From contig JAHEDG010000005.1 in NCBI GenBank assembly GCA_024641335.1, forward strand, positions 27,779 to 91,778: DNA of 64,000 nucleotides. The letters run 5' to 3'. This document shows positions 1-64,000 of this stretch, piece after piece. This stretch comes from Candidatus Zixiibacteriota bacterium (lineage in GTDB: Bacteria > Zixibacteria > MSB-5A5 > UBA10806). Within the stretch, counting starts at the first letter, position 1. Each line of letters starts with the position of its first letter. The notes below the pieces were generated by a model. The model was not told the origin of the DNA. It saw only the letters and a program-made list of their open reading frames with translations, and ran no database searches. A program made the position numbers and the translations under genes.

Positions 1-313
1 CTTCTAACTCTTCTCTTATCTCCCGAAGCATAGCCTTGACTCTGGCCGCTGCCGGGTCGACACCGTTGCCGTTGCCATCTCGTTTGAGAAGATTACGGGC
101 CCCTTCGATTGTGTACCCCTCATCATGGAGGAGCCGTTTTACCTGCATGACCTTCTGAATATCCTTAGGCTGATAGATCCTGTTACCGGCCCTGTTCTTT
201 TTGGGTCTCAAATGACCGAATTCCTTCTCCCAGAAACGCAGAACATAAGGCTCCACGCCGACCATTCCGGCCACCTCCGAGATGGAATAATACATTTTGC
301 CCTGAAATTCCTT
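1..313 (-). CDS. MerR-family transcriptional regulator; the C-terminus runs off the window start (partial)
   Basis: Minus-strand translation from the ATG at 313-311 gives MAKEFQGKMYYSISEVAGMVGVEPYVLRFWEKEFGHLRPKKNRAGNRIYQPKDIQKVMQVKRLL..., a typical MerR N-terminal HTH. It is missing from the ORF track because it is open at the window edge. Confidence 0.6.
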
Positions 314-320
314 GGCCATC

Positions 321-1547
321 CTAGCCTTTACCTTTCGGCTTTTTGAGAATATCGGGGTCAATCCTGGTCACCCTGGACTGCAGACCTCCGTCATACAGAA
401 TAATATCGATTTTATCGTCGATTGCAACCTGTTTGAAGCTTTTTACCGTATTTCCTTTTTCGTCGCGGCAATAGGAATACCCCCGTTTCATGATACCTCC
501 GGGAGAAACCATTTCGAGTTTCTCAAAAATCGAATCAGATTCGCGCCTGAACGATTTCATTCCGTGGGAAAGATGGATATTCAACAGGCGGGACGTTTCA
601 TCCAGCCCCTGGGCCCGCTGGACAATAATCTCCAATGGCTTGCGTAATCCGTAACGCCCCTTAACCTCTGTAAGACGGCCGCTTAACCTCTCTATTCTAT
701 CGAATACCGATTCGCTCAGCGAGACAAAATTCTGATTTAACCGAGCAAGCAGCTCGACGCCATCCGGCACAGCTATTTCGGCGGCGGCTGACGGGGTCGG
801 AGCGCGCAGATCAGCGACGAAATCGGATATGGTGAAATCTATCTCATGCCCTACCGCCGATATCACCGGGAGCTTCGAGGCGTACACCGCCCTGGCGACT
901 ATCTCCTCATTGAACGCCCAAAGATCCTCGAGCGATCCTCCGCCCCGACCTATGATAATAAAATCGACCAGATCCAGTTCATTAAATCGGTTTATCGCGT
1001 GAGCGATCCTCTCGGCGGCTCCTTCTCCCTGTACAGGTACCGGCCAGAGAATGATCTCCACCCATGGGGCACGTCTGCGAGTGATATTCAATATATCGCG
1101 GATAGCCGCGCCTGTGGGGGATGTCACCACTCCGATTTTGGCGGGAAAACGTGGGATCGGTCTCTTTCGCTCCTGATTAAACAACCCCTCTTCGGCTAAT
1201 TTTCGCTTCAACTCCTGGAAAGCCAGTTCCAGTTCGCCTATTCCGGCCGGTTGTATGGAGGTAACAACCAGCTGATACTGCCCCGATTTTTCATAGACTG
1301 TTATCTGCCCCGATCCCCTGATCTTCATACCGTCCCGCGGCTCGAAGAAAAGATGCTGGCCGGTCCAGCGCCACATAACGCAGCGGATCTGAGCCCCCTG
1401 GTCCTTCAATGTGAAATACCGATGCCCCGATGAATGATGAATATAATTGGAGATCTCCCCCTCGACCCAGATCTTCGGGAATGATCCTTCGAGAAGAGCC
1501 TTGAGTTCCTTTGTTATCTCCGAGATTGTATAAATCTTATCGGGCAT
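321..1547 (-). CDS. xseA: exodeoxyribonuclease VII large subunit
   Basis: 408 aa. An N-terminal OB-fold segment (ISEITKELKALLEGSFPKIWVEGEISN) is followed by the ExoVII catalytic region, the usual XseA architecture. Confidence 0.9.
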   Translation of the reverse strand: MPDKIYTISEITKELKALLEGSFPKIWVEGEISNYIHHSSGHRYFTLKDQGAQIRCVMWRWTGQHLFFEPRDGMKIRGSGQITVYEKSGQYQLVVTSIQPAGIGELELAFQELKRKLAEEGLFNQERKRPIPRFPAKIGVVTSPTGAAIRDILNITRRRAPWVEIILWPVPVQGEGAAERIAHAINRFNELDLVDFIIIGRGGGSLEDLWAFNEEIVARAVYASKLPVISAVGHEIDFTISDFVADLRAPTPSAAAEIAVPDGVELLARLNQNFVSLSESVFDRIERLSGRLTEVKGRYGLRKPLEIIVQRAQGLDETSRLLNIHLSHGMKSFRRESDSIFEKLEMVSPGGIMKRGYSYCRDEKGNTVKSFKQVAIDDKIDIILYDGGLQSRVTRIDPDILKKPKGKG

Positions 1548-1551
1548 AAAA

Positions 1552-2439
1552 TCAGCTGATACCCCGCCTTATCCGGCAGGCTTTGACTGTGTTCTTCAAA
1601 AGAGCGGCGATAGTCATCGGGCCAACTCCACCAGGGACCGGAGTAATGGCTCCGGCAACCTCTTTGACCGAATCGAAATCAACGTCGCCGACAACCCTTT
1701 TCCCTTTCGGATGGGTCGGATCATCGATCTGATTGGTGCCGACATCGACTACAACCGCTCCGGGCTTGATCATATCTCCGGTGAGAAAACGTGCTTTGCC
1801 CATGGCGGCAACGATTATATCGGCCCGCCTGGTATGCGCGGCTATATTTTTGGTGCCAGTATGGCAAACAGTCACCGTAGCGTTAGCTATATTTGATTTG
1901 ACCGAAAGCATGACGGCCAGCGGCCTGCCGACCAAAAGACCCCGTCCCAAAACCACTACTTCCTTGCCTGACGGATTATTGCCTGAGCGGTCTAGAAGCT
2001 CCAGAATACCTAACGGTGTAGCCGGTTCGAAAACCGGTCGTCCGGCTAGTACCAGGCCCTGATTCACCGGATGAAAGCCGTCAACATCCTTTCCCGGATC
2101 TATACGAAATGTTACAGCCGGTTCATCTATCTGACCGGGCAGCGGCGATTGCACCAAGATGCCGTCGATATCATCTCTGTTGTTTAAATCATCAACCAGA
2201 TCGATCATCCGGGCGTGAGTGAAATTATTATCTTTGATTATTACATCTGAAAAAATACCCACCTGCTGGCAGGCCCTGGCTTTCATTTTGACATACAGAG
2301 CAGATGCCGGGTTGCTTCCCACCAATACCGCGGCCAGGCCCGGAACAATCCCTTTGCTTTTCAGTTGATCGATCTCTGCTTTCAGCTCCGCCTTAATCTC
2401 GTCGGAGATCTTTTTGCCGTCGATAATTACCGCGCCCAT
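1552..2439 (-). CDS. folD: bifunctional methylenetetrahydrofolate dehydrogenase/cyclohydrolase
   Basis: 295 aa carrying the conserved FolD motifs GSNPASALYVKMK and VIGRSNIVGRP-like. Confidence 0.9.
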   Translation of the reverse strand: MGAVIIDGKKISDEIKAELKAEIDQLKSKGIVPGLAAVLVGSNPASALYVKMKARACQQVGIFSDVIIKDNNFTHARMIDLVDDLNNRDDIDGILVQSPLPGQIDEPAVTFRIDPGKDVDGFHPVNQGLVLAGRPVFEPATPLGILELLDRSGNNPSGKEVVVLGRGLLVGRPLAVMLSVKSNIANATVTVCHTGTKNIAAHTRRADIIVAAMGKARFLTGDMIKPGAVVVDVGTNQIDDPTHPKGKRVVGDVDFDSVKEVAGAITPVPGGVGPMTIAALLKNTVKACRIRRGIS

Positions 2440-2444
2440 CGGGA

Positions 2445-3260
2445 TCAGCGCCTGTTTCTTGTATATTGATCCTCAACCATCATAGGCCGGAAAATCCGCT
2501 CGATGGAATTTGCCTTTCCGGTTTCAGGATCGATATCGATGACTACGGCTGCCAGACGGATATCATTTTTGGCTACCGTAAACCTGTTGGGCAGGCCGGT
2601 AATCATCCGGTAGAGAGCGTCCTCAACCTCGATCCCGATGACCGAATCGTATGGTCCGGTCATTCCAACGTCGGTTATGAAAGCCGTGCCCCCTGGAAGA
2701 ATTCTCTCGTCGACCGTCTGGACATGGGTATGAGTTCCGACTACAGCCGATACCCTGCCGTCGAGGTATCGTCCCAGGCCCTGTTTTTCAGACGTGGCCT
2801 CGGCATGGAAATCGATAAAAATAACATCGGCCTGATCGCCTATCTCTTCCACAATCCTGTCGGCGGTTTTATAGGGGCAATCGATATTCCACATGAAAAT
2901 CCGCCCCTGCATATTTATCACCGCGACTTTAACCCCGTCTCTGCTTTTATAAATATTGTAACCCAATCCGGGAGCGCCCGACGGGTAGTTGGCCGGCCGA
3001 AGCAGACGGGGCTCGACTTCGAAAAACGAATAGATCTCTTTTTTATCCCAGATATGATTCCCGGTGGTCTGACAATCGACCCCCAAATCAAAAATCGATT
3101 GAGATATCTCTTTGGTCAGGCCGAAACCGGCCGCGGCGTTCTCGGTGTTGACTATAATAAAATCATACCGGATATTATTCTCTTTGCATTCGGCCAAATA
3201 ATGCTCCAGGCAGTCTCTCCCCGGCTTGGCATTGATATCGCCGACAAACAGTAATTTCAC
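2445..3260 (-). CDS. ymdB: TIGR00282-family metallophosphoesterase (YmdB-like 2',3'-cyclic-nucleotide phosphodiesterase), GTG start
   Basis: 271 aa with MKLLFVGDI...GRDCL...NTENAAAGFG...GNHIWDKKE motifs. It sits immediately downstream of rny, as in Bacillus. Confidence 0.8.
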   Translation of the reverse strand: MKLLFVGDINAKPGRDCLEHYLAECKENNIRYDFIIVNTENAAAGFGLTKEISQSIFDLGVDCQTTGNHIWDKKEIYSFFEVEPRLLRPANYPSGAPGLGYNIYKSRDGVKVAVINMQGRIFMWNIDCPYKTADRIVEEIGDQADVIFIDFHAEATSEKQGLGRYLDGRVSAVVGTHTHVQTVDERILPGGTAFITDVGMTGPYDSVIGIEVEDALYRMITGLPNRFTVAKNDIRLAAVVIDIDPETGKANSIERIFRPMMVEDQYTRNRR

Positions 3261-3404
3261 TTTGCCCCCCCGGCAAACAACTCCTTGAAAGATCCATTCA
3301 GCTTAAAAGAAAAGGGTGTTCCGGGAAGAAAAATAAAAATACAGTCCGACCTGGACATGCCCGAAACAACGAAATTTTCTGGGCTGCAAAATTCCGCGAT
3401 TCGG

Positions 3405-4964
3405 TTATCTGGCATAATCAACCGACCTGACTTCTCTGATCACTGTTACTTTGATAGTGCCGGGATATTCCATTTCCGATTCGATTCTTCTGGCGATATC
3501 GCTGGCCAGGGTGGCGGTACCGACATCATCCAGCTGTCCGGATTCTACAATAACTCGAATCTCGCGGCCTGCCTGTATGGCATACGCTTTTCCAACGCCT
3601 TTGAAACCGTCGGCCATCTCCTCGAGCTTCTCAAGCCTCTTGATATACCCTTCGAGCGTTTCCCGCCGGGCGCCCGGCCTTGCTCCGGAGATAGCGTCGG
3701 CCGCCTGCACCAAAACCGCGAACGGTGTCTCCATAGGCACATCCTCGTGATGGCTGGCTATAGCATTAAGGACGATATTGTTCTCATTGAACTTGGAGAC
3801 AAAATCGACACCTAATTCCGTATGGGTTCCCTCGGTTTCGCGATCTATCGCTTTGCCGATATCATGAAGCAATCCGGCTCTCTTGGCCATATTGCCGTCA
3901 AGATCGAGTTCGGCGGCCATGATACCGCAAATGGTGGAAACCTCTTTGGAATGCTGAAGCACATTCTGTCCGTAGCTGGTTCTGAAATGCAATTTCCCCA
4001 GCAATCTTACTATTTCGGGATGAACGCCGTGCACGCCCACGTCAAAACAAGCCTGTTCACCGTTCTCCCTGATTATTACTTCCATCTCTTTTTCTGCCTT
4101 ACCGACCACCTCTTCGATCCTGGAAGGATGAATGCGGCCGTCCACAATCAGCTTCTCGAGGGCCATTCTGGCGACTTCCCTGCGAATCGGATCATAGCCC
4201 GAGAGAATAACCGCTTCAGGGGTGTCATCGACTATCACGTCGATACCCGTAGCGGTCTCGAACGCCCTGATATTCCTTCCCTCTCGACCGATGATTCTGC
4301 CCTTCATTTCGTCTGATGGCAAAGTAACCACCGAGACACATGATTCGGCTGCATGATCCGCGGCGCACCGTTGAATAGCCTGAATGATGATATTCTTGGC
4401 TTCCTTTTCAGCGTTTCGTTCCGCTTCGTCCTTGATTTCCTTGATCATGGCAGCCGCTTCCCGACGGGCCTCGGCCTCGAGATTGGATATCAGCAGTTTT
4501 TTGGCTTCCTCAGAAGTCATTCCGGCGATTTTTTCGAGCTTGATATTCTGCTCGTTGACCAGGCTGTCGAGATCTTTTTCCTTGGTCTCGATTGCTTTTT
4601 CCTTAATCATCAAAGCCTTATCGCGCGACGAGACTTCCTTCTCTTTTTTATCGAGAATATCTACCTTGCGGTTTAAATTCCCTTCCTTGGTAGACAGCAC
4701 CTGCTCGAGCTTGGTAATCTCGAGTCTTTTGGCCTGAGTGTCTTTTTCGAATTTCTGTTTGGCCTTGAACCACTCATCCTTGGCTTCAAGCAAGGCCTCT
4801 TTTTTCTTGATTTCCGCCGATTTCTCGGCTTCGGCGATGATTTTGGCGGCGAAGGCCTCGGCTTTCGTAACCCTTCCCTCTCCCGCTTTACGGGAGATTA
4901 AAAGGCCGATAGTCAAAGCCAATACAAATATTCCGGCCCCAATCACGTAGTAAATCGGTTCCAT
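3405..4964 (-). CDS. rny: ribonuclease Y
   Basis: 519 aa with an N-terminal TM helix, a coiled-coil, a KH domain and an HD domain (LLHDIGKA). A GGAGG SD lies upstream. Confidence 0.9.
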
Positions 4965-4998
4965 AGTTCCTCCATCAGGGGCGGACGCTTATATCAAA

Positions 4999-5277
4999 TT
5001 ACAAAATTTCGGAGAGTTTTCGAGTAAGCTCACCAATCCTGTCGTTTGTCTCTATTCCGCCGGTAGAATCCGATCGGGTTTGAAACAACTCGCCGGTGAT
5101 ATTCAGAGCCGCCAATACCGCGATCTTGGCTTCCGGGATGCCAGGGTAGCTTCCCGCTACCTCTCTCATCCTGGTATCAAGATATTCCGCAGCCCTTTTT
5201 ATATTCTCCGGATCGACATCGGAAACAATAGAATAATCTCTCCCGAAAATCGAAACCGTTACTCTAACTTTCTCCAT
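4999..5277 (-). CDS. zapA: cell division protein ZapA
   Basis: 92 aa; VTVSIFGRDYSIVSD...KIAVLAALNI matches the ZapA pattern. Confidence 0.75.
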   Translation of the reverse strand: MEKVRVTVSIFGRDYSIVSDVDPENIKRAAEYLDTRMREVAGSYPGIPEAKIAVLAALNITGELFQTRSDSTGGIETNDRIGELTRKLSEIL

Positions 5278-5295
5278 TACAGCGCCCGCTATATA

Positions 5296-5577
5296 TTAAG
5301 TCCAGCTGTCCTCCAAAGCGGCCAGTTTTCCAGCCAGTTTCAAAAGCCGCTTTTTTATCTCGCGGCCGTCAAAACCAGGGGGAGGATTATTCTCAACTGC
5401 TGCCGAAATCGAAGGCTCTTTCCTGTGCCTGTCGAACTCCGCACGCAAATCCCCCAACTGTCTGCCCAGAGACTCGTTCATCCTCTCCAGTTTAAGTTTA
5501 TCTTCTCTCAAACAGGCGATCACTTCTATCGCCTTGTTTATTTTATCCTCCAATTCGATTAAACTCCTATTATCCAT
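5296..5577 (-). CDS. ZapB-like coiled-coil cell division protein
   Basis: 93 aa, coiled-coil. LEDKINKAIEVIACLREDKLKLERMNESL parallels ZapB [29 protein letters not shown]. Confidence 0.45.
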   Translation of the reverse strand: MDNRSLIELEDKINKAIEVIACLREDKLKLERMNESLGRQLGDLRAEFDRHRKEPSISAAVENNPPPGFDGREIKKRLLKLAGKLAALEDSWT

Positions 5578-5583
5578 ACAGGC

Positions 5584-7965
5584 TTAAGCTCTTAACCTGG
5601 CGCTGAATTTAGTTTCCAGCGATCCGGCTATATTATTATGGGCCTGATCGACTTCGCTGTCGGTCAATGTCCTGTCATTCAGACGGTACTTAATGCCATA
5701 GGCCAGACTCTTCATGCCGGCCGGTATATTCTTGCCGCGGTACATATCGAAAAGCCAAACATCCTCGACCAGCCCCCCGCCGTTCTTTATTATCTCGGAG
5801 AGAATATCATCCGATTTTACTTTCTCGTCCACAACAATGGCGATATCTCTGTTGGCCGACGGAAACCTGGCCAATTCGCCGAACTCCGGATTTTCCGGAA
5901 TCAAAGCGGCTAATTTTTCAAAATCGATTTCAGAGATATAAATATCCCCCTTGATATCGGCAATCGAGCAGGCCTTTTCGGAAAGCCCGCCGAGACACCC
6001 GATCCTGTCCTGACCTGAATATACATCAAAAGAGCGGGAATGATCAAACGCGAAATGAGGGGCCGGCGTAAGTTTCGGTTTTTCTATTCCCAGATAATCG
6101 GCAAGATTCTCCAGTATACCTTTTAACGAGAAGATATCGGCGGCCCGCCGGATACCGTCCCAGAATACCGGGCTTTCATGACCGGTCATAGCGATTATCA
6201 GGTTGGTATTCTGCGATGGCAATTCCCCTTTGACGCCCGGTTGATAAACGTCGCCCAATTCGAACATCAGCAGGTCTTTTTCCCGAAAATTGATATTTCT
6301 CCTGATAATCGGCAGCATAGTCAAAATCAGATTTGGCCGCATCACGGCCATTTCCTCCGAAATAGGATTCATCAGTCTTATAGAATTTTTATCGAGATCG
6401 AACTCCCTGATCAGCCTGGAATCCGCCAGAGTGAGAGGGAAAATCTCTGCTCCCCCGTACCCGACAAGATATGATCTGACCCGGTCGGCTATTATCCGCT
6501 GACGATTTTCGGACGCCCCGAGCATTCCACCGGGACGAAAAGAGGGCGGGATATTATCGTAACCGTAAATTCTGGCCAATTCCTCTATCAGATCGATCTC
6601 CCTGACAAGATCAGGGCGGAAACTCGGCTGCTCAACACTGATATTCCCATCCAATTCGGCTTTCATATCCAAACCTTCGAGAATTCGACGCATTTTCTCA
6701 GCGGAAATTTCCGTGCCTAAAAAGCTGTTTGCCCTGGAAGGGCGAAGCTCGATCGTCACCGGTTCGAACGGCCTGAGATGCGCGTCGACTACCCCTTTGA
6801 GAATCCGACCGCCGGCGATTTCACCGATTAATTTGCAGGCACGGTCATTGGCCCGATCAGCCATATTCTGATCGGCTCCCCGCTCGAATCTGCGGGATGA
6901 TTCGGTGGATAGTCCAAGGGCTTTCGAACCCCTCCTGATAACCACCGGGTCGAAGTACGCGGACTCCAGCAGGATATTCGACGTCTTATCGCCAACCTCG
7001 GATCTGGATCCGCCCATAATACCGGCGATAGCCACCCCGGACAAACCGTCGGTGATCAGCAAATGCCCCTTATTCAACGTCCGCCTGGCATCATCCAGAG
7101 TTATAAAAACCTCGCCGTCTGCCGCCCGTCTGACCACGACCTCCGGTTTGCCGAAAAGGTCATAGTCAAATGCATGGAGCGGATGCCCTAATTCCAGCAT
7201 TACATAGTTGGTGATATCAACCGCGTTGTTGATCGGCCTCATTCCGAGATAATATACGGTCATCTTGAGCCAGAGCGGCGACGGCCCGATATTAACGCCG
7301 CGCACAACGCGGCCTGTGTACCTGGGACAGGCAATAGGATCATCTATGGTGATTTTAACTGCGCCGGATGCCAGCTCTGAAATTTCATTCAGTTCCGTAT
7401 TGGGAAAAACCAGGCGGCCGCCGCCCATGGCCTGAATTTCCCTGGCGATACCCAAATGCGAAAGGCAGTCCGGACGGTTGGGGGTGATTTCCAGCTCGAA
7501 AACCGTATCATTATAATCTACGATGGATGCAAGCGGCGTTCCCGGCTTGATATCCCCGGGCAATACCGTTATCTCATCTCCATTGTCGGAAAACCCGAGT
7601 TCGGCTTCCGAGAGAATCATGCCGTTGGATTCGACCCCATGAATAACCGTCTTCTGCAGAGTCATACCGGGGATAGTCGAACCGGTCGGGGCAAAAAGTA
7701 TTATCTGATCCGCGGCCACGTTAGGGGCGCCGCAGACTGCCTGAATCTTGTCCGAACCATTATGAACAGAACATATACTCAGCTTGTCCGACCCTTTGAT
7801 TTTCTCGGCCGAGAGAACTCTGGCGGCCATTATCCCTGTTATATCGCGTCCCTTATGCTCTATAGCTTCGATCTCACTGCCAGACATGGTCAGCTTCTCG
7901 GCCAGTTGATCCACCGGCCAGTCGAAATCGATCATTTTACGCAAAAGGTTGTAGGAGATCTTCAT
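5584..7965 (-). CDS. pheT: phenylalanine--tRNA ligase beta subunit
   Basis: 793 aa with tRNA-binding, B3/B4, B5 and FDX-ACB domain signatures. It is adjacent to pheS. Confidence 0.95.
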   Translation of the reverse strand: MKISYNLLRKMIDFDWPVDQLAEKLTMSGSEIEAIEHKGRDITGIMAARVLSAEKIKGSDKLSICSVHNGSDKIQAVCGAPNVAADQIILFAPTGSTIPGMTLQKTVIHGVESNGMILSEAELGFSDNGDEITVLPGDIKPGTPLASIVDYNDTVFELEITPNRPDCLSHLGIAREIQAMGGGRLVFPNTELNEISELASGAVKITIDDPIACPRYTGRVVRGVNIGPSPLWLKMTVYYLGMRPINNAVDITNYVMLELGHPLHAFDYDLFGKPEVVVRRAADGEVFITLDDARRTLNKGHLLITDGLSGVAIAGIMGGSRSEVGDKTSNILLESAYFDPVVIRRGSKALGLSTESSRRFERGADQNMADRANDRACKLIGEIAGGRILKGVVDAHLRPFEPVTIELRPSRANSFLGTEISAEKMRRILEGLDMKAELDGNISVEQPSFRPDLVREIDLIEELARIYGYDNIPPSFRPGGMLGASENRQRIIADRVRSYLVGYGGAEIFPLTLADSRLIREFDLDKNSIRLMNPISEEMAVMRPNLILTMLPIIRRNINFREKDLLMFELGDVYQPGVKGELPSQNTNLIIAMTGHESPVFWDGIRRAADIFSLKGILENLADYLGIEKPKLTPAPHFAFDHSRSFDVYSGQDRIGCLGGLSEKACSIADIKGDIYISEIDFEKLAALIPENPEFGELARFPSANRDIAIVVDEKVKSDDILSEIIKNGGGLVEDVWLFDMYRGKNIPAGMKSLAYGIKYRLNDRTLTDSEVDQAHNNIAGSLETKFSARLRA

Positions 7966-8982
7966 CTAAAACTGCCTTAAAAACCTGATATCGTTATCGT
8001 AAAGCAATCTGATATCTCCGATCCTGTATCGGAGCATGGTAATTCTATCCACGCCCATACCGAAAGCATAACCGGTGTAGATCTCAGGATCGTACCCGAC
8101 CGCCTTGAAGACTTCCGGATCGACCATGCCGGCTCCGGATATTTCGAGCCAGCCGTTATATTTGCAAACCCGGCAGCCTTTGCCGCCGCACAAAATACAG
8201 GAGAAATCATACTCGGCCGATGGTTCGGTAAAGGGGAAAAAATGAGGTCTGAAACGAACTTTGATCCTGGGGCCGAACAACTCCTTGGCAAAAGTAATAA
8301 TCGCCCCTTTCATATCTCCGAATGTCACGCCGTTATCAACAAACAAACCCTCGCATTGATAGAATACGGGCGAATGAGATGCGTCAAAAGCGTCCGAACG
8401 GTAGCACCGCCCCGGGGCTATCACTCTTACCGGAGGCTTCTTGCTCTGCATAGTCCGGATCTGGACAGTGGAAGTATGGGTCCGCAGCAAAACTCCTTTT
8501 TCAATATAAAAAGTGTCCGAAAGATCCCTGGCCGGATGATCCTCAGGAGTATTCAGAGCGTCAAAATTATAAAAATCGGTTTCGATATCCGGTCCTGAAG
8601 CTACCGAAAAGCCCATTCCCCGAAAAATTCGGACAATTTCGTCAACGGTCTGTAAAAGAGGATGTTTTCGGCCGACCAGTCTTCTTCGGCCCGGCAGAGA
8701 ATAATCGAACGATTGATCGGCGGCGCCGGAGACGGTTAAATCGTTGAGCCTCTTCTCGGCAGAATCAGTCAATTTGGTTTTTAGTTGATTCAGCCGAGCC
8801 CCGACCTGGGGTCTGGTTTCGGGAGCAACCTGCCCCATCCCCTTAGAAATATCAGCCAGCTTGCCTTTTCGCCCCAAATATGAGACCAAGATCGCGTCAA
8901 CCGCGGCCTTATCGGCGGATTGTCCGAGGGCGGTTATCGCTTCCTGCTCTATTTTATCGAGAAATTTTAATATATCGTCCAT
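7966..8982 (-). CDS. pheS: phenylalanine--tRNA ligase alpha subunit
   Basis: 338 aa with class II aaRS motifs (FRPHFFPFTEPSAEYD, GAGMVDPEVF). Confidence 0.95.
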   Translation of the reverse strand: MDDILKFLDKIEQEAITALGQSADKAAVDAILVSYLGRKGKLADISKGMGQVAPETRPQVGARLNQLKTKLTDSAEKRLNDLTVSGAADQSFDYSLPGRRRLVGRKHPLLQTVDEIVRIFRGMGFSVASGPDIETDFYNFDALNTPEDHPARDLSDTFYIEKGVLLRTHTSTVQIRTMQSKKPPVRVIAPGRCYRSDAFDASHSPVFYQCEGLFVDNGVTFGDMKGAIITFAKELFGPRIKVRFRPHFFPFTEPSAEYDFSCILCGGKGCRVCKYNGWLEISGAGMVDPEVFKAVGYDPEIYTGYAFGMGVDRITMLRYRIGDIRLLYDNDIRFLRQF

Positions 8983-8993
8983 AATGGCAAGAC

Positions 8994-9016
8994 GGGCTTT
9001 TGGTTAAAAAGCCCGC
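8994..9016 (-). terminator. stem-loop between rplT and pheS (possible partial terminator or attenuator)
   Basis: Hairpin CGGGCUUUU-ggUU-AAAAGCCCG about 10 nt upstream of the pheS ATG. It has no clean trailing U-tract, and pheS lacks an obvious SD. Confidence 0.3.
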
Positions 9017-9051
9017 CAGAAAATCTATGGGTTAATGCGATCTGTATCGAA

Positions 9052-9402
9052 TCACACGCCCCTGGCCAGCTCTGCCAACCTGGTAAACGCGACAGAATCT
9101 CTGGCGGCGATATCAGCCAGCATTTTCCTGTTTAAAACTACGCCGGCTTTGCCCAAACCGTTGATAAAGGCCGAATATGACATGCCATTCAGCCTGGCGG
9201 CAGCGTTGATTCTAATGATCCATAATCTTCTGAATTCACGTTTTCTGTTACGGCGGTCCCGATAGGCGTAAGTCAGCCCCTTCTGGACTGTCTCCTTCGC
9301 TGTTCTATAAAGATTACCTCTTCCGCCGAAATTACCGCTGGCGGCGTTGAGCACTCTTTTCCGGCGCCTGTGAGCGGTTACGTTATTTGTGGCCCTTGAC
9401 AT
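9052..9402 (-). CDS. rplT: 50S ribosomal protein L20
   Basis: 116 aa; [26 protein letters not shown] is the L20 consensus. Confidence 0.95.
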
Positions 9403-9430
9403 CTTCTACTCCATTGAATTTTAATCAACT

Positions 9431-9625
9431 CTAATAAGGAATCATCCGGCTGACCCTGTCCATATCGGATTTATGAACCAGAGTGGCCTGACGAAGCTTC
9501 CTTTTGCGTTTAGTCGTTTTTTTTGTTAAGATATGACTGGCATTAGGCTTATGTCTCTTAACCTTTCCCGTTCCAGTCTTCTTAAATCTTTTCGCCGCTG
9601 AGCGATTGGTCTTTATTTTAGGCAT
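9431..9625 (-). CDS. rpmI: 50S ribosomal protein L35
   Basis: 64 aa; [26 protein letters not shown]. Confidence 0.95.
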
Positions 9626-9741
9626 CAGTTCTCCTTTGGAGCGACAATATATCTAAATCAACCTCGTTAGGCAACAAAAAAGTATAACGATTTATTAAAC
9701 AATCTCGTTAATAGCCCGATCCGGTCCGGAACTCCCAGCTC

Positions 9742-10260
9742 CTACTTTTTCTTGGCGTTAAACATCAAGGAAAGACTCCGGCCTTCCATCTTAGACTGAT
9801 TCTCAGGTTCGGCCAGATCAGCCAAATCTACTTTCAGCCGTTCGATGATCTGGTAGCCTCTCTCCTTATGCACCATCTCCCGGCCCCGGAAGATCACGAA
9901 AACCTTTACTTTGGAGCCCTGCTCCAGAAATTCCCGGACATGCTTTAGCTTAAACAGATAATCATGTTCCTCGGTCTTCGGCCTGAATCTCATCTCTTTG
10001 AGGTTCACGGTATGCTGTTTTTTCTTGGCGGCTTTGGTTTTCTTGGATTGCTCGTAGAGATACTTACCGTAATCCATAATCCGGCATACGGGAGGCTTGG
10101 CGCCGGCGGCCACCTCCACCAGATCCAATCCCCTGCTTTCCGCTATTTCGAGAGCTTCCCGAATAGGGACAATACCCAACTGCGAGCCGTCGTCGTCAAT
10201 AAGTCTGACTTCCGGGACCCGTATCCGATTGTTAATTCTCGTGCTAGGTTCGCGAACTAT
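9742..10260 (-). CDS. infC: translation initiation factor IF-3, with a predicted non-AUG (AUA) start
   Basis: The conserved IF3 N-terminus RINNRIRVPEVRLIDDDGSQLGIV is encoded in-frame upstream of the TTG start chosen by the track (10179). The only in-frame start after the thrS stop is ATA at 10258-10260, preceded by a GGAGGTG SD. IF3 classically initiates on AUU/AUA. Confidence 0.8.
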   Translation of the reverse strand: MVREPSTRINNRIRVPEVRLIDDDGSQLGIVPIREALEIAESRGLDLVEVAAGAKPPVCRIMDYGKYLYEQSKKTKAAKKKQHTVNLKEMRFRPKTEEHDYLFKLKHVREFLEQGSKVKVFVIFRGREMVHKERGYQIIERLKVDLADLAEPENQSKMEGRSLSLMFNAKKK

Positions 10261-10287
10261 TACACCACCTCCAGGTAAATTTTCCTG

Positions 10288-12222
10288 TTAATCTATCTTC
10301 TTTGATCTGTTCTCTTCGTCAAGCGACATGATAGCCTTCCCTACCTCAATGCTCCCCATGTCTCCTATCTTATGTTTTCGGATCGAAATCGACGCGTCTT
10401 CAGCCTCTTTTTTTCCCACGATAGCCATATAAGGGATTTTCATGTTTTCAGCCTCCCTTATTTTCTTGCCGATTTTCTCGCTGGAACTATCAATACCTAC
10501 CCGGAACCCGGCCTGCCTGAACCGCTCCGCGATAACTCCCGCGTAATCATTAATCTGGTCGGTCACCGGCAAAATACGGATCTGCTCCGGGGCCAGCCAC
10601 AACGGGAAATTCCCGGCATAATGCTCCACCAGCACACCAAAGAAACGCTCCAGAGACCCTAAAAGCGCCCGGTGAATCATGATCGGCTGACGGCGCGAAC
10701 CGTCCTGGTCAATATACTCGATATCGAACCTTTCGGGAAGATTGAAATCCACCTGAATTGTAGTGCATTGCCACGACCTGCCCAGATTATCCTTGATCTT
10801 GATATCGATTTTCGGGCCGTAAAACACACCCTCTCCGGGATCGACCTCATAAGCCAGTTCGGTTGCCTCCAGAGATTCCTTCAATGCATCGGTAGCGGCC
10901 TGCCAGTTCTCCGGAGAGCCGACAAATTTTTCCGGCCGGGTCGAAAGATAAACATCGAAATCCTCGAAGCCGAACGTTTTCAGGAAAAAGAGGTTGAATT
11001 TGATTGTTCTTTCCAACTCCTCGCGAAGCTGTTCGGGTCTGCAGAAAATATGAGCGTCGTCCTGGGTAAATCCCCGCACGCGCATCAGGCCGTGCAGAAC
11101 CCCCGATCGTTCATAACGGTAGACAGTACCCAACTCGGCCCAACGGAACGGCAACTCCCTGTAGCTTCTGGTTCTGGCGCGATAAATTTGAATATGAAAA
11201 GGGCAATTCATCGGTTTTAGCTCATATTCAATATTATCCACGATCATCGGCGAGTACATATTCTCGGAGTAAAAATTGGTGTGTCCCGATTTATTCCAGA
11301 GCTCGAGCTTGGCGATATGAGGCGAATATACGATATCGTAACCGTTTTTCAGATGTTCCTCTTTCCAGAAAGTCTCGATCAAATGCCTGATCAAAGAACC
11401 TTTGGGATGCCACAGCACCAACCCGGAACCTATTGAATCGGCAATGGAGAAAAGATCCAGATCCCGCCCGAGAAAACGATGATCGCGCTTTTTGGCTTCT
11501 TCGATTTTCGCCAGATGCTCATCGAGCAGTTTTTTATCAGGGTAAGATACTCCGTAAATGCGCTGGAGCATCTTGTTCTTCTCGTCTCCGCGCCAGTATG
11601 CCCCGGCAACGGATATCAGCTTGACCGCCTTAATGAAGCTGGTGGACGGCAGATGAGGACCTCTGCACATATCCACGAAATTGCCGTGCCTGTAGAATGA
11701 CAGGTTATTATCCGCCATCTCGGAAGCCATCTCGGCCTTGTATATATCGCCGGCCTTATTAAACTCCTCGATCGCTTTAATCCGGTCTTTTTCATCTCTT
11801 TCGAAGGGCAGATTTTTAGCCGCGATTTCGTACATTTTTTTCTCGATCGACTCGAGATCGGCTTCGGAGAGTTTCTCGGCCATATCAAGATCATAATAAA
11901 ACCGCGATGAAAAATCATCGGGAATGGGGGGGCCAATAGCCAGCCTGGTATCGGGGAAGAGCTCCAGAACCGCCGAGGCCATGAGGTGCGACGACGAATG
12001 CCAGAATACTTCCTGCCCTTCGGGATCGTCGAAAGTCAGTATCTTGACCCGGCTATCAGCGGTTATGGGAAAAGACAGATCGACGACCTTATCATCGACT
12101 TTGGCTGCCAGGGCCTTCTTAGCCAGCGATTTGGAGATCGATTCGGCGATGGCCGCAGGGTTAACCGGGGCCTGATATTCTCTTGCCGAATCGTCCGGAA
12201 ATTTAATTTTGATCATTGCCAT
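10288..12222 (-). CDS. thrS: threonine--tRNA ligase
   Basis: TGS, editing, class II catalytic and anticodon-binding regions are present. The N-terminus MAMIKIKFPDDS matches ThrS homologs; the track start at 12261 is probably 13 codons too long. Confidence 0.95.
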   Translation of the reverse strand: MAMIKIKFPDDSAREYQAPVNPAAIAESISKSLAKKALAAKVDDKVVDLSFPITADSRVKILTFDDPEGQEVFWHSSSHLMASAVLELFPDTRLAIGPPIPDDFSSRFYYDLDMAEKLSEADLESIEKKMYEIAAKNLPFERDEKDRIKAIEEFNKAGDIYKAEMASEMADNNLSFYRHGNFVDMCRGPHLPSTSFIKAVKLISVAGAYWRGDEKNKMLQRIYGVSYPDKKLLDEHLAKIEEAKKRDHRFLGRDLDLFSIADSIGSGLVLWHPKGSLIRHLIETFWKEEHLKNGYDIVYSPHIAKLELWNKSGHTNFYSENMYSPMIVDNIEYELKPMNCPFHIQIYRARTRSYRELPFRWAELGTVYRYERSGVLHGLMRVRGFTQDDAHIFCRPEQLREELERTIKFNLFFLKTFGFEDFDVYLSTRPEKFVGSPENWQAATDALKESLEATELAYEVDPGEGVFYGPKIDIKIKDNLGRSWQCTTIQVDFNLPERFDIEYIDQDGSRRQPIMIHRALLGSLERFFGVLVEHYAGNFPLWLAPEQIRILPVTDQINDYAGVIAERFRQAGFRVGIDSSSEKIGKKIREAENMKIPYMAIVGKKEAEDASISIRKHKIGDMGSIEVGKAIMSLDEENRSKKID

Positions 12223-12299
12223 AAATAAAACGGACCGCTTCCCATAAGCGGCCTTAACCATAAAGCCTCATTCAGGAATACCAGCCGCTCCGAGAATAA

Positions 12300-12376
12300 T
12301 GGTGGGCGATACTGGAATCGAACCAGTGACCCCTTGCATGTCAAGCAAGTACTCTAACCATCTGAGCTAATCGCCC
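12300..12376 (-). tRNA. tRNA-Val (anticodon GAC)
   Basis: Minus-strand GGGCGAUUAGCUCAGAUGGUUAGAGUACUUGCUUGACAUGCAAGGGGUCACUGGUUCGAUUCCAGUAUCGCCCACCA folds as a cloverleaf with anticodon loop UUGACAU and an encoded CCA. It lies 38 nt upstream of the thrS start. Confidence 0.85.
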
Positions 12377-12591
12377 CGTGACCATCAATCGGCATCAAAT
12401 CCTGAAATATCGTTAATTTTTCTAACCTACACTACCTATCCGCAAAACGGGCCGGAACCTGGCCGTCGGCAAGAGAACCTCGCCGCCCGCTCCGCAAAAA
12501 ACAACGTTCGTGAATATAGCGTCAACAGTTCCCGCGGGCAAGCGAAAAATGGAGATATACAATTTCGAATCGTGTTCAGAAATTGGGCTTA

Positions 12592-13491
12592 TCAGCTGGC
12601 CAGTCCCTGGGCCATCTTGACGAAAGTCTCGGCTTTGCCATATTCAGTGCGGAGCTGATCCAGCATCGATTCGCTGGTGGACGAATCGAGATTGAGGGTT
12701 GCCCAGGCAGTATCATAGAATTCGCTGGCGTTGGGGTGTGAAATTTCCTCGGAGATATCCAGTTCGTGGGCCAGGAAGTTAGCCAAATGAATCAAAGAGG
12801 TCTCCGGCTCGTCTTTTAGGGCCGATTGGGTATGATGGTTCAGAATGGCTTTGCAGATATTTTCCGGCAGGTTCCACTTGGCGGCCAGATAGCTGCCCAG
12901 ATCCGCGTGGGAAAATCCCATTACCTCGGATTCGGCAAGATGCTCGGGGATTGTCGGATCGCTGATCAGATAAGTTTTTATTTCCTGATGTTCCCTGGCC
13001 AAATGAGAAATAATAATCAGCTTGCCGATATCATGAAGCAATCCGGCCGAGAATGCCATTTCGGTATCCAGGAGCGACGGTGAGTTCTTCTGCCTGGATA
13101 TAATTTTGGACATAAAAGCCACCGACAATGAATGCCTCCAGAAATTTTCCAGGTAATCCGTATCGAGATTGGAGTTTTTGGAGAAAGTATCGAAGACCGA
13201 CGCCGATATCACCAGAGATTTAACCGCCTCCAAACCTAATATGACTATCGCCTGCTTGACATTGGTAATTGTCCTGGGAATTCCATAAAACGACGAATTA
13301 GTCAGCTTCAGGACCTTGGCCGTCAGAGCCGGGTCTTCGGAGATAATCGAGCCTACTTCATAAGCCGAAGTATTGGGATCGTTGATAACTTTAGTAATCT
13401 GAGTAAAAACAATCGGTGGAGTAGGCAGATTATGAACTTTATCAATAATCAGCTTGAGTTTGTTTTCGCTGGTAGCTGTGGACTGGGTCAT
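12592..13491 (-). CDS. HDOD domain signalling protein
   Basis: 299 aa with the HDOD signature (LPTPPIVFTQI..., [12 protein letters not shown]). It sits directly downstream of flgM and is likely co-transcribed with it. Confidence 0.7.
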   Translation of the reverse strand: MTQSTATSENKLKLIIDKVHNLPTPPIVFTQITKVINDPNTSAYEVGSIISEDPALTAKVLKLTNSSFYGIPRTITNVKQAIVILGLEAVKSLVISASVFDTFSKNSNLDTDYLENFWRHSLSVAFMSKIISRQKNSPSLLDTEMAFSAGLLHDIGKLIIISHLAREHQEIKTYLISDPTIPEHLAESEVMGFSHADLGSYLAAKWNLPENICKAILNHHTQSALKDEPETSLIHLANFLAHELDISEEISHPNASEFYDTAWATLNLDSSTSESMLDQLRTEYGKAETFVKMAQGLAS

Positions 13492-13507
13492 TTTATCTTC
13501 TCATCGC

Positions 13508-13978
13508 TTATTTCAATTTGAATCTCTTTAAAAGAGCTTCAGCCAATTCATCGAGATGATCCGGTTTACTATAATATCCATCGGCGATTTTTTCCCGAAC
13601 CTTTGCCAGTTTTTTCGATCTGTCCTCTGTTTCATCGATTCGAGCAACATCGTTACCGGCAGAAACCGCTAAATTCCCATATCCGGCCGATTTTCCGTCC
13701 AGGCTGATAATAATAGCGTCATGGGCCGATTTCCCCTTATTGTTCCCTCTTGAATTCTTCTGTGAAGCCTGATTTCCCGCCAGTTCGATTCTCTCAATGT
13801 CCTTTTCGAGCCCTTTAGCGGAGGATATCTTATCGGTTTTCGACCGGCCTTGATCCTCTCCGCCGCTCGATATCTCTATTCTATCAGACAAAACTCCTTC
13901 AGTCTTCCTGGTTTTTTCAGGCTTGTATTCCCTATTTATCTCGCCGGGAATCAAAGGCTTCGTACCGCGAATCATCAT
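13508..13978 (-). CDS. flgM: anti-sigma-28 factor FlgM
   Basis: 156 aa. The C-terminus KVREKIADGYYSKPDHLDELAEALL matches the FlgM sigma-28-binding region, and the gene is preceded by a sigma-28 promoter. Confidence 0.7.
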   Translation of the reverse strand: MMIRGTKPLIPGEINREYKPEKTRKTEGVLSDRIEISSGGEDQGRSKTDKISSAKGLEKDIERIELAGNQASQKNSRGNNKGKSAHDAIIISLDGKSAGYGNLAVSAGNDVARIDETEDRSKKLAKVREKIADGYYSKPDHLDELAEALLKRFKLK

Positions 13979-13998
13979 AATACACTACCTCTTTAGCT

Positions 13999-14026
13999 AT
14001 ATCGGCATCCGATCTTGAAAACTTTA
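13999..14026 (-). promoter_or_regulatory. sigma-28 (FliA) promoter for flgM
   Basis: Minus-strand TAAAGTTTtcaagatcggatGCCGATAT, i.e. TAAA-N16-GCCGATAT, about 20 nt before the aaagagg SD and the flgM ATG. Confidence 0.55.
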
Positions 14027-14467
14027 GCTCTTCTGATCGAAGAATACCGGCGCTGTAGCGGTATGAAACAGATATCCTTTGATTCTATTCATGGCAACCG
14101 TCTCTCCGAGCTCCAGCCTGATCTTATCTCGGGCTTCGGCCAGATTATCGGCTATCTTTCCCAGAATCGTCTGGTTTCTTCGAGCCAGGTCGTTTATTCT
14201 ATCCGGTACATTATCGAGCCGGTTAACGCGATCGGATGTCCCGGACACTTCCGAGATCTCTCCCGTCGACTCAATCATGGCCATTTCGTAATCCAGGTTC
14301 TTGATCTCGGAAATCACCTTTTCTACCTCGTCGCTCTTTTCATTCAGCTTTTGGAACTCGCCGTCGGCCAGAAGAGATTCCTGCTCCAAAAGGAGTTTTT
14401 CCATGGTTTCGAAAAGAGCCTGTTTGGATCGCATCAAATTTTCATACTTGATTACGGAGCTTCTCAC
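14024..14467 (-). CDS. coiled-coil flagellar chaperone-like protein (FliT/FlgN-like, by position after fliS)
   Basis: 147 aa, helical. It overlaps the fliS stop by 1 nt, and its position matches fliT in the Bacillus fliD-fliS-fliT arrangement. Sequence similarity is weak. Confidence 0.3.
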   Translation of the reverse strand: MRSSVIKYENLMRSKQALFETMEKLLLEQESLLADGEFQKLNEKSDEVEKVISEIKNLDYEMAMIESTGEISEVSGTSDRVNRLDNVPDRINDLARRNQTILGKIADNLAEARDKIRLELGETVAMNRIKGYLFHTATAPVFFDQKS

Positions 14468-14898
14468 TATGCCTCCACAGAGATAAAACTATCGGTTTTG
14501 TTCCCCCCGCCGGGATTCTCCCCGGGCTCCTGCTCATATTTCATTTCCATCCAGGCTTCTTTGATCTCATTGATCAGAGGAACAATATCATCGAGTTCCC
14601 TGGTTTCTTTGGTCACGTTGGCCACGGTAATTTTCTCGATGAAGAAGGAATATAGGGCCGATAGTTTGAGAGCGAATTCACCGCCCGCCTCCAGGTTGAG
14701 AGTGGAGATCAGATGGATAAATATCTGTCTGGCTCTATCCAGTTTCTCGTGCGTGCCCACCACGTTTCCGGCTTTGATTGTTTCTCTGCTTTCTTCTATC
14801 GAGGCCAGCGCCGAATCATATAGAAATATGATCAGCTCCTGCTGGTTCATATCGGTGATTTTCATCTTTCGGTAGACATTCAATCCTCTGTTGGACAT
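14467..14898 (-). CDS. fliS: flagellar export chaperone FliS
   Basis: NVYRKMKITDMNQQELIIFLYDSAL parallels FliS NPYQAYQQNSV...ELTLMLYDGAL. The likely start is MSNRGL at 14898; the track ORF extends to 14937. Confidence 0.8.
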   Translation of the reverse strand: MSNRGLNVYRKMKITDMNQQELIIFLYDSALASIEESRETIKAGNVVGTHEKLDRARQIFIHLISTLNLEAGGEFALKLSALYSFFIEKITVANVTKETRELDDIVPLINEIKEAWMEMKYEQEPGENPGGGNKTDSFISVEA

Positions 14899-14954
14899 TT
14901 TCCATCCCTTATTTAGATTGTTGCTCGAAAATACCAACGACCCGCTGGTTATTA

Positions 14955-17267
14955 TTAAAGGCCGTTTGAGGGCAAACTGGCTATAGCTGAAGTAAGGTAG
15001 GTCTGCTGGCTCTGAATCTTGCCCATCGCTTCTTCCATCGCCAAAAACTGCAGGTAGAGACTCTCCCTTTTTTTCTCCAGCTGTTCCTGCATTCTGACCA
15101 ATTGATCTTTTATATTATCTATCTGTTTCTCTATGCCCCTGGTTCTGTAACTCAAAATGCCCGAATTTGCGTCGGTATAACGGTTTATTTTTTCGTCGAG
15201 AAGCGAAGCTATTCCTTTTGTCAGGAACACTTTGCCCTCTGCCCCATCGACCACCTGATCTGACGTCAGATTAATTTTCAACTTCAGGCCGGCCGTGTTC
15301 TCATTTTCATCATCACCTGTCAGTATCTGTCCCACTCCCTTGGCGGTTTCGCCGTTAATCGTCCCCTCGATGTCGACACCGCTGGTTGATACGCCACCGT
15401 CGAAACCCAGAATAGCGTGGGCGCTGGAGGTCGGCTCCAGGCCGATCTCTACCCTGGAATTGGAACCCCATAATGTGGAATTTATGGTGAAATGACCGCT
15501 AACGCCTTCATCCACCCAAACCACCTCGACCTCATTGCCTCCGAGATCGTTATTGGAGTTGATTTTATCCTGGATCTCCTGGGCCAGTTCCGCGCCGGAA
15601 GTGTAAGTCTTTGCCGTTAACGATATAGACCCGGACTGTGCCCCGTTGACTTTTATCCGAATATTGTTATTACCGCTATTTAGAACCAGGTTTTCCGTGC
15701 TGGGATTAGTTATCGATCCGGTGCTGAATATTCCATGAGTAGCGGCCTGTGTGACATCAACGTCATACCCCGATGTTGACGGAACCGTTTTGGCCCCTGA
15801 GGCAAGGAAAGTTATGTAACCGCTGTCGGAAGAGCCTGAAGCCAGGAACAGCTTCTTGATACCCTCGGGATCCTCGCTTAATTTCTGGTTCAGGACTGTA
15901 TTGTCAACTTTCAATTTACCGTAAATATCAAATTTGATTCCGATATCGGACAATTTGGTCAAGCCACCGGTCAGACCTTTGATTTTTTGGGTAATTGCCA
16001 AACGAACATCCGATAACATTGATACCAGAGATGTTTCTCCAAGAAGAACTCCGGCTTGCTTGGTTTTGGAATCGAACTTCATCTGATCTTCGACAAACTC
16101 CGCGAACTCATTGTATTTGGTTACGAATTCGCTGATAGTCGAAGTTATGCTGGAGGTGTTCTGCTGAACCGAAATACTCACCGGAGTGGCCGAGGTCTTT
16201 TTCAGATTTAGAGTTACACCATCAATCAAGCCGGTCACCGTATTTGTGCTTGAAGTCACGCTGATGGGCGATCCGCTGTTGCCGGAGGAGCCGAGCCTGA
16301 TTATAGCGTCCTGCCCCTGCTGCAGAGTAGGAGCCATAGCCTGGACCTGGAACGTATCCCCGGCGACCAAATCGCCGGCGCCGAACGATAATGTCAGTCC
16401 GTCCGAACCGGTTCCGGACAAAGCGACCTCGGTTAGAGCCGAGTCTACTGTAATAGTCCCGGAATTGGTTCCGTCGCTCCAGTTGATATCTATGGAACCG
16501 CCGCCGACAGTCTGTGTACCGGAACCGCCTACGGTAAAAGTGTAAACTTTATTGGCGCTGCCGGTATAATCGGCTGAGGAACCGAGAACCGCGCTGGATG
16601 TCGATTCGGCAGACCAGCGCATTGTTTCCGGAGAATCGAAGTAGTTGTCGATAAAATCGGGAGGTTCTCCGCCGACCAGGCTGGAGGTAAACGTAATCTC
16701 GCTTTCGGCCCCGGTTTCATTTGATGTCAGAATCAGACGGTACGGATTGTTTGAAGATCCGTCATTGATAATAGCGGCCGATACACCGGCATCGGAATCG
16801 TTGATAGCATATTTCAGCGCCGAAAGGCTGTTGCTGCCGGCTTCCAACGTAATTGTGATCGGGGACGAATTACCGACCTGTATCTCAATGGTTCCCTCCC
16901 CGACAATGTCATTCACGCTGGAGTATCCCTGACTGGCGATCTGATGATTCTGGGCCAGCTGATCGACCGAGAGAAGATAAGTGCCTGTCGCTGAACTGCC
17001 GGTAGAAGACGCCGCGATTACCGTATCGTCAGACGATGTGACTGATATGGAATCCCAGATGGATGATTTGGAGAGGACATCCGACTGAGTTTTAAATGCC
17101 AGTAAAAATGAATTTATCGATTGCCATGAAGTTACTTTCTGAGTGTATTCCGCCTGGCGGGCCAGATACACATCCATCTTCCTGGCTTCGGATTTCATTA
17201 CATTTTCGATGATACCCGTGGTATCCATCCCGGAGAAGATACCGTCTATTCTTCCGAACATTCCCAT
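14955..17267 (-). CDS. fliD: flagellar filament cap protein FliD (unusually long, 770 aa)
   Basis: The N-terminus GIFSGMDTTGIIENVMKSEARKMD and the C-terminus LEKKRESLYLQFLAMEEAMGKIQSQQTYL are FliD terminal domains. A large Ser/Thr/Gly-rich central insert is present. Confidence 0.85.
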   Translation of the reverse strand: MGMFGRIDGIFSGMDTTGIIENVMKSEARKMDVYLARQAEYTQKVTSWQSINSFLLAFKTQSDVLSKSSIWDSISVTSSDDTVIAASSTGSSATGTYLLSVDQLAQNHQIASQGYSSVNDIVGEGTIEIQVGNSSPITITLEAGSNSLSALKYAINDSDAGVSAAIINDGSSNNPYRLILTSNETGAESEITFTSSLVGGEPPDFIDNYFDSPETMRWSAESTSSAVLGSSADYTGSANKVYTFTVGGSGTQTVGGGSIDINWSDGTNSGTITVDSALTEVALSGTGSDGLTLSFGAGDLVAGDTFQVQAMAPTLQQGQDAIIRLGSSGNSGSPISVTSSTNTVTGLIDGVTLNLKKTSATPVSISVQQNTSSITSTISEFVTKYNEFAEFVEDQMKFDSKTKQAGVLLGETSLVSMLSDVRLAITQKIKGLTGGLTKLSDIGIKFDIYGKLKVDNTVLNQKLSEDPEGIKKLFLASGSSDSGYITFLASGAKTVPSTSGYDVDVTQAATHGIFSTGSITNPSTENLVLNSGNNNIRIKVNGAQSGSISLTAKTYTSGAELAQEIQDKINSNNDLGGNEVEVVWVDEGVSGHFTINSTLWGSNSRVEIGLEPTSSAHAILGFDGGVSTSGVDIEGTINGETAKGVGQILTGDDENENTAGLKLKINLTSDQVVDGAEGKVFLTKGIASLLDEKINRYTDANSGILSYRTRGIEKQIDNIKDQLVRMQEQLEKKRESLYLQFLAMEEAMGKIQSQQTYLTSAIASLPSNGL

Positions 17268-17363
17268 TTTAAAAACCTCCTGAAAATCCCCCGGGACATT
17301 TTCCCCTATGGTTTGATCCCGCCTGATATTTATACAGAAGACGGAATCCGTCCCTCGATAATA

Positions 17364-17391
17364 TTATCGGTATATTTCCGAATCTGTTTAG
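17364..17391 (-). promoter_or_regulatory. sigma-28 promoter for fliD
   Basis: Minus-strand TAAAcagattcggaaatatACCGATAA (TAAA-N15-aCCGATAA). The -10 lies within the palindrome CGATAATATTATCG. Confidence 0.55.
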
Positions 17392-17463
17392 CATGAGAAA
17401 CATGGAGTAAGAACAATTTACTCCCGGGGAAGCCTTTTCAGAGAAATCAGTTATTTTTTAACC

Positions 17464-17496
17464 AATAAAAAAGGGGGATGGCTCGTTCCATCCCCC
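17464..17496 (-). terminator. rho-independent terminator after fliC
   Basis: Minus-strand GGGGGAUGG-aacgag-CCAUCCCCC followed by UUUUUUAUU. Confidence 0.7.
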
Positions 17497-17515
17497 TTCC
17501 ATCAAAGAGATTGAA

Positions 17516-19750
17516 TTATCTGAACAACGAGAGTATGACCTGAGGAATCTGGTTGGCTTGAGCCAACATGGCCGTACCGGCCTGCATCAGGATCTGATGC
17601 TTCACGAAGGTTGACATCTCCTTAGCCATATCGGTATCACGGATATTCGATTCGGAAGCGGTCAGGTTCTGAGCCGCGATCCTGAGGTTGGTCAGGTTCG
17701 ACTGCAGAGTGTTCTTCTGGAACGATCCGAGTTTACCGCGAATATTGGTGACTTCGTTGATGGCCTGGTCGATGATCTTCTGTGTATCCTGAGCGCCCTG
17801 CGACGTGGTAACGTCGATGTCGGCCAGACTCGAGAACGTAACGTTATCGAGACCGGTGCCCAGATACGAGGCCGAAAGATTATCGATACCGATTTTAGCC
17901 GTCTGTCCCACGTTAGCGCCGATCTGGAAGACCAGGCTTCTGTCGGTGACATAAAGCTGCTCGGTGCCGCCGTCTGATTTCAAAGAATAACGCACTTTGA
18001 GATATTGATCTCTCTGGGCGTTGAAGACTGTGGCTTCTTTGCCGGCCACTACGGTGGTCTCCTGACCGCCATCCAGTCTCACGGCATAGGTTCTGGCTTT
18101 GACGCTCAACAGCATGTTACCGATGTTAATTCCGCCGTTGGTTTTGGCCATGGCCACGTCCAAAGTTATGGAACCGCGAGCTTCGGCATCCTGGCTGGAA
18201 TAGAATGTCTTGGAATCGCTGGTGTATTCGGCAGTGAAGTAATAACGAACGTCGTCAACGTTATTGTTGTAACCGTCGAGCCGAACTATGGCGTCCAAAC
18301 CCTTGTTGGCGGTCTGGTCAACGGACAATCCGATAGCGTTGAAAAGCGCGGTAGCCGTACCACCGGTGGTTTCGACTTTCAGCGAGTACTTGGAGCCTTC
18401 ATCCATGGTGTAGAGTTTCAGTTTCTGGAATCCGCCCTGGGTAACCACTGTCGCAAATACTCTCGACGTGGTGCCGTCGCCGACATCCCCGAAGCTGGCG
18501 AGCAGCTGGGTGTTAATGGAAGCCACTAAAGCCGAAAGAGTGGAGTATGTGCTATTGCCGACTTCGAATGTTCTGGTGGCTGAAACCGCCGCAATCTGGG
18601 CGCCGGTAGCGTATTCAGCGGTAATGCTCAGGAAGCTGCTGGAAACGCCGCGGTCGTTCTGGCTGGCCAAACTGCCGAGGCTGGTCTGGACGGTAGCATT
18701 GGTAGCTGTGATCGAACCGACTGCTATCGAATAGTTCGTGCCAACGTTGGTTGACTTGATAGCGATCGAATCGGGAGCTCCGACATCGGCCGAAGCCTGC
18801 ATCTTACCGGCCAGGTAAGTGTTGGCGTTGATGGCCGCGTTCAGCTTGGCAACAATATTGGCTGCCAGGTCACCTGTAGCTACGCCGGTATCGGTCCGGA
18901 TTGTCAGGGACTGCATACCAACAGCATTGGTGCCGGCTTCCTGGAAATTAAGCTGGAAGGTGATGGTGAACTGCTGGGCAGCCGCCAGAGAGTCAAAGTT
19001 TGTGACCGCACGGACCTTAGCCTCGCGGACACTGGCTTGGGTGCTATTGACCTTGATTCCATTGCCCCAGGCATCCAGAGCGCTGACCGCGGTACCGACT
19101 TTGGCGGCTCCTGACGAAGCCTGGATGACGTCGATATTATGAACGCCATCGGAAAGGTTATAGGGACCGGTCGGATTGGTCAGGCCGAAACTGGTAACGT
19201 CCAGAGTGGCTTCGGATTCGGTCAACAAAACGCTGGAAACACTGTGAGAACCCTCGGCAAGAGAGGATTCACCGATTCTCAATCCGGAGACATTGCTGGT
19301 GGTTATGGCGGCAACGTTGGCAGCCGAACCATCAATCAACTTCTTGGTTCCAAATTGAGTATTGGCCGCGATTCTATCGATGGTACGAATCGCGTTTGTA
19401 ATTTCAGCCTGGTCGGCAGCCAACTGGTTCTCGTCGTTAACGCCTTCGTTAGCGGCGTGAATAGCCAGTTCTCTCATACCAACCAAAAGATTGTTAATCT
19501 CGTTGAGGGCGCCTTCCGCGGTCTGGATCATGTTGATCGAAGCCTCGGAGTTCTGTACCGCGCGATTTAACGCCGCGATTTGAGCGCGAAACTGCTCTGA
19601 AATTACCAATCCGGCCGGATCGTCGGCTGCTCTGTTTACTCTGAAACCGGATGACAGCTTCTCCATTGTCGAAGACATCGAACCGGTCGTAACCGTCAGG
19701 TTTCTCCAGGCATCCAACGCCGTAATGTTGTGGTTAATTCTTAACGCCAT
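17516..19750 (-). CDS. fliC: flagellin (744 aa, with a large hypervariable central domain)
   Basis: The N-terminus MALRINHNITALDAWRNL...LSSGFRVNRAADDPAGL and the C-terminus ...QAGTAMLAQANQIPQVILSLFR are canonical flagellin D0/D1. The central ~450 aa are Ser/Thr/Ala/Gly-rich. Confidence 0.9.
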   Translation of the reverse strand: MALRINHNITALDAWRNLTVTTGSMSSTMEKLSSGFRVNRAADDPAGLVISEQFRAQIAALNRAVQNSEASINMIQTAEGALNEINNLLVGMRELAIHAANEGVNDENQLAADQAEITNAIRTIDRIAANTQFGTKKLIDGSAANVAAITTSNVSGLRIGESSLAEGSHSVSSVLLTESEATLDVTSFGLTNPTGPYNLSDGVHNIDVIQASSGAAKVGTAVSALDAWGNGIKVNSTQASVREAKVRAVTNFDSLAAAQQFTITFQLNFQEAGTNAVGMQSLTIRTDTGVATGDLAANIVAKLNAAINANTYLAGKMQASADVGAPDSIAIKSTNVGTNYSIAVGSITATNATVQTSLGSLASQNDRGVSSSFLSITAEYATGAQIAAVSATRTFEVGNSTYSTLSALVASINTQLLASFGDVGDGTTSRVFATVVTQGGFQKLKLYTMDEGSKYSLKVETTGGTATALFNAIGLSVDQTANKGLDAIVRLDGYNNNVDDVRYYFTAEYTSDSKTFYSSQDAEARGSITLDVAMAKTNGGINIGNMLLSVKARTYAVRLDGGQETTVVAGKEATVFNAQRDQYLKVRYSLKSDGGTEQLYVTDRSLVFQIGANVGQTAKIGIDNLSASYLGTGLDNVTFSSLADIDVTTSQGAQDTQKIIDQAINEVTNIRGKLGSFQKNTLQSNLTNLRIAAQNLTASESNIRDTDMAKEMSTFVKHQILMQAGTAMLAQANQIPQVILSLFR

Positions 19751-19753
19751 TTA

Positions 19754-19845
19754 ACTTCCTCCTTGAATTTGTGCTAACGTTCCTTTGTCAGCATTGTTTA
19801 TGGTTAGTGCGATAAATTATCTTTGGTAATGCACCTCCTTATGGA
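19754..19845 (-). promoter_or_regulatory. fliC 5'-leader with GGA motifs (candidate CsrA binding sites, one overlapping the SD)
   Basis: The leader (minus sense) contains cauaAGGAGGug, acaaAGGAacg and ucaAGGAGGaaguuaaAUG. The last motif overlaps the SD, and csrA and fliW are encoded nearby. Confidence 0.45.
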
Positions 19846-19888
19846 ATTACAGCTAATTCAATCGCTTTAATCTCTTTTCACTGGCTAT

Positions 19889-19919
19889 ATGATCGACAGA
19901 AAAAGAATAGCTCTTTAGT
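19889..19919 (-). promoter_or_regulatory. sigma-28-like promoter for fliC
   Basis: Minus-strand cTAAAGagctattctttttctGTCGATCAtat, i.e. TAAA-N16-GTCGATCA with 6/8 matches to GCCGATAA, about 130 nt upstream of the fliC ATG. Confidence 0.4.
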
Positions 19920-19947
19920 TTATAACGTTTTTTTTTGAAACAGTCGG

Positions 19948-22758
19948 CTATCGAATGGTTGGCATTTTGCCATACTCGTCTATGTCACGCAAACGATTGC
20001 TCGCCAATTGGTTGCCGGGATTTATCTGAAGTACGGCCTTATAGCCGGCCATAGCCGAGCTGATTTTTCCCAGATTCAGATAGCAATCCGCCAGTCGAAG
20101 CAAAGCTTCGAACTGTTTGGGGTTCTTTCTAATGTATCTTTCATAGAAAGGAATGGCTGTCCAATAGTTTTTGTTGTTGTAATGAAGATCTCCAAGAACG
20201 GCTTGAACCTCTGTATCGCCGGGAATCAAAGTAAGGTATTTTTCAAAGTAGGAAATCGACTCTTCATTCTTGTTTTGTTTCATCAGGGAAACAGCCAGAT
20301 TCCGATATCCGAAAGGAAAGTCCGGTTGATTCTCCAATGACATTCTATAACATTCCTCGGCTGACGAAAAATTGCTCTGCTTAAGAAAACAGTTTCCGAG
20401 ATTATTCCATGACGCGTAATCATTCGGATTCTGCCGGGATTGAGTCTGATAGCTTCCGGCGGCGGAAGCGTAATTGCCGAATTCGTATAAAAGATCGCCT
20501 TTGGCCATTAACACCTGTGGAGCGGTGGGGTATTTTTCCAGCAGCCGGTTAACCAGCTTGAGCGATTTCTCGTTATCGCCGTCGAGCGACGCCGCCGAGG
20601 CCAGCCCCAGCAATGACGGATAATATTCGGTATCGAATTCCAGAGATTTATTGAAACATTCGGCGGCTTTATCGGCCAATTTTTGATTCAAATATGTTTC
20701 ACCCTTCAAAAGATAAATCTCCGCGTCGGTATGACCGTGCCCTATGGCCTGATCGCAGTGAAAGTGAATTTTTTCCAAATTCTTTTTAGCCCTATAGCAT
20801 CGAGCTAGAAGATGATGGGTGAACTCATAATCCCCGCGCATTTCGATGACCGTATTCAGATATTCGATAGCTTTATCGATCTTGCCGGCCATAAACATCG
20901 AAAGACCCATACCGTAATAGGCCGAAAACTGGCTGTTGAGGTTATTCAGAATAAGCCCGTGCCATTCCCGATGTTCCGAGTAGCAGTCTCTGGCGGTCAG
21001 ATATCGATGAAACGCCTCCACCGCTTTATCGTACTCTCCCCCCTTGGCGAAAACATAACCGAGGTTGAACATGGGATCGAGGTAATCCTCTTTTATCTCC
21101 AGGGCTTTATAAAAATATTCCCTGGATTTTTCGAGCTGGTTTAATCCTTCGTATCCGCAGCCGATCTGATCGAGGGCCATTATATAAACATGCCTGTGAT
21201 CCACATCATCGGGGCCGATCAGCTCTATGGCTTTCAAGGCATGTTCCACACTCAAATCGGGCCTGGACATACCTCGATAAATCTGAGCCAGATTAAAATG
21301 GGAAAAGGCGTTATCCGGATCTTCCTCCAGCTGTTTTAGAAGAAGAGCCTCGGTTCTTTTGGCTTTGGCCTTCATCTGATCGTCGGAAAGCCCGTAACCA
21401 TGATGATATACTTTCAGGGGGCTCGCCAGAGAAACACCCTCCATCTTCAGCTGATTATGCACGATACCGTCATAACGGAATTCGGGACGGTTGCGAAACA
21501 GCCGGTGAGAGTTTAAAAATCCGGTGCGTCCCTGCTGTATTTTGTTCAAAACCACAAACGAGACAGCGTCGATATCCTTGCGTTTGGCGGCGTTTCTGAT
21601 CATATCATGTTCCGAAACTTCCAATTCCTCATCGGCGTCCAGGATCAGAATCCAGTTGCCTGTGGCATAATCGATCGATTGGTTGCGATGCAGCGAGAAA
21701 TCGTTCTGCCAGGGATGCTGATAAATTTTAGCGCCGTATTGGGCGGCGATTTCCATGGTACGGTCGGTTGAGCCGGTATCGACCAGTATTATTTCATCCG
21801 CGAGATCCTTAGCGCTTTCAAGGCATTGCGGAAGGAACTTCTCTTCATTCTTTACTATCATGCAAAGCGATATTTTTTGAGGATTCTTATCTATTGTGTT
21901 TTTCAAATGGCGCAGGTTGGATACCGCGACTTCATGTTTGGGATCGATAGCGATAGCTTTGTTGTAATATTGCTCCGCCCCGTCGTAGTCTCCCCGCTTT
22001 TCAAGGGTCACGCCGTAGTTTACCAGGGCGTCGACATCCTTAGGATGTTTTTTTAGTATATTCGAGAGAACCTCGAAGGCCTGATCGAACATCTCGCCGT
22101 CACCGTATACCAGAGCCTTGGCGTTCTCAAAAGCTATTTCATGAGGATATAACTTTGATCCTTCTTCGAGGACCTCGATAGCCGCTTCTATTCTTCCGTC
22201 TTTGCCCAGGTTGGTGGCGAAGACAATCCGGCGGAAATGATGGCCGGGATCGATTTTGACCGCTTTCTTCTGGTATTCCAGCGACTCCTTGATATTCAGA
22301 GTCCGCCTGGCAGCCTCGGACGCCATCCAGAGTGCGTCATTGAGATTATTATATGTCTGAGTCAAATATGATTCGTATTCAGTGTCTTTCTTGTCCCGTT
22401 CGGAAAGAAAGGATCTGGCCGATTCCAGAGCCTTTTCGAAATCGGAAAGATCGTTATATACCGCTGTTTCCAGAAAATAAAGATCCGGATAACCCCCGAA
22501 TTCGGCTCGCGCTTCCGCCAGTACCCCGACCGCCTCGGCCGATTGTTTTTTATTCAAAAGCGACAATACAAGACCATAATAAGCCAATGCCAGGCTTTCG
22601 CGCTGACCAGCCGCCTTGGCCTGACGCAACGCTTCTCTGAAATATTTCCCGGACTGCGAGATATCGTCCTTCTTGATATTTTCCCGCGCCAGTTTTAGAA
22701 GATCCCCGGTTTTTACCGTGAGCTTTTTATTTTCCGATTTTTTTTGTTTCTTGCCCAT
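19948..22758 (-). CDS. TPR–GT2–TPR glycosyltransferase (GmaR-like candidate flagellin glycosyltransferase)
   Basis: 936 aa. The central family-2 GT motif (ISLCMIVKNEEKFLPQCLESAKDLADEIILVDTGSTDRT...ILILDADEEL) is flanked by many TPR repeats on both sides. The gene is immediately upstream of fliC. Confidence 0.75.
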   Translation of the reverse strand: MGKKQKKSENKKLTVKTGDLLKLARENIKKDDISQSGKYFREALRQAKAAGQRESLALAYYGLVLSLLNKKQSAEAVGVLAEARAEFGGYPDLYFLETAVYNDLSDFEKALESARSFLSERDKKDTEYESYLTQTYNNLNDALWMASEAARRTLNIKESLEYQKKAVKIDPGHHFRRIVFATNLGKDGRIEAAIEVLEEGSKLYPHEIAFENAKALVYGDGEMFDQAFEVLSNILKKHPKDVDALVNYGVTLEKRGDYDGAEQYYNKAIAIDPKHEVAVSNLRHLKNTIDKNPQKISLCMIVKNEEKFLPQCLESAKDLADEIILVDTGSTDRTMEIAAQYGAKIYQHPWQNDFSLHRNQSIDYATGNWILILDADEELEVSEHDMIRNAAKRKDIDAVSFVVLNKIQQGRTGFLNSHRLFRNRPEFRYDGIVHNQLKMEGVSLASPLKVYHHGYGLSDDQMKAKAKRTEALLLKQLEEDPDNAFSHFNLAQIYRGMSRPDLSVEHALKAIELIGPDDVDHRHVYIMALDQIGCGYEGLNQLEKSREYFYKALEIKEDYLDPMFNLGYVFAKGGEYDKAVEAFHRYLTARDCYSEHREWHGLILNNLNSQFSAYYGMGLSMFMAGKIDKAIEYLNTVIEMRGDYEFTHHLLARCYRAKKNLEKIHFHCDQAIGHGHTDAEIYLLKGETYLNQKLADKAAECFNKSLEFDTEYYPSLLGLASAASLDGDNEKSLKLVNRLLEKYPTAPQVLMAKGDLLYEFGNYASAAGSYQTQSRQNPNDYASWNNLGNCFLKQSNFSSAEECYRMSLENQPDFPFGYRNLAVSLMKQNKNEESISYFEKYLTLIPGDTEVQAVLGDLHYNNKNYWTAIPFYERYIRKNPKQFEALLRLADCYLNLGKISSAMAGYKAVLQINPGNQLASNRLRDIDEYGKMPTIR

Positions 22759-22781
22759 ATTATCATTCTCGTCTTTCAGGT

Positions 22782-23369
22782 TTAATTCAGGGAACGCGAC
22801 CCCAACTCCGCCAGTCGGTCCTCTATAGCTTTATCTTCCGGATGTATTGCCAGATATTTCTCATAAATTCCGATCGAATTCTCGGATTCGCCCAATTCCT
22901 CCAGGGCCTGCGCCCACATTAACAGCACCTCGCCGGCTTTTTCTCTGGTGTTTATCCCGTAATCACGCTTTTCAAGATCAATAGCCGCGTGAAGTTCAGC
23001 AAAGCTTTCGGCGAATTTAGGGACTCTGGCGGTTTCGCCGTTTACCGCGGCGATAACCAGTTCGAAATATACTATGTCGAGATAATTTCCAAGCTGACGC
23101 CGGGCGTCATAGCAGACCTGCCGGGCTTCATCGAATTTATTCTGCTGCAGATTCGCCAGGCACCAGAGATAATATGCCTCCGACGCTATCCTGGGCATCC
23201 GAAGGCTGATAGCGTCGCCAACCGTTGTTCGGCAATAATCGACAGTTATAGCGAAATTACGTTTGCCGAAACTGGTTTTGGCCAGCTTCATGAATTTGTC
23301 CAGATCGGCGGCCTGAGGAACCCTGGCAGGAAGTTCATTTTTGATTTTTGCGATTTTCTGTTTTATCAT
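22782..23369 (-). CDS. TPR-like helical repeat protein
   Basis: 195 aa with helical repeat character and no catalytic motif recognised. Confidence 0.4.
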   Translation of the reverse strand: MIKQKIAKIKNELPARVPQAADLDKFMKLAKTSFGKRNFAITVDYCRTTVGDAISLRMPRIASEAYYLWCLANLQQNKFDEARQVCYDARRQLGNYLDIVYFELVIAAVNGETARVPKFAESFAELHAAIDLEKRDYGINTREKAGEVLLMWAQALEELGESENSIGIYEKYLAIHPEDKAIEDRLAELGSRSLN

Positions 23370-23371
23370 AT

Positions 23372-23911
23372 TTATTTTCTCTTTCTAATCACCCTGGCTG
23401 GTGTTCCCACGGCCACGGCGAAATCAGGAATGTCCTTATTTACCACGCTTCCAGCTCCTATCTGCGCCCCGCGCCCGATATTTACTCCCGGCAAAATAAC
23501 GCTTAAGGCCCCGATATCGGCGCCATCGCCGATAACCACACGACCGTGCCGCAGCGGGGAATGAAGTATCGGTATTTCCGAATCGTCGATATCATGCTGG
23601 GATGTTATTATCGATACCCCCGGCCCTATTCCGACATGCTCCCCTATTTCAATATCGCCGGACGCATATATAAAGCATCGGGGTCCGATCCAGGTCCCGG
23701 AACCTATGACCAATTTACGATCATAATATCCCTTTATTATAGCGTCATGTCCGACATAAACATCATCTCCTATCTCGACATAACGGGCCAGGAATACACG
23801 GACGCCATCCTCGATCACCACTCCCTCGCCCAGCCGCCGAAAATCGCGGTCATCGCCAGGTCCGTGGCTGTTCCATTTCTTGCTTGTTATCTCCTGCGTT
23901 TCCGGATTCAA
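23372..23911 (-). CDS. hexapeptide-repeat (LbH) sugar N-/O-acetyltransferase
   Basis: 179 aa with repeated [LIV]GxxxxI hexapeptides (IGDDVYVGHDAII..IGSGTWIGPRCFI..IGEHVGIGPGVSI), in the PglD/WbbJ class. Confidence 0.75.
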   Translation of the reverse strand: MNPETQEITSKKWNSHGPGDDRDFRRLGEGVVIEDGVRVFLARYVEIGDDVYVGHDAIIKGYYDRKLVIGSGTWIGPRCFIYASGDIEIGEHVGIGPGVSIITSQHDIDDSEIPILHSPLRHGRVVIGDGADIGALSVILPGVNIGRGAQIGAGSVVNKDIPDFAVAVGTPARVIRKRK

Positions 23912-23923
23912 TTCCCCTCCCGA

Positions 23924-25084
23924 TCAACCCTTGAATTCACGCGACACCGTCACTTTTTCGTCAAGTTTCGGGATTGCGATAGTAAGATAGTTTTTTATAA
24001 CCGCGATTACTTTATCCTGTTCTTTTTCGGTTATCCCCTCATAGAGCGGTAAACTGATCAGATTGCGGTATGCCTTCAACGATTGTGGATATTGAGTCTC
24101 GTCGATCTTGTATTTTTCGGCGTAATACGATGTATGCGGAATCGAATATGTCCCGATCCCTGCCTCGATACCGTTTTCCCCGAGATACTTTATCAGCGAA
24201 TCTCTGTGACCGTCGGAGACAGAGCCGATATAGGTCTGATAATTTACTTTACAGGTACCTTGGGGTTCCGGCGGACTGATAATCCTTGAGTCGCCGAGGT
24301 TTTCATTATAATATTTTCCGGCCGTTATTCGCGCCCGCAGAACCGCGTTAAAACGCTTCATCTGCGAAACCCCTAACGCGGCCTGAAATTCTGTCATCCT
24401 GTAATTAAATCCCGGCGCCCTGAAATCAGGACCCGGATTATACTGCTGCCCGTGATTGCGAAGTTCTTTTATTCTTTCGGAGATCCGGGAATCATCGGTG
24501 ACCACAACCCCGCCTTCGCCGGTAGTCAGGATCTTCCTGGGATGAAAACTGAACCCGGCCAGTCTCCCGAAATTTCCGCAGCGGGATCCTCCCACGCTCG
24601 ATCCAAGGGCACAGGCGGCATCTTCAATTATCGGCAGATCATGCCTGGCGGCGATGCTTTGAATTTTATTAATATCCATCGGCCAGCCGAAATTATGGAC
24701 GACCATTATCGCCCTGGTTCGGGATGTTATCTTGTTTTCGATCGCGCCCGTATCGATATTGAACCCGCCGAATTCCGAATCGACGAAAACAACTTTCGCT
24801 CCGGTCAGCTCTACGGAATTAGCGCTGGCTGGATAACTAAATGCGGGTACTATTACCTCGTCGCCGGCCCTGATTCCCATCGCCAGTAAACCGAGATGCA
24901 AAGCGGCTGTCCCCGACGAGACACATACGGCGTATCGGACCTTCAGATAGGTGGCCAGCTGACGTTCGAACGTTTCTACCGTTTTTCCGCTGATTAATTT
25001 GCCGGATTTCAATACCTCGACGGCTGAAGCGATGTCATCATCCGACAAGCTCAGCCTGACGAGGGGTATGCTGGATTTTGTCAT
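23924..25084 (-). CDS. DegT/DnrJ/EryC1/StrS-family PLP-dependent sugar aminotransferase
   Basis: 386 aa; SIPLVRLSLSDDDIASAVEVLKSGKLISG...FSFHPRKILTTGEGG... matches the nucleotide-sugar aminotransferase fold. It overlaps the upstream gene by 47 nt. Confidence 0.85.
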   Translation of the reverse strand: MTKSSIPLVRLSLSDDDIASAVEVLKSGKLISGKTVETFERQLATYLKVRYAVCVSSGTAALHLGLLAMGIRAGDEVIVPAFSYPASANSVELTGAKVVFVDSEFGGFNIDTGAIENKITSRTRAIMVVHNFGWPMDINKIQSIAARHDLPIIEDAACALGSSVGGSRCGNFGRLAGFSFHPRKILTTGEGGVVVTDDSRISERIKELRNHGQQYNPGPDFRAPGFNYRMTEFQAALGVSQMKRFNAVLRARITAGKYYNENLGDSRIISPPEPQGTCKVNYQTYIGSVSDGHRDSLIKYLGENGIEAGIGTYSIPHTSYYAEKYKIDETQYPQSLKAYRNLISLPLYEGITEKEQDKVIAVIKNYLTIAIPKLDEKVTVSREFKG

Positions 25085-26027
25085 AGTACCAATCCGCGGT
25101 CTTTTTGAGACCTTCCTCTAAATCTATCAAAGGGTTGAAATTCAATATTGTCATGGCTTTGTCTATGTTGGGAATACGCAGCTCCACGTCGGCCTCGTCC
25201 TTGGGAACAAAGACTATTTTCGATTTGGAATAGGTGACGCGAATTACCGCTAACGCCAGTCCGTAAATGGTAACAGTGCCGCGAGGATTACCGATGTTAA
25301 AGCACTCTCCTATCGATTTTTCGTTCTCCAGCGAAAGCAGGATTGCGTCGGCGATATCGTCGATATAGCACCAGGAACGGATCTGATCGCCGTTGCCCCT
25401 GATGACCAGATCCTCTCCTCGTAAAGCTCTGGTAATAAAATGATGTACCGCCCCCTCGCCTACCTGGCCGGGGCCGTAAATGTTAAACGGTCTTATCGTT
25501 GTGGTGGGCAGGCTCTTCTCTGAAAAATAGCTGTAGGAAAGATGTTCTCCGGCCAGTTTCGATACCGCGTATGTCCAGCGCGCGTTCCCCACCGCGCCGA
25601 GCGATGTGGTATCGCCTTCCTCCGAACGAAACGCGTATGAGCCGAATACCTCCGAAGTGGAAAAATCCACGAACCGCTCCAGCGATGAAAGCTCCTCGGC
25701 CGCTTCGAGCATATTGGCGGTCCCCAGCATGTTGACTTTCATGGTATTAATCGGAGATTTGATGACCGTATCGATCCCGGCGACTGCAGCCAGATGAATA
25801 ACTATATTCGCCTGCCCGATATGGCTCTTGATTCTCTCCAGATCGAGTATATCTCCCCGCACCGACGCCAGATTCGGGTGATTGCGGAGTTTCTGGCCGT
25901 TCAGGCTGTACCTGTTGAAGGTATCGTAGATCGTAATCTTATTGTTGTCGATAAGCCTGCTCACCAGGGCCGATCCTATGAAACCCGCTCCCCCGGAGAT
26001 AAATATGTTCTTACCCTTGATCGCCAC
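25038..26027 (-). CDS. NAD-dependent nucleotide-sugar epimerase/dehydratase (SDR family)
   Basis: 329 aa with a Rossmann motif (ISGGAGFIGSAL), a catalytic YAVSK (YxxxK) and an STSEVFG motif. Confidence 0.85.
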   Translation of the reverse strand: MAIKGKNIFISGGAGFIGSALVSRLIDNNKITIYDTFNRYSLNGQKLRNHPNLASVRGDILDLERIKSHIGQANIVIHLAAVAGIDTVIKSPINTMKVNMLGTANMLEAAEELSSLERFVDFSTSEVFGSYAFRSEEGDTTSLGAVGNARWTYAVSKLAGEHLSYSYFSEKSLPTTTIRPFNIYGPGQVGEGAVHHFITRALRGEDLVIRGNGDQIRSWCYIDDIADAILLSLENEKSIGECFNIGNPRGTVTIYGLALAVIRVTYSKSKIVFVPKDEADVELRIPNIDKAMTILNFNPLIDLEEGLKKTADWYYDKIQHTPRQAELVG

Positions 26028-26035
26028 TGATCCTC

Positions 26036-27727
26036 CTATTTCAACAGATACGCGTCGTTGTCCTCGGCGTATCTGTGGCCATTCATTACAAAATCGTACA
26101 TCCAGAGATATTGACGAATAATCTTCATTGGGTCATGATGAGTCCTGGCCCAACTCCTGCCCTGCTGACCGATTCTGGTGATCTCGCCTTTGTTTTTCAA
26201 AAGATGCTCCAATTTTTCGTAGAGATTGCCCTCGTTAACATAGACAATCGGGTTTTCCGGATGATAGCTGGCGGCAAAATTGGAGATCCCGCAAAGCACC
26301 GCATGCCCGGCGGCCATCGATTCGATAGCCGATAACCCGTAGATACCCACCGATATCTGATCGTAGGTGATATGGCAGCGGCTCTTGATATCCAGACATT
26401 CATCGTTGGATTTACCCTCGATCAATTCCACTTCGACCGGATACTTTTCCTTCAGTTTTTCCACAGTAGAAAGAAACAGATCGGTTTTCTTAAATTGCCG
26501 ATTGGTGGGAGGATGACAAATCCGTACGACATCGGCAGGAGGAGACGCCGGTTTTATGCGCGAGATATCGCACATCATATTTATATGGTAAAAAAGCGGG
26601 GCCTTTTCCAGCATGGTGTGATCCCAGGCGGAAAGGCCGGTTATTTTATTTTCATTATGCCATTTATATATATCAGCCCCGTGAGCCCTGATCTCCGAAC
26701 CGTAATACTGAACCAGAGAGTTATTTGGCTTTAGATACTTGCCCCAGTCGAGATCGTTGAAATTTTTCGGGAAACGTCCGATATGGTAAAAATCAGCCTT
26801 TTCGATTATCTTGACCGCCTCTTCGAAATCATCGCTGTTCCCGTTGGAAAGTATCAGATCCTTATCGTAAGAAAGATAATCGCCATTGAGAATAATGAGC
26901 CTGGCCTTGTGTATGGTGTAACGGTTGAGCATCCTGAATAGCAGCGATAACTGTCCGGCGATATTGAAATCCGCGACCACGGCGATATTTTGGCCGGTCT
27001 TCTTCTCCCATAATTCCTCGGGCACATGTTTTAAAAATATGTCATCGGTTTTGGCCGGTTGTTTCTTGGTGATCGTCAATGTTCCCTTGGGCTGCTTTGT
27101 CTCTGGTACAACCGGGGCAGCCGCCGCTTCGAGTATTAGAGATTTATCGTCGGAAGGCTGGTCAACCGGAACGATACGGTTTGTTTTTTTCGCCGGGACA
27201 TTATTCAGATATTTTTCTATCCACTCCAGAGCCTCGGAGTAGTTTTCGTTTTCCCAGCAGATCTCGAAAAGATTCATCAGCGCTCTCTTATAAAGAGGAT
27301 TCGCGCCAAGGGCTTTGATAAAATGCCCTCTGGCCAGATGCTCTTTGCCCTGAGAGTGGTAAAGCACACCGAGGTCATTGTGAGCCGCGAAATCGCCCGG
27401 ATTCAGCTCTACGGCCTTGAGGAAGTTCTCCACCGACTCGGAAAATCGGGATTGCTTGCTGTGAACCAGGCCCAGGTTGTAATAAGCGTCGCAGTTATCG
27501 GGATTATTGTTAAGAACGGATCCGAAAGCGTTTTCGGCCTTATAATAATCACCGCGTTCGGCATATATGGTACCCTGGGTGTTTAACAACTGAGGGTCGT
27601 TGGGATTATTTTCGAGAAGATAACGAACGGATTCCTCCGCTTTATCCAAATCGCCGTCAGCTAACTCCTGGGCCAGCTGCTCATAAGAAATAACCTGTTT
27701 TTTTTCGGTATCGATTGTTTCCGCCAT
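26036..27727 (-). CDS. TPR-domain protein with a C-terminal GT-B-like glycosyltransferase domain (FlmG-like architecture)
   Basis: N-terminal TPRs (YYNLGLVHSKQSRFSESVENFLKAVELNP) are followed by a C-terminal ~350 aa with a GT4-like E...E region (ESMAAGHAVLCG). The start is reassigned to MAETIDTEK at 27727 (SD GGAAGAGG); the track start is 27817. Confidence 0.5.
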   Translation of the reverse strand: MAETIDTEKKQVISYEQLAQELADGDLDKAEESVRYLLENNPNDPQLLNTQGTIYAERGDYYKAENAFGSVLNNNPDNCDAYYNLGLVHSKQSRFSESVENFLKAVELNPGDFAAHNDLGVLYHSQGKEHLARGHFIKALGANPLYKRALMNLFEICWENENYSEALEWIEKYLNNVPAKKTNRIVPVDQPSDDKSLILEAAAAPVVPETKQPKGTLTITKKQPAKTDDIFLKHVPEELWEKKTGQNIAVVADFNIAGQLSLLFRMLNRYTIHKARLIILNGDYLSYDKDLILSNGNSDDFEEAVKIIEKADFYHIGRFPKNFNDLDWGKYLKPNNSLVQYYGSEIRAHGADIYKWHNENKITGLSAWDHTMLEKAPLFYHINMMCDISRIKPASPPADVVRICHPPTNRQFKKTDLFLSTVEKLKEKYPVEVELIEGKSNDECLDIKSRCHITYDQISVGIYGLSAIESMAAGHAVLCGISNFAASYHPENPIVYVNEGNLYEKLEHLLKNKGEITRIGQQGRSWARTHHDPMKIIRQYLWMYDFVMNGHRYAEDNDAYLLK

Positions 27728-27865
27728 GATCAGGCCTCTTCCAATTTTACTATTCTTGTTTTTTTCGAATGTCCCGTTGATCCGGCAGGCCGGCCATTTC
27801 GTTGAACTTCCTGACAAATGGCCTTTGAAAACGTTAACCCGGCCGGGAATTTTACTAACTGATAC

Positions 27866-28324
27866 TCAAACCGATTTGCTCATCAATCTGCTTTCCAAGT
27901 CCGCGAATATATAGTGCTCCACACCGTATTCGCTGTCCGCGAGTATTAGCTGAGCGGCGTGCTTGTTGCCGGAATTCATGACCACAGGCGCCTGAAGATT
28001 AGCCGACATTTTTTCAGGACGCCCTGCGGGAATAGTAATCAAAACAAAAATACCCGCCTCGGCGATCTTAGTAATACCCAGAACTTTCAGATCCTTGGGA
28101 TTAATGTCCACCACGTAATCAGGCTTAAAGAAAAGAGGTTCCAGCATAAGAAAAGCCAACTCGGAATTTTCCACTGATTGCAGCCATTTGAACGGCTCCT
28201 GCCCTTCCACGGCCACGATGATAAATCTCTTCAGATCCTCAAAACCGAGTATGCCGCGCACCATCAAGATTATATCCGATTTTTTATATTCGATTTCCCC
28301 GAATTTGGCTGTTTCCAGTATCAC
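27866..28324 (-). CDS. fliW: flagellar assembly factor FliW
   Basis: 152 aa; the pattern FGEIEYKKSDIILMVRGILGFEDLKRFIIV...PFKWLQSVE is typical of FliW. Confidence 0.85.
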   Translation of the reverse strand: MILETAKFGEIEYKKSDIILMVRGILGFEDLKRFIIVAVEGQEPFKWLQSVENSELAFLMLEPLFFKPDYVVDINPKDLKVLGITKIAEAGIFVLITIPAGRPEKMSANLQAPVVMNSGNKHAAQLILADSEYGVEHYIFADLESRLMSKSV

Positions 28325-28340
28325 TCTTTCCTCCCTTTGC

Positions 28341-30257
28341 CTACCTCAAAAATTGCAGTAATGACGGCTGAAGCATTTTCGAGGCCGATGCCAGCGCCGC
28401 CTGGTAAGCCGCTTCCGCGGTAGCCAGATCGGTGATTATTCTGGCAAAATCGGCATCTTCGATTTCAGACAGCTGGTTGGTAACCTGTATCTCGAACGAA
28501 AGGAGCCGGTATGATGCCGTCTCGCCCCTGTTAACTCTCGATCCGACGTCCGCTCTCTCATTGAGAACCTTATCCAGAGAGCCGTCAAATGTCTCCAGAC
28601 ATAAGCCGATCTCTTCGGTTTCGTTATTTTCAAGCGATCTGGATAGTACCATCATATTTCCCAAAATATCGGGGGAACCGAATATCCCGAGATCCTTGGC
28701 CGTTCGTCCGCCATCGGCCTCTATCACCATCAGAGATTGTCCCTCGACTTTGGAGAATAGCACGATTCCTGTTTTCTGTTCGTTTATCCTCGCCTCGACA
28801 TCGACCCCCGATGAGTTGATAAGATTGATAACATCCATAATTGTAGCGTCGGGATTACTGGTCATCGGAGAAAGATCGATATCCTTGGAGTTATGCCCGT
28901 TAGTTATTCTGAATTTCCCAAGGGGAAATCCCTGACCGTTGTTTAAAGCTGTCAGCTTGGTGAAGTAGGCGATTTCCGGGTCGAGATCATTTCCATCCAG
29001 GTAATTGAATTCGGCCTGCTTCAAAAGCCCCAAATTCTTGGCCGTGTTCTCGCCTGGAGCGTTTTCGACCACCTGAATATGCAAAGGAGCCAGATCCGTG
29101 CCTTCCATGCTCGATAATACCTCGCCCAGAATGCCCAAATCGGCCGCCGTATGGCTGCCCGACGCAACTTCTGTTATTACAATATCCAAAGGCGCGACAT
29201 TGGTATCTGTTATATGAAGAGCGTTTTTCTCCAGGTCTATCGACGCCGTGACATTGTTTATACCTCCGGCGGGCAGTTGCGTATTGATAGCCGTAAGGAC
29301 GTCCCCGACCGTAACCGCCGCGGTTATATCCACATCGACCGCCACCCCTCCGGCGGTTTCGAAATGTATCAGCCCTGTCGATTGATCTATACCCAGGCCG
29401 CCGTTAAGCAGGCTCAATGGGGTATTGGGATTAATATGATGAAGCGACGTATCTTCGAAAGCGAAGCCGCTCCCGGCATTATTTATCGTCGCGGTCAGAT
29501 TCGGGATAGCCAGGCCATTGACAGCGTCCATAATATCCTGAATATTCCTGGCCGCGGAAACGTCAACCACGTATTCGCCGTTTAGAGTTCTTATATTAAA
29601 TAAGCCTGCCCCCAGATCGACACCGTTGCCGTTATAAAGATAATCGAGCCATAAAGTTGGTTGTATGCCGACACTTAAGTCATGACCGTCCCCCAATGTG
29701 CGGGATGGAGAAGTCAGAAAATCCGCGGCATTGGAGTTTATCCCCAGATATGAGGCCGATTCGGTTTCCAGTAGTATTTTGGAGAAATCCCCCTGGTAGA
29801 CGATCCCCATGGCGTTGACATTAAACGGTTTGACATTGGTTCGGGTACCGGAGAAAATATAATTCCCCTCGAACTGCGTATTGGCGGCATCGATTATCTG
29901 ATCGAACAAATCTCTGATTTGGGTAGCCCCGCCCCGCCTGGCATTTTCGTCATAAGTATCGTTGGCCAGCTGAACACCCAGCTCCTTGGCGCTGGAAACC
30001 AGATCATTTATATTGCCCAAAGCCTGATCGGAAAATCCGAGCCAGGATAAACCCTGGTCTATATTTTTTCTAAACTGGGCCAAATCGGCGAGGTCCGATC
30101 TGAATCCGAGATCCTTGGTTATTCCGATAGGGTCATCGGACGGACGGTTAATACGTCGACCGGAGCTGGCCAGGGTTTGTAACCGCAGGAACCGCGACTG
30201 CGCCAGAGATAAATTCCTGGTCACGGTGTTGTTGATCATGTTCGAGGTTATTCTCAT
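28341..30257 (-). CDS. flgL: flagellar hook-associated protein 3 FlgL (638 aa)
   Basis: The N-terminus MRITSNMINNTVTRNLSLAQSRFLRLQTLASSGRRINRPSDDPIG and the C-terminus ...AYQAALASASKMLQPSLLQFLR are flagellin-like termini. A long central insert is present. Confidence 0.85.
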   Translation of the reverse strand: MRITSNMINNTVTRNLSLAQSRFLRLQTLASSGRRINRPSDDPIGITKDLGFRSDLADLAQFRKNIDQGLSWLGFSDQALGNINDLVSSAKELGVQLANDTYDENARRGGATQIRDLFDQIIDAANTQFEGNYIFSGTRTNVKPFNVNAMGIVYQGDFSKILLETESASYLGINSNAADFLTSPSRTLGDGHDLSVGIQPTLWLDYLYNGNGVDLGAGLFNIRTLNGEYVVDVSAARNIQDIMDAVNGLAIPNLTATINNAGSGFAFEDTSLHHINPNTPLSLLNGGLGIDQSTGLIHFETAGGVAVDVDITAAVTVGDVLTAINTQLPAGGINNVTASIDLEKNALHITDTNVAPLDIVITEVASGSHTAADLGILGEVLSSMEGTDLAPLHIQVVENAPGENTAKNLGLLKQAEFNYLDGNDLDPEIAYFTKLTALNNGQGFPLGKFRITNGHNSKDIDLSPMTSNPDATIMDVINLINSSGVDVEARINEQKTGIVLFSKVEGQSLMVIEADGGRTAKDLGIFGSPDILGNMMVLSRSLENNETEEIGLCLETFDGSLDKVLNERADVGSRVNRGETASYRLLSFEIQVTNQLSEIEDADFARIITDLATAEAAYQAALASASKMLQPSLLQFLR

Positions 30258-30454
30258 AAATTCCCTCCGGAATTCTCATTATTCCGGCCGCCGGTCCATA
30301 CGATTTTATCGCAATCGGAAGGCGCACCGAAAAAACTGATCCTGTCTCCCGTGATCTCCCATTCGATTAGCGGAGTATGATCCTGCCAGATACCGGGATC
30401 TTTCGATTTATATCCTATTCCCGTGTTTTCATCCGATACTTTTCTGCCCGGCAT
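30254..30454 (-). CDS. hypothetical 66-aa protein translationally coupled to flgL
   Basis: Its TGA stop overlaps the flgL ATG (ATGA), and it lies 7 nt after csrA. No recognisable domain. Confidence 0.3.
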   Translation of the reverse strand: MPGRKVSDENTGIGYKSKDPGIWQDHTPLIEWEITGDRISFFGAPSDCDKIVWTGGRNNENSGGNL

Positions 30455-30461
30455 TTCCGAC

Positions 30462-30701
30462 CTACTTCTTCTTTTTGGCTCTGATGATCCTGGCCATTTC
30501 CTGAAGGTCCTCTTTCAATGACATCGAAGCCTTCACATTTTCACTCTGTATCTTCCTGAAAATCTCTTCTCTATAAACCGAAACTCGTTCAGGGGCGGTA
30601 ATTCCGATTTTTACCTGCTTACCCGATATCCCCAGCACAGCTATTTTAATATCGTCGCCGATGGCTATCGATTCCCCCGACTTCCGTGTCAGAATTAACA
30701 T
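30462..30701 (-). CDS. csrA: carbon storage regulator CsrA
   Basis: 79 aa; [47 protein letters not shown] is the canonical CsrA sequence. Confidence 0.9.
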
Positions 30702-30728
30702 TGGGACCTCCCTGACCCAATTACATTA

Positions 30729-32123
30729 TTAATAGCCCGAAACTCCCATTTGATTTATTACAGTATTCAACGCTGAATCCATTACCGTTATGATCCTCGC
30801 GGCAGCCTCGTAGGCATGCTGAAACTGAATCATATTGGCCATCTCTTCATCAAGCGATACACCGCTCAAGGATTCCTTCGAATTGGCGATCTGGGATACC
30901 AACGCCTGCTGATTCTGCTCCAGGTTCTGCGCTTCCTGCGACTGCACCCCGATTTTTCCTATTATCGAGTTGTAATATTCGCCGAATGTCGCCTGTCCGT
31001 TGTTCAACCGTAAAGCGTCGCGTAAAGCCGCGATATTCAAAGCGTTGGAATTGTCCCCTTCCTCTGAATTGAGACCCGCGGATATATGATTTACATCTTC
31101 CAAAATCAAATGATGCAGACCTATATCGTCGGCCCCGGTGGTATCGGGATCAAAAAAATCTATTCCGGTATTACCGTCAAGATCGACACCCAGACGGTGA
31201 ATTTCGTTGACACCCTTAACCAATTCCCGCGCTAATATATCGAGTTGGTCCTGCTGATTGACCACTACCTCATCCCTGGCTTCGAGTAGACCTTCCATCT
31301 GTCCTCCGGGATGGGTAATGTCTATTCCAGTGTTTTCAAGAAATACCCTATGGGTAACATTAACCCCGTCCGATTGCGTCTCCGTACCCAAAGAGAGATA
31401 CCCGGTCCCATCGACCAGGGCCATGCCTCCCAGGAGAACAGTATATGATCCTGAAGGTTGCGGTATTACCGAAACCGAAACCCATTGGGATACAGTATCC
31501 ACCAGATAATCCCGCCGATCGCGAAGATCGTTGGCTTGATGCCCGGTCAATTCGGCAGAGGCTATCTGTCCGTTGAGATCCGCGATTTGAGCAGATATCG
31601 TGTTGATCTGCTCGGTCATTGTGGTTATTTCGGAATCCAGAGAATCTCTCAGGTCTTTAAGCTGGGTGGAAAGATGATGAAACGAATTGACCAATAACAG
31701 AGCCTGCTCGCGAAGCGCGACCCTGGCCGATTCACTTTGGGGATTATTGGCCAGATCCTGCCAGCCGTTCCAGAATTCGTCCAGTTGTGCCGACAACCCG
31801 GTGTCCTCCGGCTCGTTGACAATACCCTCGATCTGATTCCAGGTTTGAGATAAAAACTGCCAGCGTCCTAATTTATGGGATTCGCTCCTGAATTGCTGAT
31901 CCAGGAATACGGATCTCATCCTTCTTATATCGGTGATCTGAACCCCGGTGCCGAGACTTCCGAATGTGGTCAACATCGGGTCGTTGTTGCTGAAAATTCC
32001 ATCCTGACGGCTGAAACCCGGCGTGTTCACGTTGGCTACATTATGACCCGTCAGGTTCAGCGAAAGCTGTTGGGCTATTAGCGCCCGTCTGCCTATTTCC
32101 AGTCCTACATTCGGTCCGTACAT
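30729..32123 (-). CDS. flgK: flagellar hook-associated protein 1 FlgK
   Basis: 464 aa; LEIGRRALIAQQLSLNLTGHNVANVNTPGFSRQ at the N-terminus and a ...MIQFQHAYEAAARIITVMD C-terminus. Confidence 0.9.
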   Translation of the reverse strand: MYGPNVGLEIGRRALIAQQLSLNLTGHNVANVNTPGFSRQDGIFSNNDPMLTTFGSLGTGVQITDIRRMRSVFLDQQFRSESHKLGRWQFLSQTWNQIEGIVNEPEDTGLSAQLDEFWNGWQDLANNPQSESARVALREQALLLVNSFHHLSTQLKDLRDSLDSEITTMTEQINTISAQIADLNGQIASAELTGHQANDLRDRRDYLVDTVSQWVSVSVIPQPSGSYTVLLGGMALVDGTGYLSLGTETQSDGVNVTHRVFLENTGIDITHPGGQMEGLLEARDEVVVNQQDQLDILARELVKGVNEIHRLGVDLDGNTGIDFFDPDTTGADDIGLHHLILEDVNHISAGLNSEEGDNSNALNIAALRDALRLNNGQATFGEYYNSIIGKIGVQSQEAQNLEQNQQALVSQIANSKESLSGVSLDEEMANMIQFQHAYEAAARIITVMDSALNTVINQMGVSGY

Positions 32124-32124
32124 T

Positions 32125-32631
32125 TTATACCGTCCTCGAAAGCAATGAACCTTTGTCGGAGACTCCGTAACTATTTTTTATCGGGTTCTCATAAGTCGCT
32201 TTGGGATTGTTCACGTCCCTTATGAAATTAACTGTCTGCCTGATTATGCTCATAGATTGATCGATAAGCAATTCATTGCGGTTCTTCTGCGTCGAGACTT
32301 TTTGATGAATATCCATAATAGTATTCTTCAGTCTCTCCAACTCCTCGAAATTGGGGCCTTTCAGACGTTCGAGTATACGGCTTACGGTCACTTCGTCGGG
32401 ATTCATTTCCAGCTTCCTCGAGATTTTATCGACAATACCTCGTCGCCCGTTTTCCAGCGAGATCGCTTCCTGGGCCAGCATGTTGATTACTTCGACGCTC
32501 TTTCTTACTCCGTCGAGATTGTTGGCTATCAGAAAATCCTGCTGCTCTGTCAGTTTTTGAAGATATTGAACAAAAACCCTATGCTCGGCTTTCAGTACAG
32601 CAATCAGCTCTCTTAATTCTCTTTCCATCAT
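32125..32631 (-). CDS. flgN: flagellar biosynthesis chaperone FlgN-like
   Basis: 168 aa and helical. LRELIAVLKAEHRVFVQYLQKLTEQQDFLIANNLDGVRKSVE matches the FlgN pattern, and the gene sits just upstream of flgK. Confidence 0.6.
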   Translation of the reverse strand: MMERELRELIAVLKAEHRVFVQYLQKLTEQQDFLIANNLDGVRKSVEVINMLAQEAISLENGRRGIVDKISRKLEMNPDEVTVSRILERLKGPNFEELERLKNTIMDIHQKVSTQKNRNELLIDQSMSIIRQTVNFIRDVNNPKATYENPIKNSYGVSDKGSLLSRTV

Positions 32632-32669
32632 TTATTCCATCGGCATAAGATCATTTTAAATAACCACTT

Positions 32670-33542
32670 TTATTCCGAGCTCATTGACGACATCACTTTT
32701 CGGACATAATTCCGGGTTTCCGGAAATGGCGGTATCCCGTCGTATCTTTCCACCATCGACGGCCCGGCATTATACGAAGCCAGAGCTTTCTGCAAATCTC
32801 CCCCAAACCGCTTCATCAGCATAGAGAGATATTTGGCCCCGCCCATAATATTCTGGACTGGATTAAATGGATCCTGAACCCCGACCATAGCGGCGGTGGA
32901 ATCTATTAGCTGCATTAATCCTTTGGCTCCCTTACCCGAAACAGCTCTCGGATCTCCCGCGGACTCATGCTTGATAACCGCCTTGATCAGCTTGGGCTCC
33001 AACTCATATTTTTCGGCCGCCTGGTTGATAATATGATCGAATCGCGAGAGAGTATCATGATCGATAGGCTTAGCTCCGCCGCTTTGAACTCCTCTGCCCG
33101 AAATCTCCGTCAACATGGGTTCGACCACGGTCATATCAGGTTTGATTTCCATCTGTTTAATCTCCGGCTGCCTGATAATACTGGTATCCAGCCCTTTTCC
33201 CGCTTCGACCCCTTTTTGCCCGGTTACCAGTGACGCGTACTGATTGAACAATAAATCGCCGATCTTGAATTGGCTAGTTCTGGACATTTCCTCTGCCAGC
33301 TTGCCGTCAAACATTTCCTTATAAATATCGTTGCCCAGGCCTCCCCCGAACAAATCCGATTCCTCCGAGGCTTTTCTCATACTCTTGAGCATAAACGAGA
33401 TAAAAATCGCCTCGAAATCCTTGCAGGCCTTCTGCAATTTCTCGAGCTTTACGTCCTGCTTGTCCTTAGCCGAAACCGGAGAACTTTGGGCCGCGGGCTT
33501 ATCGGCCAGAAACTGAGAGATATTCGGATTGAATATTTTCAT
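32670..33542 (-). CDS. flgJ: FlgJ: N-terminal rod-binding domain fused to a C-terminal SLT-type lytic transglycosylase
   Basis: The N-terminus FEAIFISFMLKSMRKASEES...DIYKEMFDGKLAEEMS is a rod-binding domain. The C-terminus ESAGDPRAVSGKGAKGLMQLIDSTA...SYNAGPSMV carries the SLT family motif. Confidence 0.75.
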   Translation of the reverse strand: MKIFNPNISQFLADKPAAQSSPVSAKDKQDVKLEKLQKACKDFEAIFISFMLKSMRKASEESDLFGGGLGNDIYKEMFDGKLAEEMSRTSQFKIGDLLFNQYASLVTGQKGVEAGKGLDTSIIRQPEIKQMEIKPDMTVVEPMLTEISGRGVQSGGAKPIDHDTLSRFDHIINQAAEKYELEPKLIKAVIKHESAGDPRAVSGKGAKGLMQLIDSTAAMVGVQDPFNPVQNIMGGAKYLSMLMKRFGGDLQKALASYNAGPSMVERYDGIPPFPETRNYVRKVMSSMSSE

Positions 33543-34657
33543 TACATGATCACCAGTTCCGCTCTCAACGCTCCCGCTAACTTTAAGGCCTGGAAAATGG
33601 CGATAATATCCCTGGGAGTAGCTCCGATCTGGTTCAGCGCTTCGGCCAGATCGCCTATGCTGGCTTTTTCCTCAAAATGAATTATCCGAGCTTCCTCCGC
33701 CTCGGCGGTTATTTCAGAATCGCGGGTTAATACCGTTTTGCCCTGCGAGAATGGCTGAGGCTGCGAGACCTGCGGAGTCGCCTTGATCTCAATCTTCAAA
33801 TTGCCGTGCGCCAACGCTACGGCCGAGAGAGTCACGAACTCCCCGGCCACGATCGTGCCGGTTTTTTCATTGATAACCACTCGCGCCACCGCGTCCGGTA
33901 TTATCTCCAGAGTTTCCACTCTGGAAATCAAATCGACCAGCCCGCCCGGAGTGCGAAATCCCGTCGGGATTCTTACTGTGACATTCCCCTCGTCCATAGC
34001 CACAGCCATACCGGGATCTACCGTCGCGTTGATCTTATCGGCCACTCTTTTCGACGTGGTAAAATCGGGATTGATGAGATTGATAGAGAGAACCTCCGGA
34101 TTGATATCGAAATCCCTCTGGGCTTCGACAATCGCCCCGCCCGGGATTCTGCCCACCAGAGTGTAATTTTCGCTGATCTTATCTCCTCCGCTGGTCTGGG
34201 CGTTGAAACCTCCTATGGAAATAGGCCCTTGAGCCATAGCGTAAACGGTTCCATCGGTCCCTGTTAACGGTGTCACCAGGAGCATTCCGCCCTGAAGAGA
34301 CGACGCGTCCCCCATCGATGATACGGTGCAATCGAGATTAGAACCTATCCTGGCGTATGACGGTATCCGTCCGGTAACCATAACCGCGGCGACATTTTTC
34401 ACCTTTACCTGACCGGCCGAAAGCGTTATTCCCATTCTCTCCATCATATTGGTCAACGACTGCATGGTAAAACCGGCGCTTTTGGAATCACCTGTGCCGT
34501 CAAGCCCGACAACCAGTCCGTAGCCGATCAGCTGCATGTCGTTATCGAGCTGAAAAGAAGCGATATCTTTTAGCCGGACAGTCGATGCCTGACTACTGAC
34601 TAAAGCGGTCGTTAAGACCGCGCTCATCGCTACAAACGCTGCAATTATCTTTTTCAT
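33542..34657 (-). CDS. flgI: flagellar P-ring protein FlgI
   Basis: 371 aa with a signal peptide and RLKDIASFQLDNDMQLIGYGLVVGLDGTGD. Confidence 0.9.
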   Translation of the reverse strand: MKKIIAAFVAMSAVLTTALVSSQASTVRLKDIASFQLDNDMQLIGYGLVVGLDGTGDSKSAGFTMQSLTNMMERMGITLSAGQVKVKNVAAVMVTGRIPSYARIGSNLDCTVSSMGDASSLQGGMLLVTPLTGTDGTVYAMAQGPISIGGFNAQTSGGDKISENYTLVGRIPGGAIVEAQRDFDINPEVLSINLINPDFTTSKRVADKINATVDPGMAVAMDEGNVTVRIPTGFRTPGGLVDLISRVETLEIIPDAVARVVINEKTGTIVAGEFVTLSAVALAHGNLKIEIKATPQVSQPQPFSQGKTVLTRDSEITAEAEEARIIHFEEKASIGDLAEALNQIGATPRDIIAIFQALKLAGALRAELVIM

Positions 34658-34658
34658 A

Positions 34659-35243
34659 TCAAAATATCCAGTTTACTATTCTTGTGATTAACCCGGGTCG
34701 AGCCGCGTCATGGGTCTGCCCTTTGCCGTTAAACGATACCTGGGCGTCAGCTATCTGATAGGAATATATCGTGTTTTCCGAAGTAACATCCTTGACCCGG
34801 ACAATACCGGAAAGATGCAAAGTCTCTTTATCCGAGTTGATATTCATGACCCGGCTGCCCTCTATGATCAAATCCCCGTTTTCAGAAATTCCTATTATGC
34901 GAACCGTCATCTTCGCCCTGATACTGCCGTTTTTCTCCAGACGACCTTCACCGTCAAACTCGTTCTTGTCCTCGGCCGACATGCCGAAAGGCGCGAAGAA
35001 TTTCAACCCCCCCATGCCGGGACCTCCGGCCACCTCGCCTTTGGTCGATTTTTTCGTTGTCGCTTTGGCTTTGTTGCTGGCGCTGGCGTCCTCTACTATA
35101 AAGACCGTTATCAGATCCCCTATCTTATGGGCTTTGATATCTGTGAACATCGACTTGCTTTTCGCCTCAGTGAACGTATCGCCGATGGCTATGCTCGAGG
35201 TCATTAGAAACGGCAAAACCGATAATAGAATCAATCTTTTCAA
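34659..35243 (-). CDS. flgH: flagellar L-ring lipoprotein FlgH
   Basis: 194 aa with a signal peptide and MFTDIKAHKIGDLITVFIVEDASASNKA. Confidence 0.85.
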   Translation of the reverse strand: MKRLILLSVLPFLMTSSIAIGDTFTEAKSKSMFTDIKAHKIGDLITVFIVEDASASNKAKATTKKSTKGEVAGGPGMGGLKFFAPFGMSAEDKNEFDGEGRLEKNGSIRAKMTVRIIGISENGDLIIEGSRVMNINSDKETLHLSGIVRVKDVTSENTIYSYQIADAQVSFNGKGQTHDAARPGLITRIVNWIF

Positions 35244-35252
35244 TTTTCCTCC

Positions 35253-35915
35253 TTATTGGGATATGACCACGGTCAGCGAATCGGCTACCAGCGCGTACAC
35301 GACTTTTCTCGTGTCGGTATTCATCACCCGCACACGGTCGCCCTCCGACCCCGGCTGCTTGACTATGCCGTTGGCCTTGAGAGTCAACGATCCGCTGTTA
35401 TAGATTATCTCGACTTTATCGCCCGGACGAACTGCCGGATGATCTCCCGCCAGGGACGCCGTAATTATCCGTCCCGACGGTATATAGTTTAACGCTACTT
35501 TATTAATTAGCTGTTCGGACAAGACCAGCGGTTCCTCGTTCAATTCGGAGATATCCCTTTGCTGAAAGATCAAATTCTCCATATCCAGAGGCATGCCGGA
35601 TTTGATCGGCGTTGATGCCGTCAGCACGTTCTTGAGAATGCCGACCTTGACCGTTCCATTGGTTTTGTAAATTCTTTCGCCACGGTTGAAAAAGGAAAAC
35701 CGTACCACAACCTGCCCTCTGGGCAGATCTTTGCCGTAGCCGTCGATCGCTACGCTGTCGAATTCCGGAACCTGCCGCAAATTCAACCTGGAAAAATCGC
35801 AGATATATTCGGCTTTTTCCAACGGGTAATGAGCTTTCAGATGATCGGTTACCGCTCTTTCGATATCGGCGGCGCCTAACGAAATCAGGACTAACGGATA
35901 AAGAAATATCTTCAT
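35253..35915 (-). CDS. flgA: flagellar P-ring assembly chaperone FlgA
   Basis: 220 aa with a signal peptide and a C-terminal SAF-like domain (IKSGMPLDMENL...RPGDKVEIIYNSGSLTLKANGIVKQPGSEGDRVRVMN). Confidence 0.75.
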   Translation of the reverse strand: MKIFLYPLVLISLGAADIERAVTDHLKAHYPLEKAEYICDFSRLNLRQVPEFDSVAIDGYGKDLPRGQVVVRFSFFNRGERIYKTNGTVKVGILKNVLTASTPIKSGMPLDMENLIFQQRDISELNEEPLVLSEQLINKVALNYIPSGRIITASLAGDHPAVRPGDKVEIIYNSGSLTLKANGIVKQPGSEGDRVRVMNTDTRKVVYALVADSLTVVISQ

Positions 35916-35916
35916 C

Positions 35917-36705
35917 TTACCTCTTCAGATTATTGGCGATCTCTGTCATCTGTTCGGATGTCTGTATGGCCTTGGAGTTGATTTCGTATGCCCTTTGGGC
36001 GATAATCATATTGACCATCTCCTCAACTATCTCCACGTTGGACATCTCCAGATAACCCTGGTTGATTCTTCCGAACCCCTCTAATGTAGGACTCCCGAGA
36101 ATCGGCGCTCCGGCGGCGGATGTCTCCAGGTAAAGGTTATGACCTATAGCTTCGAGTCCGGACGGGTTGATGAATTTGGCCAGTTCGAGCTGACCTACTT
36201 CCTGCGGATCAGGATCGCCGGCAATTCTTACGCTTACTATGCCGTCCGCGCTGACACTGAAATAATCGGCATCGGCGGGAATAGTAATTCCCGGCTGCAG
36301 ATAAAAACCGTCAGCCGTAACTAACTGCCCGTCGGCCGATAGCTTGAAGGAACCGTCGCGGGTATAGGCTGTCGCGCCGTTAGGCATAAGTACCTGAAAA
36401 AAACCGTTCCCCTCTATAGCCAGATCCATCGGATTACCGCTTTGCTGAAGATTCCCTTCGGTAAATGAACGCTGGGTTGCCACCGGCCGGACTCCGTAAC
36501 CGACATCCAACCCTACGGGGGTGCTGTTGCCGGCGGCCGATTCCGCCCCCGCGCTTCTTAGCCGCTGATATAAAACGTCCTGAAATTCGACTTTTGATTT
36601 TTTATATCCGGTGGTATTCACATTGGCCAGGTTGTTGGCGATCGTATCGACATTGAGCTGCTGGGAGAACATTCCCGAAGCCGCTGTACGCATAGCTTTA
36701 ATCAT
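35917..36705 (-). CDS. flgG: flagellar distal rod protein FlgG
   Basis: 262 aa; MIKAMRTAASGMFSQQLNVDTIANNLANVNTTGYKK... and a ...QRAYEINSKAIQTSEQM C-terminus. Confidence 0.9.
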   Translation of the reverse strand: MIKAMRTAASGMFSQQLNVDTIANNLANVNTTGYKKSKVEFQDVLYQRLRSAGAESAAGNSTPVGLDVGYGVRPVATQRSFTEGNLQQSGNPMDLAIEGNGFFQVLMPNGATAYTRDGSFKLSADGQLVTADGFYLQPGITIPADADYFSVSADGIVSVRIAGDPDPQEVGQLELAKFINPSGLEAIGHNLYLETSAAGAPILGSPTLEGFGRINQGYLEMSNVEIVEEMVNMIIAQRAYEINSKAIQTSEQMTEIANNLKR

Positions 36706-36718
36706 GAATTCCTCCTGT

Positions 36719-37450
36719 TTATACTATCCGCCCGAGATCGTTGACCGCTTTATCAAGGGTCTCGTCCTGGGCGCTGATCGCTTTCTGTCCGGCCTCGAAA
36801 GCCCGGAAAGATGCCAGCATATCGACCATCACGTCGACAACATTTACATTGGATTTCTCCAGATATCCCTGTCGAACCTGAAAATTATCGGCCGGTTTTT
36901 CCTGGCCGGTCGCCTGGGCCGCAGCGAAATAGGAATCTCCTTCCTTATTCAAAGCGTAAGGTTTCTCGAAATCCACGACTTTGATCTTACCCACTGTGGA
37001 ACCATCGACAGAAACCGTACCGTCCATACCGACTGTGAAATTATCGCCTGAAACAGTCAATGGCCCCGATTCGGTCAATACCGGGTTACCATTGGGATCG
37101 CTGAGTATTCCCTGCGGCGAAAGCAGAAAATTCCCGGATCGGGTATACCTGGGACCGGCTTCGGTCTCGACAACAAAAAAGCCGTTCCCTTCCAAAGCGA
37201 GGTTCTTATCATTGCCTGTATCTTCCAGATCTCCCTGGCTGAAATCGGTATAAATACCATCAACCATCGGAGTCTCCCAGGGAACATCCGTTATCAGTGA
37301 TTCTTTGGAGGCATCATTGAGAACCTGCAAGAATATGCCGTCCTTCTTGAATCCCGGAGTGTTCACATTCGCCATGTTGTTGGCGAAACTCTCCTGCTTC
37401 AGTATCCGGGGCAGCATCCCCGACGCCGAGCTGTAAATCCCTTTGATCAT
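36719..37450 (-). CDS. flgF: flagellar proximal rod protein FlgF
   Basis: 243 aa; MIKGIYSSASGMLPRILKQESFANNMANVNTPGFKKD and a FlgF/FlgG-family C-terminus. Confidence 0.8.
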   Translation of the reverse strand: MIKGIYSSASGMLPRILKQESFANNMANVNTPGFKKDGIFLQVLNDASKESLITDVPWETPMVDGIYTDFSQGDLEDTGNDKNLALEGNGFFVVETEAGPRYTRSGNFLLSPQGILSDPNGNPVLTESGPLTVSGDNFTVGMDGTVSVDGSTVGKIKVVDFEKPYALNKEGDSYFAAAQATGQEKPADNFQVRQGYLEKSNVNVVDVMVDMLASFRAFEAGQKAISAQDETLDKAVNDLGRIV

Positions 37451-37713
37451 TCAAACCCCCAAATTGACAATAATACCCACCGGCACTAAAGCAATCCGTA
37501 TGCCCTTTTGGCTGCTCTTTCAAAAAATAATCAGAGGCTTAAAAAGAGAACTTATTGGCCAGCCTAATCTCTTATAGTTTAACGAGATACGCTTACGCCG
37601 ATCCTACGGACAAACAGCCGGGTCGAGAGCCCGCTTCGGTAAACCGAATTTCCAGCAGGAAAATCTTTCTGGTGAGTATGATTTTTTTTCCGGGTATCCT
37701 AATAATCCAATAG

Positions 37714-37744
37714 AAAATCGACCCCTCGATAGGAGTCGATTTTT
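37714..37744 (-). terminator. bidirectional intrinsic terminator after the last receiver gene
   Basis: AAAAUCGAC-(uccuaucgaggg)-GUCGAUUUU followed by cuauu on the minus strand. A T-run is present on both strands. Confidence 0.5.
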
Positions 37745-37774
37745 GGGACTTTGGAATTTCAGCAAAATAGATCT

Positions 37775-38197
37775 TCAGGAATTGTAGGATACGGGCTGAT
37801 CAGCGGTAGATTTATTGCGCGCCGAAAGCAGACGCCAATAAGCTCTCTCGATAATCAATGAGACCTCGTGGCTCTTGAACGGTTTGGAGAGATATTCATC
37901 AGCGCCCTTGGTCAAGGCTTCCTTGACAGTATAAGCGTCGCCATACCCGGTCATGACAATTACCGCCATATCCGGCCATTCCGATTTCACTTTTGTCAAA
38001 AGCTCAAAACCGTTCATTCCGGGCATTTTGACATCGGACACCAACAAATCGAATTTCTCTATACGCAGTTTTTCCAGTGCTTCCGTAGCCGAGGAAGCCA
38101 GCGTAACCTTGTATCCTTCGATCTCGAGGATTTTTAAAAGCAAATTCCTCATCATCGCTTCATCGTCCGCGACAAGGATCTTTACATGTTCTTTCAT
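37775..38197 (-). CDS. stand-alone response-regulator receiver protein (CheY-like)
   Basis: 140 aa; ILVADDEAMMR...DLLVSDVKMPGMNG...VIVMTGYGD...SKPF shows all REC catalytic residues. Confidence 0.85.
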   Translation of the reverse strand: MKEHVKILVADDEAMMRNLLLKILEIEGYKVTLASSATEALEKLRIEKFDLLVSDVKMPGMNGFELLTKVKSEWPDMAVIVMTGYGDAYTVKEALTKGADEYLSKPFKSHEVSLIIERAYWRLLSARNKSTADQPVSYNS

Positions 38198-38289
38198 GCC
38201 CCTTTACTCCTTTATTAATATATCCGGGTCACGATGCATAGCAAGTTAGGTATCAGCTATTCTTAATATCGAATGTTTTCCCAGGATGT

Positions 38290-38673
38290 TTAATTATATT
38301 TTTGTGTTTTACTTGACAACAAATCCGAGATATTCTTCTTTATTTCGTTTAATTTGAAAGGTTTTCTCAATAACTTGTAATTGGTCAATACGTCCCAGTT
38401 TATGGAACTGCCCGATAAATCCACTCCGGCGGTCAAAATAACCGGAGTCTCGATAGACTGGTTTCTCATATTTATCAACAGCTCGTCCCCTCTCATTCTG
38501 GGTAATCCGATATCCGAAATAATCAAATCGAAACAGTCGGATTTCATCATCTTCCAGGCGTCCTCGCCGCTGGCGGCCAGATTTATATCATAGCCGAACC
38601 GCGTGACTATCTCGCCCACCACGTCCCTTACTTCCTTGACATCTTCGACAATCAATACTCTGCCCCTGGACAT
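38290..38673 (-). CDS. stand-alone response-regulator receiver protein
   Basis: 127 aa; VLIVEDVKEVRD...DLIISDIGLPRMRG...LRKPF. Confidence 0.85.
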   Translation of the reverse strand: MSRGRVLIVEDVKEVRDVVGEIVTRFGYDINLAASGEDAWKMMKSDCFDLIISDIGLPRMRGDELLINMRNQSIETPVILTAGVDLSGSSINWDVLTNYKLLRKPFKLNEIKKNISDLLSSKTQKYN

Positions 38674-38680
38674 AAAACGC

Positions 38681-39049
38681 CTATCCCTTCTTCACATCGG
38701 TTAAAAGCCTGACTATTTTTTCCGAATCCTTGATTATTCCTCCCAGGGCAGTCTCGATATTATGGATCAGATCCTGATCGACTGTGCTCTCTTGAGGGTC
38801 GGAAAATATATTTTTCGGCTTTTTCTCGGTTTTGGCGGCGCTTAATATCTGGTTCATATGCTTGACCGCCTGAGTTGCCTGGTTTACCAGTTGCGATAAC
38901 TTCTGATTGATTTCCACATTCAGGTTCTTTTTGTGAGACAGCTTGGCCGCCGCCACAGCTATATTCAATGCCAACAGCTGAATATCGCCGGAGACCGATT
39001 CCATATACTCCAGAAGCTCCTGACTGGTATATTCGACTTTATTTTTCAA
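38681..39049 (-). CDS. hypothetical helical protein with an MCP signalling-domain-like segment
   Basis: 122 aa. GDIQLLALNIAVAAAKL resembles the conserved MCP core NLLALNAAIEAARAGE. It overlaps the next gene by 4 nt. Confidence 0.3.
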   Translation of the reverse strand: MKNKVEYTSQELLEYMESVSGDIQLLALNIAVAAAKLSHKKNLNVEINQKLSQLVNQATQAVKHMNQILSAAKTEKKPKNIFSDPQESTVDQDLIHNIETALGGIIKDSEKIVRLLTDVKKG

Positions 39050-39417
39050 AATGTAAGATACTCCCTTACTTTACTTTTCAATTCGGTCAGGTCTGACGAT
39101 TTTACCAGGTAAGCATCGGCCAGCCACGACGTGAAATTGGCTTTATATGTGGAATACGCTGAATTTAATATGATCGGCACCCGGCCCGCCCTGCTCCTGA
39201 TTACCTCGAGCACTTCCAGGCCGTCCATATCCTTCAATTTGATATCCAAAATAATCAGATCGACACTTGAATCATGATTCAATCGATCGAGCGCTTCCTC
39301 CCCCGATCCAACCGAAAATGTTTTATAACCTTCAATTCCGAATTCGCTTTCATATAAGCTGCGGATTCCGGCTTCATCGTCAACAATTAGAATGTTTTTC
39401 ACTATTCCTCCTTGCAT
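39046..39417 (-). CDS. stand-alone response-regulator receiver protein
   Basis: 123 aa; ILIVDDEAGIR...DLIILDIKLKDMDG...NSAYSTYK. Confidence 0.85.
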   Translation of the reverse strand: MQGGIVKNILIVDDEAGIRSLYESEFGIEGYKTFSVGSGEEALDRLNHDSSVDLIILDIKLKDMDGLEVLEVIRSRAGRVPIILNSAYSTYKANFTSWLADAYLVKSSDLTELKSKVREYLTF

Positions 39418-41150
39418 AATGGCAGCTCGATTGTCAACCAGCCATGCAAATTATCCGACGAGCCAATTCCGATATCTCCGCCGTAATGCTGAAGTATCTC
39501 CAGAGCTACGGCCATCTCCTGCGATCTTAAATCTCCGTGTCCATCTCTAAGCACTCTATAGAACATTTCGGCAAATTCCCGGTAATTATCACCTCCGCCG
39601 ATAAATATTATAGCCGAGTCGAGACGTTTCTTTATCTCCATGGCGACTTTTTCGATACCGCCGACAATTCGCGCCGATTCACGCAAAATCACCATCATGG
39701 CTTCGTAAAACAATCCCTGATCCACAAATATCCTCGCGCCCAGAATCTCGATATCTTCCGTAACAGAGGGAAATCCGTCCGTTTCCGAGTTCACCATCAT
39801 ACCCAGAGCTTCTTTTACCAAATCGGTAAGAACAAATTTGTCTTCTTTCTTTTCGCTAAGTGATACGATACTGGAAAAACGGTCGAGTGTCTGCTCGATT
39901 CGCGAGGATTGTTTGGAAATTATTTCCAGCGCCGCGTAAGCAGGATCGTCCGAACTCGATTTACGCAACTGAGCGTTGGCATAACCACCGATTATGGTCA
40001 GGGGATTACGAACCTGGTGAGCTACATCGAGCGCCATCTTGGAAATACTCGATAATTTTTCTGCCCTGATCAGGTTTTCACGTGATCTGATAATCTGCCT
40101 GTTGGCTTCTTTGAGACTGAAGATTTGCCTTCGTAGTTTTCCGTATAGCCGGGAATTCTCAATAGCGTCTGAAGCGTACCTGGCGAAAATCTCCAGAAAT
40201 TTGACGTCCGTAGGCGAAATAGGTTTTCTGGTGACCATATTATCAGCGACTATCACTCCCAAACGTGATTCCATCGAGATAAACGGAACTACTGCCAATT
40301 CATCAACACCGAATTTCCTTCGAAGTTCAGGATCATTCCCCTCCAGCATCATATCCGGTCCGACTATAATAGATTTCTTTTCGAGGATCGCCCTCGACAG
40401 AAAATTGCTCCCCCCCGCTATGGGGATCTGAAGCGATACCACCAGCTTATTAACATAACCGTCATGAATTTTGGGATCGGCTTTATAGAGCCGCAATACT
40501 TCCTCTAACGGCAACGGTCTGGCCGAAAGGCTTTGCCAGATAGCTCCGGCGTCTTCACTGGATGATGGCCCCGTAGCCAGACAGCCATGTAATAATGTCT
40601 CGGAATCATCGGCCAAGAATATAAATCCCCTGTTGAATCCCAGGCCTGATCCGGAGGTCACCGCCAGCAGGACTATTCTCAGTATATCGGTCAGATTCTT
40701 CGTTTCTGAAAATGCCCTGACAGCCTGGTTAATTATATCCAGATCCCTTATTTTTGCCTGCAGCTTTTCAGAAATCTCCTTTTCGACGCACGTTTCGGAT
40801 ATAACGCAATTTATCGAATCATCCCCCTGCTCTCCTGATGGGAAACAAAGCAGATTGAACGCGCAAAAGAGGCCGCTGTTGGAACGCCGCTGGAATTGAA
40901 ATGACGACGATTCTCCGGCGAAAGATCTGTCCAGAGCCGCCCTGAGACCCGGGTCTTGCAGGGGCAGAAGTTCAGCCGAATTAATATCATCCGACCGCCT
41001 GGGAGCCCAGTCGGGTATCAAGCCATACCAGCTGAGCTTTTTAATCCTATGATCTTTTGTCAGGGTAAAATACGCTGCCAGCCGATCTATCGATTCGGAT
41101 GTTTCTTCCTGTTCAGTCGATGAAATCATAATACTACGGCCATCTGTCAA
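39402..41150 (-). CDS. GAF-domain sensor histidine kinase
   Basis: 582 aa. A central GAF domain is followed by a DHp carrying the phospho-His (DVAHQVRNPLTIIGGYANAQL) and a divergent HATPase-like C-terminus. Confidence 0.8.
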   Translation of the reverse strand: MTDGRSIMISSTEQEETSESIDRLAAYFTLTKDHRIKKLSWYGLIPDWAPRRSDDINSAELLPLQDPGLRAALDRSFAGESSSFQFQRRSNSGLFCAFNLLCFPSGEQGDDSINCVISETCVEKEISEKLQAKIRDLDIINQAVRAFSETKNLTDILRIVLLAVTSGSGLGFNRGFIFLADDSETLLHGCLATGPSSSEDAGAIWQSLSARPLPLEEVLRLYKADPKIHDGYVNKLVVSLQIPIAGGSNFLSRAILEKKSIIVGPDMMLEGNDPELRRKFGVDELAVVPFISMESRLGVIVADNMVTRKPISPTDVKFLEIFARYASDAIENSRLYGKLRRQIFSLKEANRQIIRSRENLIRAEKLSSISKMALDVAHQVRNPLTIIGGYANAQLRKSSSDDPAYAALEIISKQSSRIEQTLDRFSSIVSLSEKKEDKFVLTDLVKEALGMMVNSETDGFPSVTEDIEILGARIFVDQGLFYEAMMVILRESARIVGGIEKVAMEIKKRLDSAIIFIGGGDNYREFAEMFYRVLRDGHGDLRSQEMAVALEILQHYGGDIGIGSSDNLHGWLTIELPLCKEE

Positions 41151-41177
41151 TTCCCGATATGCGATACGCGCCGACCG

Positions 41178-42029
41178 TTACTCGCCAACTTTCAGTGTAA
41201 ATCTTCTTTCGGATCTGGCGGACGGTGAAACAAATTGCTGAGCGATCGACAAAATATTCGAGGCTTCTTTATCAATGGCTTTAAGACGTCGCAATACCGA
41301 GCTATTGGAATTCTTCATGGTCATGAGTAGAAACTGAGCGTTGCCGGCGATAATCGCCAGAGGATTGCTGATCTGCTGATTGAGCGTATCGGCCAGGTTA
41401 CCGCCTGCCTTGATCTGTTCCATTTTGCTCATCTCAATATGGGTATTTTTCAATTTTTCATTCAAGCTGTGAATTTCATCCTTGAATTCGGATTCGTATT
41501 TGGTGTTGGCTATCCTTTCAGCCAGAAGCTCCATCAAAGTGGCCACGATAGCCACCAGTTCGACATCACGTTCGGTAAACGAGTCGGGTTCGTCATGGGC
41601 TAAGTTAATCACCCCGGTTATTTCACCCCCGAACAGCATCGGAACGGAAAGAAACGATTTTGTATGAGAACCGGCCCTGGATTTCCTCAAATTATTCAGC
41701 ACAATAGGCCGTTTTTTTTGAGCCACCCAGGCAGAGATTCCGAAACCCATATCGAATTCGACAAAATCAATAAGATCCACCGTCCGCCCGATAGTGCAAA
41801 TCTCTTCGAGCTTGCCGCTTATTTTGGAATTCAAAAAAAGCGAAGCGGAGCGGAAATCCACCATTTTCCCAAGGTGCTTTAAGATCCCTTCAAATGAGTC
41901 ATCCGTTGCAGGCGAGCTTTGTATCTCGCCCGATATTTCACAAAGCAATTTCAGTTCGTTTTCGAAGCCTGTCATTCCGGATCTTTCTAAAGTTCGAGGC
42001 ACTATTCCCTCCGTAGTTTCAACCGCCAT
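41178..42029 (-). CDS. GAF–DHp protein lacking both the phospho-acceptor His and the ATPase domain (pseudo-histidine kinase)
   Basis: 283 aa. A GAF domain is followed by a DHp paralogous to the neighbouring kinase, but with NQQISNPLAIIAGNAQFLL (Gln in place of His). The protein ends after the DHp second helix. Confidence 0.6.
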   Translation of the reverse strand: MAVETTEGIVPRTLERSGMTGFENELKLLCEISGEIQSSPATDDSFEGILKHLGKMVDFRSASLFLNSKISGKLEEICTIGRTVDLIDFVEFDMGFGISAWVAQKKRPIVLNNLRKSRAGSHTKSFLSVPMLFGGEITGVINLAHDEPDSFTERDVELVAIVATLMELLAERIANTKYESEFKDEIHSLNEKLKNTHIEMSKMEQIKAGGNLADTLNQQISNPLAIIAGNAQFLLMTMKNSNSSVLRRLKAIDKEASNILSIAQQFVSPSARSERRFTLKVGE

Positions 42030-42042
42030 ATTTTCAAAGTAC

Positions 42043-42516
42043 TTATTTGCAGTCTTCTATTTTTAGAACTTCCTTCAACGCCTTGATCATCGAGCTCATC
42101 CTGAACGGTTTTTTGAAAACTTCCGTGACACTGAAAGGTTTTATGGAATCCAATCTTCTCGATCCTTTGGCGATTGTGGCAAAAACAGGCAAACCGGGCA
42201 TCATCGTTCTTATTATCCTGATAACCTCCGGCCCGAAGCACTCCGACTCGGACAGGTTGATTATCGCGGCGTCATGCCGCCCTGTAAGAGCTTCTGTTAT
42301 GGCCATTTTGCCGTCTTCCACCGTAACCACCTCGAATTTCGATTTGTTCTTTAACGAGTATTTTATCAATCTTCGTACGAATTCGTTATCGTCTCCGACC
42401 AGAATCCTCTTTCCGGAAAACGCCGGCAATTCGTCGGGATTGTCATGTTCGTAAGCAATTTTTATTTCATGTTGGCCATCAGATACCCGGCCAGTTTCTC
42501 CGCTAATTTCCTGCAT
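42043..42516 (-). CDS. receiver-domain protein with Asn at the phospho-acceptor position
   Basis: 157 aa; RILVGDDNEF...HDAAIINLSESECFG...FATIA...KKPF. The DD, T and K positions are conserved, but the acceptor Asp aligns to Asn. Confidence 0.7.
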   Translation of the reverse strand: MQEISGETGRVSDGQHEIKIAYEHDNPDELPAFSGKRILVGDDNEFVRRLIKYSLKNKSKFEVVTVEDGKMAITEALTGRHDAAIINLSESECFGPEVIRIIRTMMPGLPVFATIAKGSRRLDSIKPFSVTEVFKKPFRMSSMIKALKEVLKIEDCK

Positions 42517-43019
42517 GTTTTCTCTTCGGTCATCAGTCGTTCGGTTTGACTTGGGTACAAATCGGCGTCGTATTTATCGTTGAAGATATACTGGGCGCGC
42601 ACGCCTCCGGATGCATTCATCTTAAACAGCTTTGCCGGCTGACCATCGGCCGCCGACGGGATTTCCACATACGATTCCAGCTGATAATTTCTGGAATACC
42701 GGTTCAATATATATGGAATGGAAAAGGCCCTTTTAGTTTCCCACAAATTACGAGTAATTACGATATTTACGATATATTCCCCGGCCAACGGTTTATCGTC
42801 CGGGCCATTCAGGAGTCTGAACCTGCCGGGAAAACTGGCCAGACGCAGCTCTCTTTCCAAAGCCTCGGCCAAACGGTTCGAGGGATATTCGGCGACTTCG
42901 TTCAGGGATGTTATGGTTAATGCCAGATTGTCGGTTGGAATTTTCGAGCCCCAGGCAGAAATTCCGGGAATTCCTAAAAGCAATAACGATACAACTACTA
43001 CCCGGGACACTCTACTCAT
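42462..43019 (-). CDS. hypothetical secreted/periplasmic protein
   Basis: 185 aa with an N-terminal signal peptide (VVVVSLLLLGIPGISAWG). It overlaps the downstream receiver ORF by 55 nt. Confidence 0.4.
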   Translation of the reverse strand: MSRVSRVVVVSLLLLGIPGISAWGSKIPTDNLALTITSLNEVAEYPSNRLAEALERELRLASFPGRFRLLNGPDDKPLAGEYIVNIVITRNLWETKRAFSIPYILNRYSRNYQLESYVEIPSAADGQPAKLFKMNASGGVRAQYIFNDKYDADLYPSQTERLMTEEKTCRKLAEKLAGYLMANMK

Positions 43020-43761
43020 GATCCCCGCCGCCTTGTTTCCTGGATTCCACCTGCTGTTTGTAAATATACTGTACTACCAACTTTTGAAGGTTCTCGTCGA
43101 ATGTGCCGCTTCCTTCAGGTAGAAACTCGCCCAGCCTCTCGAGATTATATTTCGAGCTGTTAGCCTCATTTATGAATTCAGCCCCGACCAAAGACTTGCC
43201 GTCATCCAGAGATTCCACCCTCTTCACCACCGAAAGGATATTTTTCAGGGTATGATTGTCTCGCAGCCTTAAATTGACTACCAGGAGACTGCCCTCTTTA
43301 TGCTTTTCCCCGGACTCGAACAGGATTCCTCCGGCGGAAATATTAAGAAGATCACCTTTAGCCTCGGCGCTCAAAGCCCCGGTCATGTTTTGAGGATCAT
43401 CCAATATCCTGAAACTGATTTTACCCGAAATATCCAGCCTGACAAATTGCCGCCTCTGAACACGTTCCGTCTCGCTTATCTTTTCCAGTTCGGCAGAACT
43501 GCCCTCGCCAATAAACAAATCCTTTATGCTGGCCTTAAAAGTGTAGGCGGCGTCATGCTTATTATAGCTAACGTCCACTACGTCTCCTTTTGAAAGGTTA
43601 GTATTTCCACTCTGCTTTATGGGCATTTCGATGACGTATGAGCGCCTTTTTATATTTTCGATCCTGCTGAGATATTCCCCGGCCTGACCGCCACGGGTCA
43701 CCCGGATGGCTATTTTATCCCAGAGGGAGATCGTATCTTTTTTAGTAGTATATTTCTTCAT
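43012..43761 (-). CDS. YcgR-like PilZ-domain protein (candidate c-di-GMP flagellar brake)
   Basis: 249 aa. An N-terminal YcgR-N-like domain is followed by PilZ motifs RRQFVRL (RxxxR) and NISAGGILF (D/NxSxGG). Confidence 0.7.
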   Translation of the reverse strand: MKKYTTKKDTISLWDKIAIRVTRGGQAGEYLSRIENIKRRSYVIEMPIKQSGNTNLSKGDVVDVSYNKHDAAYTFKASIKDLFIGEGSSAELEKISETERVQRRQFVRLDISGKISFRILDDPQNMTGALSAEAKGDLLNISAGGILFESGEKHKEGSLLVVNLRLRDNHTLKNILSVVKRVESLDDGKSLVGAEFINEANSSKYNLERLGEFLPEGSGTFDENLQKLVVQYIYKQQVESRKQGGGDHE

Positions 43762-44939
43762 TATGCATTGACTTTATCAGATTTCTTAATCAGGCGGTTT
43801 TGTTCCAGCGACATCTCCAGGATCTTCTTGGCGTTGGCATAAAGTGACTTGTCGCCTTTGCTCCTGGTCATCATATCCTGCGATTGCCGAGTAGTAATTT
43901 TAAAATACTCATTGGCCTTTTCGAAGTCTCCGACTCTACGGGCGAGTTCGGCTATCATATAAGACGCCTGAAGCTGCTGCAGCCCGGGTTTGATCTCTCG
44001 GCTGTTCTGGTAGGCTTTCAGATAGTTTTCTAAAGCTAAAACCAAAGCCTCAGATTCGACGACCGGGATATCTGTCCATATTTCTCTGGCCTTGTACAAA
44101 AACTCCCTGAAACTCGGGAATTCGACGAAACCGTCCTGCGCCACCATAGCGCTCTTTTGAGCCAATACTTCCTTTTTCACATTATTGAATTGAGCCTGGA
44201 GATTTAAAATATCTTTTTGCATCGAACTCCAGACATTGTGCACGCTTTCTATCGCGGGAATCAGCTTGGTCGAGATCCCGGCCGTGGAGTTAATATTAAC
44301 CGTCGGCTTGAAATCGGCCGAAATCATCTGGTGAAGCGACGGCAGGTTAGAGCCGAAATCCTCGACGTTCTTCTTTAGCCTGTCGATCTCCAACTGAATC
44401 TTACTCAACATCAGCTGCGCCGGATCGGAGGATTCTTCGCCGACATTCATGTCGCGATAGATCCAGGCAATTCTCAGATAGAATCGGGCGATATCAAGGG
44501 CGGTCGGACGGTCCAAAAGCAACTCGTCATAAATGGCTAAAAGCAGTTTGATTACGGCCGATTCGCTCGGAAATAATTCGTTGCTGATATGCGAGCCCAG
44601 GAATTTAATTATACCGTTATCTATCGCGTTGGCTTCCTGATGTTTGGCTTTCTGGCCTGGAAGTTTATAAGATTTGAAATTACTGTTATTCTGCCATTCT
44701 TTATACGTTGAATTCAATTCCCGCGAATAATAGCAGGAATTGCAGGTAGCTGTAAAATAAAGAAGAGGGTTATATTTTTGATAAACGGGATTGGCCCAGG
44801 CTCTGCCGGTTGGGGCGAAATCAGTGTCCCGACCCGATTCGGTATAGGCTCCCTGCTTGATTACCTCGAATACATTAAGATTCCCGCATATCGGACATTC
44901 GAGCTTGATGTTGAAAAAGGGTCTATTATCCGCGGACAT
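43761..44939 (-). CDS. hypothetical protein with an N-terminal CxxC...CxxC zinc ribbon (DUF2225-like)
   Basis: 392 aa; LECPICGNLNVFEV...TATCNSCYY at the N-terminus, with the remainder helical. Confidence 0.4.
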   Translation of the reverse strand: MSADNRPFFNIKLECPICGNLNVFEVIKQGAYTESGRDTDFAPTGRAWANPVYQKYNPLLYFTATCNSCYYSRELNSTYKEWQNNSNFKSYKLPGQKAKHQEANAIDNGIIKFLGSHISNELFPSESAVIKLLLAIYDELLLDRPTALDIARFYLRIAWIYRDMNVGEESSDPAQLMLSKIQLEIDRLKKNVEDFGSNLPSLHQMISADFKPTVNINSTAGISTKLIPAIESVHNVWSSMQKDILNLQAQFNNVKKEVLAQKSAMVAQDGFVEFPSFREFLYKAREIWTDIPVVESEALVLALENYLKAYQNSREIKPGLQQLQASYMIAELARRVGDFEKANEYFKITTRQSQDMMTRSKGDKSLYANAKKILEMSLEQNRLIKKSDKVNA

Positions 44940-45005
44940 TTTTGGCCTTTCATTTCATGGTTTACAATAATTCTATCGGCAATACCGATTTTTCCTGAAG
45001 GCCGT

Positions 45006-45404
45006 TTATAAGCTTTCCGCGACTTCCGCTATTTCCGCGCTCCGTCTGGCCGTAGCCAATAGAATTCCCATCTCCGATTGTGAATAGCCGTACTCTCTGC
45101 CAACCTCCTCCGGCGATTCTCCCATCTGAAGCATTTGCAAAGCTCCGGCGATCCGGTTTTCGACCGTGGCCTCCGGTTGGGGCTGTTCCTTTTCGGTCTG
45201 GGGAAGATCCGTCGCGATTTCTCGTTCCTCCAGCATTGTTAGCCTGCTTAGAAGATCGGAATAATCCCGTTCGGGCTGCTGAACGCGTTGATTATCTTGT
45301 TGACTACTTTTTGCCTTCGAGTCACGCATATAAGCCCGCAGCAAAATTGCCATCACTGCCAGATTCGCCAATGACACTATCGATGTTACTATCGTGGAAA
45401 ACAT
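45006..45404 (-). CDS. hypothetical membrane-anchored protein with a C-terminal HTH-like segment
   Basis: 132 aa with an N-terminal TM helix. The C-terminal GESPEEVGREYGYSQSEMGILLATARR resembles a Fis/sigma-region-4 type HTH. Confidence 0.35.
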   Translation of the reverse strand: MFSTIVTSIVSLANLAVMAILLRAYMRDSKAKSSQQDNQRVQQPERDYSDLLSRLTMLEEREIATDLPQTEKEQPQPEATVENRIAGALQMLQMGESPEEVGREYGYSQSEMGILLATARRSAEIAEVAESL

Positions 45405-45417
45405 TGCTCCTCCTGTA

Positions 45418-45747
45418 TCAGGCCAGAAAATCTACGCTCTTGCCCTTAATATTATCGGGCGGGGACGTTTGCTGGCCGTTAGTCTTGTCCTTTTCATCAT
45501 CTTCTTCTAATTCGTCGTTTTCATCCTCTGCCGCGGTTTCTTCTTCCTCTTCGTCCTTGTGCAGAATGATTTCGTCTTTTTCGTTTTTCCGTTTTTTCTT
45601 TTTCTTCTCTTCGGCGATTTTCCTGTCTAGCTCGGCCACAAATTGCTTTTTTGTGGCCTCCCCGGTGCTGCCTTTCTTGGTATGCCGAACCTCTCTTATC
45701 GGTTCGCTTCGGGCCAGGTCGTTGTTCATTTCCACCCGTTCAATCAT
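45418..45747 (-). CDS. hypothetical highly charged (Lys/Glu/Asp-rich) protein
   Basis: 109 aa with low-complexity KKKKKRKNEKDE / EEEEETAAEDENDELEEDDEKD tracts. Confidence 0.3.
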   Translation of the reverse strand: MIERVEMNNDLARSEPIREVRHTKKGSTGEATKKQFVAELDRKIAEEKKKKKRKNEKDEIILHKDEEEEETAAEDENDELEEDDEKDKTNGQQTSPPDNIKGKSVDFLA

Positions 45748-45777
45748 GGGCCGCTCCAGTTAAAGCGTGATCTTTGT

Positions 45778-46536
45778 CTAAATTGCGAACTTGTCTCTAA
45801 TGGATATCCTCAGACGGGAGACAGCGCGCGTATGAATCTGCGATACCCGGGATTCGGATATCAGCATAATATCACCTATTTCCTTGAGAGTCAGTTCCTC
45901 ATAATAATAGAGAGAGACGACCAAACGTTCCTGCTCGGTCAGTCCGCTGATGGCCTGCATCAGGTACGCCTTCAGCTCTGTTTTTTCCATATCCGCTAAT
46001 ACATCGACCGTAGCCGTATTCTCTACTGTTTCGATTCGCGGCACCTGACGGTTATCGTCTTCGCGGCAAATCATCTCGTCCAGCGAAAGAAGCGATGAAA
46101 AACTCAAGTCTTTCTGGGCGCTGAAAAGCTCCTGAATCGAGATATCCAGAGTGGTGGCGATTTCATGGTTCGACGGACCGCGGCCGAGCTCGTTCTCTAA
46201 CTTGCTTACCGCCCGGTCGATATTTCTTGCCTTGGCCCTGGTGGAACGCGGCACCCAGTCTAAAGCCCGAAGCTCATCAAGGATTGCTCCCCGGATACGC
46301 GGAACGGCGAAAGTTTCGAATTTCACGCCGCGGCCGGGATCGAAATTATTGAAAGCCTCGATCAAACCTATTACCCCTGTGTTAACCAGATCGTTCAAAT
46401 CGACCGATTTGGGAAAAGTAGCCGCCATGCGTCCGGCCACATTTTTAACCAGGGGGAGATAATTGTTGAGGAGCTTATCCCGAACCTCGGAATCATTTGT
46501 TTCTTTGTAGTGTTCCCAGATTGCTGTAATTGCCAT
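45778..46536 (-). CDS. fliA: flagellar sigma factor sigma-28
   Basis: 252 aa with sigma-70 regions 2, 3 and 4 (LVKNVAGRMAATFP...GVIGLIEAFNNFDPGRGVKFETFAVPRIRGAI). Confidence 0.9.
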   Translation of the reverse strand: MAITAIWEHYKETNDSEVRDKLLNNYLPLVKNVAGRMAATFPKSVDLNDLVNTGVIGLIEAFNNFDPGRGVKFETFAVPRIRGAILDELRALDWVPRSTRAKARNIDRAVSKLENELGRGPSNHEIATTLDISIQELFSAQKDLSFSSLLSLDEMICREDDNRQVPRIETVENTATVDVLADMEKTELKAYLMQAISGLTEQERLVVSLYYYEELTLKEIGDIMLISESRVSQIHTRAVSRLRISIRDKFAI

Positions 46537-46575
46537 TTTTTATCCCGCCTCTTGGTTTTATCTTTATCCTATTAT

Positions 46576-47361
46576 TTATCGTCCTGCGGAGCCGGAAATT
46601 GGAAGTAGTTCTATGCCGGTTTCAGGATCTGTTTCACTATGCAACACCCCGGACCTGTTCAAACTGATATTTTTCACGAATGAGATGAATTCGGCGGCGT
46701 TATTATCGATAACGAACTCTTCATATTCCCGCTCTGTTCGACGATACGTGTAACCGCCGTTGCCGACCTTCATCCCGAGAAATTGCCCCGTCAGAATATC
46801 AAACCTCTCCTTGAATGAAAGAGCGTGCTCCGGAGAATTGACAAACCCGAATACGGCTTTGACCCGTTCGGCCAGACCCTCCAAAGCCAGCGATTTCAAC
46901 AGACAGTATGACGATGCCACCGCGGAAGCTTCCGGTTTAATCAGAAGGAATATTTCCTCGCACAAATCGGCGGCGGCCATGGCCAGCGGATGATTCCCCG
47001 CCGGTGGATCGATAACCATGACCCCATACTTCCGTCCAAGACCGTGAATACTCCTGACCAGATTTTCAAGATCCCTGCGTCCGGGGTTGAGAACATCCGG
47101 AGGATTACAGGTTAAAAGATCGAATCCCATACCGGTATTTGTCACCAGTTCCTCGAGTCCGTTGTCGGCCTGGAAAATCTGATGGTAATCCGGAATGGCG
47201 CCACCGACTATATTCAATCCGCCGGTCCCGAAACAGAAATCGATCAATAACGTTTTCTGTCCGTAACGGGCCATGCTGATGGCGCTTCCCAAAGCGGAAG
47301 CGGTTCTGCCTGAACCCCCGGCGCCAGAAAGGAATACGATACCTTTAGCCGTTTCGGTCAT
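46576..47361 (-). CDS. flhG: MinD/ParA-family flagellar number regulator FlhG (YlxH-like) with a degenerate Walker A motif
   Basis: 261 aa with a MinD-like fold, immediately downstream of flhF. The P-loop reads IVFLSGAGGSGRTAS instead of SGKGGVGKTT. Confidence 0.7.
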   Translation of the reverse strand: MTETAKGIVFLSGAGGSGRTASALGSAISMARYGQKTLLIDFCFGTGGLNIVGGAIPDYHQIFQADNGLEELVTNTGMGFDLLTCNPPDVLNPGRRDLENLVRSIHGLGRKYGVMVIDPPAGNHPLAMAAADLCEEIFLLIKPEASAVASSYCLLKSLALEGLAERVKAVFGFVNSPEHALSFKERFDILTGQFLGMKVGNGGYTYRRTEREYEEFVIDNNAAEFISFVKNISLNRSGVLHSETDPETGIELLPISGSAGR

Positions 47362-47370
47362 CTCTTCGCC

Positions 47371-48708
47371 CTACGCCGTTATCTTCTCTAAGGTCTTGCT
47401 TCTCTCCACAGGCATCAGTGACGCCGTGAATACGCCGGGATTGAACGATTCGAACATGCCCGGCAGCTCTCTCGACGAACTCTGATACGAAAATCTCAGA
47501 CCGCGTTGAATAGCCGACCCGATGATCCCGCCGCGATAAGCGCTCTGATCGAGCTTAGTTACCAGAAGCCTGTCCAGCGACAAATCGGAGTGGTTTTCGA
47601 AAAAGGCGTTGAGATCTCCGGACGATATATCCGCCGGCACAACCAGGTGAACTTCGTGCGGATTGGCCGCGCCTATCATCGCGGTGAGTTCCCCTATCTC
47701 TTTTTGATTGGTGATCCCGCTGGTATCGATTAAGACGACTCCCTCCTTGAAAGTCTTCATTAATACGGCCATTTCCTGCGGGGTCGAGATAGCCGAGAAA
47801 GAACAGCCTATTACATTGGCCAGTGACATCAGCTGTTCATGCGAATCGGCCCGGAATTTATCGGTCGTAATCAGGGATACGCTGCAGTCGTTCTCTAAGC
47901 TGAAATGGAACGCCAGACGGGCGGCCGCGGATGTTTTGCCGCCACCGGTAGGTCCCACCAGCATAATCACCGTCGGACCGCTTTCGGCCAGCTTGATCGG
48001 CTCGCCGGTATTCAGCATGCCGGTAATATTCTTCACTATCTGGGTCCAGCCGGCCTGCCTGTCATTGGAACGGAGATTTTCGACCGGAATATTCTTTATT
48101 ATTTCAAGCGCGATATGCTCGGGCAGATGTTTCTCCACCAGGCCGCGGGCGTAATCCAGCTGGGAACCCAAAGGCTCGCCAAAAAGAGATCTTTCGGCCC
48201 TGTTGGCCAGACTCGAACGTAATTCGTGAATTTCGTTCTTTATTCCGTCGAGAGCGTCGTCGGATAAACCGCTTTCCTCGCGGGGAGCGTCGGCCCGTTC
48301 GAGCTTTTCATGGAGATCCTTCTTCATCTGCAGAATCTCGCTTCTTATCTCTCCGAGAATCTCGCTGGGAAGAGGGCGAGGTTCCATGACCGACCCTGAT
48401 TTTATCGGAGTCTGTTTTTCCGCCTCTATTATTCTGGGAGGAGTTTTCTCCTCGGTCAGACGGTTCTTAATCGGCTGCGGAATCGCGGTTTTTTCGACAA
48501 CCTGGGTTTGGGTGGACGGAATCCTGACCGGCTTGACCGCGTTATTATCGATAGCGGCGGTGACTTCAACCAGCTTCTGGTCCTTCTTCAACGGATTGCT
48601 CGAATTGCTGAAACGGGTCTTCAAAATGACCGCGTCTTCCCCAAAGTCTTTCTTGACCTTGGTCAGAGCTTCGGGCAGGCTCTTGGCGATAAACTTCTTA
48701 ATTACCAT
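47371..48708 (-). CDS. flhF: flagellar biosynthesis SRP-type GTPase FlhF
   Basis: 445 aa with a GTPase P-loop (IMLVGPTGGGKTS) and G-domain motifs (ITTDKFR, DTSG). Confidence 0.85.
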   Translation of the reverse strand: MVIKKFIAKSLPEALTKVKKDFGEDAVILKTRFSNSSNPLKKDQKLVEVTAAIDNNAVKPVRIPSTQTQVVEKTAIPQPIKNRLTEEKTPPRIIEAEKQTPIKSGSVMEPRPLPSEILGEIRSEILQMKKDLHEKLERADAPREESGLSDDALDGIKNEIHELRSSLANRAERSLFGEPLGSQLDYARGLVEKHLPEHIALEIIKNIPVENLRSNDRQAGWTQIVKNITGMLNTGEPIKLAESGPTVIMLVGPTGGGKTSAAARLAFHFSLENDCSVSLITTDKFRADSHEQLMSLANVIGCSFSAISTPQEMAVLMKTFKEGVVLIDTSGITNQKEIGELTAMIGAANPHEVHLVVPADISSGDLNAFFENHSDLSLDRLLVTKLDQSAYRGGIIGSAIQRGLRFSYQSSSRELPGMFESFNPGVFTASLMPVERSKTLEKITA

Positions 48709-50782
48709 TCGACAACCTCACTGTTTTAATGCTCTCAACTTCTATGTTTGGAATTAATTCATTAAATGATATAACCGCGACTTTCGGCAGGGCGGCCGAG
48801 ATCAACCTCCTTAGGGCCAGCCTTACATTGGGACCGGCCAGCAATAGCGGCGTGTAACCGGCGATGGACATTTCCTCGGTCGTCTCGGAAATTTCGCCGA
48901 TTATCCGCTGGGCGATCTCCGGGGGCAATACTGCCAGGATCCCTTGCTTTGTGTTTTGTATGGATTCGCTTATCAGCTTCTCTATTTCGCCATCAAGAGT
49001 AGCCACTTTCATCTTCCCATCATCATTGATGTATAATGATGAGATCGACCGGGCCAGAGACTGACGGACGTATTCGGCCAATATGTCGGTTTCTTTGACA
49101 CTCGGAGCGTAATCGGCCAGCGTTTCTAAAATCGTTCCCAGATCCTTAATCGGAATTCTCTCGTCGAGAAGATTCTGCAATACATGCTGGATCTGCCCGA
49201 TATTCAATAGGCCGGGAATTAATTCATCGATTAAAGACTGATGGTCGGCCTTGATATTCTCGACCAGCTTGGAAACCTCCTGACGGGTCAAAAACTCCGC
49301 GGCGTGGGATTTGATAATCTCGGTCAGGTGAGTCGCCAGGACCGCCGTCGGCTCCACGACTGTATATCCCCGCTTCTCGGCGATTTGCCTCTGGTTTTCC
49401 TCGATCCAGATCGCCGGTAATTCGAACGCAGGCTCCGTAGTGGCCATCCCGGCAATCGGATTGGTGATGGTACCGGGGTTTATAGCCAGCAACTGACCAT
49501 GATAGAGTTCCGACGACGCCATACTGACGCCTCGGATCTTAATCTGATATTCATTGGGCCTTAATCCGACATTATCTCTTATTCTTATAGCCGGGACAAT
49601 AATCCCCAATTCGGCTGCTATTTGACGTCTAATAATTGAAATTCGGTCCAGCAGATCATTCCCTTGAGCGGAATTGACCAGCGGTATCAATCCATAGCCG
49701 ATTTCGACTTCCAGCGTATCGACCCTTAGAAAATCCTCGATTCTTTCCGGCGGAGCGGGAGCATCGCCTGCCGCCTCTTCGGCTTCATCTAATTCGGTTT
49801 TTATCGATTTCATCGCCGAATAAGCGATAACTCCGGTTACCCCTCCCAAAAGCATGAATGGCATCGTCGGCAGACCGGGAATCATCCCGAATAAAAAGAG
49901 CATGGCCGAGGCTACGAATATCGCTCTGGGATAAGTGGTTATCTGGCGGGTCAGGTCTTTTCCGAGGTTCGAATCCGAAGCCGCGCGGGTTACCAAAATA
50001 CCGGCTGACGTGGCGATAATCAGGGCCGGTATCTGGCTGACCAGGCCATCACCTACCGTTAGTATGGTATATGTTTTCAAGGCGTCGGTTATGGACATGC
50101 CCATTTGAACCGTGCCTATTATAAATCCGCCTATAACATTGATAATTGTGATTAAAATACCGGCGATAGCGTCGCCCCGAACGAACTTTGAGGCGCCATC
50201 CATAGCTCCGTGAAAATCGGCTTCCGCGGAGATCATCTCTCTGCGTTTCCGGGCAGCTTCCTCGGTGATAAGACCGGCGTTCAGATCGGCGTCGATAGCC
50301 ATCTGCTTCCCGGGCATGGCGTCCAGGGTAAAACGGGCCGCCACCTCGGCGATTCTGCCGGCGCCCTTGGTGATAACCACAAACTGAATAATCACCAGAA
50401 TGGCGAAAATGATAAATCCGACAACATAATTCCCGGCCACCACGAAATTCCCGAACGATTCGATAACCTCCCCTGCATAGGCGCTTCCCAGAATAAGCCT
50501 GGTGGAAGCCACGTTCAGAGATAGGCGAAATAGAGTCAGAATCAAAAGCAGACCGGGAAATACCGACAACTCCATCGGACGAGTGATATACATGGTCACC
50601 AGCAATACTACCAACGCCAGGGTGATATTAAAGGCCAGCAGGAAATCCAGAATAGTCGGAGGAAGCGGCAGAACCAGCAGCCCTATAATACCGACCAGCA
50701 TAACCGCCAAAACTATATCGGAATGCTTGGTGATTTTCAGGAGAAACGGCTGATTGCCGGTGGGATTTTCCGAAGGGGCCAT
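48698..50782 (-). CDS. flhA: flagellar export apparatus protein FlhA
   Basis: 694 aa. The TM region includes the FHIPEP motif (RFTLDAMPGKQMAIDADL); a cytoplasmic domain follows. Confidence 0.95.
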   Translation of the reverse strand: MAPSENPTGNQPFLLKITKHSDIVLAVMLVGIIGLLVLPLPPTILDFLLAFNITLALVVLLVTMYITRPMELSVFPGLLLILTLFRLSLNVASTRLILGSAYAGEVIESFGNFVVAGNYVVGFIIFAILVIIQFVVITKGAGRIAEVAARFTLDAMPGKQMAIDADLNAGLITEEAARKRREMISAEADFHGAMDGASKFVRGDAIAGILITIINVIGGFIIGTVQMGMSITDALKTYTILTVGDGLVSQIPALIIATSAGILVTRAASDSNLGKDLTRQITTYPRAIFVASAMLFLFGMIPGLPTMPFMLLGGVTGVIAYSAMKSIKTELDEAEEAAGDAPAPPERIEDFLRVDTLEVEIGYGLIPLVNSAQGNDLLDRISIIRRQIAAELGIIVPAIRIRDNVGLRPNEYQIKIRGVSMASSELYHGQLLAINPGTITNPIAGMATTEPAFELPAIWIEENQRQIAEKRGYTVVEPTAVLATHLTEIIKSHAAEFLTRQEVSKLVENIKADHQSLIDELIPGLLNIGQIQHVLQNLLDERIPIKDLGTILETLADYAPSVKETDILAEYVRQSLARSISSLYINDDGKMKVATLDGEIEKLISESIQNTKQGILAVLPPEIAQRIIGEISETTEEMSIAGYTPLLLAGPNVRLALRRLISAALPKVAVISFNELIPNIEVESIKTVRLSNGN

Positions 50783-51846
50783 TAGATATTGCCTTTCTCT
50801 TTATAGACATGGGCCAGTACCTCGGCCACTGCGCGGTAAAGCTTGGCCGGAATCTGCATACCGATCTCGGTCAATTCGAAAAGTGTTCGGGCCAATGGTT
50901 TGTTTTCCACGATCGGAATATTGAATTTTTTGGCCACTTCCTTTATTCTCTCTGCCACCAGTCTGGCTCCTTTGGCCACGACTGTGGGAGCGTCGTCTTT
51001 TTCCATATCATATCTGAGCGCCACGGCTATGTGAGTCGGGTTGGTGATAACCACGTCGGCGGTTTCCACCTCGCTGAGCATTCTCTTGCGGGACATCTCC
51101 CGCTGGATTCTTCTGATGCGCGATTTAATCTGCGGATCACCCTCATGCTCCTTGAACTCCTCCCTGATCTCCTGCTTGGTCATGCGAAGCCCTTTCTCAA
51201 ACTCATATTTCTGAAATGAGAAATCGAGAATGGCCAGAATAAGCAGGGCCAGCGATGCCCTCAGACCTATTTTCAGGGTCACTCCGGCGCCAAACTTGAG
51301 AGTCTGGGCCAGATCCTTATCCGCCAGATTAAAAATATCAGGCAGTTCCGATTTTATAGTCATGTAGGCGATGATTCCTATTATGGAGATCTTTATAATA
51401 TCCCTGAGCAGTTCGACGGCGGTTTTCTTGGAAAATATTTTCTTGGCTCCCTTGGTAAAATCGAATCTCTCGGCTTTGGGAGTGATCGGCTCCAATGTGA
51501 AATTGGCCCCGACCTGAACAAAATTGATAATTATGCCGGTAACCATCAACACAATCATGACCGGCAGCACGGTCTGAAGAATCCTCAAGCCGTTTTCGGC
51601 GAAAATCTGCCTGGCCATCAACGGCGTAATATCGAAGTTGGGAATTAAGTTGAAATTGGAGATGAATCCGTCGACCATCTGCTGATAGATCCAGCCCGAA
51701 AAAAAAGAAAGTGACAGCATTCCGAAAAACAGAATAGCCACCGAATTCAACTCGGCCGATTTGGCTACCTGCCCCCGCTTGCGTGCGTCTTCCTGCCGCT
51801 TCGGAGTTGCCTGTTCTGATTTTTCCTGGTATGACGAATCCGACAA
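50782..51846 (-). CDS. flhB: flagellar export apparatus protein FlhB
   Basis: 354 aa with the NPTH autocleavage site (VVITNPTHIAVAL). Confidence 0.95.
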   Translation of the reverse strand: MSDSSYQEKSEQATPKRQEDARKRGQVAKSAELNSVAILFFGMLSLSFFSGWIYQQMVDGFISNFNLIPNFDITPLMARQIFAENGLRILQTVLPVMIVLMVTGIIINFVQVGANFTLEPITPKAERFDFTKGAKKIFSKKTAVELLRDIIKISIIGIIAYMTIKSELPDIFNLADKDLAQTLKFGAGVTLKIGLRASLALLILAILDFSFQKYEFEKGLRMTKQEIREEFKEHEGDPQIKSRIRRIQREMSRKRMLSEVETADVVITNPTHIAVALRYDMEKDDAPTVVAKGARLVAERIKEVAKKFNIPIVENKPLARTLFELTEIGMQIPAKLYRAVAEVLAHVYKEKGNI

Positions 51847-52635
51847 TTATAATCTCCCCGATAATGCGACCATGAGCTCCGTGAGATTCCTGTCCATGCC
51901 GTGCATCAGCTTGGTGAATACATAACTGATAAAGGGAAACGATACCGCCATGGCCATGAAACCGCCGGCGATCTTGAGAGGAAATCCTACTATAAAGACG
52001 TTCATCTGGGGTACAGTGCGAGCGATTATTCCCAGGGCAACGTCGGTTAAAAACAGGGTTATCACCATCGGCGCGCCTATCTTGATGGCTATCGCAAAGA
52101 TGTCCACACAAATTCTCATAATCATATCCGTAGGCACTCCGCCCAGGCTCATTTCTCCGATCGGGACTATATTGAAACTTCCGGCTACCGCGTTGATAAT
52201 CAAATGATGACCGTCCACCGCCAGGAATATCAGAAGAGCCAGAATAAACTGAAACTGACCTAAAAGAGATACCTGCTGGCCGCTCGATGGGTCAATAACC
52301 TGGGCCACCATAAAGCCCATCTGAAAACCCATGATATGCCCGGCCATTTGCACCCCCATGAAGAGCACGGACGCCGAAAAACCGAGAATCAAACCCATAA
52401 CCACTTCCTTGACCGCCACTGAAAAAATCGAGCCGAGGCTGGCCGATATCTCGATTTGCGGAGCCGGAACAACCGGCAGGAGTACCAAAGTCAGCAAACC
52501 GGCAAAACCGATTTTGATGACATTAGGGATATTTCTGTGTCCGAAAAGGGGGGCTATAACCATTATTCCGCTCACACGAAGCAGGATGAACAGAAATTTC
52601 TCAAATTGCATTGCTGAAAAGTCGAGTATCGGCAT
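51847..52635 (-). CDS. fliR: flagellar export apparatus protein FliR
   Basis: Polytopic membrane protein; FEKFLFILLRVSGIMVIAPLFG. The start is placed at the Met preceded by a GGAAGGG SD; the track begins at 52662. Confidence 0.9.
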   Translation of the reverse strand: MPILDFSAMQFEKFLFILLRVSGIMVIAPLFGHRNIPNVIKIGFAGLLTLVLLPVVPAPQIEISASLGSIFSVAVKEVVMGLILGFSASVLFMGVQMAGHIMGFQMGFMVAQVIDPSSGQQVSLLGQFQFILALLIFLAVDGHHLIINAVAGSFNIVPIGEMSLGGVPTDMIMRICVDIFAIAIKIGAPMVITLFLTDVALGIIARTVPQMNVFIVGFPLKIAGGFMAMAVSFPFISYVFTKLMHGMDRNLTELMVALSGRL

Positions 52636-52814
52636 TAATTTACATTCCCTTCCGGATATCATCTAAAGCAAGCCCTGTGCCGTCAATCAGGCTGATTATG
52701 GAAAGTTGTAAGGTGTTGGTAATCTATTGGTTACGATATTATTCGAATTTTCCGGATTGGTCTGTGCCAATTAAATGGGAAAAATATTCCCACCCTGCAC
52801 TAAAAAAGTACCCT

Positions 52815-53084
52815 CTATCCCGGTAGTGCCGGAATAATGGCGAATATCTGGCTGGTGAAATTGACCACAGTAGTGATCATCCAGGGCAGAAAAATCACCA
52901 ATGCTATGGCTACTCCGAATATTTTTGGTATAAACGTCAAGGTCATTTCCTGTATTTGGGTAATGGCCTGCAGTAGAGATATCGACAGCCCGACGACCAG
53001 AGCCAGCAGAAGCATCGGCGCTGAAACCAGCAAAGTCGTGTATATCGAGCTTCTGGCTATTTCCACCACAAATTGGGTGTCCAC
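52815..53084 (-). CDS. fliQ: flagellar export apparatus protein FliQ (GTG start)
   Basis: 89 aa, two TM helices; TLLVSAPMLLLALVVGLSISLLQAITQIQEMTLTF. Confidence 0.9.
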   Translation of the reverse strand: MDTQFVVEIARSSIYTTLLVSAPMLLLALVVGLSISLLQAITQIQEMTLTFIPKIFGVAIALVIFLPWMITTVVNFTSQIFAIIPALPG

Positions 53085-53159
53085 GAAATACTCTCCCCGG
53101 TTAAATTGTGCTTTCCAAAAAGATCATAAATATAATTTCACGCTCCACGCGATCAGGCA

Positions 53160-53909
53160 TTAATGAAAACTGGCCACAATCGATTTGACTATCAGGTACC
53201 AGCCGTCGACCAGCACGAAAAGAAGAATCTTAAACGGCAGCGAAACCATAATCGGCGGCAGCATCAGCATACCCATAGACATAAGCACCGAGGCTACAAC
53301 CATATCGATTACCAAAAACGGGATATAAAGCAGAAAACCGATCTGAAAAGCGATTCTAAATTCTGAAATCACGAATCCCGGAACAATCAAATGTATCGGA
53401 AGATCATCCTGCGTTTCAGGCTGTGGGATATTTGAAAGTGATACAAACAGCGCCAGATCCTTTTCCCTGACCTGTCTTAGCATAAATTCTCTAAGCGGTT
53501 TAATGCCGGCTTCAAAAGCCTCGGTCTGATTTATCTCGCCCGCCATATACGGTTGGACGGCGGTTTTGTTAATCGTTTCGATAGCCGGAGCCATTACGAA
53601 TGCCGTCAGGATCAGCGCCATACCTATCAGGAGCTGATTGGGAGGCATCTGATGAGTTCCCACCGCCTGTCTCAAAAATGAAAAAACCACTACAATCCTT
53701 ATAAACGATGTCAGCATTATAATTATCGCCGGAGCCAGCGTCAGAACGGTCAGAAGTATTAGTATCTGCAGGGCCACCGACATCTCTTCAGGCGAGTCGG
53801 CCTTATCGAGCTGGATGGTGATCTTCGGCACTCCCTGAGCCATCGCCTGATCTGGGACCATCATCAGTATGACTGCTGCCATGCCGATAATAACCAAAAA
53901 GGTTTTCAT
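53160..53909 (-). CDS. fliP: flagellar export apparatus protein FliP
   Basis: 249 aa with a signal peptide and the conserved IRIVVVFSFLRQAVGT...PFKILLFVLVDGW. Confidence 0.95.
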   Translation of the reverse strand: MKTFLVIIGMAAVILMMVPDQAMAQGVPKITIQLDKADSPEEMSVALQILILLTVLTLAPAIIIMLTSFIRIVVVFSFLRQAVGTHQMPPNQLLIGMALILTAFVMAPAIETINKTAVQPYMAGEINQTEAFEAGIKPLREFMLRQVREKDLALFVSLSNIPQPETQDDLPIHLIVPGFVISEFRIAFQIGFLLYIPFLVIDMVVASVLMSMGMLMLPPIMVSLPFKILLFVLVDGWYLIVKSIVASFH

Positions 53910-54379
53910 TGCCTGATTATCCCTTTTAGTATCTCGGCGAATCTGCCGCCTGATGATTCGATCCCGGTCTTGTTCGGCAGGTTTTCGAGCTTGTGGGCTT
54001 CTTCATCGTCAAGCTGGCTGATCATATTTATGCTGCTCTCGGTAGCGCCGAGCACGCTGTACTTCCCCCCGATCTTCACCAGGTACAGGATCTGTTTAGG
54101 AGAAAGATATGTCCGGCCGATTATTTTTATGGTATCGCCTATCGCCCCGCCCCCTGAAACCCGTCCGTTCAGTTTTTTGAAAAGATAAGTAAACAGGTAG
54201 ATCAAGCCGACAATCAACACCATCGAGATAATCAATTTCACGACTATCCCGAACAAAGACGGTGAATAATTAAATTCCGGAAGAACCGCTGTCGAATCCG
54301 GAGATGATGTCTGAGCGAGAACACTGCCCGACATTAGCGAACCAAAGAATATCGCTGTTTTTACTACGCCCCATTTCAT
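53906..54379 (-). CDS. fliO: flagellar biosynthesis protein FliO/FliZ
   Basis: 157 aa with a single TM helix. Its position between fliN and fliP matches FliO, and it overlaps fliP by 4 nt. Confidence 0.6.
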   Translation of the reverse strand: MKWGVVKTAIFFGSLMSGSVLAQTSSPDSTAVLPEFNYSPSLFGIVVKLIISMVLIVGLIYLFTYLFKKLNGRVSGGGAIGDTIKIIGRTYLSPKQILYLVKIGGKYSVLGATESSINMISQLDDEEAHKLENLPNKTGIESSGGRFAEILKGIIRQ

Positions 54380-55035
54380 CCTAAACTCTTAATTCTCTCT
54401 TCCTGAGATACCATCGATGTTACCCTGATTCCGAAATTCTCGTCAACCACCACCACCTCGCCTTTAGCGATAAGCTTGTTGTTGACAAGTAAATCCACCG
54501 GCTCTCCGGCCAGCCTGTTGAGTTCGACCACCGAACCGGGACCCAGATTCAGGATATCCTGGATCGGCATGGAAGTTCTGCCCAGTTCTATTGAGATCGG
54601 CAGAGTAACATCCAAAAGCATATTAATATTCTGAGCTTCGCCGGACGCGATATCGTCGGAAAGCTGATCAAAATCCTTAACTCTGACCGTGCTCATATTT
54701 TCATGAGTGCTATTCTGGTTTACTTCTGCCGGCGCCCTGGTCGGAGCTGGCTGGCTGACCGGTGGCGGTTCAGGAGAAGCCGCGACATCCTGAGAGTTAT
54801 CCTCGCTCGGTTCCTCGTCATAACTGCCCGTACCGTTTTCTCCCCTGAACGCCGCCTCGATCTCCTCCTGCGAAAGCTCTACCGAATCGTCCATGGACGG
54901 TTCCTTGATATCGTCCGGGCCGGTTCCCTGGACAGATTCGGAATCATCCGATGCTTCCGGCAAATCTCCGGGCGCCCCGTTTAGGGCATCGTCGGACATA
55001 TCCGAGTTTTCGTTATTGAGTTCTTCATCTGGCAT
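54376..55035 (-). CDS. fliN: flagellar motor switch protein FliN
   Basis: 219 aa. An acidic N-terminal region is followed by a C-terminal SpoA domain (VELNRLAGEPVDLLVNNKLIAKGEVVVVDENFGIRV). Confidence 0.85.
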   Translation of the reverse strand: MPDEELNNENSDMSDDALNGAPGDLPEASDDSESVQGTGPDDIKEPSMDDSVELSQEEIEAAFRGENGTGSYDEEPSEDNSQDVAASPEPPPVSQPAPTRAPAEVNQNSTHENMSTVRVKDFDQLSDDIASGEAQNINMLLDVTLPISIELGRTSMPIQDILNLGPGSVVELNRLAGEPVDLLVNNKLIAKGEVVVVDENFGIRVTSMVSQEERIKSLG

Positions 55036-55047
55036 GATAGTCCCCCG

Positions 55048-56025
55048 CTATTGAAAATTGGTTATCTTTACCGCTTTGTTATGTCCCACTTTGCCTGGCT
55101 GTGCCTGGAATTTCATTCTATCTCCTACCAGCAAAGTAATATCTTCGTTCTCGCTCAAATCGAGCCTGATAACATCCCCGCTTCTAAGCCGAAGCAGTTC
55201 CTTGATAGTTATATCGGTTCGGCCAAGAATAGCTATCAGCTGAGTGGTCACTCCGGAAAGCTCTATTGCGTTTTTCTCGGCGCGGTTATGGTCATCTCCT
55301 TTTTTCCTGGCTTCGATCCAGTGCTGGGCCGATAGTTTATCCATAATAGATTCTAGAGTCAGATATGGATAGCATACTGTTATCAGGCCTGACGCCGAAA
55401 GCATCTTGATCTGAAGAGATACTACTATTACAGTTTCCCCCGGAGGTACGATTTGAATAAACTGAGGGTTGCTTTCGAAAGCCGACTGAGTGAATTCCAT
55501 CTTCTCGACATGCTCCCAGGCCCTGGATAAACCCTGAAACGCCCTGCTGATTATCTTGGACATGATCGATTTCTCGATCCCGGTCAATTCCCTTTCGGTA
55601 TTTAAAGCCTTCCCCCGGCCGCCGAACATCCTGTCTACGAATGAAAAGGCGATCGACGGATTAAAATCCAATATCCCCGCCCCCTCCAGCGGATCAAGCG
55701 AGAATACGTATGTACACGAGGGAGTGGCCAATGACATGACGAACTCCGAGTAGGTTATCTGATCAACCGATATGAGATCCACGTCCACAACCGATCTGGT
55801 GAATGTGGAAAGGGTCGAGCCGAATTGGTTGGCGAAGTTGTCGTGGATCGATTCCAGCGAACGCAGCTGATCCTTGGAAACCCGGTTGGGATGCTTAAAA
55901 TCGTATAGAAGAGCCTTGCGTGCGCCCTCTACCCGAGAAGGCGCCTCGACAGTTTCGACCGGCTCCGCTGTCTGTACATTAGAAAGTAGAGCGTCGATTT
56001 CGTCTTGTGAAAGTACCTGTGCCAT
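55048..56025 (-). CDS. fliM: flagellar motor switch protein FliM
   Basis: 325 aa. The N-terminal LSQDEIDALL CheY-binding motif is present, along with a CheC-like middle domain and a C-terminal SpoA domain. Confidence 0.9.
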   Translation of the reverse strand: MAQVLSQDEIDALLSNVQTAEPVETVEAPSRVEGARKALLYDFKHPNRVSKDQLRSLESIHDNFANQFGSTLSTFTRSVVDVDLISVDQITYSEFVMSLATPSCTYVFSLDPLEGAGILDFNPSIAFSFVDRMFGGRGKALNTERELTGIEKSIMSKIISRAFQGLSRAWEHVEKMEFTQSAFESNPQFIQIVPPGETVIVVSLQIKMLSASGLITVCYPYLTLESIMDKLSAQHWIEARKKGDDHNRAEKNAIELSGVTTQLIAILGRTDITIKELLRLRSGDVIRLDLSENEDITLLVGDRMKFQAQPGKVGHNKAVKITNFQ

Positions 56026-56027
56026 AA

Positions 56028-56582
56028 TTATTGCAGAACGTAGTCCACGAAATAAATCCGGTAAACTGAATCCGGTTTGATCGCGGTATTCACGTTTGTC
56101 AGGATCTCCTCCCTGAGCTTTTCTTTCCCTTCGATTGAACTTAATTGATCCATTGTCTTAGATGTCAATAAGGCGATCAGCACATCACGGATTACGGGGG
56201 TCACACTTTCCAGGCCGGCTTCATGACCTTTCTCTTTCGATACCTTATACTCCAGCCCTATCGAGGTCGATAGATATCTGGTGCCGTTGGTACCGGCGGG
56301 ATTGACTACGATATCGTCAATCATATGAATCTTGCTGTCTCCCCGCTCCGGGGCCGCGTTTTCTTCGACCGGCATTCCCGACGCCAACTGCAGCCGCGGC
56401 GTCAGGTATGACCTGACGAAAAAGAACGCTCCAACTGCCATAACTATCTGCATTGCCGCCATAATCAGGAGCATACTTAGTAAACCTCCCGATTTCTTGG
56501 GACCATCCGCTTTCGCGCCGATTTCCTCGTCGAGAGGCTCGCCGATATCGTCCATTTGTGATGCCGTAGCGGTATCAGGCAT
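56028..56582 (-). CDS. fliL: flagellar basal-body-associated protein FliL
   Basis: 184 aa with a single TM helix and YLSTSIGLEYKV...VIRDVLIALLTSKTMDQLSS. Confidence 0.8.
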   Translation of the reverse strand: MPDTATASQMDDIGEPLDEEIGAKADGPKKSGGLLSMLLIMAAMQIVMAVGAFFFVRSYLTPRLQLASGMPVEENAAPERGDSKIHMIDDIVVNPAGTNGTRYLSTSIGLEYKVSKEKGHEAGLESVTPVIRDVLIALLTSKTMDQLSSIEGKEKLREEILTNVNTAIKPDSVYRIYFVDYVLQ

Positions 56583-56665
56583 ATCTCACCTGTCTTTCTC
56601 CGAACCGATTAGTTCTTCGGTTTTCAATCAAGTTTAGTTTTTTATTTTTCATCATTTTATCCGGG

Positions 56666-56690
56666 CCGGAGGGAATCGAATTCCCCCCGG
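56666..56690 (-). other. GC-rich stem-loop between flgE and fliL with no U-tract
   Basis: CCGGGGGGAAU-ucg-AUUCCCUCCGG, ~11 bp, located 10 nt after the flgE stop. Confidence 0.35.
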
Positions 56691-56700
56691 CCTGTCAGGT

Positions 56701-59004
56701 CTAACTCTTAAGGTTAACCAGTTCGTTCAGCATAGCGTCCGAGGTTGTGATAACCCGGGCGTTCGCCTGAAATCCGCGCTGGGATACGATCATATTGGTG
56801 AATTCCTGAGCTAAGTCCACATTGGATATTTCGAGAGCGCCCGACGAAATTGTCGATGATGTCGTCTCCCCCGGAATATTCATAATGGCCGCGCCGGTGT
56901 TGGCCGACTCCTGGTAAAGGTTATTGCCGGCCTTCAAAAGGCCGCCGTTGTTGTTGAATTCGGCGACATATATCTGCGCCAATACCCTCGATACGCCGTT
57001 GGTGAATATACCGGTAATCGTCCCGCGGGGATCGATGCTGATATTGGAAAGAATACCCATCCCGTAACCGTCCTGACTGCGAGCGGCAGCCGTGGAGCTG
57101 GATGCGAAACCGGTCAACCCGTCAAATCCCCCGGAAGTCCCGGCAAAGAGCTGGATACTCATATCCAGAGCCCCGTTGTCCGGATCGATATTCAATGAGG
57201 AAACTCCTCCATTATAATCGAAAGAACTTAACGAACCATCAGGATTGAAATTGGCCGTGCCAGTGCCGCCCGAACGGACTATTTCGCCTTGCGCAAGCGA
57301 AGCTTCCCAAAACCATTGGTTCGGCAGCCATGATTTGGTAAAGGTAATGGTCAGATTGTGTTTGCCGCCCTGCGAATCATAGGCCGCTATCGACGTGGAA
57401 TGCTGGGTTTCTTCGGTATCGATTACCAGCATCGATGAGGTCAGCGGACCTGTGCCGTCGGGATCTCCGATCAATCCGCCGTTACCGGCTGATATGGTGA
57501 CACCGCCACCGCCCAGTTCGCTGATACCCGTGACAATGCCCGTATTGGGATTGAAAACCAGGTCGAGAATCTCCGGGGCTAGCGACGGACGATTGGTAGG
57601 CGTAAATACATCGGTAGCTATCAGCGTAGACGCCGAACCGTTATTGACATTGAATAGGCCCGATCCGAAAACCTGGCCGGCTACGTCCGATGTGCCGGTA
57701 TCCTCGAAGACTACGTTATAGACCGAGGCGCTGCCGGCGTAATTCCTCTTGATATGAATCTCGCCGCTATCCAGCGACGCGGTGAGACCTTGCGCGTTGG
57801 AATTGATGGCTGATATTAACTCGTCTATTGTCGATGTCAGCGACAGCTGGGGCAGCGTTATCCAGGCTCCGCCATCGACTCTCATTCTGAATCCGTTGAC
57901 ATCGGTTACTCCCAGAGACGAAAGCTGATTTCCTCCGGAAAGAGATAATGTAGTGTTGATAGACGGAGGAGGAACACCGTCTCCGCTGATCAACCCGTCA
58001 TCAGTCCATAAAAGCGGACCGGGCGCGGCATAAGCCATTTCGCTCAAACGGCCCCCAAGAACACCTTCATACGTTCCGCCCGCCGTTCTGCGATAGACTC
58101 TTATCGAGGTGACATCGGGATCGGCATAATTGACCGTCAAATCGATCGAACCGCTAGCCGGTACTCCAACCACGTTGATCTCCTGACCAATCGATTCGCC
58201 CAACGAGTTGATCGCTATTACCGTATAGACATAGTCACCGGCCGGAAGAGTACCTGTCCCCGCGCCGCCAACCGCCGTACCTATATCGGCGACTACAACG
58301 TCATCCAGAACCATAGCATGAGACCCGGAAAGCTCCGAGAAACGGGCGTTATCACCCAGGATTGTTATATCATGCTGCCCGCCGGAACCGTTGGTGGCTC
58401 TACCCGATACCGATGTGATATTAGATGTTCCGGCCGAAACGAGCGATGCTGTCGAATCAGTAGCCGCGGCGTTTAGGTTCATTCCCAATTGGATCTCTGT
58501 TGTCATTCTGGCCGGGTCCTGCTGGCCGAATGGAAGAGTTACATTCCCAATTGCCGCGTTAGCCGGGATGGTTCCGTCGACATCAGCCATTTTACCCTGC
58601 AGAACAAGTCCAGTGGATGGGCTGACCATATTGGAATCGGCGTCAAAACCGAACGCTCCGGCTCTGGTGTAATATTCCTGCTGACCGTCGGAAACAACAA
58701 AGAACGCCGAACCCTGAATCGCCAGATCAGTCACCTGGCCGGTGGTCTCCAGACCTCCCTGCAAAAATAGGTTGTCTACGGTGGCCACACTCATACCCAG
58801 TCCCAATTGAAGCGGGTTGGTTCCGCCCGACGTGCTTGACGGACGTCCCGCGCCGCGCAATGTCTGCACCAACGCTTCCTGAAATGTGGTACGCCCGGAT
58901 TTATATCCGATTGTGTTGACGTTCGCGATATTATCGCCGACTACATTCATCCTGACCTGGTGATTCTTCAGGCCGCTGACGCCGGCGAAAAGTGATGCCA
59001 TCAT
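56701..59004 (-). CDS. flgE: flagellar hook protein FlgE (767 aa)
   Basis: The N-terminus MMASLFAGVSGLKNHQVRMNVVGDNIANVNTIGYK and the C-terminus ...NVDLAQEFTNMIVSQRGFQANARVITTSDAML are FlgE terminal domains. A large central insert is present. Confidence 0.9.
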   Translation of the reverse strand: MMASLFAGVSGLKNHQVRMNVVGDNIANVNTIGYKSGRTTFQEALVQTLRGAGRPSSTSGGTNPLQLGLGMSVATVDNLFLQGGLETTGQVTDLAIQGSAFFVVSDGQQEYYTRAGAFGFDADSNMVSPSTGLVLQGKMADVDGTIPANAAIGNVTLPFGQQDPARMTTEIQLGMNLNAAATDSTASLVSAGTSNITSVSGRATNGSGGQHDITILGDNARFSELSGSHAMVLDDVVVADIGTAVGGAGTGTLPAGDYVYTVIAINSLGESIGQEINVVGVPASGSIDLTVNYADPDVTSIRVYRRTAGGTYEGVLGGRLSEMAYAAPGPLLWTDDGLISGDGVPPPSINTTLSLSGGNQLSSLGVTDVNGFRMRVDGGAWITLPQLSLTSTIDELISAINSNAQGLTASLDSGEIHIKRNYAGSASVYNVVFEDTGTSDVAGQVFGSGLFNVNNGSASTLIATDVFTPTNRPSLAPEILDLVFNPNTGIVTGISELGGGGVTISAGNGGLIGDPDGTGPLTSSMLVIDTEETQHSTSIAAYDSQGGKHNLTITFTKSWLPNQWFWEASLAQGEIVRSGGTGTANFNPDGSLSSFDYNGGVSSLNIDPDNGALDMSIQLFAGTSGGFDGLTGFASSSTAAARSQDGYGMGILSNISIDPRGTITGIFTNGVSRVLAQIYVAEFNNNGGLLKAGNNLYQESANTGAAIMNIPGETTSSTISSGALEISNVDLAQEFTNMIVSQRGFQANARVITTSDAMLNELVNLKS

Positions 59005-59103
59005 ATTGAAATCCCTCCTGACCGCGGGCCTCTGGCCATCGCGGCAAACCGCGCCGATAAGACACGGGTAATGGCTCCCCCTGACGGGGTCCAGCCGTTG
59101 TTA

Positions 59104-59499
59104 TTAACCCAATACTGCGCTGTCAATTTTAGTGAATACTCCCTCTTTGATACCTTGAGTGTCGCAGGCAGTGATTACGGTTCTGTTCTTTACGGAAACT
59201 ACGAATGCTAATTCATCCAAAAGAACCAGCGATTCTTTCGAGCCTTTCTCCTGAGCGGCGTCTACCGCCTTTATCAACCGTATGGCTTTATCCTGCGTCA
59301 TCTCCACACCACGGTCGGCTAATCTTTCCGCCGCGTGCCCGGAAAACTTGATTCCACCCGGGCTGTCCAGAAAACGGTTTAGCTGGTTCTTGAATTCGAG
59401 CTTCGCCGATTTTTCAGCCTGCCCGGGCTTGCCGGCGTAATCCGCCGGCTTTATCTGACCGATGCCTGCGGCGTCGATCCCGTTACTTCTCATTATCAC
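59104..59499 (-). CDS. flagellar operon protein (TIGR02530-like) located between flgD and flgE
   Basis: 131 aa. The position and size match the conserved Firmicute-type gene between flgD and flgE; its function is unknown. Confidence 0.5.
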   Translation of the reverse strand: MIMRSNGIDAAGIGQIKPADYAGKPGQAEKSAKLEFKNQLNRFLDSPGGIKFSGHAAERLADRGVEMTQDKAIRLIKAVDAAQEKGSKESLVLLDELAFVVSVKNRTVITACDTQGIKEGVFTKIDSAVLG

Positions 59500-59539
59500 C
59501 TCCCCGTAAATTCGATTTTTCTGTTAATAACATATTGTT

Positions 59540-60265
59540 TTATGCTCCGCCTTCTTCTTCCGATTCATTCGAGTTTCCACCGCCGATATCGGCCATATTG
59601 ATCTGGATGATATCCGACATGGAAACACGTAAACCGCCTATCATCAGATAACCCTGGCCCCCTTCATACCTGACTGATTCGACAAGTCCGACTACTCGCG
59701 TTACCACATTGATATCGTCCCCCGCGCCGTTCCTGGCGCTGACTTCGAAGTAGTACTCCCCTTCGGCGACATTGCTTCCGTCCTCATTCCTGCCGTCCCA
59801 GCTTACCGAATTGTCTCCAGCCTCGAAATTCCGGGCGTTTATAGTCTTGATCAGCGCTCCATCGGAATTAAATACCTTTACTTCGACATCGGAAGCGGGC
59901 CCCCCGAGATCGAAATTCAAATCGCTGGATGATCCCGGCGTATGGTAGATTGTGTTGCCGTCAGCCACTACCTCTTTACCTATTATTGTGGTAGCCATAG
60001 TATTGGCGATTGTCTGACTCATCAGATAATCGAGCTCAGACGAATATCCCAATGACGTGTTGATACTGGATAGCTGTTCCAGCGACGAAAACTGCGCCAG
60101 CTGAGCGACAAAATCGCTGTCCTTCAACGGCTCCATGGGATCCTGGTAGCGCAGCTGGGTGACCAGGAGATTCAGAAAATCCTCTTTTCCCAAATTCGCG
60201 TTGCCTGTCTCGGATACGTTTTGATTCAAACCCGGTATATTGCCTATCGATGAAATGCTCGGCAT
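59540..60265 (-). CDS. flgD: flagellar hook capping protein FlgD
   Basis: 241 aa. LGKEDFLNLLVTQLRYQDPMEPLKDSDFVAQLAQFSSLEQL is the FlgD N-terminal signature; a C-terminal FLgD-ig/tudor-like region follows. Confidence 0.85.
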   Translation of the reverse strand: MPSISSIGNIPGLNQNVSETGNANLGKEDFLNLLVTQLRYQDPMEPLKDSDFVAQLAQFSSLEQLSSINTSLGYSSELDYLMSQTIANTMATTIIGKEVVADGNTIYHTPGSSSDLNFDLGGPASDVEVKVFNSDGALIKTINARNFEAGDNSVSWDGRNEDGSNVAEGEYYFEVSARNGAGDDINVVTRVVGLVESVRYEGGQGYLMIGGLRVSMSDIIQINMADIGGGNSNESEEEGGA

Positions 60266-60274
60266 AATATCCCC

Positions 60275-62035
60275 CTATGCTTTCATATCAATCCAGCCCC
60301 TGTGACTGGAATGTGTAGATCCTGATACGGCTTTTTGGTTCTTGCTGTCCATATTTTCCGGCTGATCGTTTTTCATTCGATCAGACCGCCGGCCCTGGTT
60401 CCATCTTCTGCCCTCGCCGAAAAAGTCGGGACGATGATGAGATCTCTGGCCGAGATCGGATAAATCGGCGTTCCTATCAATAATAATATTCAGATTTTCA
60501 ACCTTGAGCTTCTGATCCTCGAGCCCGGCTCGCAGCTTCGGCATTGACGAGGTCAAAATCTTTACCGCTTCGTCCTTTTCGACTTTGAATTCGGCGGAGA
60601 GAATTCCCTTCTTCCAGGTCATCTTGATTTCTAAATTGCCCAAATTCTCCGGATGAAGCTTCATCTTAACATGAGTCAATCCCCTGGCAATACCGGCCGT
60701 CATGCGGGCTTGAATCTCCTCAATATTTCGCTCGGCCTCGACTGGCGCGGCAGGCAATTCGAAGAATAGCTTCTCGGTCGACGCCCCTTTTACCGAATTC
60801 CCCATAACTATAGGTTCCGTTATCTGCCTAACAGCGGGCTCCCGCCCGAAAGATTCTGAAGCGCCGTTGGAACCGGAAGAGAAACCCGATAACCCGGAGG
60901 AATTATCCTGTTCCGAAGATCTAATTCTTCCGGTTCCGACGCTTTCGTTTTCGTTGAGCGCTTCTGATGACAGATCAGAAACTGTTATATCCTGCTTGAT
61001 ATTATATCCGTTGTTTCTCATATGATTGGGAAACTCGAAATTCATCGCTTTGCCCGATTCCATGGAACTTAACGTCCCGAACATAATCGGCGCTGGAATC
61101 GCCTTATCCCGGTTATTGCTGTCAGCCACGGTAAAATTTGTCTCGCCGTTCTTCAATTCCGGCCATGTTGACGGCAATTTTCCCGGCATATCGAATATTG
61201 CCATTTTTTGTCCGGGTATCATCAACTGGGAATTTGACCCGGGCTTATCAGCTGCTCTTGTCTTCCCAGCGGAAAAAACCAGCAGCCCCTCGATACCTTT
61301 GCCGTCTTTCATCCCCTCCGACTGAGATAATCTGCGAAGATCCATTTTGAAAGAGGGTTTGAAATCGCCTGCCGAATTCTCCAGGAGCCCGTCGAACCAG
61401 TCAGCGCTCTCACTTTCGGGTAAAATCGAGATCTCCAACTGAACCGGCTCCTGACGGTTCCTTATCAAATCCATCAGCTTGGAAAGATCGACTGTTTCAA
61501 CTCGTCCTTCCGAACCTGCTCCCTCCAACGATACCGGGATACTCTTTTCAACGAATGAAAACCGGTCGTCAATCAGGTCCGAAGGATTGAATTTCAGATT
61601 ATAGACTTCTTTATTCGATACGCTCTCAAATGAATATCCATCTTGACCAATCCCGAACAACGTACCCGGATTCTCCGAAATACCGCCTGCTGCCTCTTGA
61701 TTATAGCCTGCCAACGGATTCATCGCCTTCAAGCCTGGTGATAGATCTAAAAGGGACAGGGCTTCTTCACCCGATATCTCCAGGGTTATCTGGTTGTCGC
61801 ATTTGCTCAACAACAGCTTGACCGTATCCATATCCAGGGTTATCGGTTCCACCGATTCAAGTCCGTTGCTCTTCTTTTGCGGAGCGGCTGTATTGCCGAA
61901 AGAGTTCAGAATCGAATGAAAATCGAAAACGCCGGATGGCGATTCGGTTGATTTCCCCGCCGTCGGCTTTTGTCCCCGAGCCTCGTTAACCAGGAATCCG
62001 GCCAATTGATCGATGTTATTAAACAAAAATCCCAT
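60275..62035 (-). CDS. fliK: flagellar hook-length control protein FliK
   Basis: 586 aa, low complexity, with a C-terminal Flg_hook domain (MKLHPENLGNLEIKMTWKKGILSAEFKVEKDEAVKILTSSMPKLRAGLE). Confidence 0.7.
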   Translation of the reverse strand: MGFLFNNIDQLAGFLVNEARGQKPTAGKSTESPSGVFDFHSILNSFGNTAAPQKKSNGLESVEPITLDMDTVKLLLSKCDNQITLEISGEEALSLLDLSPGLKAMNPLAGYNQEAAGGISENPGTLFGIGQDGYSFESVSNKEVYNLKFNPSDLIDDRFSFVEKSIPVSLEGAGSEGRVETVDLSKLMDLIRNRQEPVQLEISILPESESADWFDGLLENSAGDFKPSFKMDLRRLSQSEGMKDGKGIEGLLVFSAGKTRAADKPGSNSQLMIPGQKMAIFDMPGKLPSTWPELKNGETNFTVADSNNRDKAIPAPIMFGTLSSMESGKAMNFEFPNHMRNNGYNIKQDITVSDLSSEALNENESVGTGRIRSSEQDNSSGLSGFSSGSNGASESFGREPAVRQITEPIVMGNSVKGASTEKLFFELPAAPVEAERNIEEIQARMTAGIARGLTHVKMKLHPENLGNLEIKMTWKKGILSAEFKVEKDEAVKILTSSMPKLRAGLEDQKLKVENLNIIIDRNADLSDLGQRSHHRPDFFGEGRRWNQGRRSDRMKNDQPENMDSKNQKAVSGSTHSSHRGWIDMKA

Positions 62036-62605
62036 CTATTTCTTTCCCAACAATTTGGATGAAATCCTGGCCGATCTGTCGGGAGGCAGCATCTCTAAAA
62101 TTCTGCTGGCCTGCTGGTTCTTCATTTTCGGTAAAATGGCGATCACCAGAGTATCATCCATATCATTGATTACACTCGCTAATTGGGTCGGATCCATATC
62201 GTTGTAGATTTTGGCCAGCTTGTAAAGCCTGTCGCTGCTCGATTTTTCCCAGGTTTCCATCATTTGAGCCAATTCCAGTTTCTGCTGGTCCAGTTCCGCT
62301 TTTTCAGTCCTGATATTGGCAAGTTCCTGTTTTAAGGAGTCTTCCTGTGCCGAATAAAGCCCTGTTATTTCGGCGTTTATCGAGTCGGCGGCGGCAATTG
62401 TCTTTTTGTATTCCTCCAATGGATTATATTCCAGTTCGCCGGTCATGAGCAAAGACACAGTATTGTGCGGCTCGAGACCTAACGCCATAGCGAACACCAG
62501 AGTGTAGGCAGCGAAGCCGATGATTGTCGTAATTAAAAACGCTACTGCTTTAAGCATAAATCGATATTCTCCCGCCTGTGATAAAGCAACACCCATGCCC
62601 GCCAT
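62036..62605 (-). CDS. membrane-anchored coiled-coil flagellar protein with an MgtE-N-like C-terminus (YlxF/MotE-like)
   Basis: 189 aa: a TM helix, a coiled-coil, then DMDPTQLASVINDMDDTLVIAILPKMKNQQASRILEMLPPDRSARI. Its position directly upstream of fliK matches Bacillus ylxF. Confidence 0.45.
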   Translation of the reverse strand: MAGMGVALSQAGEYRFMLKAVAFLITTIIGFAAYTLVFAMALGLEPHNTVSLLMTGELEYNPLEEYKKTIAAADSINAEITGLYSAQEDSLKQELANIRTEKAELDQQKLELAQMMETWEKSSSDRLYKLAKIYNDMDPTQLASVINDMDDTLVIAILPKMKNQQASRILEMLPPDRSARISSKLLGKK

Positions 62606-62884
62606 CTCAAGATACGAAATAAAATGATAATGCCTTGATTCACAGAAGTTTAAGAAGCCCGAAATAGTTCGCCTTCGATCACCGTTCCGCGGCTATCAGG
62701 CAATTTTTTCATTCGATATGGTATTTTTTTCCGCTTCAAAGCTTGATTTTTCGCTTTGTTAGGGCAATAATATGTTTATGTCCTTCTCGATTGATGTGCG
62801 ATAAATGCCATCCGGGGATAATTGGATTAAAAGGGAGCTTTCTGCAAATAAGGATTATCATTCCATAAACTCTAAGGAGATGTT

Positions 62885-64000
62885 ATGATCAGACTAATTC
62901 TCAGCAGCGTTCTTCTCTTTAATATCTCTATCTCATGGTCGCCTGTCAATGCGGCCACTATTGTATCCCCTCTTGATAAAATCATCGAAGAAAGCGGCCC
63001 GGACGACCTGATAGGGGTTATAGCGGTACTTGAGGATAAAGTCGATAACGTCCTACTAAACCAGCGCTTAAAAACCGATAAAGCTACTCTTGCGGAAAGA
63101 CATTACATTGTCGTTTCATCCCTGATGAACAAAGCGGTTCAAACCCAGGGACCGATCCTGGAGCTTCTCGACCAACTGGAATCGCAGGGCAAAATCGAGA
63201 GGATCAGGCCGTTCTGGATCTCCAATCTGATCGCCTTCAAGGGCACAAAAGAAGCCATATTATCGGTCGCCCGGCTGGAGCAGATCGAGAAGATATTATT
63301 CGATATGCCGGTTGAATCGGTCAAACCGATTATCTCTGATAAAACACTCCCGATGATTACAAGCAGATCGCAGGGATTGGATGTCATTAACGCCCCCCAG
63401 GTCTGGGCTATGGGATATACGGGCGCCGGACGAATTGTCTCTAATATCGATACCGGAGTCGACGGCGCCCATCCGGCTCTTTCCGCACGCTGGAGAGGCA
63501 ACAACGGCCACCCCCAGGCCGAATGCTGGTTCGATCCGATTGACGGGAATTCCACGCCCCATGATCACGGTCAGCACGGAACTCATACCATGGGTACCAT
63601 CTGCGGACGAAGCTCGACCACCTATGATACGATCGGTGTGGCTATTGAGGCCCAATGGATCGGATGCGCCTCCATCGATCCCGGCTCCACGTCCGATGTA
63701 ATCGCGTCGTTTCAGTTCATCGCTGATCCGGACGGCAATCCCAGTACCACCGACGATGTCCCCGACGCCGTCGGCAATTCCTGGGGCTGGTCACCTTTCT
63801 TCCACGGTGTACCTCATTGCGATAATACATTCTGGGCGGTTATGGACGGCTGCGAGAATGCCGGAGTAGCGGTAATCTTCTCCGCCGGAAACGAAGGCAG
63901 CTACGGCGCTAATTCGCTGCGGACTCCCGCCGACCGCGCTACCACATATTTCAACGCTTTTTCGGTCGGGGCCATAGACGGCCATAATCCGTCTTACCCT
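62885..64000 (+). CDS. secreted subtilisin-like S8 serine peptidase (3' partial)
   Basis: A signal peptide and an I9-like propeptide are followed by the catalytic Asp (NIDTGVDGAHPAL) and His (HDHGQHGTHTMGT) motifs. The ORF is open to the window end and absent from the ORF track. Confidence 0.85.
   Translation, partial: MIRLILSSVLLFNISISWSPVNAATIVSPLDKIIEESGPDDLIGVIAVLEDKVDNVLLNQRLKTDKATLAERHYIVVSSLMNKAVQTQGPILELLDQLESQGKIERIRPFWISNLIAFKGTKEAILSVARLEQIEKILFDMPVESVKPIISDKTLPMITSRSQGLDVINAPQVWAMGYTGAGRIVSNIDTGVDGAHPALSARWRGNNGHPQAECWFDPIDGNSTPHDHGQHGTHTMGTICGRSSTTYDTIGVAIEAQWIGCASIDPGSTSDVIASFQFIADPDGNPSTTDDVPDAVGNSWGWSPFFHGVPHCDNTFWAVMDGCENAGVAVIFSAGNEGSYGANSLRTPADRATTYFNAFSVGAIDGHNPSYP

Follow-up and report, generated by a model that had tools for sequence, protein, structure and literature searches.

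GmaR of Listeria monocytogenes is a flagellin O-GlcNAc transferase that also acts as the MogR anti-repressor, and SunS is a peptide S-glycosyltransferase. FlmG, found in Caulobacter crescentus and Brevundimonas, takes CMP-activated pseudaminic or legionaminic acid as its donor. Islands in Pseudomonas, Clostridium, Geobacillus and Aeromonas bring SDR, DegT and acyltransferase genes together with glycosyltransferases (GTs) near flagellin, fliD and fliS. In FlmG, flagellin is bound by the TPR domain while donor specificity lies with the GT-B domain (PMC7591256; bioRxiv 10.1101/2022.03.25.485807); in Maf-1, acceptor specificity is conferred by the TPR (bioRxiv 10.1101/2023.12.03.569772), and GT2+TPR proteins of Clostridium have been taken as predicted flagellin glycosyltransferases (PMC13317340).

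We analyzed a cluster in a 64-kb window (the whole stretch of DNA considered here) from a Zixibacteria-type genome, in which the surrounding flagellar gene block spans ~50 kb. The source organism is known from metagenomes only. Six minus-strand ORFs, at 19948-27817, lie between the flagellin gene (17516..19750, minus strand, 744 aa) and fliW (27866..28324, minus strand; FliW E 1.6e-36), which is followed by flgL (28341..30257); fliD (14955..17267) and fliS (14467..14937) lie on the other side of the flagellin gene. An earlier note had described these ORFs and their flanking genes, and both were confirmed by the ORF list and by Pfam/NCBIfam, as were, in Pfam, its domain calls for the six proteins. 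The ORFs are long and their family matches very strong, which rules out chance ORFs. The note's reading of the region as a flagellin glycosylation island gains support from the cluster anatomy, the genomic associations, the homology to GmaR and a GT-B fold. Based on homology and synteny, we consider it reasonably probable that the cluster, as part of the late flagellar operon in this Zixibacteria-type bacterium, encodes a cytoplasmic flagellin O-glycosylation module.

The gene next to flagellin (19948..22758, minus strand) encodes a 936-aa protein in which Pfam places a Glycos_transf_2 domain (PF00535) at residues 297-422 (E 2.4e-22), with TPRs on either side at ~188-290 and 575-920. Its top non-TPR match among solved structures is Listeria GmaR (22ao_A, E 1.9e-31), followed by SunS, and its GT2 domain is 38% identical to GmaR over 185 residues. 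Five motifs (KNEE, STD, W-NDFS-RN, DAD and H-GY) are invariant among the Zixibacteria orthologues, GmaR and SunS (for DAD, in 16 aligned sequences), which argues for an active enzyme. The GmaR link that had been suggested thus holds, with DAD retained, and we predict that the protein is a GmaR-like, protein-directed GT-A glycosyltransferase. Like GmaR, it combines a homologous GT-A domain with TPRs C-terminal to catalysis, appears soluble and belongs to a flagellar locus; unlike GmaR, it has an additional N-terminal TPR block of ~290 residues and shares its locus with another TPR-fused GT and with genes for a dedicated sugar pathway.

That second transferase is encoded at the fliW end of the island (26036..27727, minus strand). 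Its ORF extends to 27817 (593 aa), and the start is most likely Met31 (27727), giving 563 aa, in agreement with the identical database protein P0001 and with the homologues. Pfam detects TPRs at ~residues 40-215 (ORF numbering); the GT-B domain stays below the gathering scores, at best 20.8 bits (cut-off 25) and 14.2 bits (cut-off 26.4), and of 28 family members, 21 show a sub-threshold match to Glyco_trans_1_2 and 14 one to Glycos_transf_1. Modelled with AF2 (pLDDT 92.8), the C-terminal 331 aa adopt a GT-B fold for which the best Foldseek matches are PimA, BshA, PglA and MshA (E 7e-11 to 1e-8, TM 0.64-0.69, identities of 11-14%). The family also has a nucleotide-sugar-type (ExxxxG-like) segment, the IESMAAG motif, whose Glu is invariant. 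The model thus gives this domain a confident GT-B fold, closest to GT4 enzymes, and the FlmG-like TPR plus GT-B architecture proposed for the protein is borne out by the TPR and Foldseek matches. Compared by architecture, it resembles FlmG in its N-terminal TPR, C-terminal GT-B domain, flagellar context and size (563 aa vs 596 aa for FlmG). It differs from FlmG in that its fold is nearest to GT4 enzymes with NDP-hexose-type donors and in that no nonulosonic-acid genes were found among the scanned window ORFs. We predict that it is flagellin-directed and that its donor is the product of the adjoining sugar cassette.

The cassette comprises an extended SDR of 329 aa (25038..26027, minus strand; Pfam Epimerase, E 3.7e-51), a DegT aminotransferase of 386 aa (23924..25084, minus strand; DegT_DnrJ_EryC1, E 3e-105) and a hexapeptide acetyltransferase of 179 aa (23372..23911, minus strand; Hexapep, E 2.5e-15). 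By far the closest characterized homologue of the SDR is PDB 8vr2 ('Pcryo_0617 oxidoreductase/decarboxylase from Psychrobacter cryohalolentis K5'), with an E of 3.5e-117, 55% identity and 394 bits; all other matches reach at most 139 bits, and the SDR model superposes on 8vr2 with TM 0.88-0.91. The next structural relatives are human UDP-xylose synthase (UXS1, 139 bits) and ArnA, and EvdS6 also belongs to this second tier of decarboxylases. The SDR carries the motifs GGAGFIGS, STSE and YAVSK, with S-T-S-E in contrast to the T-D-E of RmlB-type dehydratases. It is therefore predicted, on these resemblances, to be a UDP-hexuronate C4-oxidase/C6-decarboxylase of the ArnA/UXS type that would give UDP-4-keto-pentose. 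The 8vr2 match, the S-T-S-E motif and the UXS/ArnA kinship speak against a 4,6-dehydratase assignment.

The earlier note had seen in this gene set a dehydratase and the logic of bacillosamine or pseudaminic acid synthesis. Such a 4,6-dehydratase cassette would yield a 4-acetamido-4,6-dideoxy-hexose (N-acetylviosamine or bacillosamine) or feed a pseudaminic/legionaminic pathway encoded elsewhere, and it has a precedent in the viosamine-based flagellin glycans of Pseudomonas syringae (PMC3927599). The top NCBIfam matches point the same way, being dTDP-glucose 4,6-dehydratase (166 bits) and LegB (132 bits) for the SDR and PseC (291 bits) and LegC (232 bits) for the DegT protein, but all fall below the cut-offs. 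For the SDR, the equivalog scores are 51.6 bits for PseB (cut-off 407.75) and 131.7 for LegB (475); for the DegT protein, PseC requires 423.5 and LegC 420, and its ArnB score also falls short of the cut-off. Furthermore, Pfam and NCBIfam revealed no NeuB/PseI-type synthase, PseB/PglF-type enzyme, CMP-transferase or Maf in the scanned ORFs, which were those of at least 150 aa in the window bar a few of that size; MAF_flag10 (PF01973) was absent from the island proteins and from every other window protein scanned. No nonulosonic synthase, CMP-transferase or Maf was found, either, in the rod/ring block (33542-37450), identified via its annotated counterpart in locus L001 only. With the decarboxylase-like SDR and an orthologous cassette that comes after uronic-acid-forming genes, these results make the dehydratase explanation unlikely, and the bacillosamine/pseudaminic logic was not sustained.

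We instead favour the decarboxylase route, and the remaining cassette proteins are compatible with it. The best PDB matches of the DegT protein are 9bgp, 8vr5 and 8vr3 (231-236 bits), followed by perosamine synthase and ArnB, and it is predicted to act as a C4 aminotransferase on a UDP-4-keto sugar. Its gene overlaps that of the SDR by 47 nt, and the L001 annotation shows a comparable overlap. The 179-aa protein, a left-handed beta-helix protein, has only sub-cut-off NCBIfam matches (WcaF-like, NeuD/PglB/VioB-like), while in the PDB it hits, among others, 8vr6 and both O- and N-acetyltransferases of sugars. We predict that it is an N-acetyltransferase for a 4-amino sugar; because the strongest PDB matches are O-acetyltransferases and the gene is missing from three Zixibacteria loci (L007, L008 and L017), N-acetylation is not certain.

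The SDR, DegT and acetyltransferase genes form a syntenic cassette whose order is shared with related clusters of Idiomarina and Pseudoalteromonas, where the copies come after a uronic-acid-forming gene set. In loci L029 and L030, the orthologous SDR gene is preceded by genes for an NDP-sugar 6-dehydrogenase, a GFO oxidoreductase, a hexapeptide protein and a DegT protein, and the best match to our DegT protein is the one encoded directly 3' of the SDR; the best acetyltransferase match in Idiomarina and Pseudoalteromonas (37-40% identity) is likewise the one after the SDR-DegT pair. The 64-kb window yielded neither an NDP-sugar 6-dehydrogenase nor another source of the uronic acid precursor. 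The 55% identity of the SDR to the Pcryo_0617 decarboxylase favours a 4-acetamido-4-deoxy-pentose, and the likely product, judged from homology, is UDP-4-acetamido-4-deoxy-pentose made from a UDP-uronic acid, rather than bacillosamine or pseudaminic acid. The scheme follows the ArnA_DH-then-ArnB logic of oxidative decarboxylation and C4 transamination. Whereas the Pcryo_0617 and Arn systems deliver their sugars into O-antigen or lipid A via membrane-bound steps, at the present locus, within a flagellar operon, the cassette is coupled to soluble GTs that carry TPR fusions. The P. cryohalolentis product is 2,3,4-triacetamido-2,3,4-trideoxy-L-arabinose (PMC8040287); at the present locus no WbpA/B/D/E-like genes for supplying the diacetamido-uronic acid adjoin the cassette, and its pentose therefore probably bears fewer acetamido groups.

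Neighbouring island genes are spaced by -47 to 23 nt, and 138 nt separate fliW from the start of the TPR-GT-B gene. Downstream of fliW, there is no strong terminator until position 17500, where a strong intrinsic-terminator-like hairpin lies 3' of the flagellin gene (17469..17500, minus strand; 13-bp stem with 7 GC pairs, T-tract); fliW and the island are thus probably co-transcribed. The flagellin promoter and 5' leader region (19751..19947, minus strand) contains a sigma-28-like element, TAAA-N16-GTCGATCA, and GGA motifs of the CsrA type (AAGGAGG twice and AAGGAAC), one of which covers the Shine-Dalgarno sequence. By their resemblance to consensus, these are candidate sigma-28 and CsrA-type elements. 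The csrA gene itself (30462..30701, minus strand, 79 aa; recognized from its ORF and sequence) lies between flgK and flgL. It is not adjacent to fliW, in contrast to the Bacillus-like fliW-csrA pairing used for comparison in the earlier note; a Pfam CsrA gene occupies the equivalent position in L001, and this placement is conserved among the loci compared.

Every informative Zixibacteria locus preserves the order fliW, TPR-GT-B, SDR, DegT, (acetyltransferase), TPR, GT2-TPR, flagellin (gene order counted over 15 Zixibacteria-type loci), and the GC content of the island (0.46-0.52) is no different from that of the remainder of the window. The island had been described as inserted; on the conserved order and ordinary composition, the cluster is instead an ancestral component of the flagellar operon in Zixibacteria, not a recent insertion. 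The synteny comes mostly from one phylum and so amounts to few independent observations. In the islands of Pseudomonas, Clostridium, Geobacillus and Aeromonas, the corresponding region is hypervariable and strain-specific, whereas here the content is near-fixed across the phylum; the present cluster also differs in lying between fliW and flagellin and in having neither Maf nor nonulosonic-acid genes among the scanned window ORFs. Conserved with it is the small TPR protein (22782..23369, minus strand, 195 aa), which has a weak TPR_14 match (E 4.6e-8) and none in NCBIfam; orthologues with 31-45% identity are found at the equivalent place in those Zixibacteria-type loci that extend to it, and it is possibly an adaptor or specificity factor.

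This conserved placement between fliW and flagellin also bears on whether the cluster could serve a cell-envelope polysaccharide (LPS or capsule) and lie among flagellar genes by chance. In Idiomarina and Pseudoalteromonas, the SDR-DegT-acetyltransferase cassette occurs in Wzz/Wzx-type polysaccharide clusters, and the characterized SDR homologue serves O-antigen (PMC8040287). The island, however, encodes neither an initiating phosphoglycosyltransferase nor a flippase, a polymerase or any other membrane protein (transmembrane segments were predicted in none of its six proteins), both GTs carry fused TPR protein-binding domains, and the transcript is probably shared with fliW. We regard an envelope role as very improbable.

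Flagellin is the proposed acceptor of the modification by this module. Between its Flagellin_N (residues 5-143) and Flagellin_C (658-743) domains lies a central region of ~505 aa (residues 151-655). A Ser/Thr-rich central domain of ~450 aa had been claimed; the large domain is present, but its Ser+Thr content of 21.8% is nothing unusual for the variable domain of a flagellin, compared with 23% in FliD and 19.6% in FlgE. That FliD and FlgE are Ser/Thr-rich and, like FlgL, oversized would suit a target other than the filament (FlgL, FliD, FlgE or another protein), and the bifunctional GmaR provides a model for a GT2-TPR protein that is mainly a regulator. Both GT families also have relatives away from flagellin, for example beside Ena spore-fibre genes: the broader GT-B family, with 7501 representatives at E<=1e-3, and its GT2-TPR counterpart, with >2000, both extend beyond flagellar loci, flagellin genes are absent near four of the loci (L020, L025, L028 and L034), one (L027) adjoins spore-appendage genes and another (L031) is phage-like. 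Against this, the GT2-TPR gene ends 197 nt from the flagellin start codon in the window and stands directly 5' of flagellin in nearly all Zixibacteria-type loci that reach that far, except in the L001/L008 genome, where non-flagellar genes come after it, and a TPR-GT-B gene lies directly upstream of flagellin in a Planctomycetota MAG. A mainly regulatory role is further opposed by the invariant GT2 catalytic motifs, and none of the scanned window proteins suggests a MogR-like gene. A non-filament target or regulator is accordingly improbable in our view, and we retain flagellin as the proposed acceptor.

In the mechanism that we infer, from the enzymatic steps through to transfer onto flagellin, the SDR would start from a UDP-hexuronic acid whose synthesis is encoded in another part of the genome, either UDP-GlcA or an N-acetylated derivative of it, and would oxidize C4 and then decarboxylate to UDP-4-keto-pentose. 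The DegT enzyme would then transaminate C4, and the hexapeptide transferase would N-acetylate the amine to give UDP-4-acetamido-4-deoxy-pentose of the L-Ara4NAc type. The TPR region of the TPR-GT-B protein would hold unfolded or chaperoned flagellin while its GT4-like domain transfers the acetamido-pentose, and the small TPR protein may aid acceptor recognition. The GmaR-like TPR-GT2-TPR protein would draw on a housekeeping UDP-sugar to attach a further residue, plausibly GlcNAc, either at different Ser/Thr positions or within a disaccharide, after which glycosylated flagellin would be exported and polymerized.

Systems of this kind are known; the present one would draw on a little-described transferase family and belongs to an uncultured phylum. 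We tentatively suggest, as a possibility that we hold with limited confidence, that the Pfam-unannotated TPR-GT4-like proteins form a distinct, unrecognized class of flagellin glycosyltransferases in Zixibacteria, Planctomycetota and a deltaproteobacterial lineage, adding an Ara4NAc-type 4-acetamido-4-deoxy-pentose from a decarboxylated UDP-uronic acid in tandem with a GmaR-like GT2. To our knowledge, such pentoses have so far been known from lipid A and O-antigens and not from flagella, to which this sugar class would be extended if the suggestion is true. The TPR-GT-B gene adjoins SDR-DegT in all Zixibacteria loci and in one deltaproteobacterial MAG, where a stand-alone GT-B-SDR-DegT-acetyltransferase set lies ~3 kb from FlaF-FlbT-flagellin. 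Locus L033 has a paralogous TPR-GT-B module downstream of fliS, and L026 has two GT2-TPR genes directly upstream of flagellin-fliD-fliS.

FlgL (638 aa), FliD (770 aa) and FlgE (767 aa) of the window are unusually large.

The cluster at 19948-27817 consists of six consecutive ORFs on the minus strand, encoding proteins of 936, 195, 179, 386, 329 and 593 aa, and Pfam and NCBIfam searches upheld both the gene count and the domain content described in the earlier note. The 936-aa protein (GT2-TPR) carries Pfam PF00535 at residues 297-422 (E 2.4e-22) with TPRs on both sides. It is accompanied by a small, weakly TPR protein (195 aa), a hexapeptide acyltransferase (179 aa), a DegT aminotransferase (386 aa; E 3e-105), an extended SDR (329 aa; E 3.7e-51) and, next to fliW, a second TPR protein (TPR-GT-B) whose C-terminal 330 residues fall below every Pfam threshold. 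The 593-aa ORF of TPR-GT-B probably starts at Met31 (27727), giving a protein of 563 aa that matches an identical database protein (P0001). Intergenic gaps inside the island range from -47 to 23 nt, and transmembrane segments were found in none of the six proteins, with FlhA and FlhB as positive controls. On the evidence of homology and synteny, the island is, as had been proposed, a genuine and well conserved flagellin-glycosylation-type module, with a GmaR-homologous GT2 and a GT4-like GT-B, and it quite probably acts in flagellin glycosylation. It is distinctive with respect to known systems in combining two TPR-fused transferases of different folds with an amino-pentose cassette of decarboxylase type, and it belongs to a phylum without cultured members. 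How flagellin is glycosylated bears on filament assembly, on motility and on recognition, and the enzymes involved serve as glyco-engineering tools; with no more than six soluble proteins and one acceptor, this compact cluster is a realistic target for heterologous reconstitution.

The flagellin gene (17516-19750; 744 aa) lies with fliD and fliS on one side of the island, and Pfam and NCBIfam place fliW, flgL, flgK and flgN on the opposite flank. The remaining window is one long flagellar block followed by housekeeping genes; it includes fliA, flhF, flhA, flhB, fliO, fliN, fliL, flgE, flgD and fliK, together with flgI/H/A/G/F (33542-37450), which were assigned via the syntenic annotated genes of the database locus L001. 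A 261-aa ORF at 46576-47361 (minus strand) occupies the usual flhG position, after flhF and before fliA, but no Pfam family matches it at E 1e-4. A stretch of lower GC (0.43-0.45) at 37450-39400 separates flgF from a GAF/HisKA kinase gene and holds only small ORFs of 69-140 aa.

The flagellin had previously been credited with a Ser/Thr-rich central domain of ~450 aa. A large central region is indeed present (~505 aa), but its Ser+Thr content of 21.8% is nothing unusual for the variable domain of a flagellin, and FliD of the window reaches 23%; Ser/Thr richness was therefore dropped as a diagnostic sign. FlgL (638 aa; 28341-30257), FliD (770 aa; 14955-17267) and FlgE (767 aa; 56701-59004) are also unusually large, with inserted central domains as in flagellin.

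Among solved structures, the best non-TPR match of GT2-TPR is GmaR (E 1.9e-31), the flagellin O-GlcNAc transferase of Listeria, with 38% identity over 185 residues and 48% over the first 103; the next match is the peptide S-glycosyltransferase SunS. Core motifs including DAD are invariant in an alignment of Zixibacteria orthologues with GmaR and SunS. A homologue search with the GT2 domain gave short GT2-TPR proteins and no Zixibacteria orthologues, so these were taken from the loci instead. The comparison with GmaR suggested in the earlier note thus supports homology, and the two proteins appear to share the features of one type, a homologous catalytic domain followed by a TPR tail. Predicted flagellin glycosyltransferases in Clostridium already include GT2+TPR genes (PMC13317340).

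The C-terminal domain of TPR-GT-B was modelled from 43 homologues (pLDDT 92.8), and its top Foldseek matches are the GT4-type GT-B enzymes PimA, BshA, PglA and MshA (E 7e-11 to 1e-8; TM 0.64-0.69; identity 11-14%), with the protein glycosyltransferase SdgB lower in the same list. Family members reach Glyco_trans_1_2 and Glycos_transf_1 solely below threshold, and the conserved Glu in IESMAAG corresponds to the usual donor-binding segment. Maf, raised earlier as a comparison, can be excluded, as no MAF_flag10 domain was found in the island proteins or the other window proteins scanned. FlmG resembles TPR-GT-B in domain layout, both being TPR plus GT-B, but differs in the predicted donor class; the cluster names of ten TPR-GT-B relatives were uninformative. 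In FlmG, the TPR domain binds flagellin and the GT-B domain determines the donor (PMC7591256; bioRxiv 10.1101/2022.03.25.485807). That the GT-B is constantly paired with SDR-DegT is an argument for its use of the sugar made by this cassette. If true, TPR plus a GT4-like domain would be a third architecture beside the GmaR-type and FlmG/Maf-type flagellin transferases.

The SDR matches PDB entry 8vr2 (E 3.5e-117; 55% identity); all other matches are at or below 139 bits. A folded model of the SDR, searched against the PDB, superposes on 8vr2 with TM 0.88-0.91. The identity of 8vr2 was read from its entry title, 'Pcryo_0617 oxidoreductase/decarboxylase from Psychrobacter cryohalolentis K5'; a literature search for 8VR2/3/5/6/7/M, 9BGP/R and 4-acetamido-4-deoxy-pentose names returned nothing useful. 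Several other lines of evidence agree with this assignment. Second-tier relatives include UDP-xylose synthase, ArnA, EvdS6 decarboxylases and epimerases. The SDR has the motif S-T-S-E in place of the T-D-E of RmlB-type 4,6-dehydratases. In Idiomarina and Pseudoalteromonas, 8vr2-like genes are preceded by an NDP-sugar 6-dehydrogenase, a GFO-type oxidoreductase, a hexapeptide transferase and DegT, which is the WbpA/B/D/E order. Another DegT and another hexapeptide transferase come after them, and the trio formed by the 8vr2-like gene and these two provides the best matches there of the window SDR, DegT and acetyltransferase, in identical order. P. cryohalolentis produces 2,3,4-triacetamido-2,3,4-trideoxy-L-arabinose (PMC8040287).

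On the simplest reading, a UDP-uronic acid would undergo oxidative decarboxylation, transamination at C4 and N-acetylation, in this order, to yield UDP-4-acetamido-4-deoxy-pentose. No genes for the uronic-acid precursor were found among the window ORFs scanned, and the strongest PDB matches of the acetyltransferase are O-acetyltransferases, which counts against the certainty of N-acetylation. The earlier idea of a bacillosamine or pseudaminic-acid type sugar found no support: the island SDR and DegT widely missed the NCBIfam cut-offs for PseB, PseC, LegB and LegC, and no nonulosonic-acid or Maf gene occurs among the window ORFs scanned. We favour the proposed mechanism as a whole, to a lesser degree than the flagellin role itself; if it is true, the amino-pentose chemistry known from LPS would reach a protein glycan. 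In an O-antigen-type cluster of Idiomarina (L029), a 385-aa protein without Pfam or NCBIfam match is encoded at 14635-15792, just 3' of an SDR-DegT-acetyltransferase cassette. Over 145 residues it shares 25% identity with the GT-B domain (E 3e-6), a distant similarity which suggests that a donor-specific GT lineage may move together with the cassette.

To assess conservation, we scanned one genome per species, which yielded 22 loci, and mapped the window proteins onto these by script. Each of the 15 informative loci of Zixibacteria type has the order flgN, flgK, csrA, flgL, fliW, TPR-GT-B, SDR, DegT, (acetyltransferase), small TPR, GT2-TPR, flagellin, fliD, and TPR-GT-B homologues come almost entirely from Zixibacteria MAGs. 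The acetyltransferase gene is missing in L007, L008 and L017, though SDR and DegT are retained, so acetylation is either dispensable or supplied from elsewhere. In the L001/L008 genome, the GT2-TPR gene is followed by non-flagellar genes in place of flagellin. The GC content of the island (0.46-0.52) is the same as that of the window; on this ground and on that of the phylum-wide synteny we rejected a recent horizontal insertion, although the island was first called 'inserted', and the cluster is therefore an ancestral component of the Zixibacteria flagellar operon. If true, flagellin decoration would be a fixed ancestral trait of an uncultured phylum, in contrast to a strain-variable island. 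In a second Zixibacteria clade (L010, 13058-14047; also L011, L013, L015, L016, L021 and L024), DegT and the acetyltransferase are separated by an additional gene of 329 aa. Its sole domain is Formyl_trans_C, with a weak match to Fmt and ArnA formyltransferase and no evident N-terminal catalytic His motif; as the C-terminal Fmt domain alone matches, and weakly, we gave this gene no weight as support for an Arn-like pathway.

The link to flagellin extends outside the phylum. In a Planctomycetota MAG, the gene for an 811-aa flagellin is immediately preceded by TPR-GT-B. In a deltaproteobacterial MAG, a GT-B that lacks TPRs is encoded ahead of SDR, DegT and acetyltransferase, with FlaF-FlbT-flagellin ~3 kb away. 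A paralogous TPR-GT-B module lies just beyond fliS in L033, and paired short GT2-TPR relatives are found directly upstream of flagellin-fliD-fliS in L026. Relatives of the wider GT families also occur beside Ena spore-fibre genes and in a phage-like contig, and L020, L025, L028 and L034 have no flagellin nearby. Since both families are found away from flagellin, they are protein- or glycan-directed in general and not flagellin-specific. In Paenibacillus sp. P96 (L027, 6780-10261), three GT2 genes related to the window GT2 domain, two of them with weak TPR, lie among A_ENA endospore-appendage genes, which hints that Ena fibres may be glycosylated by the same enzyme family. The phage-like contig (L031; many small ORFs, T4_Y16D) encodes at 8001-10184 a 727-aa protein with a C-terminal GT-B domain as in the window, and a Desulfobacteraceae MAG (L025, 3873-8765) has a 1631-aa open frame fusing asparagine-synthase-like, methyltransferase and GT-B parts.

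A strong hairpin lies at 17500-17469, 3' of the flagellin gene, with no convincing terminator ahead of it. The 197-nt spacer before flagellin (19751-19947, minus strand) contains a sigma-28-like element, TAAA-N16-GTCGATCA, and this leader has three GGA motifs (AAGGAGG twice and AAGGAAC), one of which overlies the Shine-Dalgarno sequence. The element and motifs suggest that, as with Bacillus hag, the flagellin here may be transcribed in dependence on FliA and controlled at translation by CsrA/FliW. The csrA gene is present at 30462-30701 (minus strand), between flgK and flgL and not after fliW; it has this position in all Zixibacteria loci, while fliW and csrA are adjacent in the Planctomycetota locus L002.

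Follow-up and report, generated by a model that had tools for sequence, protein, structure and literature searches.

A gene block conserved beside fliA in Zixibacteria, with a candidate flagellar brake, kinase-like sensors, receivers, and a chemoreceptor fragment

Signaling genes lie 3' of fliA in Pseudomonas and Vibrio. In the Zixibacterial window studied here (the whole stretch of DNA that was analyzed, 64,000 nucleotides), the genes that follow fliA encode neither a CheA nor a CheW nor a full-length MCP, and the question is what this gene set does and how it relates to chemotaxis. An earlier note on the same DNA had read it as a replacement of the chemotaxis genes of a Firmicute-type operon. 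This framing does not hold, as the window encodes flgH and flgI (L and P rings) and the host, unlike Bacillus subtilis, is a diderm Zixibacterium.

The gene order upstream of the block (fliK, flgD, flgE, fliL, fliM, fliN, fliOPQR, flhB, flhA, flhF, flhG) is the same as that of the B. subtilis fla/che operon and of the gammaproteobacterial flhF-flhG-fliA-cheYZAB...cheW-DUF2802 cluster. ORF calling places flhA, flhF, flhG, and fliA in this order on the minus strand, followed by 12 tightly packed ORFs running from 45747 to 37775. As had been stated before, fliA lies directly 3' of flhG, at a distance of 39 nt. The genes listed earlier are all real, and profile searches recover the domains named for them (DUF2225, PilZNR and PilZ, GAF, HisKA, Response_reg); the list had omitted the charged 109-aa protein at 45418-45747. 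The features are as follows.

45778..46536, minus strand: fliA (sigma-28), the upstream edge of the block; Sigma70_r2, r3, and r4 matches
45418..45747, minus strand: Lys/Glu-rich small protein, 109 aa, present after fliA in 62/64 loci
45006..45404, minus strand: single-pass membrane protein, 132 aa, with a hydrophobic N-terminus and a DUF2802/DUF6115-like C-terminal helix-turn-helix-like motif
43761..44939, minus strand: DUF2225 protein, 392 aa, with an N-terminal four-Cys zinc ribbon and a TPR-like helical body (74.6 bits)
43012..43761, minus strand: PilZNR+PilZ protein, 249 aa, of the YcgR/MotI type (PF12945, E 5e-10; PF07238, E 1.7e-9)
42462..43019, minus strand: predicted exported protein, 185 aa, with an N-terminal signal peptide (hydrophobic leader)
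42043..42516, minus strand: pseudo-receiver, 157 aa, REC fold, acceptor Asp replaced by Asn (weak Response_reg match, 35 bits)
41178..42029, minus strand: GAF and DHp (HisKA-like) protein, 283 aa, with no ATPase domain (GAF, E 1e-12; HisKA, E 8e-4)
39402..41150, minus strand: PAS-like/GAF/DHp protein, 582 aa, ThkA-like, with a degenerate ATPase (CA) domain (GAF and HisKA matches)
39046..39417, minus strand: RECa, TrrA-like single-domain receiver, 123 aa (Response_reg, 76 bits)
38681..39049, minus strand: mini-MCP (ORF122), 122 aa, stand-alone chemoreceptor hairpin-tip homolog by profile matches
38290..38673, minus strand: RECb, single-domain receiver, 127 aa (Response_reg, 66 bits)
37775..38197, minus strand: RECc, single-domain receiver, 140 aa (Response_reg, 107 bits)
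37709..37743, minus strand: intrinsic-terminator-like hairpin and U-tract, between RECc and flgF

This block of ~8 kb (37775-45747) is the distal end of the Zixibacterial flagellar operon. Gaps of 30, 13, and 66 nt lead from fliA through the 109-aa and DUF2802-like genes to DUF2225; from DUF2225 through the PilZ and 185-aa genes to the pseudo-receiver, the genes overlap by 1, 8, and 55 nt. The 283-aa gene is separated from the pseudo-receiver by 13 nt and from the 582-aa gene by 27 nt. RECa overlaps the 582-aa gene by 16 nt and the mini-MCP gene by 4 nt, and gaps of 7 and 92 nt lead on to RECb and RECc. A 324-nt gap separates RECc, the last ORF, from flgF, and the hairpin within it (13-bp stem; minimum free energy of -20.8 kcal/mol, centroid -17.3; z = -3.5 versus shuffles), followed 3' of the stem by UUUUCUAUU, is likely the 3' end of the transcription unit. 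Inside the block there is no excess of promoter-like or terminator-like sites. From spacing only, we infer that the block is cotranscribed with the flagellar genes; it is best read as the 3' part of a long flagellar export/fliA operon.

What the sequences show directly is which genes are present, their motifs and homologies, their synteny, and how tightly they are packed; 64 loci were compared, and 51 were fully covered. The block is conserved phylum-wide 3' of flhF-flhG-fliA, and fliA lies upstream of it in all 64 related loci, which speaks for a flagellum-related function. Among the 51 fully covered loci, the exported-protein gene is present in every one, and the mini-MCP, RECb, and RECc genes are all present in 48. 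The 582-aa gene and RECa are gained or lost strictly together and are missing from about one-third of lineages, so this pair is not essential to the module core. The pseudo-receiver gene occurs only in the window's wider clade. Most Zixibacteria carry three tandem PilZ paralogs, the second and third often without c-di-GMP motifs. In most lineages, a FapA gene lies 3' of the last receiver; in most of the window's own clade, it is not adjacent to the module. That the block adjoins flhF, flhG, and FapA agrees with control of assembly no less than with control of rotation.

Our preferred reading, to which we assign a probability of roughly 0.45, is that the block may be a phylum-specific, two-arm module for posttranslational flagellar control. 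The literature searched contains no description of such a module, in agreement with the earlier view of an uncharacterized pathway. The first arm would center on the 249-aa protein (PilZNR, 39.8 bits; PilZ, 38.4 bits). PilZNR-PilZ proteins of the YcgR/MotI type are motor brakes or clutches. The Zixibacterial protein resembles YcgR of Escherichia coli and MotI/DgrA/YpfA of B. subtilis in having both domains, PilZN(R) and PilZ, and in keeping the c-di-GMP motifs RxxxR and [D/N]xSxxG intact; RRxxxR and [D/N]xSxxG are kept in 76 to 78 of 78 orthologs (two counts). In contrast to those of YcgR and MotI, its gene sits inside the flagellar operon, adjoining DUF2225. We regard it as a candidate brake or clutch for the flagellum under c-di-GMP control, which most likely would slow or disengage the motor as c-di-GMP rises.

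The DUF2225 protein, the DUF2802-like membrane protein, the small charged protein, and the exported protein may serve this arm as accessory flagellar factors. Inactivation of the DUF2225 protein LEPBIa0550 of Leptospira biflexa causes a motility defect with unchanged morphology (bioRxiv 10.1101/2025.07.04.663154). The likeness to LEPBIa0550 is at the level of the Pfam family. The Zixibacterial protein, of 392 aa, differs in its long extension, which is TPR-like; the Pfam model spans only residues 9 to 166. Fold searches yielded no specific functional match for either this protein or the mini-MCP. The 132-aa membrane protein matches DUF2802 at E 0.04 in the window copy; 12 of 44 orthologs match DUF2802 (best, 4.5e-5) and 3 match DUF6115. 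The 109-aa protein is probably disordered and has no significant Pfam or NCBIfam match; across its family, D58 is invariant and an H-x-D-x-K-A motif lies at the C-terminus. The exported protein likewise has no match in Pfam or NCBIfam.

The second arm would be an atypical His-Asp relay, in which two cytoplasmic GAF sensors carry kinase-type DHp helices. The 283-aa protein had been described as a pseudo-kinase, and this is borne out: its HisKA match is subthreshold, the phospho-acceptor His is Gln in the window lineage, and the ATPase domain is absent. Its orthologs have His in 44 of 56 cases; the residue is replaced by Q, K, or E in the window's immediate clade and by N in four scattered loci outside it, and the Asn of NPL is kept in 53/56. 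The DHp proteins retain the E-x-x-N motif beside the acceptor His. The neighboring pseudo-receiver was also correctly recognized, and at its acceptor position the window copy has N where several of seven orthologs have D. With both the 283-aa His and the pseudo-receiver Asp lost in the window's clade, the relay there may be partly in decay or may in part work through binding alone.

The 582-aa protein had been called a GAF histidine kinase, a label that its sequence does not support. Its best solved relative is ThkA of Thermotoga maritima (PDB 3a0r; PAS, DHp, and CA); the family profile matches 3a0r_A at E 2e-42 over DHp and CA, and both share the H-box context AHE(I/L)RNP(I/L)T.IGGF, with HE.RNPL present in 40/40 orthologs. 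The Zixibacterial protein has an additional GAF domain. The N, G1, F, and G2 boxes are canonical in ThkA but absent in 40/40 Zixibacterial orthologs, where the ThkA/ZraS boxes align to nonconserved residues, and Pfam HATPase_c finds no match. Judged by sequence, the 582-aa protein is not a competent autokinase and neither GAF-DHp protein is able to bind ATP, although a nucleotide site of an unusual kind is conceivable.

There is precedent for a kinase-shaped phosphotransferase without ATP binding in ChpT (PMC3433190). ChpT of Caulobacter and Spo0B of Bacillus combine a DHp hairpin bearing a phospho-accepting His with a Bergerat-like domain at the C-terminus that lacks ATP binding, and they operate between single-domain receivers (PMC3433190), of which the Zixibacterial block holds three. 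They have no specific sequence relationship to the Zixibacterial DHp proteins, which, unlike them, bear PAS and GAF sensor domains. Most likely, the 283-aa and 582-aa proteins would act in this manner as ligand-gated phosphotransferases or phosphatases, and the three stand-alone receivers, each with an intact phospho-acceptor pocket, would be their substrates. As the module lacks a competent kinase, its phosphoryl groups would have to come from acetyl phosphate or from a kinase whose gene lies elsewhere.

RECa is the presumed partner of the 582-aa protein, because the two match the mutual partners TrrA (3a0r_B, E 1e-23, the best solved relative of RECa) and ThkA and strictly co-occur. Its D-D-D-S/T-K residues are intact in 41/41. 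RECb keeps the acceptor D in 59/59 and the K in 58/59, and it has no aromatic residue at K-3 and is not specifically CheY-like. RECc, which retains D-D-D-T-K in at least 55 of 58, is the most CheY/NtrC-receiver-like of the three (E 8.5e-12 versus E. coli CheY), with the Spo0F, FixJ, FleR, and NtrC receivers as its top solved matches. Spo0F is also among the top solved relatives of RECa. None of the three is specifically CheY-like, their best solved relatives being the TrrA, Spo0F, NtrC, and FixJ receivers. All lack an output domain and so would act through target binding. The switch is the most plausible target, since FliM, which begins with MAQVLSQDEIDALL, keeps the CheY-docking N-terminus (LSQDEIDALL, a motif noted before). 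FliM and FliN had been named earlier as candidate receiver targets, and they stay candidates.

The small protein between RECa and RECb had been termed MCP-mimic-like. It is indeed MCP related, but its profile matches identify a true homolog of the chemoreceptor signaling hairpin tip rather than a mimic. Pfam MCPsignal matches weakly (E 0.0067); the family profile matches the TM1143 tip (2ch7) at E 8.7e-9, aligned at LLALNAAIEAA, as well as Tsr, Aer, and PcaY. With the family HMM, full-length MCPs encoded in unrelated che loci (median length, 656 aa) are recovered at ~1e-12. An AF2 model gives helix, turn (residues 40 to 44), helix, linker, and helix. Homologs number 212; the 120 listed are 114 to 138 aa long. 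In one sister subclade, a genuine cheW lies directly downstream, and the mini-MCP could serve as a scaffold or coupler partnered there by CheW. The earlier statement that no cheA, cheW, or MCP is seen stands for CheA, CheW, and full-length MCPs throughout the window, with ORF122 as an MCP-tip homolog to be added; given this homology and the cheW of the sister subclade, the module appears not to be unrelated to chemotaxis. The block and the gammaproteobacterial cluster have the DUF2802-like membrane protein in common. However, compared with that cluster and with B. subtilis, the block lacks cheA, cheB, cheR, cheC, cheD, and cheZ, with no cheW in the window; receptors are cut down to a 122-aa tip, and no protein in the kinase role is competent to bind ATP.

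The strongest alternative, though we consider it unlikely, is that the block is an accessory to a canonical chemotaxis pathway whose genes lie elsewhere in the genome, with nothing "replaced." The receivers would then be additional CheY-like proteins, or sinks for phosphate from CheA; the DHp proteins would be CheZ/CheX-like phosphatases; and the mini-MCP, joined by CheW in lineages that have it, would enter chemoreceptor arrays or titrate them. A tip homologous to the CheA/CheW-binding part of receptors, the subclade's cheW, the lack of a competent kinase in the module, and the FliM docking motif all fit. Against this, neither CheA nor a full-length MCP turned up in the 64-kb window or, at distances of up to ~10 kb from the module, in ~80 Zixibacterial loci (1.39 Mb with the window counted in). 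By best matches, the receivers are not CheY orthologs, and the mini-MCP sequence departs from the canonical residues at the turn.

The invariant position 3' of flhF-flhG-fliA could instead mean that the block governs flagellar assembly, number, placement, or late gene expression rather than rotation, with the receivers, DUF2225, and membrane proteins acting on FlhF/FlhG, FapA, sigma-28, or the export gate. This is favored by the gene for FapA (Flagellar Assembly Protein A) 3' of the last receiver in most lineages and by the TPR-like DUF2225 body, a protein-binding fold; the degenerate FlhG Walker A motif of the window's clade, together with its GAF-DHp His loss and mostly nonadjacent FapA, is compatible with coevolution. 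We find it improbable, as the known PilZNR-PilZ proteins of the YcgR and MotI kind are motor brakes or clutches, the MCP-tip and CheW ancestry points to behavioral signaling, and profile searches detect no DNA-binding or anti-sigma domain in the block. Finally, it is very improbable that the 582-aa protein works as a normal, active sensor kinase and that it and the three receivers make up a branched two-component system of the conventional type, placed in the flagellar operon by chance: its invariant H-box, ThkA homology over DHp and CA, conserved GG-x-x-G where the CA-like domain ends, and TrrA-like receiver overlapping its 3' end are outweighed by the missing Mg-ATP-binding Asn and G1, F, and G2 boxes, the failure of Pfam HATPase_c to match, receivers without output domains, and a position conserved across the phylum.

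We therefore return to the two-arm module, for which we infer every biochemical activity and output target from sequence and which most likely would deliver its output to the motor or switch. A brake protein, two kinase-like sensors, receivers, and a chemoreceptor fragment, carried together at the end of a flagellar operon, look like an undescribed form of flagellar control in Zixibacteria.

We conclude that the 12 minus-strand genes following flhF, flhG and fliA (45747 down to 37775) are a syntenic unit of the phylum rather than a chance neighborhood. Our preferred reading, with a probability of roughly 0.45, is that they encode a flagellum-control module with two inputs, in which the phosphoryl source of a relay lies outside the block and free receivers provide the output, most plausibly at the switch. 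Members referred to by size or handle, in order of transcription, and the element that follows them are:

41178-42029, minus strand: 283-aa protein, GAF plus DHp
39402-41150, minus strand: 582-aa kinase-like protein, PAS-like, GAF and DHp
39046-39417, minus strand: RECa, 123-aa receiver
38681-39049, minus strand: mini-MCP, 122-aa protein
38290-38673, minus strand: RECb, 127-aa receiver
37775-38197, minus strand: RECc, 140-aa receiver
37709-37743, minus strand: 13-bp hairpin followed by UUUUCUAUU

Pfam confirmed the block after fliA with the domains that the earlier note had listed (DUF2225, PilZNR+PilZ, GAF+DHp, GAF+HisKA and receivers), and it was reasonable of the note to suggest an uncharacterized sensory pathway with a flagellar link. 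Named homologues of the DUF2225 protein are labeled Zixibacteria or candidate division GN15. Exact-sequence queries with the 582-aa protein, the DUF2225 protein and P0001, which is 100% identical to the latter, had no hit. A genome scan with the single DUF2225 sequence recovered no relatives and an alignment query was needed, with which relatives were found in 170 species-level genomes. The 80 loci fetched are overwhelmingly Zixibacteria by label; ORFs were called in about 80 loci and classified by iterated HMMs seeded with the window proteins. The block keeps its place beside fliA: all 64 loci with enough flank have this gene upstream of the DUF2225 gene; the 109-aa charged protein occurs in 62 of these 64. 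Whole-block counts rest on the 51 loci that cover the full block, where the 185-aa exported protein is present in 51/51 and the mini-MCP, RECb and RECc in 48/51. The 582-aa protein and RECa are both present in 35 loci and both absent from the remainder, the single exception being a locus in which the kinase-like gene is split into two ORFs. Most lineages carry three tandem PilZ genes, versus one in the clade of the window. Independently made gene calls on two complete chromosomes show the same gene order. G+C content is 0.44 to 0.47 across 38000-46000, compared to 0.49 to 0.52 in the flanking flagellar genes; recent transfer is an unlikely explanation because the block is conserved across the phylum. 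The claim of a replaced chemotaxis block is not established. It relied on a Firmicute reference, which is the wrong one given the Zixibacterial relatives and the predicted flgH and flgI genes, which show a diderm envelope. Nothing relevant to Zixibacterial chemotaxis or motility signaling was found in the literature searched, and the founding RBG-1 genome was described as non-flagellated.

Every gene of the region is on the minus strand. Upstream of the block, in order of transcription, are an MgtE_N-like gene, fliK, flgD, flgE, fliL, fliM, fliN, fliO, fliP, fliQ, fliR, flhB, flhA, flhF, flhG and fliA; downstream are flgF, flgG, flgA, flgH, flgI, flgJ, flgN, flgK and flgL. Junctions within the block are tight, with gaps of 7 to 92 nt and overlaps of 1, 4, 8, 16 and 55 nt. 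The hairpin after the last receiver gene lies within the 324-nt gap before flgF and folds with a minimum free energy of -20.8 kcal/mol (centroid, -17.3; z = -3.5). The tight packing fits a single long transcript that would span the export genes and fliA and end at this terminator-like hairpin. Within the block, generic scans returned promoter-like and terminator-like sites at chance level, no more often than in shuffled sequence, and scans for sigma-28 and sigma-54 consensus sites returned no match. The sole minus-strand sigma-28-type match in the window (TAAA-N16-CCGATA, 17365-17390, minus strand) is upstream of fliD and after the flagellin gene. The 92 nt that separate the last receiver gene from RECb (38198-38289, minus strand) contain a weak sigma-70-like match (TTGCTA-16-TATATT, 9/12), and the RECc gene might have its own promoter as well. 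An Rfam scan gave a tRNA as its sole match.

The wider flagellar region has features of its own. The FlhG protein (46576-47361, minus strand) has a degenerate deviant Walker A motif, GAGGSGRT versus GKGGVGKS, with both lysines gone. This loss (G[AS]GGSGRT or GSPLYGKS) is confined to the immediate clade of the window (L001, L004-L006 and L009-L012 among the fetched loci), and SGKGGVGKS is retained in all other Zixibacteria. The same clade has lost the GAF-DHp histidine, has a single PilZ gene in place of three, and in most cases has no FapA gene adjoining the module. Unusually large axial proteins are encoded: FlgE has 767 aa (56701-59004), flagellin 744 aa (17516-19750) and FliD 770 aa (14955-17267), all on the minus strand. 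Genes for TPR/glycosyltransferase, aminotransferase, epimerase and acetyltransferase proteins at 19948-27817, between the flagellin gene and fliW (27866-28324), look like a putative flagellin glycosylation island. No motA or motB is present between flgE and fliL (56582-56701), no fliE, fliF, fliG, fliH, fliI, fliJ, flgB or flgC in the window, and no long ORF on the operon strand in the 1.4 kb (62606-64000) that precede the first operon gene. The distal end of the flagellar region (12592-13978, minus strand) has an HDOD-domain protein (203 bits) encoded directly downstream of a 156-aa ORF (13508-13978) that has no Pfam match and is a candidate FlgM, read from its C-terminal sequence only.

The first input of the proposed module would be c-di-GMP, received by the 249-aa PilZ protein. 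This protein matches PF12945 (39.8 bits) and PF07238 (38.4 bits), both past the cut-off, and shares the two-domain layout of YcgR and MotI, an N-terminal PilZN/PilZNR domain followed by PilZ. The RRxxxR and [D/N]xSxxG motifs are present in 76 to 78 of 78 orthologues. We assign it, on sequence, to the YcgR/MotI family of PilZ brakes, with putative c-di-GMP-dependent binding to MotA, FliG or FliM. The DUF2225 protein (PF09986, 74.6 bits versus a cut-off of 21) has a four-cysteine zinc ribbon in which C15, C18, C66 and C69 are invariant (n = 21 sequences); DUF2225 was recently tied to spirochaete motility (bioRxiv 10.1101/2025.07.04.663154). The 132-aa protein has a single hydrophobic helix at its N terminus and appears to be only distantly like DUF2802: the window copy scores 14.5 bits, below the gathering cut-off of 33.5, and among 44 orthologues 12 match DUF2802 (E <= 0.1, best 4.5e-5) and 3 match DUF6115. 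The 185-aa protein starts with a signal-peptide-like leader and matches no family in Pfam or NCBIfam, and a single-sequence homologue search returned one 99%-identical copy and nothing else. Directly after fliA is the Lys/Glu-rich 109-aa protein, missing from the list of the earlier note. An identity as a FlgM-like anti-sigma factor was considered for it and rejected because the sequence is charged and of low complexity and shows no similarity.

The second input would be one or more intracellular ligands, sensed through PAS and GAF domains. The 582-aa protein has a Pfam HisKA match (E = 5.7e-8), and its DHp domain bears the H-box histidine in an HE.RNPL motif present in 40/40 orthologues. The family profile matches Thermotoga ThkA (3a0r_A; E = 2e-42) across the DHp and ATPase domains, which makes the C-terminal domain a homologue of HATPase_c; a weak PAS match is also present. 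Pfam finds no HATPase_c in the protein. With ThkA and ZraS as references, the G1, F and G2 boxes and the Asn with which the N box binds Mg-ATP are absent from 40/40 orthologues, which have variable non-Asn/non-Gly residues there. The GAF histidine kinase of the earlier note stands as a GAF-HisKA protein with an invariant H-box, but by sequence not as a competent autokinase. The 283-aa protein is GAF plus DHp without any ATPase domain. Its histidine (NHEINNPL) is retained in 44/56 orthologues and replaced by Q, K or E in exactly the clade of the window, so that the window copy also lacks it. Taken together, the block looks to encode no protein able to form phospho-His from ATP. By sequence, the 582-aa protein has a His-bearing DHp domain and a CA-like domain predicted not to bind ATP, two of the traits of a ChpT/Spo0B-like phosphotransferase. 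The closest functional precedent is the ChpT/Spo0B-type phosphotransferase, which is kinase shaped and does not bind ATP (PMC3433190). This resemblance would be one of working principle, not of sequence family, with putative phosphotransfer between receivers. Phosphatase activity is also compatible with the E-x-x-N motif kept beside the histidine, given what is established about HisKA phosphatase motifs.

Such a His-Asp relay would be fed with phosphoryl groups from outside the block. Pfam identifies three sound single-domain receivers, RECa, RECb and RECc, and one further weak receiver with Asn at the acceptor Asp position. The acidic pair, acceptor Asp, Thr/Ser and Lys are conserved in 41/41 orthologues of RECa, 58 to 59 of 59 of RECb (where the Thr column is shifted by one position in the alignment) and at least 55 of 58 of RECc. 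As these residues are kept phylum-wide in three stand-alone receivers, phosphorylation would evidently matter for them. The best solved relative of RECa is TrrA (3a0r_B; E = 1e-23), the partner of ThkA, and the RECa gene overlaps the 3' end of the 582-aa gene. None of the three is specifically CheY-like: the closest solved structures are TrrA and the Spo0F, FixJ and NtrC receivers, and NCBIfam reached no equivalog cut-off and gave no equivalog-level names. RECc is nearest to Escherichia coli CheY (E = 8.5e-12). The free receivers would be the output, with the switch as the most plausible site; FliM begins MAQVLSQDEIDALL.

The main rival explanation places a canonical Che system elsewhere in the genome and makes the block an accessory branch of it. 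This explanation shares most of its mechanism with the reading we favor and differs only in the phospho-donor. The absence of cheA, cheW and MCP genes claimed in the earlier note holds in the 64-kb window for CheA, CheW and full-length MCPs with methylation helices and signaling tip, but the tip region is present, as the mini-MCP. In some 80 loci, the flanks of the module out to about 10 kb likewise contain no CheA (Hpt, dimerization, HATPase and CheW-like domains). With 16.7 bits, the mini-MCP stays below the Pfam MCPsignal cut-off of 34.6. A profile built from 45 orthologues finds the tip of the cytoplasmic region of Thermotoga MCP TM1143 (2ch7; E = 8.7e-9), with the conserved LLALNAAIEAA of the hairpin tip in register, and also finds Tsr, Aer, PcaY and TM14. 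In turn, the Zixibacterial mini-MCP HMM recovers, from unrelated che operons, full-length MCPs with a median length of 656 aa at about 1e-12. These matches argue for homology to the MCP signaling domain, and for homology only. A search of 5.8 billion proteins gave 212 homologues; the 120 listed are all 114 to 138 aa long, those with names are Zixibacterial bar one, and many members have precomputed PF00015 matches. In the AF2 model (pLDDT 68), helices 9-39 and 45-74 flank a turn at 40-44 that coincides with the receptor U-turn, followed by a disordered linker and helix 92-121; Foldseek was uninformative, as expected of a coiled-coil hairpin. One subclade, recognizable by a mini-MCP subtype of 130 aa, has a genuine cheW (PF01584, E = 1e-17 to 1e-38) directly after the mini-MCP gene and before RECb, in three genome loci (L067, L078 and L083) and two further contigs with independent gene calls:

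L067, 13832-14839: cheW, 336 aa, of which about 200 aa extend the N terminus
L078, 17211-17690: cheW
L083, 16679-17239: cheW
L084, 7327-7806: cheW
L086, 10613-11239: cheW

Having cheW at this position is the strongest hint of a mini-MCP that still acts as a receptor tip, and suggests that a chemosensory system is either the origin of the block or in communication with it. When Zixibacterial CheW was used to seed a scan of metagenomes, the hits were generic che operons from unknown taxa and one 99%-identical copy of a query CheW (L088). Overall, we regard an accessory branch as possible, if somewhat unlikely.

Control of flagellar assembly or placement through FlhF, FlhG and FapA is a second rival, and an unlikely one. 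The flhF and flhG genes precede the block, and in most lineages FapA (PF20250+PF03961) closes it, whereas flgF takes that place in the clade of the window and no FapA is seen in the window itself. Examples are:

L062, 16164-17576: FapA (Flagellar Assembly Protein A, DUF342), about 475 aa, after the last receiver
L086, 12232-13674: FapA, as in L062

Quite doubtful is a form of steering that resembles chemosensing and is independent of CheA, in which the soluble receptor-tip protein, with or without CheW, would couple to the ATPase-less, GAF-regulated DHp proteins, and these would act on the phosphoryl groups of stand-alone receivers docking at the switch, by shuttling or removal. To our knowledge, the chemosensory classes are all built around CheA. 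An ordinary kinase, to which the invariant H-box would be suited and the missing ATP boxes would not, is highly improbable.

Every domain of the block is of a known kind. New are their combination across the phylum, a family of stand-alone receptor tips and, in a flagellar operon, a family of ATP-blind ThkA-like proteins; the literature searched gave no description of these. DUF2225, the DUF2802-like proteins and the ATP-blind HisKA proteins, all poorly understood, gain a conserved genetic context, and the module proteins are small and soluble, so biochemistry is feasible although the hosts are uncultured. If steering is independent of CheA, HisKA-type partners would have taken the place of CheA on a rewired MCP/CheW scaffold, and one flagellar operon would integrate His-Asp inputs with c-di-GMP, the latter received through PilZ. 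A receptor-tip fragment, sometimes with CheW, amid ATP-blind kinase-like proteins in the flagellar operon of a whole phylum would represent either a new link between sensing and the motor or a clear example of the dismantling and reuse of a Che system.

Follow-up and report, generated by a model that had tools for sequence, protein, structure and literature searches.

Organization of the module

The window, a 64,000-nucleotide stretch of a Candidatus Zixiibacteriota contig, carries on its minus strand a run of two-component-like genes. In coding order, these encode a pseudo-receiver of 157 aa (42043-42516; Pfam PF00072, alignments to PhoP, RR468 and CheY, and codon inspection), a GAF-DHp protein of 283 aa that lacks both the phospho-acceptor His and a CA domain (41178-42029; Pfam, AF2, Foldseek and family alignment), and a PAS-like/GAF/DHp protein of 582 aa with a degenerate CA-like domain (39402-41150; Pfam, motif alignment, AF2 and Foldseek). 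These are followed by the canonical single-domain receiver RR123 (39046-39417; residues DD, D, S and K; Pfam 76 bits, alignments and synteny), a 122-aa helical protein that is kept in the module (38681-39049; sub-threshold Pfam MCPsignal match and synteny), and two further canonical single-domain receivers, RR127 (38290-38673; ED, D, T and K; Pfam 66 bits) and RR140 (37775-38197; DD, D, T and K; Pfam 107 bits). No NCBIfam family reaches its cutoff for any protein of the module.

The GAF-DHp and receiver ORFs, both at the minus-strand coordinates given in the sequence-only reading that preceded this analysis, are intact and belong to a flagellar operon that is conserved in Zixibacteria. The order of the operon is flhG-fliA-...-DUF2225-ycgR/PilZ-lipoprotein-[receiver]-GAF/DHp-PAS/GAF/DHp/pseudoCA, continuing with RR-cc-RR-RR-flgF-flgG. 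The synteny of the module is kept in 20 Zixibacteria loci, and its intergenic gaps are short or overlapping, which suggests that the genes are co-translated. Counts from a promoter and terminator scan of positions 37300-45100 did not exceed those of shuffled sequences, such that operon boundaries could not be called. The receiver gene sits upstream of the GAF-DHp gene on the coding strand and not downstream as first described; the 13-nt gap between them holds for a GAF-DHp start at the ATG at 42029, the database version beginning at a GTG nine codons in. The 5' end of the receiver gene overlaps an upstream lipoprotein-like ORF by 55 nt, and there is a 16-nt overlap between the RR123 gene and the stop of the 582-aa gene.

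All catalytic residues are retained in RR123, RR127 and RR140. The alpha4-beta5-alpha5 half of RR123 is almost invariant across 18 loci, RR140 is 64-84% identical across Zixibacteria, and RR127 is poorly conserved between species. A cognate receiver was sought among the three by looking for an exceptionally conserved alpha1 helix, with no clear winner (top-residue frequencies of 0.67 for RR123, 0.52 for RR127 and 0.80 for RR140). The 122-aa protein is 47-65% identical in all loci. Its segment LLALNIAVAAAK gives a sub-threshold Pfam match to MCPsignal (16.7 bits where 34.6 are required; E 0.0067), and a sequence search of the PDB with this protein returned nothing significant; MCP chains appeared only at E 8-10, so the resemblance to an MCP tip is a weak lead.

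The GAF-DHp protein and its family

In the GAF-DHp protein, Pfam detects GAF/GAF_2 (E about 1e-12) and, across residues 212-266, HisKA, the latter weakly (E 8e-4, under the gathering score); HATPase_c is not detected even at E<=1. The AF2 model (pLDDT 80) comprises a GAF domain at about residues 22-145 (41595-41966), a long helix at 153-208 and a helical hairpin at 212-237/243-265, followed by a disordered tail; the DHp hairpin thus corresponds to about 41235-41396, and the protein ends about 18 residues past its second helix. Foldseek matches the protein to GAF domains, the best being Lcd1-cAMP (5w10). The HisKA-type DHp fold is therefore indicated by the HisKA match, by profile-profile comparison and by the modelled hairpin, and the phospho-acceptor His and the HATPase_c domain with its N, G1, F and G2 boxes, which a HisKA-type kinase needs, are both absent.

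Three alignments bear out the reported replacement of His by Gln. Gln218 (codon CAG, 41376-41378) occupies the His column in the in-family alignment against homologues with LNHEINNPLAIIAGNAQFLL, does so again in a BLASTP alignment to the 582-aa neighbour, and stands opposite H378 of that neighbour in a profile-profile alignment (probability 95%, E 4e-8). The DHp region of the family has no other conserved His. The neighbour is indeed a homologue, although to call the two clear paralogs is an overstatement at 26% identity across 198 aa (pairwise BLASTP E 4e-5).

Searches among Zixibacteria recovered 213 homologues, all of about 280 aa and without a catalytic domain. The length and domain figures refer to the best 120 of these 213, which span 240-301 aa and have a GAF domain and no HATPase_c; these 120 and the window protein make up the 121 aligned sequences. 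The phospho-acceptor His is missing in 100 of the 121 (about 83%). Among the 120 homologues, the His column contains K in 38, Q in 29, H in 21, E in 12, R in 10, D in 4 and other residues in 6. The His-keeping sequences form one clade, and the distribution is explained by a single change: the His was lost once, and the position has drifted freely since, to K, Q, R, E, D and others. The window protein is a member of a phylum-wide Zixibacteria family that never carries a catalytic domain.

The remainder of the DHp region shows the opposite pattern to the His column, as residues 222-255 are nearly invariant. Positions 226-234, 239, 248-249, 252 and 255 are identical in 120 of these 120 homologues, and Asn222, the invariant residue at His+4, is found in 119 of 120. 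The receiver-docking positions of HK853-RR468 and specificity-residue work are His+4, +7, +8, +11, +12 and +15, and all six are invariant or nearly so in the family. The nearly invariant part includes the stretch of helix 1 by which canonical kinases contact receivers. DHp proteins without a CA domain also occur in outgroups, as TM-HAMP-DHp proteins in Fibrobacterota and as short DHp proteins in Rhodothermus and Bacteroidota; they retain H-E/D and share the same IIxGNAQFL signature.

These family data bear on two alternative explanations. In the first, the genes would be decaying remnants or an assembly artefact, a frameshift having removed the HATPase domain and a sequencing error having produced the receiver Asn described below. 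The source is a metagenome-assembled genome, and the AAC codon of that Asn is a single transition from the GAC of Asp. Nevertheless, the same end point and the same following gene recur in over 200 independent homologues, the 27-nt spacer after the GAF-DHp gene leaves no room for a domain, and the receiver also has Ile at its T position, with E or G at the Asp site of its orthologues; this explanation can be regarded as negligible. A frameshift or pseudogene origin of the truncation is rejected on the family-wide length and synteny, and the earlier description of a protein that stops right after its DHp region thus stands.

In the second alternative, the protein would be part of a split kinase or phosphotransfer system, its DHp being phosphorylated in trans by a CA domain or receiver encoded elsewhere. 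Split CheA-type kinases such as Hik36/Hik43 are known (PMC7656254), and H-E/D persists in CA-less proteins both in the His-keeping clade and among the relatives in Fibrobacterota, Rhodothermus and Bacteroidota. The idea is, however, inapplicable to the roughly 83% of the family that are His-less and lack any other conserved DHp His, and is very improbable as a general account; for the window protein, trans-phosphorylation is excluded by Gln218.

Since the truncation is genuine and conserved, most members are His-less and the DHp is strongly constrained, a phosphorylation-independent role would be the only reading that fits the GAF-DHp protein.

The 582-aa neighbour

The 582-aa protein had been taken as a GAF kinase, the "real kinase" of the locus, an assignment that its motifs contradict. 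Pfam matches HisKA and GAF in this protein and finds no HATPase_c. In comparison with HK853, the N-box Asn is absent, the G1 box is deleted and G2 is without Gly, and this loss of the N, G1 and G2 boxes is common to the window protein and all 16 orthologues inspected. About 90 orthologues are without PF02518 in precomputed Pfam annotations, whereas more distant true kinases have it. An alpha/beta domain is nonetheless present at residues 436-577 of the AF2 model (pLDDT 77), and Foldseek matches the model to HK cores. The CA fold thus seems to be kept without the elements required for ATP binding (N-box Asn, G1 DxGxG, G2 GxGxG), and we infer that the CA-like domain is catalytically dead. In consequence, the cluster encodes no recognizable kinase.

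His378 (40017-40019) is invariant among the orthologues; the residue that follows it is Gln in this genome and Glu in the family. With its architecture, its motif loss and this invariant His, the 582-aa protein is a candidate phosphotransferase of the Spo0B/ChpT type and not a kinase. The invariant Asn-Pro-Leu of the GAF-DHp family is also found in this protein. It could be structural, as a kink in helix 1, and not catalytic.

The sequence-only reading proposed the His-less GAF-DHp protein as a heterodimer partner or inhibitor of this neighbour. In such a model, pairing of the two DHp regions would poison or modulate the 582-aa protein, much as RetS disrupts the GacS dimer. The two genes adjoin in every locus, 0-30 nt apart or overlapping, their products share GAF-DHp homology, and DHp heterodimerization of RetS with GacS is reported to be experimentally established (PMC8498467; co-complex 7n0e). 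Against this, inhibition of autophosphorylation presupposes an active kinase, which the 582-aa protein, as judged from its motifs, is not, and the proposal of a partner or inhibitor of a real kinase is unsupported on that ground. Moreover, identity between the two DHp domains is only about 23-26%, the part of helix 1 that follows NPL is invariant in the GAF-DHp family and variable in the 582-aa family, and related CA-less DHp proteins in Fibrobacterota occur without such a neighbour. Heterodimerization is therefore considered unlikely, though less so than the other alternatives weighed here.

The receiver

The receiver scores 35.1 bits against PF00072 (Response_reg, cutoff 30.2) and has an N-terminal extension of about 35 aa. 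As originally claimed, Asn87 (codon AAC, 42256-42258) lies at the phospho-Asp position at the end of beta3, both when phmmer aligns the receiver to PhoP and RR468 and in two MAFFT alignments including E. coli CheY; together with the three alignments that place Gln218, both substituted positions were confirmed. The acidic pair D42/D43 and the Lys of KPF are kept, as had been stated, but the T/S column is Ile, the Thr being one residue upstream (FATIAKG). A pseudo-receiver is defined as a REC domain without the residues needed for phosphotransfer, typical substitutions being D to E and DD2 to N (PMC12632262). On its sequence (D to N, T to I, in a REC domain recognized by Pfam), the receiver is a pseudo-receiver or aspartate-less receiver.

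Its conservation is very different from that of the GAF-DHp protein. A word-index homology search matched only the receiver itself, and an exhaustive phmmer search of 1.8e9 proteins yielded only about 8 orthologous representatives, the best at 39% identity; between species the receiver is 34-43% identical. Of the 14 syntenic copies and 8 additional representative orthologues compared, only the copy in this genome has Asn at the Asp site, some of the others having E or G; the orthologues show D to E, DD2 to N and T to A. The gene is present in 13 of the 20 syntenic loci, in the same position each time, and missing in 7 (L001-L003, L006, L008 and L020, with GAF-DHp proteins 58-62% identical to the window copy, and also L011). 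The receiver is thus a facultative, fast-evolving and often degenerate component of the module. Its orthologous group mixes canonical and degenerate members: a receiver caught becoming a pseudo-receiver, not a fixed family of this kind.

The sequence-only reading had seen in the two genes both inactive ends of a putative phosphotransfer pair. In an obligate co-degenerate pair, Asp and His would have been lost together and signalling would proceed by mutual binding. The genes do adjoin across the 13-nt gap, the D to N change preserves the shape of the docking surface, and the receiver, in the 13 loci that have it, is always in this position. However, the loci that lack it include the closest relatives of the window GAF-DHp protein, which is fully conserved there. 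The His status of the DHp and the Asp status of the receiver are uncorrelated: a His-less DHp occurs together with a canonical receiver in loci L004 and L019, and a His-containing DHp with Gly at the receiver Asp site in L014 and L015. The 34-43% identity of the receiver also contrasts with the invariant docking stretch of the DHp, unlike what is seen in co-evolving partners. With its rapid evolution and a loss of catalytic residues that does not depend on the partner His, the receiver does not form a co-degenerate pair with the GAF-DHp protein, and we regard that explanation as improbable. What survives of the original proposal is the absence of the phospho-acceptor residue from both proteins and a phosphorylation-independent role for the GAF-DHp protein, about 83% of whose family is His-less and whose DHp is constrained; the pairing does not.

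Proposed function

The reading that we favour, with a probability of roughly 45%, makes the GAF-DHp protein either a phosphatase of the downstream CheY-like receivers or a docking protein for them that is gated by its GAF domain and independent of phosphorylation, with the Asn receiver as an accessory. A GAF-DHp dimer would dock a canonical CheY-like receiver from the genes immediately downstream, gated by the GAF ligand. It might then sequester or sense the docked receiver, as DivL does, or it might speed receiver dephosphorylation via Asn222, as CA-less HisKA DHp domains can. Its His-containing, Spo0B/ChpT-like 582-aa neighbour, with which it would either act together or compete, would shuttle phosphate supplied by a kinase whose gene lies elsewhere. 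The Asn87 receiver would be an accessory pseudo-receiver locked in a non-phosphorylatable state, and may occupy the same docking surface.

Several precedents are published. DivL, with its His changed to Tyr, binds DivK~P via its receiver-docking face and has no kinase or phosphatase activity (PMC4211667). ChpT consists of a DHp and a pseudo-ATP-binding domain and does not autophosphorylate (PMC3433190). HisKA phosphatase chemistry depends on T/N at His+4 (PMC7005713), and HK853 is reported to remain active as a phosphatase in vitro when its CA domain is missing (PMC7005713, citing PMC5727384). Dephosphorylation by HisKA enzymes is assisted by the His (PMC7005713), and without it the GAF-DHp protein may be inefficient as a phosphatase. 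As all faces of the helices are covered by the invariant stretch, a conserved dimer or heterodimer interface would fit it equally well.

More broadly, though this we consider doubtful, Zixibacteria flagellar operons could carry a kinase-free two-component-like module in which DHp four-helix bundles act as GAF-gated docking platforms for CheY-like receivers, and this could define an unrecognized FCB-wide class of DHp-only adaptors or phosphatases. In such a module one DHp bundle would be without His and CA, and the other would have its His and a dead CA domain. Loss of His under continued strong selection would mean that DHp-receiver binding is itself the signal, and the class would join the Fibrobacterota TM-HAMP-DHp and the Rhodothermus and Bacteroidota short DHp proteins via IIxGNAQFL.

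Comparison with known systems

Histidine pseudokinases and pseudo-receivers are already known, but only for a handful (DivL, RetS, RocA) is the mechanism understood. The GAF-DHp proteins constitute a large natural family, with more than 200 sequence clusters across the sampled Zixibacteria, of which literature searches on natural CA-less or DHp-only families and on Zixibacteria motility found no description; no genetically studied Zixibacteria strain was found in the literature. The family contains an internal evolutionary control, as it includes one clade that keeps the His and one that has lost it, the DHp being invariant in other respects; a binding role can thereby be separated from a phosphotransfer role. 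The gene, routinely annotated "GAF domain-containing sensor histidine kinase", probably does not encode a kinase, with consequences for how the two-component systems of uncultured phyla are counted and wired and for how the regulation of their flagella is understood.

Like DivL of Caulobacter crescentus, the GAF-DHp protein is HK-derived and has its phospho-acceptor His replaced; with its predicted docking-face positions conserved, it may be a DivL-like receiver sensor. DivL, in contrast, has a CA domain and a specific Tyr, where the GAF-DHp family has no CA domain and an unconstrained His position (K/Q/R/E/D). The DivL sensor is PAS, in the alphaproteobacterial cell cycle, and that of the GAF-DHp protein is GAF, in an FCB-group flagellar operon. 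HK853 and EnvZ without CA, which act as phosphatases, are likewise DHp alone, and the Asn of the H-E/D-x-x-T/N motif is kept in the GAF-DHp protein; they are, however, engineered fragments in which His assists catalysis, whereas the GAF-DHp proteins are natural and mostly His-less.

The 582-aa protein resembles Spo0B and ChpT in its DHp four-helix bundle, its conserved His and a C-terminal, Bergerat-like alpha/beta domain without ATP-binding elements (PMC3433190), as well as in the several single-domain receivers that adjoin its gene. It differs in its PAS-like and GAF sensors and, in this genome, in having Gln and not Glu at His+1, and its loss of ATP binding is deduced from the missing boxes. 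The receiver agrees with PsRs/ALRs as a REC domain by Pfam without phosphotransfer residues, and the substitutions among its orthologues are those typical of PsRs (PMC12632262; PMC4395418), but its orthologous group is mixed and the gene is dispensable in many genomes. Finally, in RetS-GacS and RocA-CovS one HK-like protein regulates another by direct contact and not by phosphotransfer; the partners there are active kinases, as opposed to the 582-aa neighbour, which, as judged from its sequence, is without ATP-binding motifs.

Genomic context of the GAF-DHp gene

The genes from about 35.9 to 47.4 kb of the window are closely packed and all on the minus strand. In order of transcription, they code for an FlhG-like ATPase (46576-47361), FliA (45778-46536), two small conserved ORFs (45418-45747 and 45006-45404), a DUF2225/TPR protein (43761-44939), a YcgR-type PilZ protein (PilZN+PilZ; 43012-43761), a lipoprotein-like ORF of 185 aa, the Asn87 receiver (42043-42516; upstream of the next gene on the coding strand and not downstream, as the sequence-only reading had it), the GAF-DHp protein (41178-42029), a GAF/HisKA protein of 582 aa (39402-41150), the receiver RR123 (39046-39417), a helical protein of 122 aa (38681-39049), the receivers RR127 (38290-38673) and RR140 (37775-38197), and then FlgF and FlgG. 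The order from flhG to flgG is shared by the 20 loci that include the 5' side of the GAF-DHp gene. A single large flagellar cluster makes up the remainder of the window (FliK, FlgD, FlgE, FliM, FlhA, FlhF, FlgK and FliD, together with two giant flagellins and an HDOD protein); neither CheA nor a recognisable HATPase_c protein was found there among the window proteins scanned.

Several neighbouring genes deserve mention. The DUF2225/TPR, PilZN+PilZ and lipoprotein-like trio (42462-44939, minus strand) separates fliA from the signalling module in most Zixibacteria loci, and its conservation hints at a c-di-GMP input to the same operon. Further flagellar-cluster genes of note, including that of the HDOD-domain protein, are located at 12592-13491, 17516-19750, 28341-30257 and 19948-22758 (all minus strand). 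The two flagellin-family proteins are unusually long (744 and 638 aa); the 638-aa protein directly follows FlgK and may be FlgL. A 936-aa TPR and GT2 glycosyltransferase adjoins sugar-modifying enzymes and possibly has a role in flagellin glycosylation. A low-complexity, Ser/Phe-rich ORF of 227 aa on the plus strand (45080-45763), which overlaps the two small minus-strand genes, is most likely spurious.

A GAF-DHp family that has mostly lost its phospho-His

The GAF-DHp protein contains a GAF/GAF_2 domain (Pfam, E about 1e-12) and a below-threshold HisKA match at residues 212-266, with no HATPase_c match even at E<=1. In its AF2 model, computed from 22 family members (pLDDT 80), residues 22-145 form the GAF domain, and a long helix (153-208) links it to a helical hairpin (212-237 and 243-265), followed by a disordered tail; Foldseek matches this model to GAF domains, the top one being the cAMP-bound Lcd1 GAF (5w10). 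The CAG codon at 41376-41378 places Gln218 in the phospho-His column, unambiguously in the in-family alignment (LNQQISNPLAIIAGNAQFLL versus LNHEINNPLAIIAGNAQFLL), and also in BLASTP against the 582-aa neighbour and in profile-profile comparison (probability 95%, E 4e-8). Two features that define a HisKA kinase, the His and the CA (catalytic ATPase) domain, are lacking, and the DHp fold is retained. The His-to-Gln replacement and the missing catalytic domain, both proposed earlier, are borne out; the description of the protein as a clear paralogue of its neighbour was overstated (26% identity, pairwise E 4e-5).

A homology search returned 213 matches; the best 120 clusters have 47-64% identity and lengths of 240-301 aa (median 282); all 120 carry a GAF domain and none HATPase_c. 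Orthologues occur in 21 Zixibacteria loci in a scan of species-representative genomes. An artefact or decaying gene, including a frameshift that removed a downstream HATPase domain, is hardly credible, given this conserved CA-less length and the synteny in 20 loci, which excludes a frameshift or assembly error.

Among the best 120 of the 213 homologues, the His column is occupied by K (38), Q (29), H (21), E (12), R (10), D (4), N (2), T (2), G (1) and A (1). Lys predominates at His+1, Asn occupies His+4 in 119 of these 120, and residues 226-227, 229-234, 239, 248-249, 252 and 255 are identical in every one. By neighbour joining, the 21 sequences that keep His group as a single clade, and one change accounts for the distribution. 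More distant CA-less relatives in other phyla of the FCB group, which share the IIxGNAQFL signature, all have H-E or H-D, indicating that His is ancestral: TM-HAMP-DHp proteins of about 370 aa in about 50 genomes of Fibrobacterota/Chitinivibrionales (L022-L071, e.g., L026:7194-8303), Rhodothermus proteins of about 200 aa (L072:7590-8189 and L073) and a 102-aa protein from a Bacteroidota MAG (L074:3186-3494). The Fibrobacterota gene adjoins proB/proA-like genes rather than flagellar ones, and in the two listed neighbourhoods (L026, L054) the gene immediately downstream is a lipoprotein-like ORF and no CA domain.

Judged from the alignments and the tree, the phospho-His was lost once, after which the position became neutral and the rest of the DHp stayed under very strong purifying selection. 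Whatever its role, the protein acts without phosphotransfer through residue 218. Trans-phosphorylation of the DHp is pertinent to the His clade alone, being impossible for a His-less protein, and is very improbable.

A facultative, degenerating receiver

The 157-aa receiver narrowly passes the Response_reg threshold (35.1 versus 30.2 bits, Pfam). Its AAC codon at 42256-42258 specifies Asn87, whose counterpart in the aligned PhoP, RR468 and CheY is the phospho-Asp, as had been claimed. Of the other catalytic positions, the DD pair and the Lys of KPF are kept; the T/S column holds Ile, the supposed Thr lying one residue upstream. By definition the protein is a pseudo-receiver, one of a well-known and common kind that makes up "several percent" of some 2 million REC domains, and the substitutions in the copies described here are typical of the bacterial ones (PMC12632262).

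The gene occupies the same slot in 13 of the 20 syntenic loci and is absent from the other seven (L001, L002, L003, L006, L008, L011 and L020), among them the loci whose GAF-DHp is closest to that of the window. Counting the window's own, there are 14 copies, and at the phospho-Asp position ten have D, two G, one E and the window copy alone N; the only further orthologues found by exhaustive phmmer among 1.8 billion representatives, about eight (<=39% identity), have D or E. The DD pocket is lost in 6/14, six of the 14 have C, Y, A, V or I in place of T/S, the Lys is replaced by Q in 2/14, and all five catalytic residues are intact in 4/14. These losses are not correlated with His loss in the DHp partner: canonical receivers accompany a His-less DHp (L004, L019), and receivers with Gly at the Asp site accompany a His-containing one (L014, L015).

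The receiver is facultative and degenerating. Since the receiver is often missing and its losses do not track those of His, the two inactive ends of a phosphotransfer pair envisaged in the sequence-only reading would represent a chance meeting of two independent processes and no co-evolved unit. An obligate binding pair of receiver and DHp is improbable, as a third of the genomes lack the receiver, which diverges rapidly beside an invariant DHp.

The 582-aa neighbour and the downstream receivers

The 582-aa protein, publicly annotated as a "GAF domain-containing sensor histidine kinase" and previously taken for the real kinase, contains HisKA and GAF domains and no HATPase_c at E<=1 (Pfam). 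Compared with HK853 and across 16 orthologues, its C-terminal domain has neither the N-box Asn nor the G1 box, which is deleted, and its G2 box contains no glycines; the structural HYGG-I-G motif is the sole survivor. Precomputed Pfam assignments give PF02518 in none of about 90 orthologues, and the more remote GAF/PAS kinases among the matches do carry it. The AF2 model (pLDDT 77) comprises PAS-like and GAF domains, a DHp (313-430) and an alpha/beta domain (436-577), and matches HK cores by Foldseek. His378 does not vary and Glu379 hardly does, Gln at +1 being seen in the window protein alone. On sequence grounds, this protein is not a kinase. It resembles Spo0B and ChpT, in which a DHp dimer with His is joined to a non-ATP-binding, Bergerat-like domain (PMC3433190), with sensor domains added.

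The conserved module thus contains three canonical single-domain receivers (RR123, RR127 and RR140) and no recognisable kinase. A DHp heterodimer between the GAF-DHp protein and this neighbour, as first suggested, has in its favour the strict adjacency of the two genes and the precedent of RetS-GacS (PMC8498467); its rationale of kinase inhibition is gone and conservation differs between the two DHp domains, which makes it unlikely.

The RR123 gene has a 16-nt overlap with the 582-aa gene, across the stop of the latter. Over 18 loci there is almost no variation in the alpha4-beta5-alpha5 half of RR123 (PIILNSAYSTYKANFTSWLADAYLVKSSD...), where KS, and not the usual KP, follows the conserved Lys; this suggests a highly conserved output partner. 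The 122-aa protein, kept wherever the module occurs in Zixibacteria and translationally coupled to RR123 (4-nt overlap), contains LLALNIAVAAAK, reminiscent of an MCP hairpin tip; it matches Pfam MCPsignal only at E 0.0067 and nothing significantly in the PDB.

Proposed mechanism and relation to known systems

In the GAF-DHp family, DHp helix 1 past the H-box and the start of helix 2 are invariant, and the operon also supplies canonical CheY-like receivers and a paralogue that has the His and a pseudo-CA domain. The receiver-contact positions of a HisKA DHp, which we take from HK853-RR468 and specificity-residue work to be His +4, +7, +8, +11, +12 and +15, are all invariant or nearly so. We infer that the invariant surface is the receiver-docking region, and most plausibly the protein docks a receiver without phosphate exchange. 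The family-level findings on which this model is built are of very high confidence; to the docking/phosphatase model as a whole we assign a probability of about 0.45.

Docking could have two outcomes. The protein may sense or sequester the receiver, as does DivL, which is neither a kinase nor a phosphatase in activity and uses its docking face to bind DivK~P (PMC4211667). Alternatively, the receiver's acyl-phosphate may be hydrolysed via Asn222; in the H-E/D-x-x-T/N motif it is the T/N that activates for phosphatase action, and HK853 without its CA domain is still a phosphatase (PMC7005713). The GAF domain would gate either action in response to a small ligand; PilZ and HDOD genes nearby hint, speculatively, at cyclic-nucleotide control. 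The 582-aa neighbour, with its His, would serve as a phosphate relay between the receivers, fed by a kinase whose gene lies elsewhere, and the Asn87 receiver would be an accessory, non-phosphorylatable occupant of a docking site.

The pair is less surprising than originally proposed, and the greater interest lies with the family and the module. In the open-access papers searched, we found neither a natural GAF-DHp family described that is conserved, CA-less and for the most part without His, nor a kinase-free flagellar module of this make-up. In its presumed working, the GAF-DHp protein is most like DivL or an isolated DHp phosphatase, while belonging to neither.
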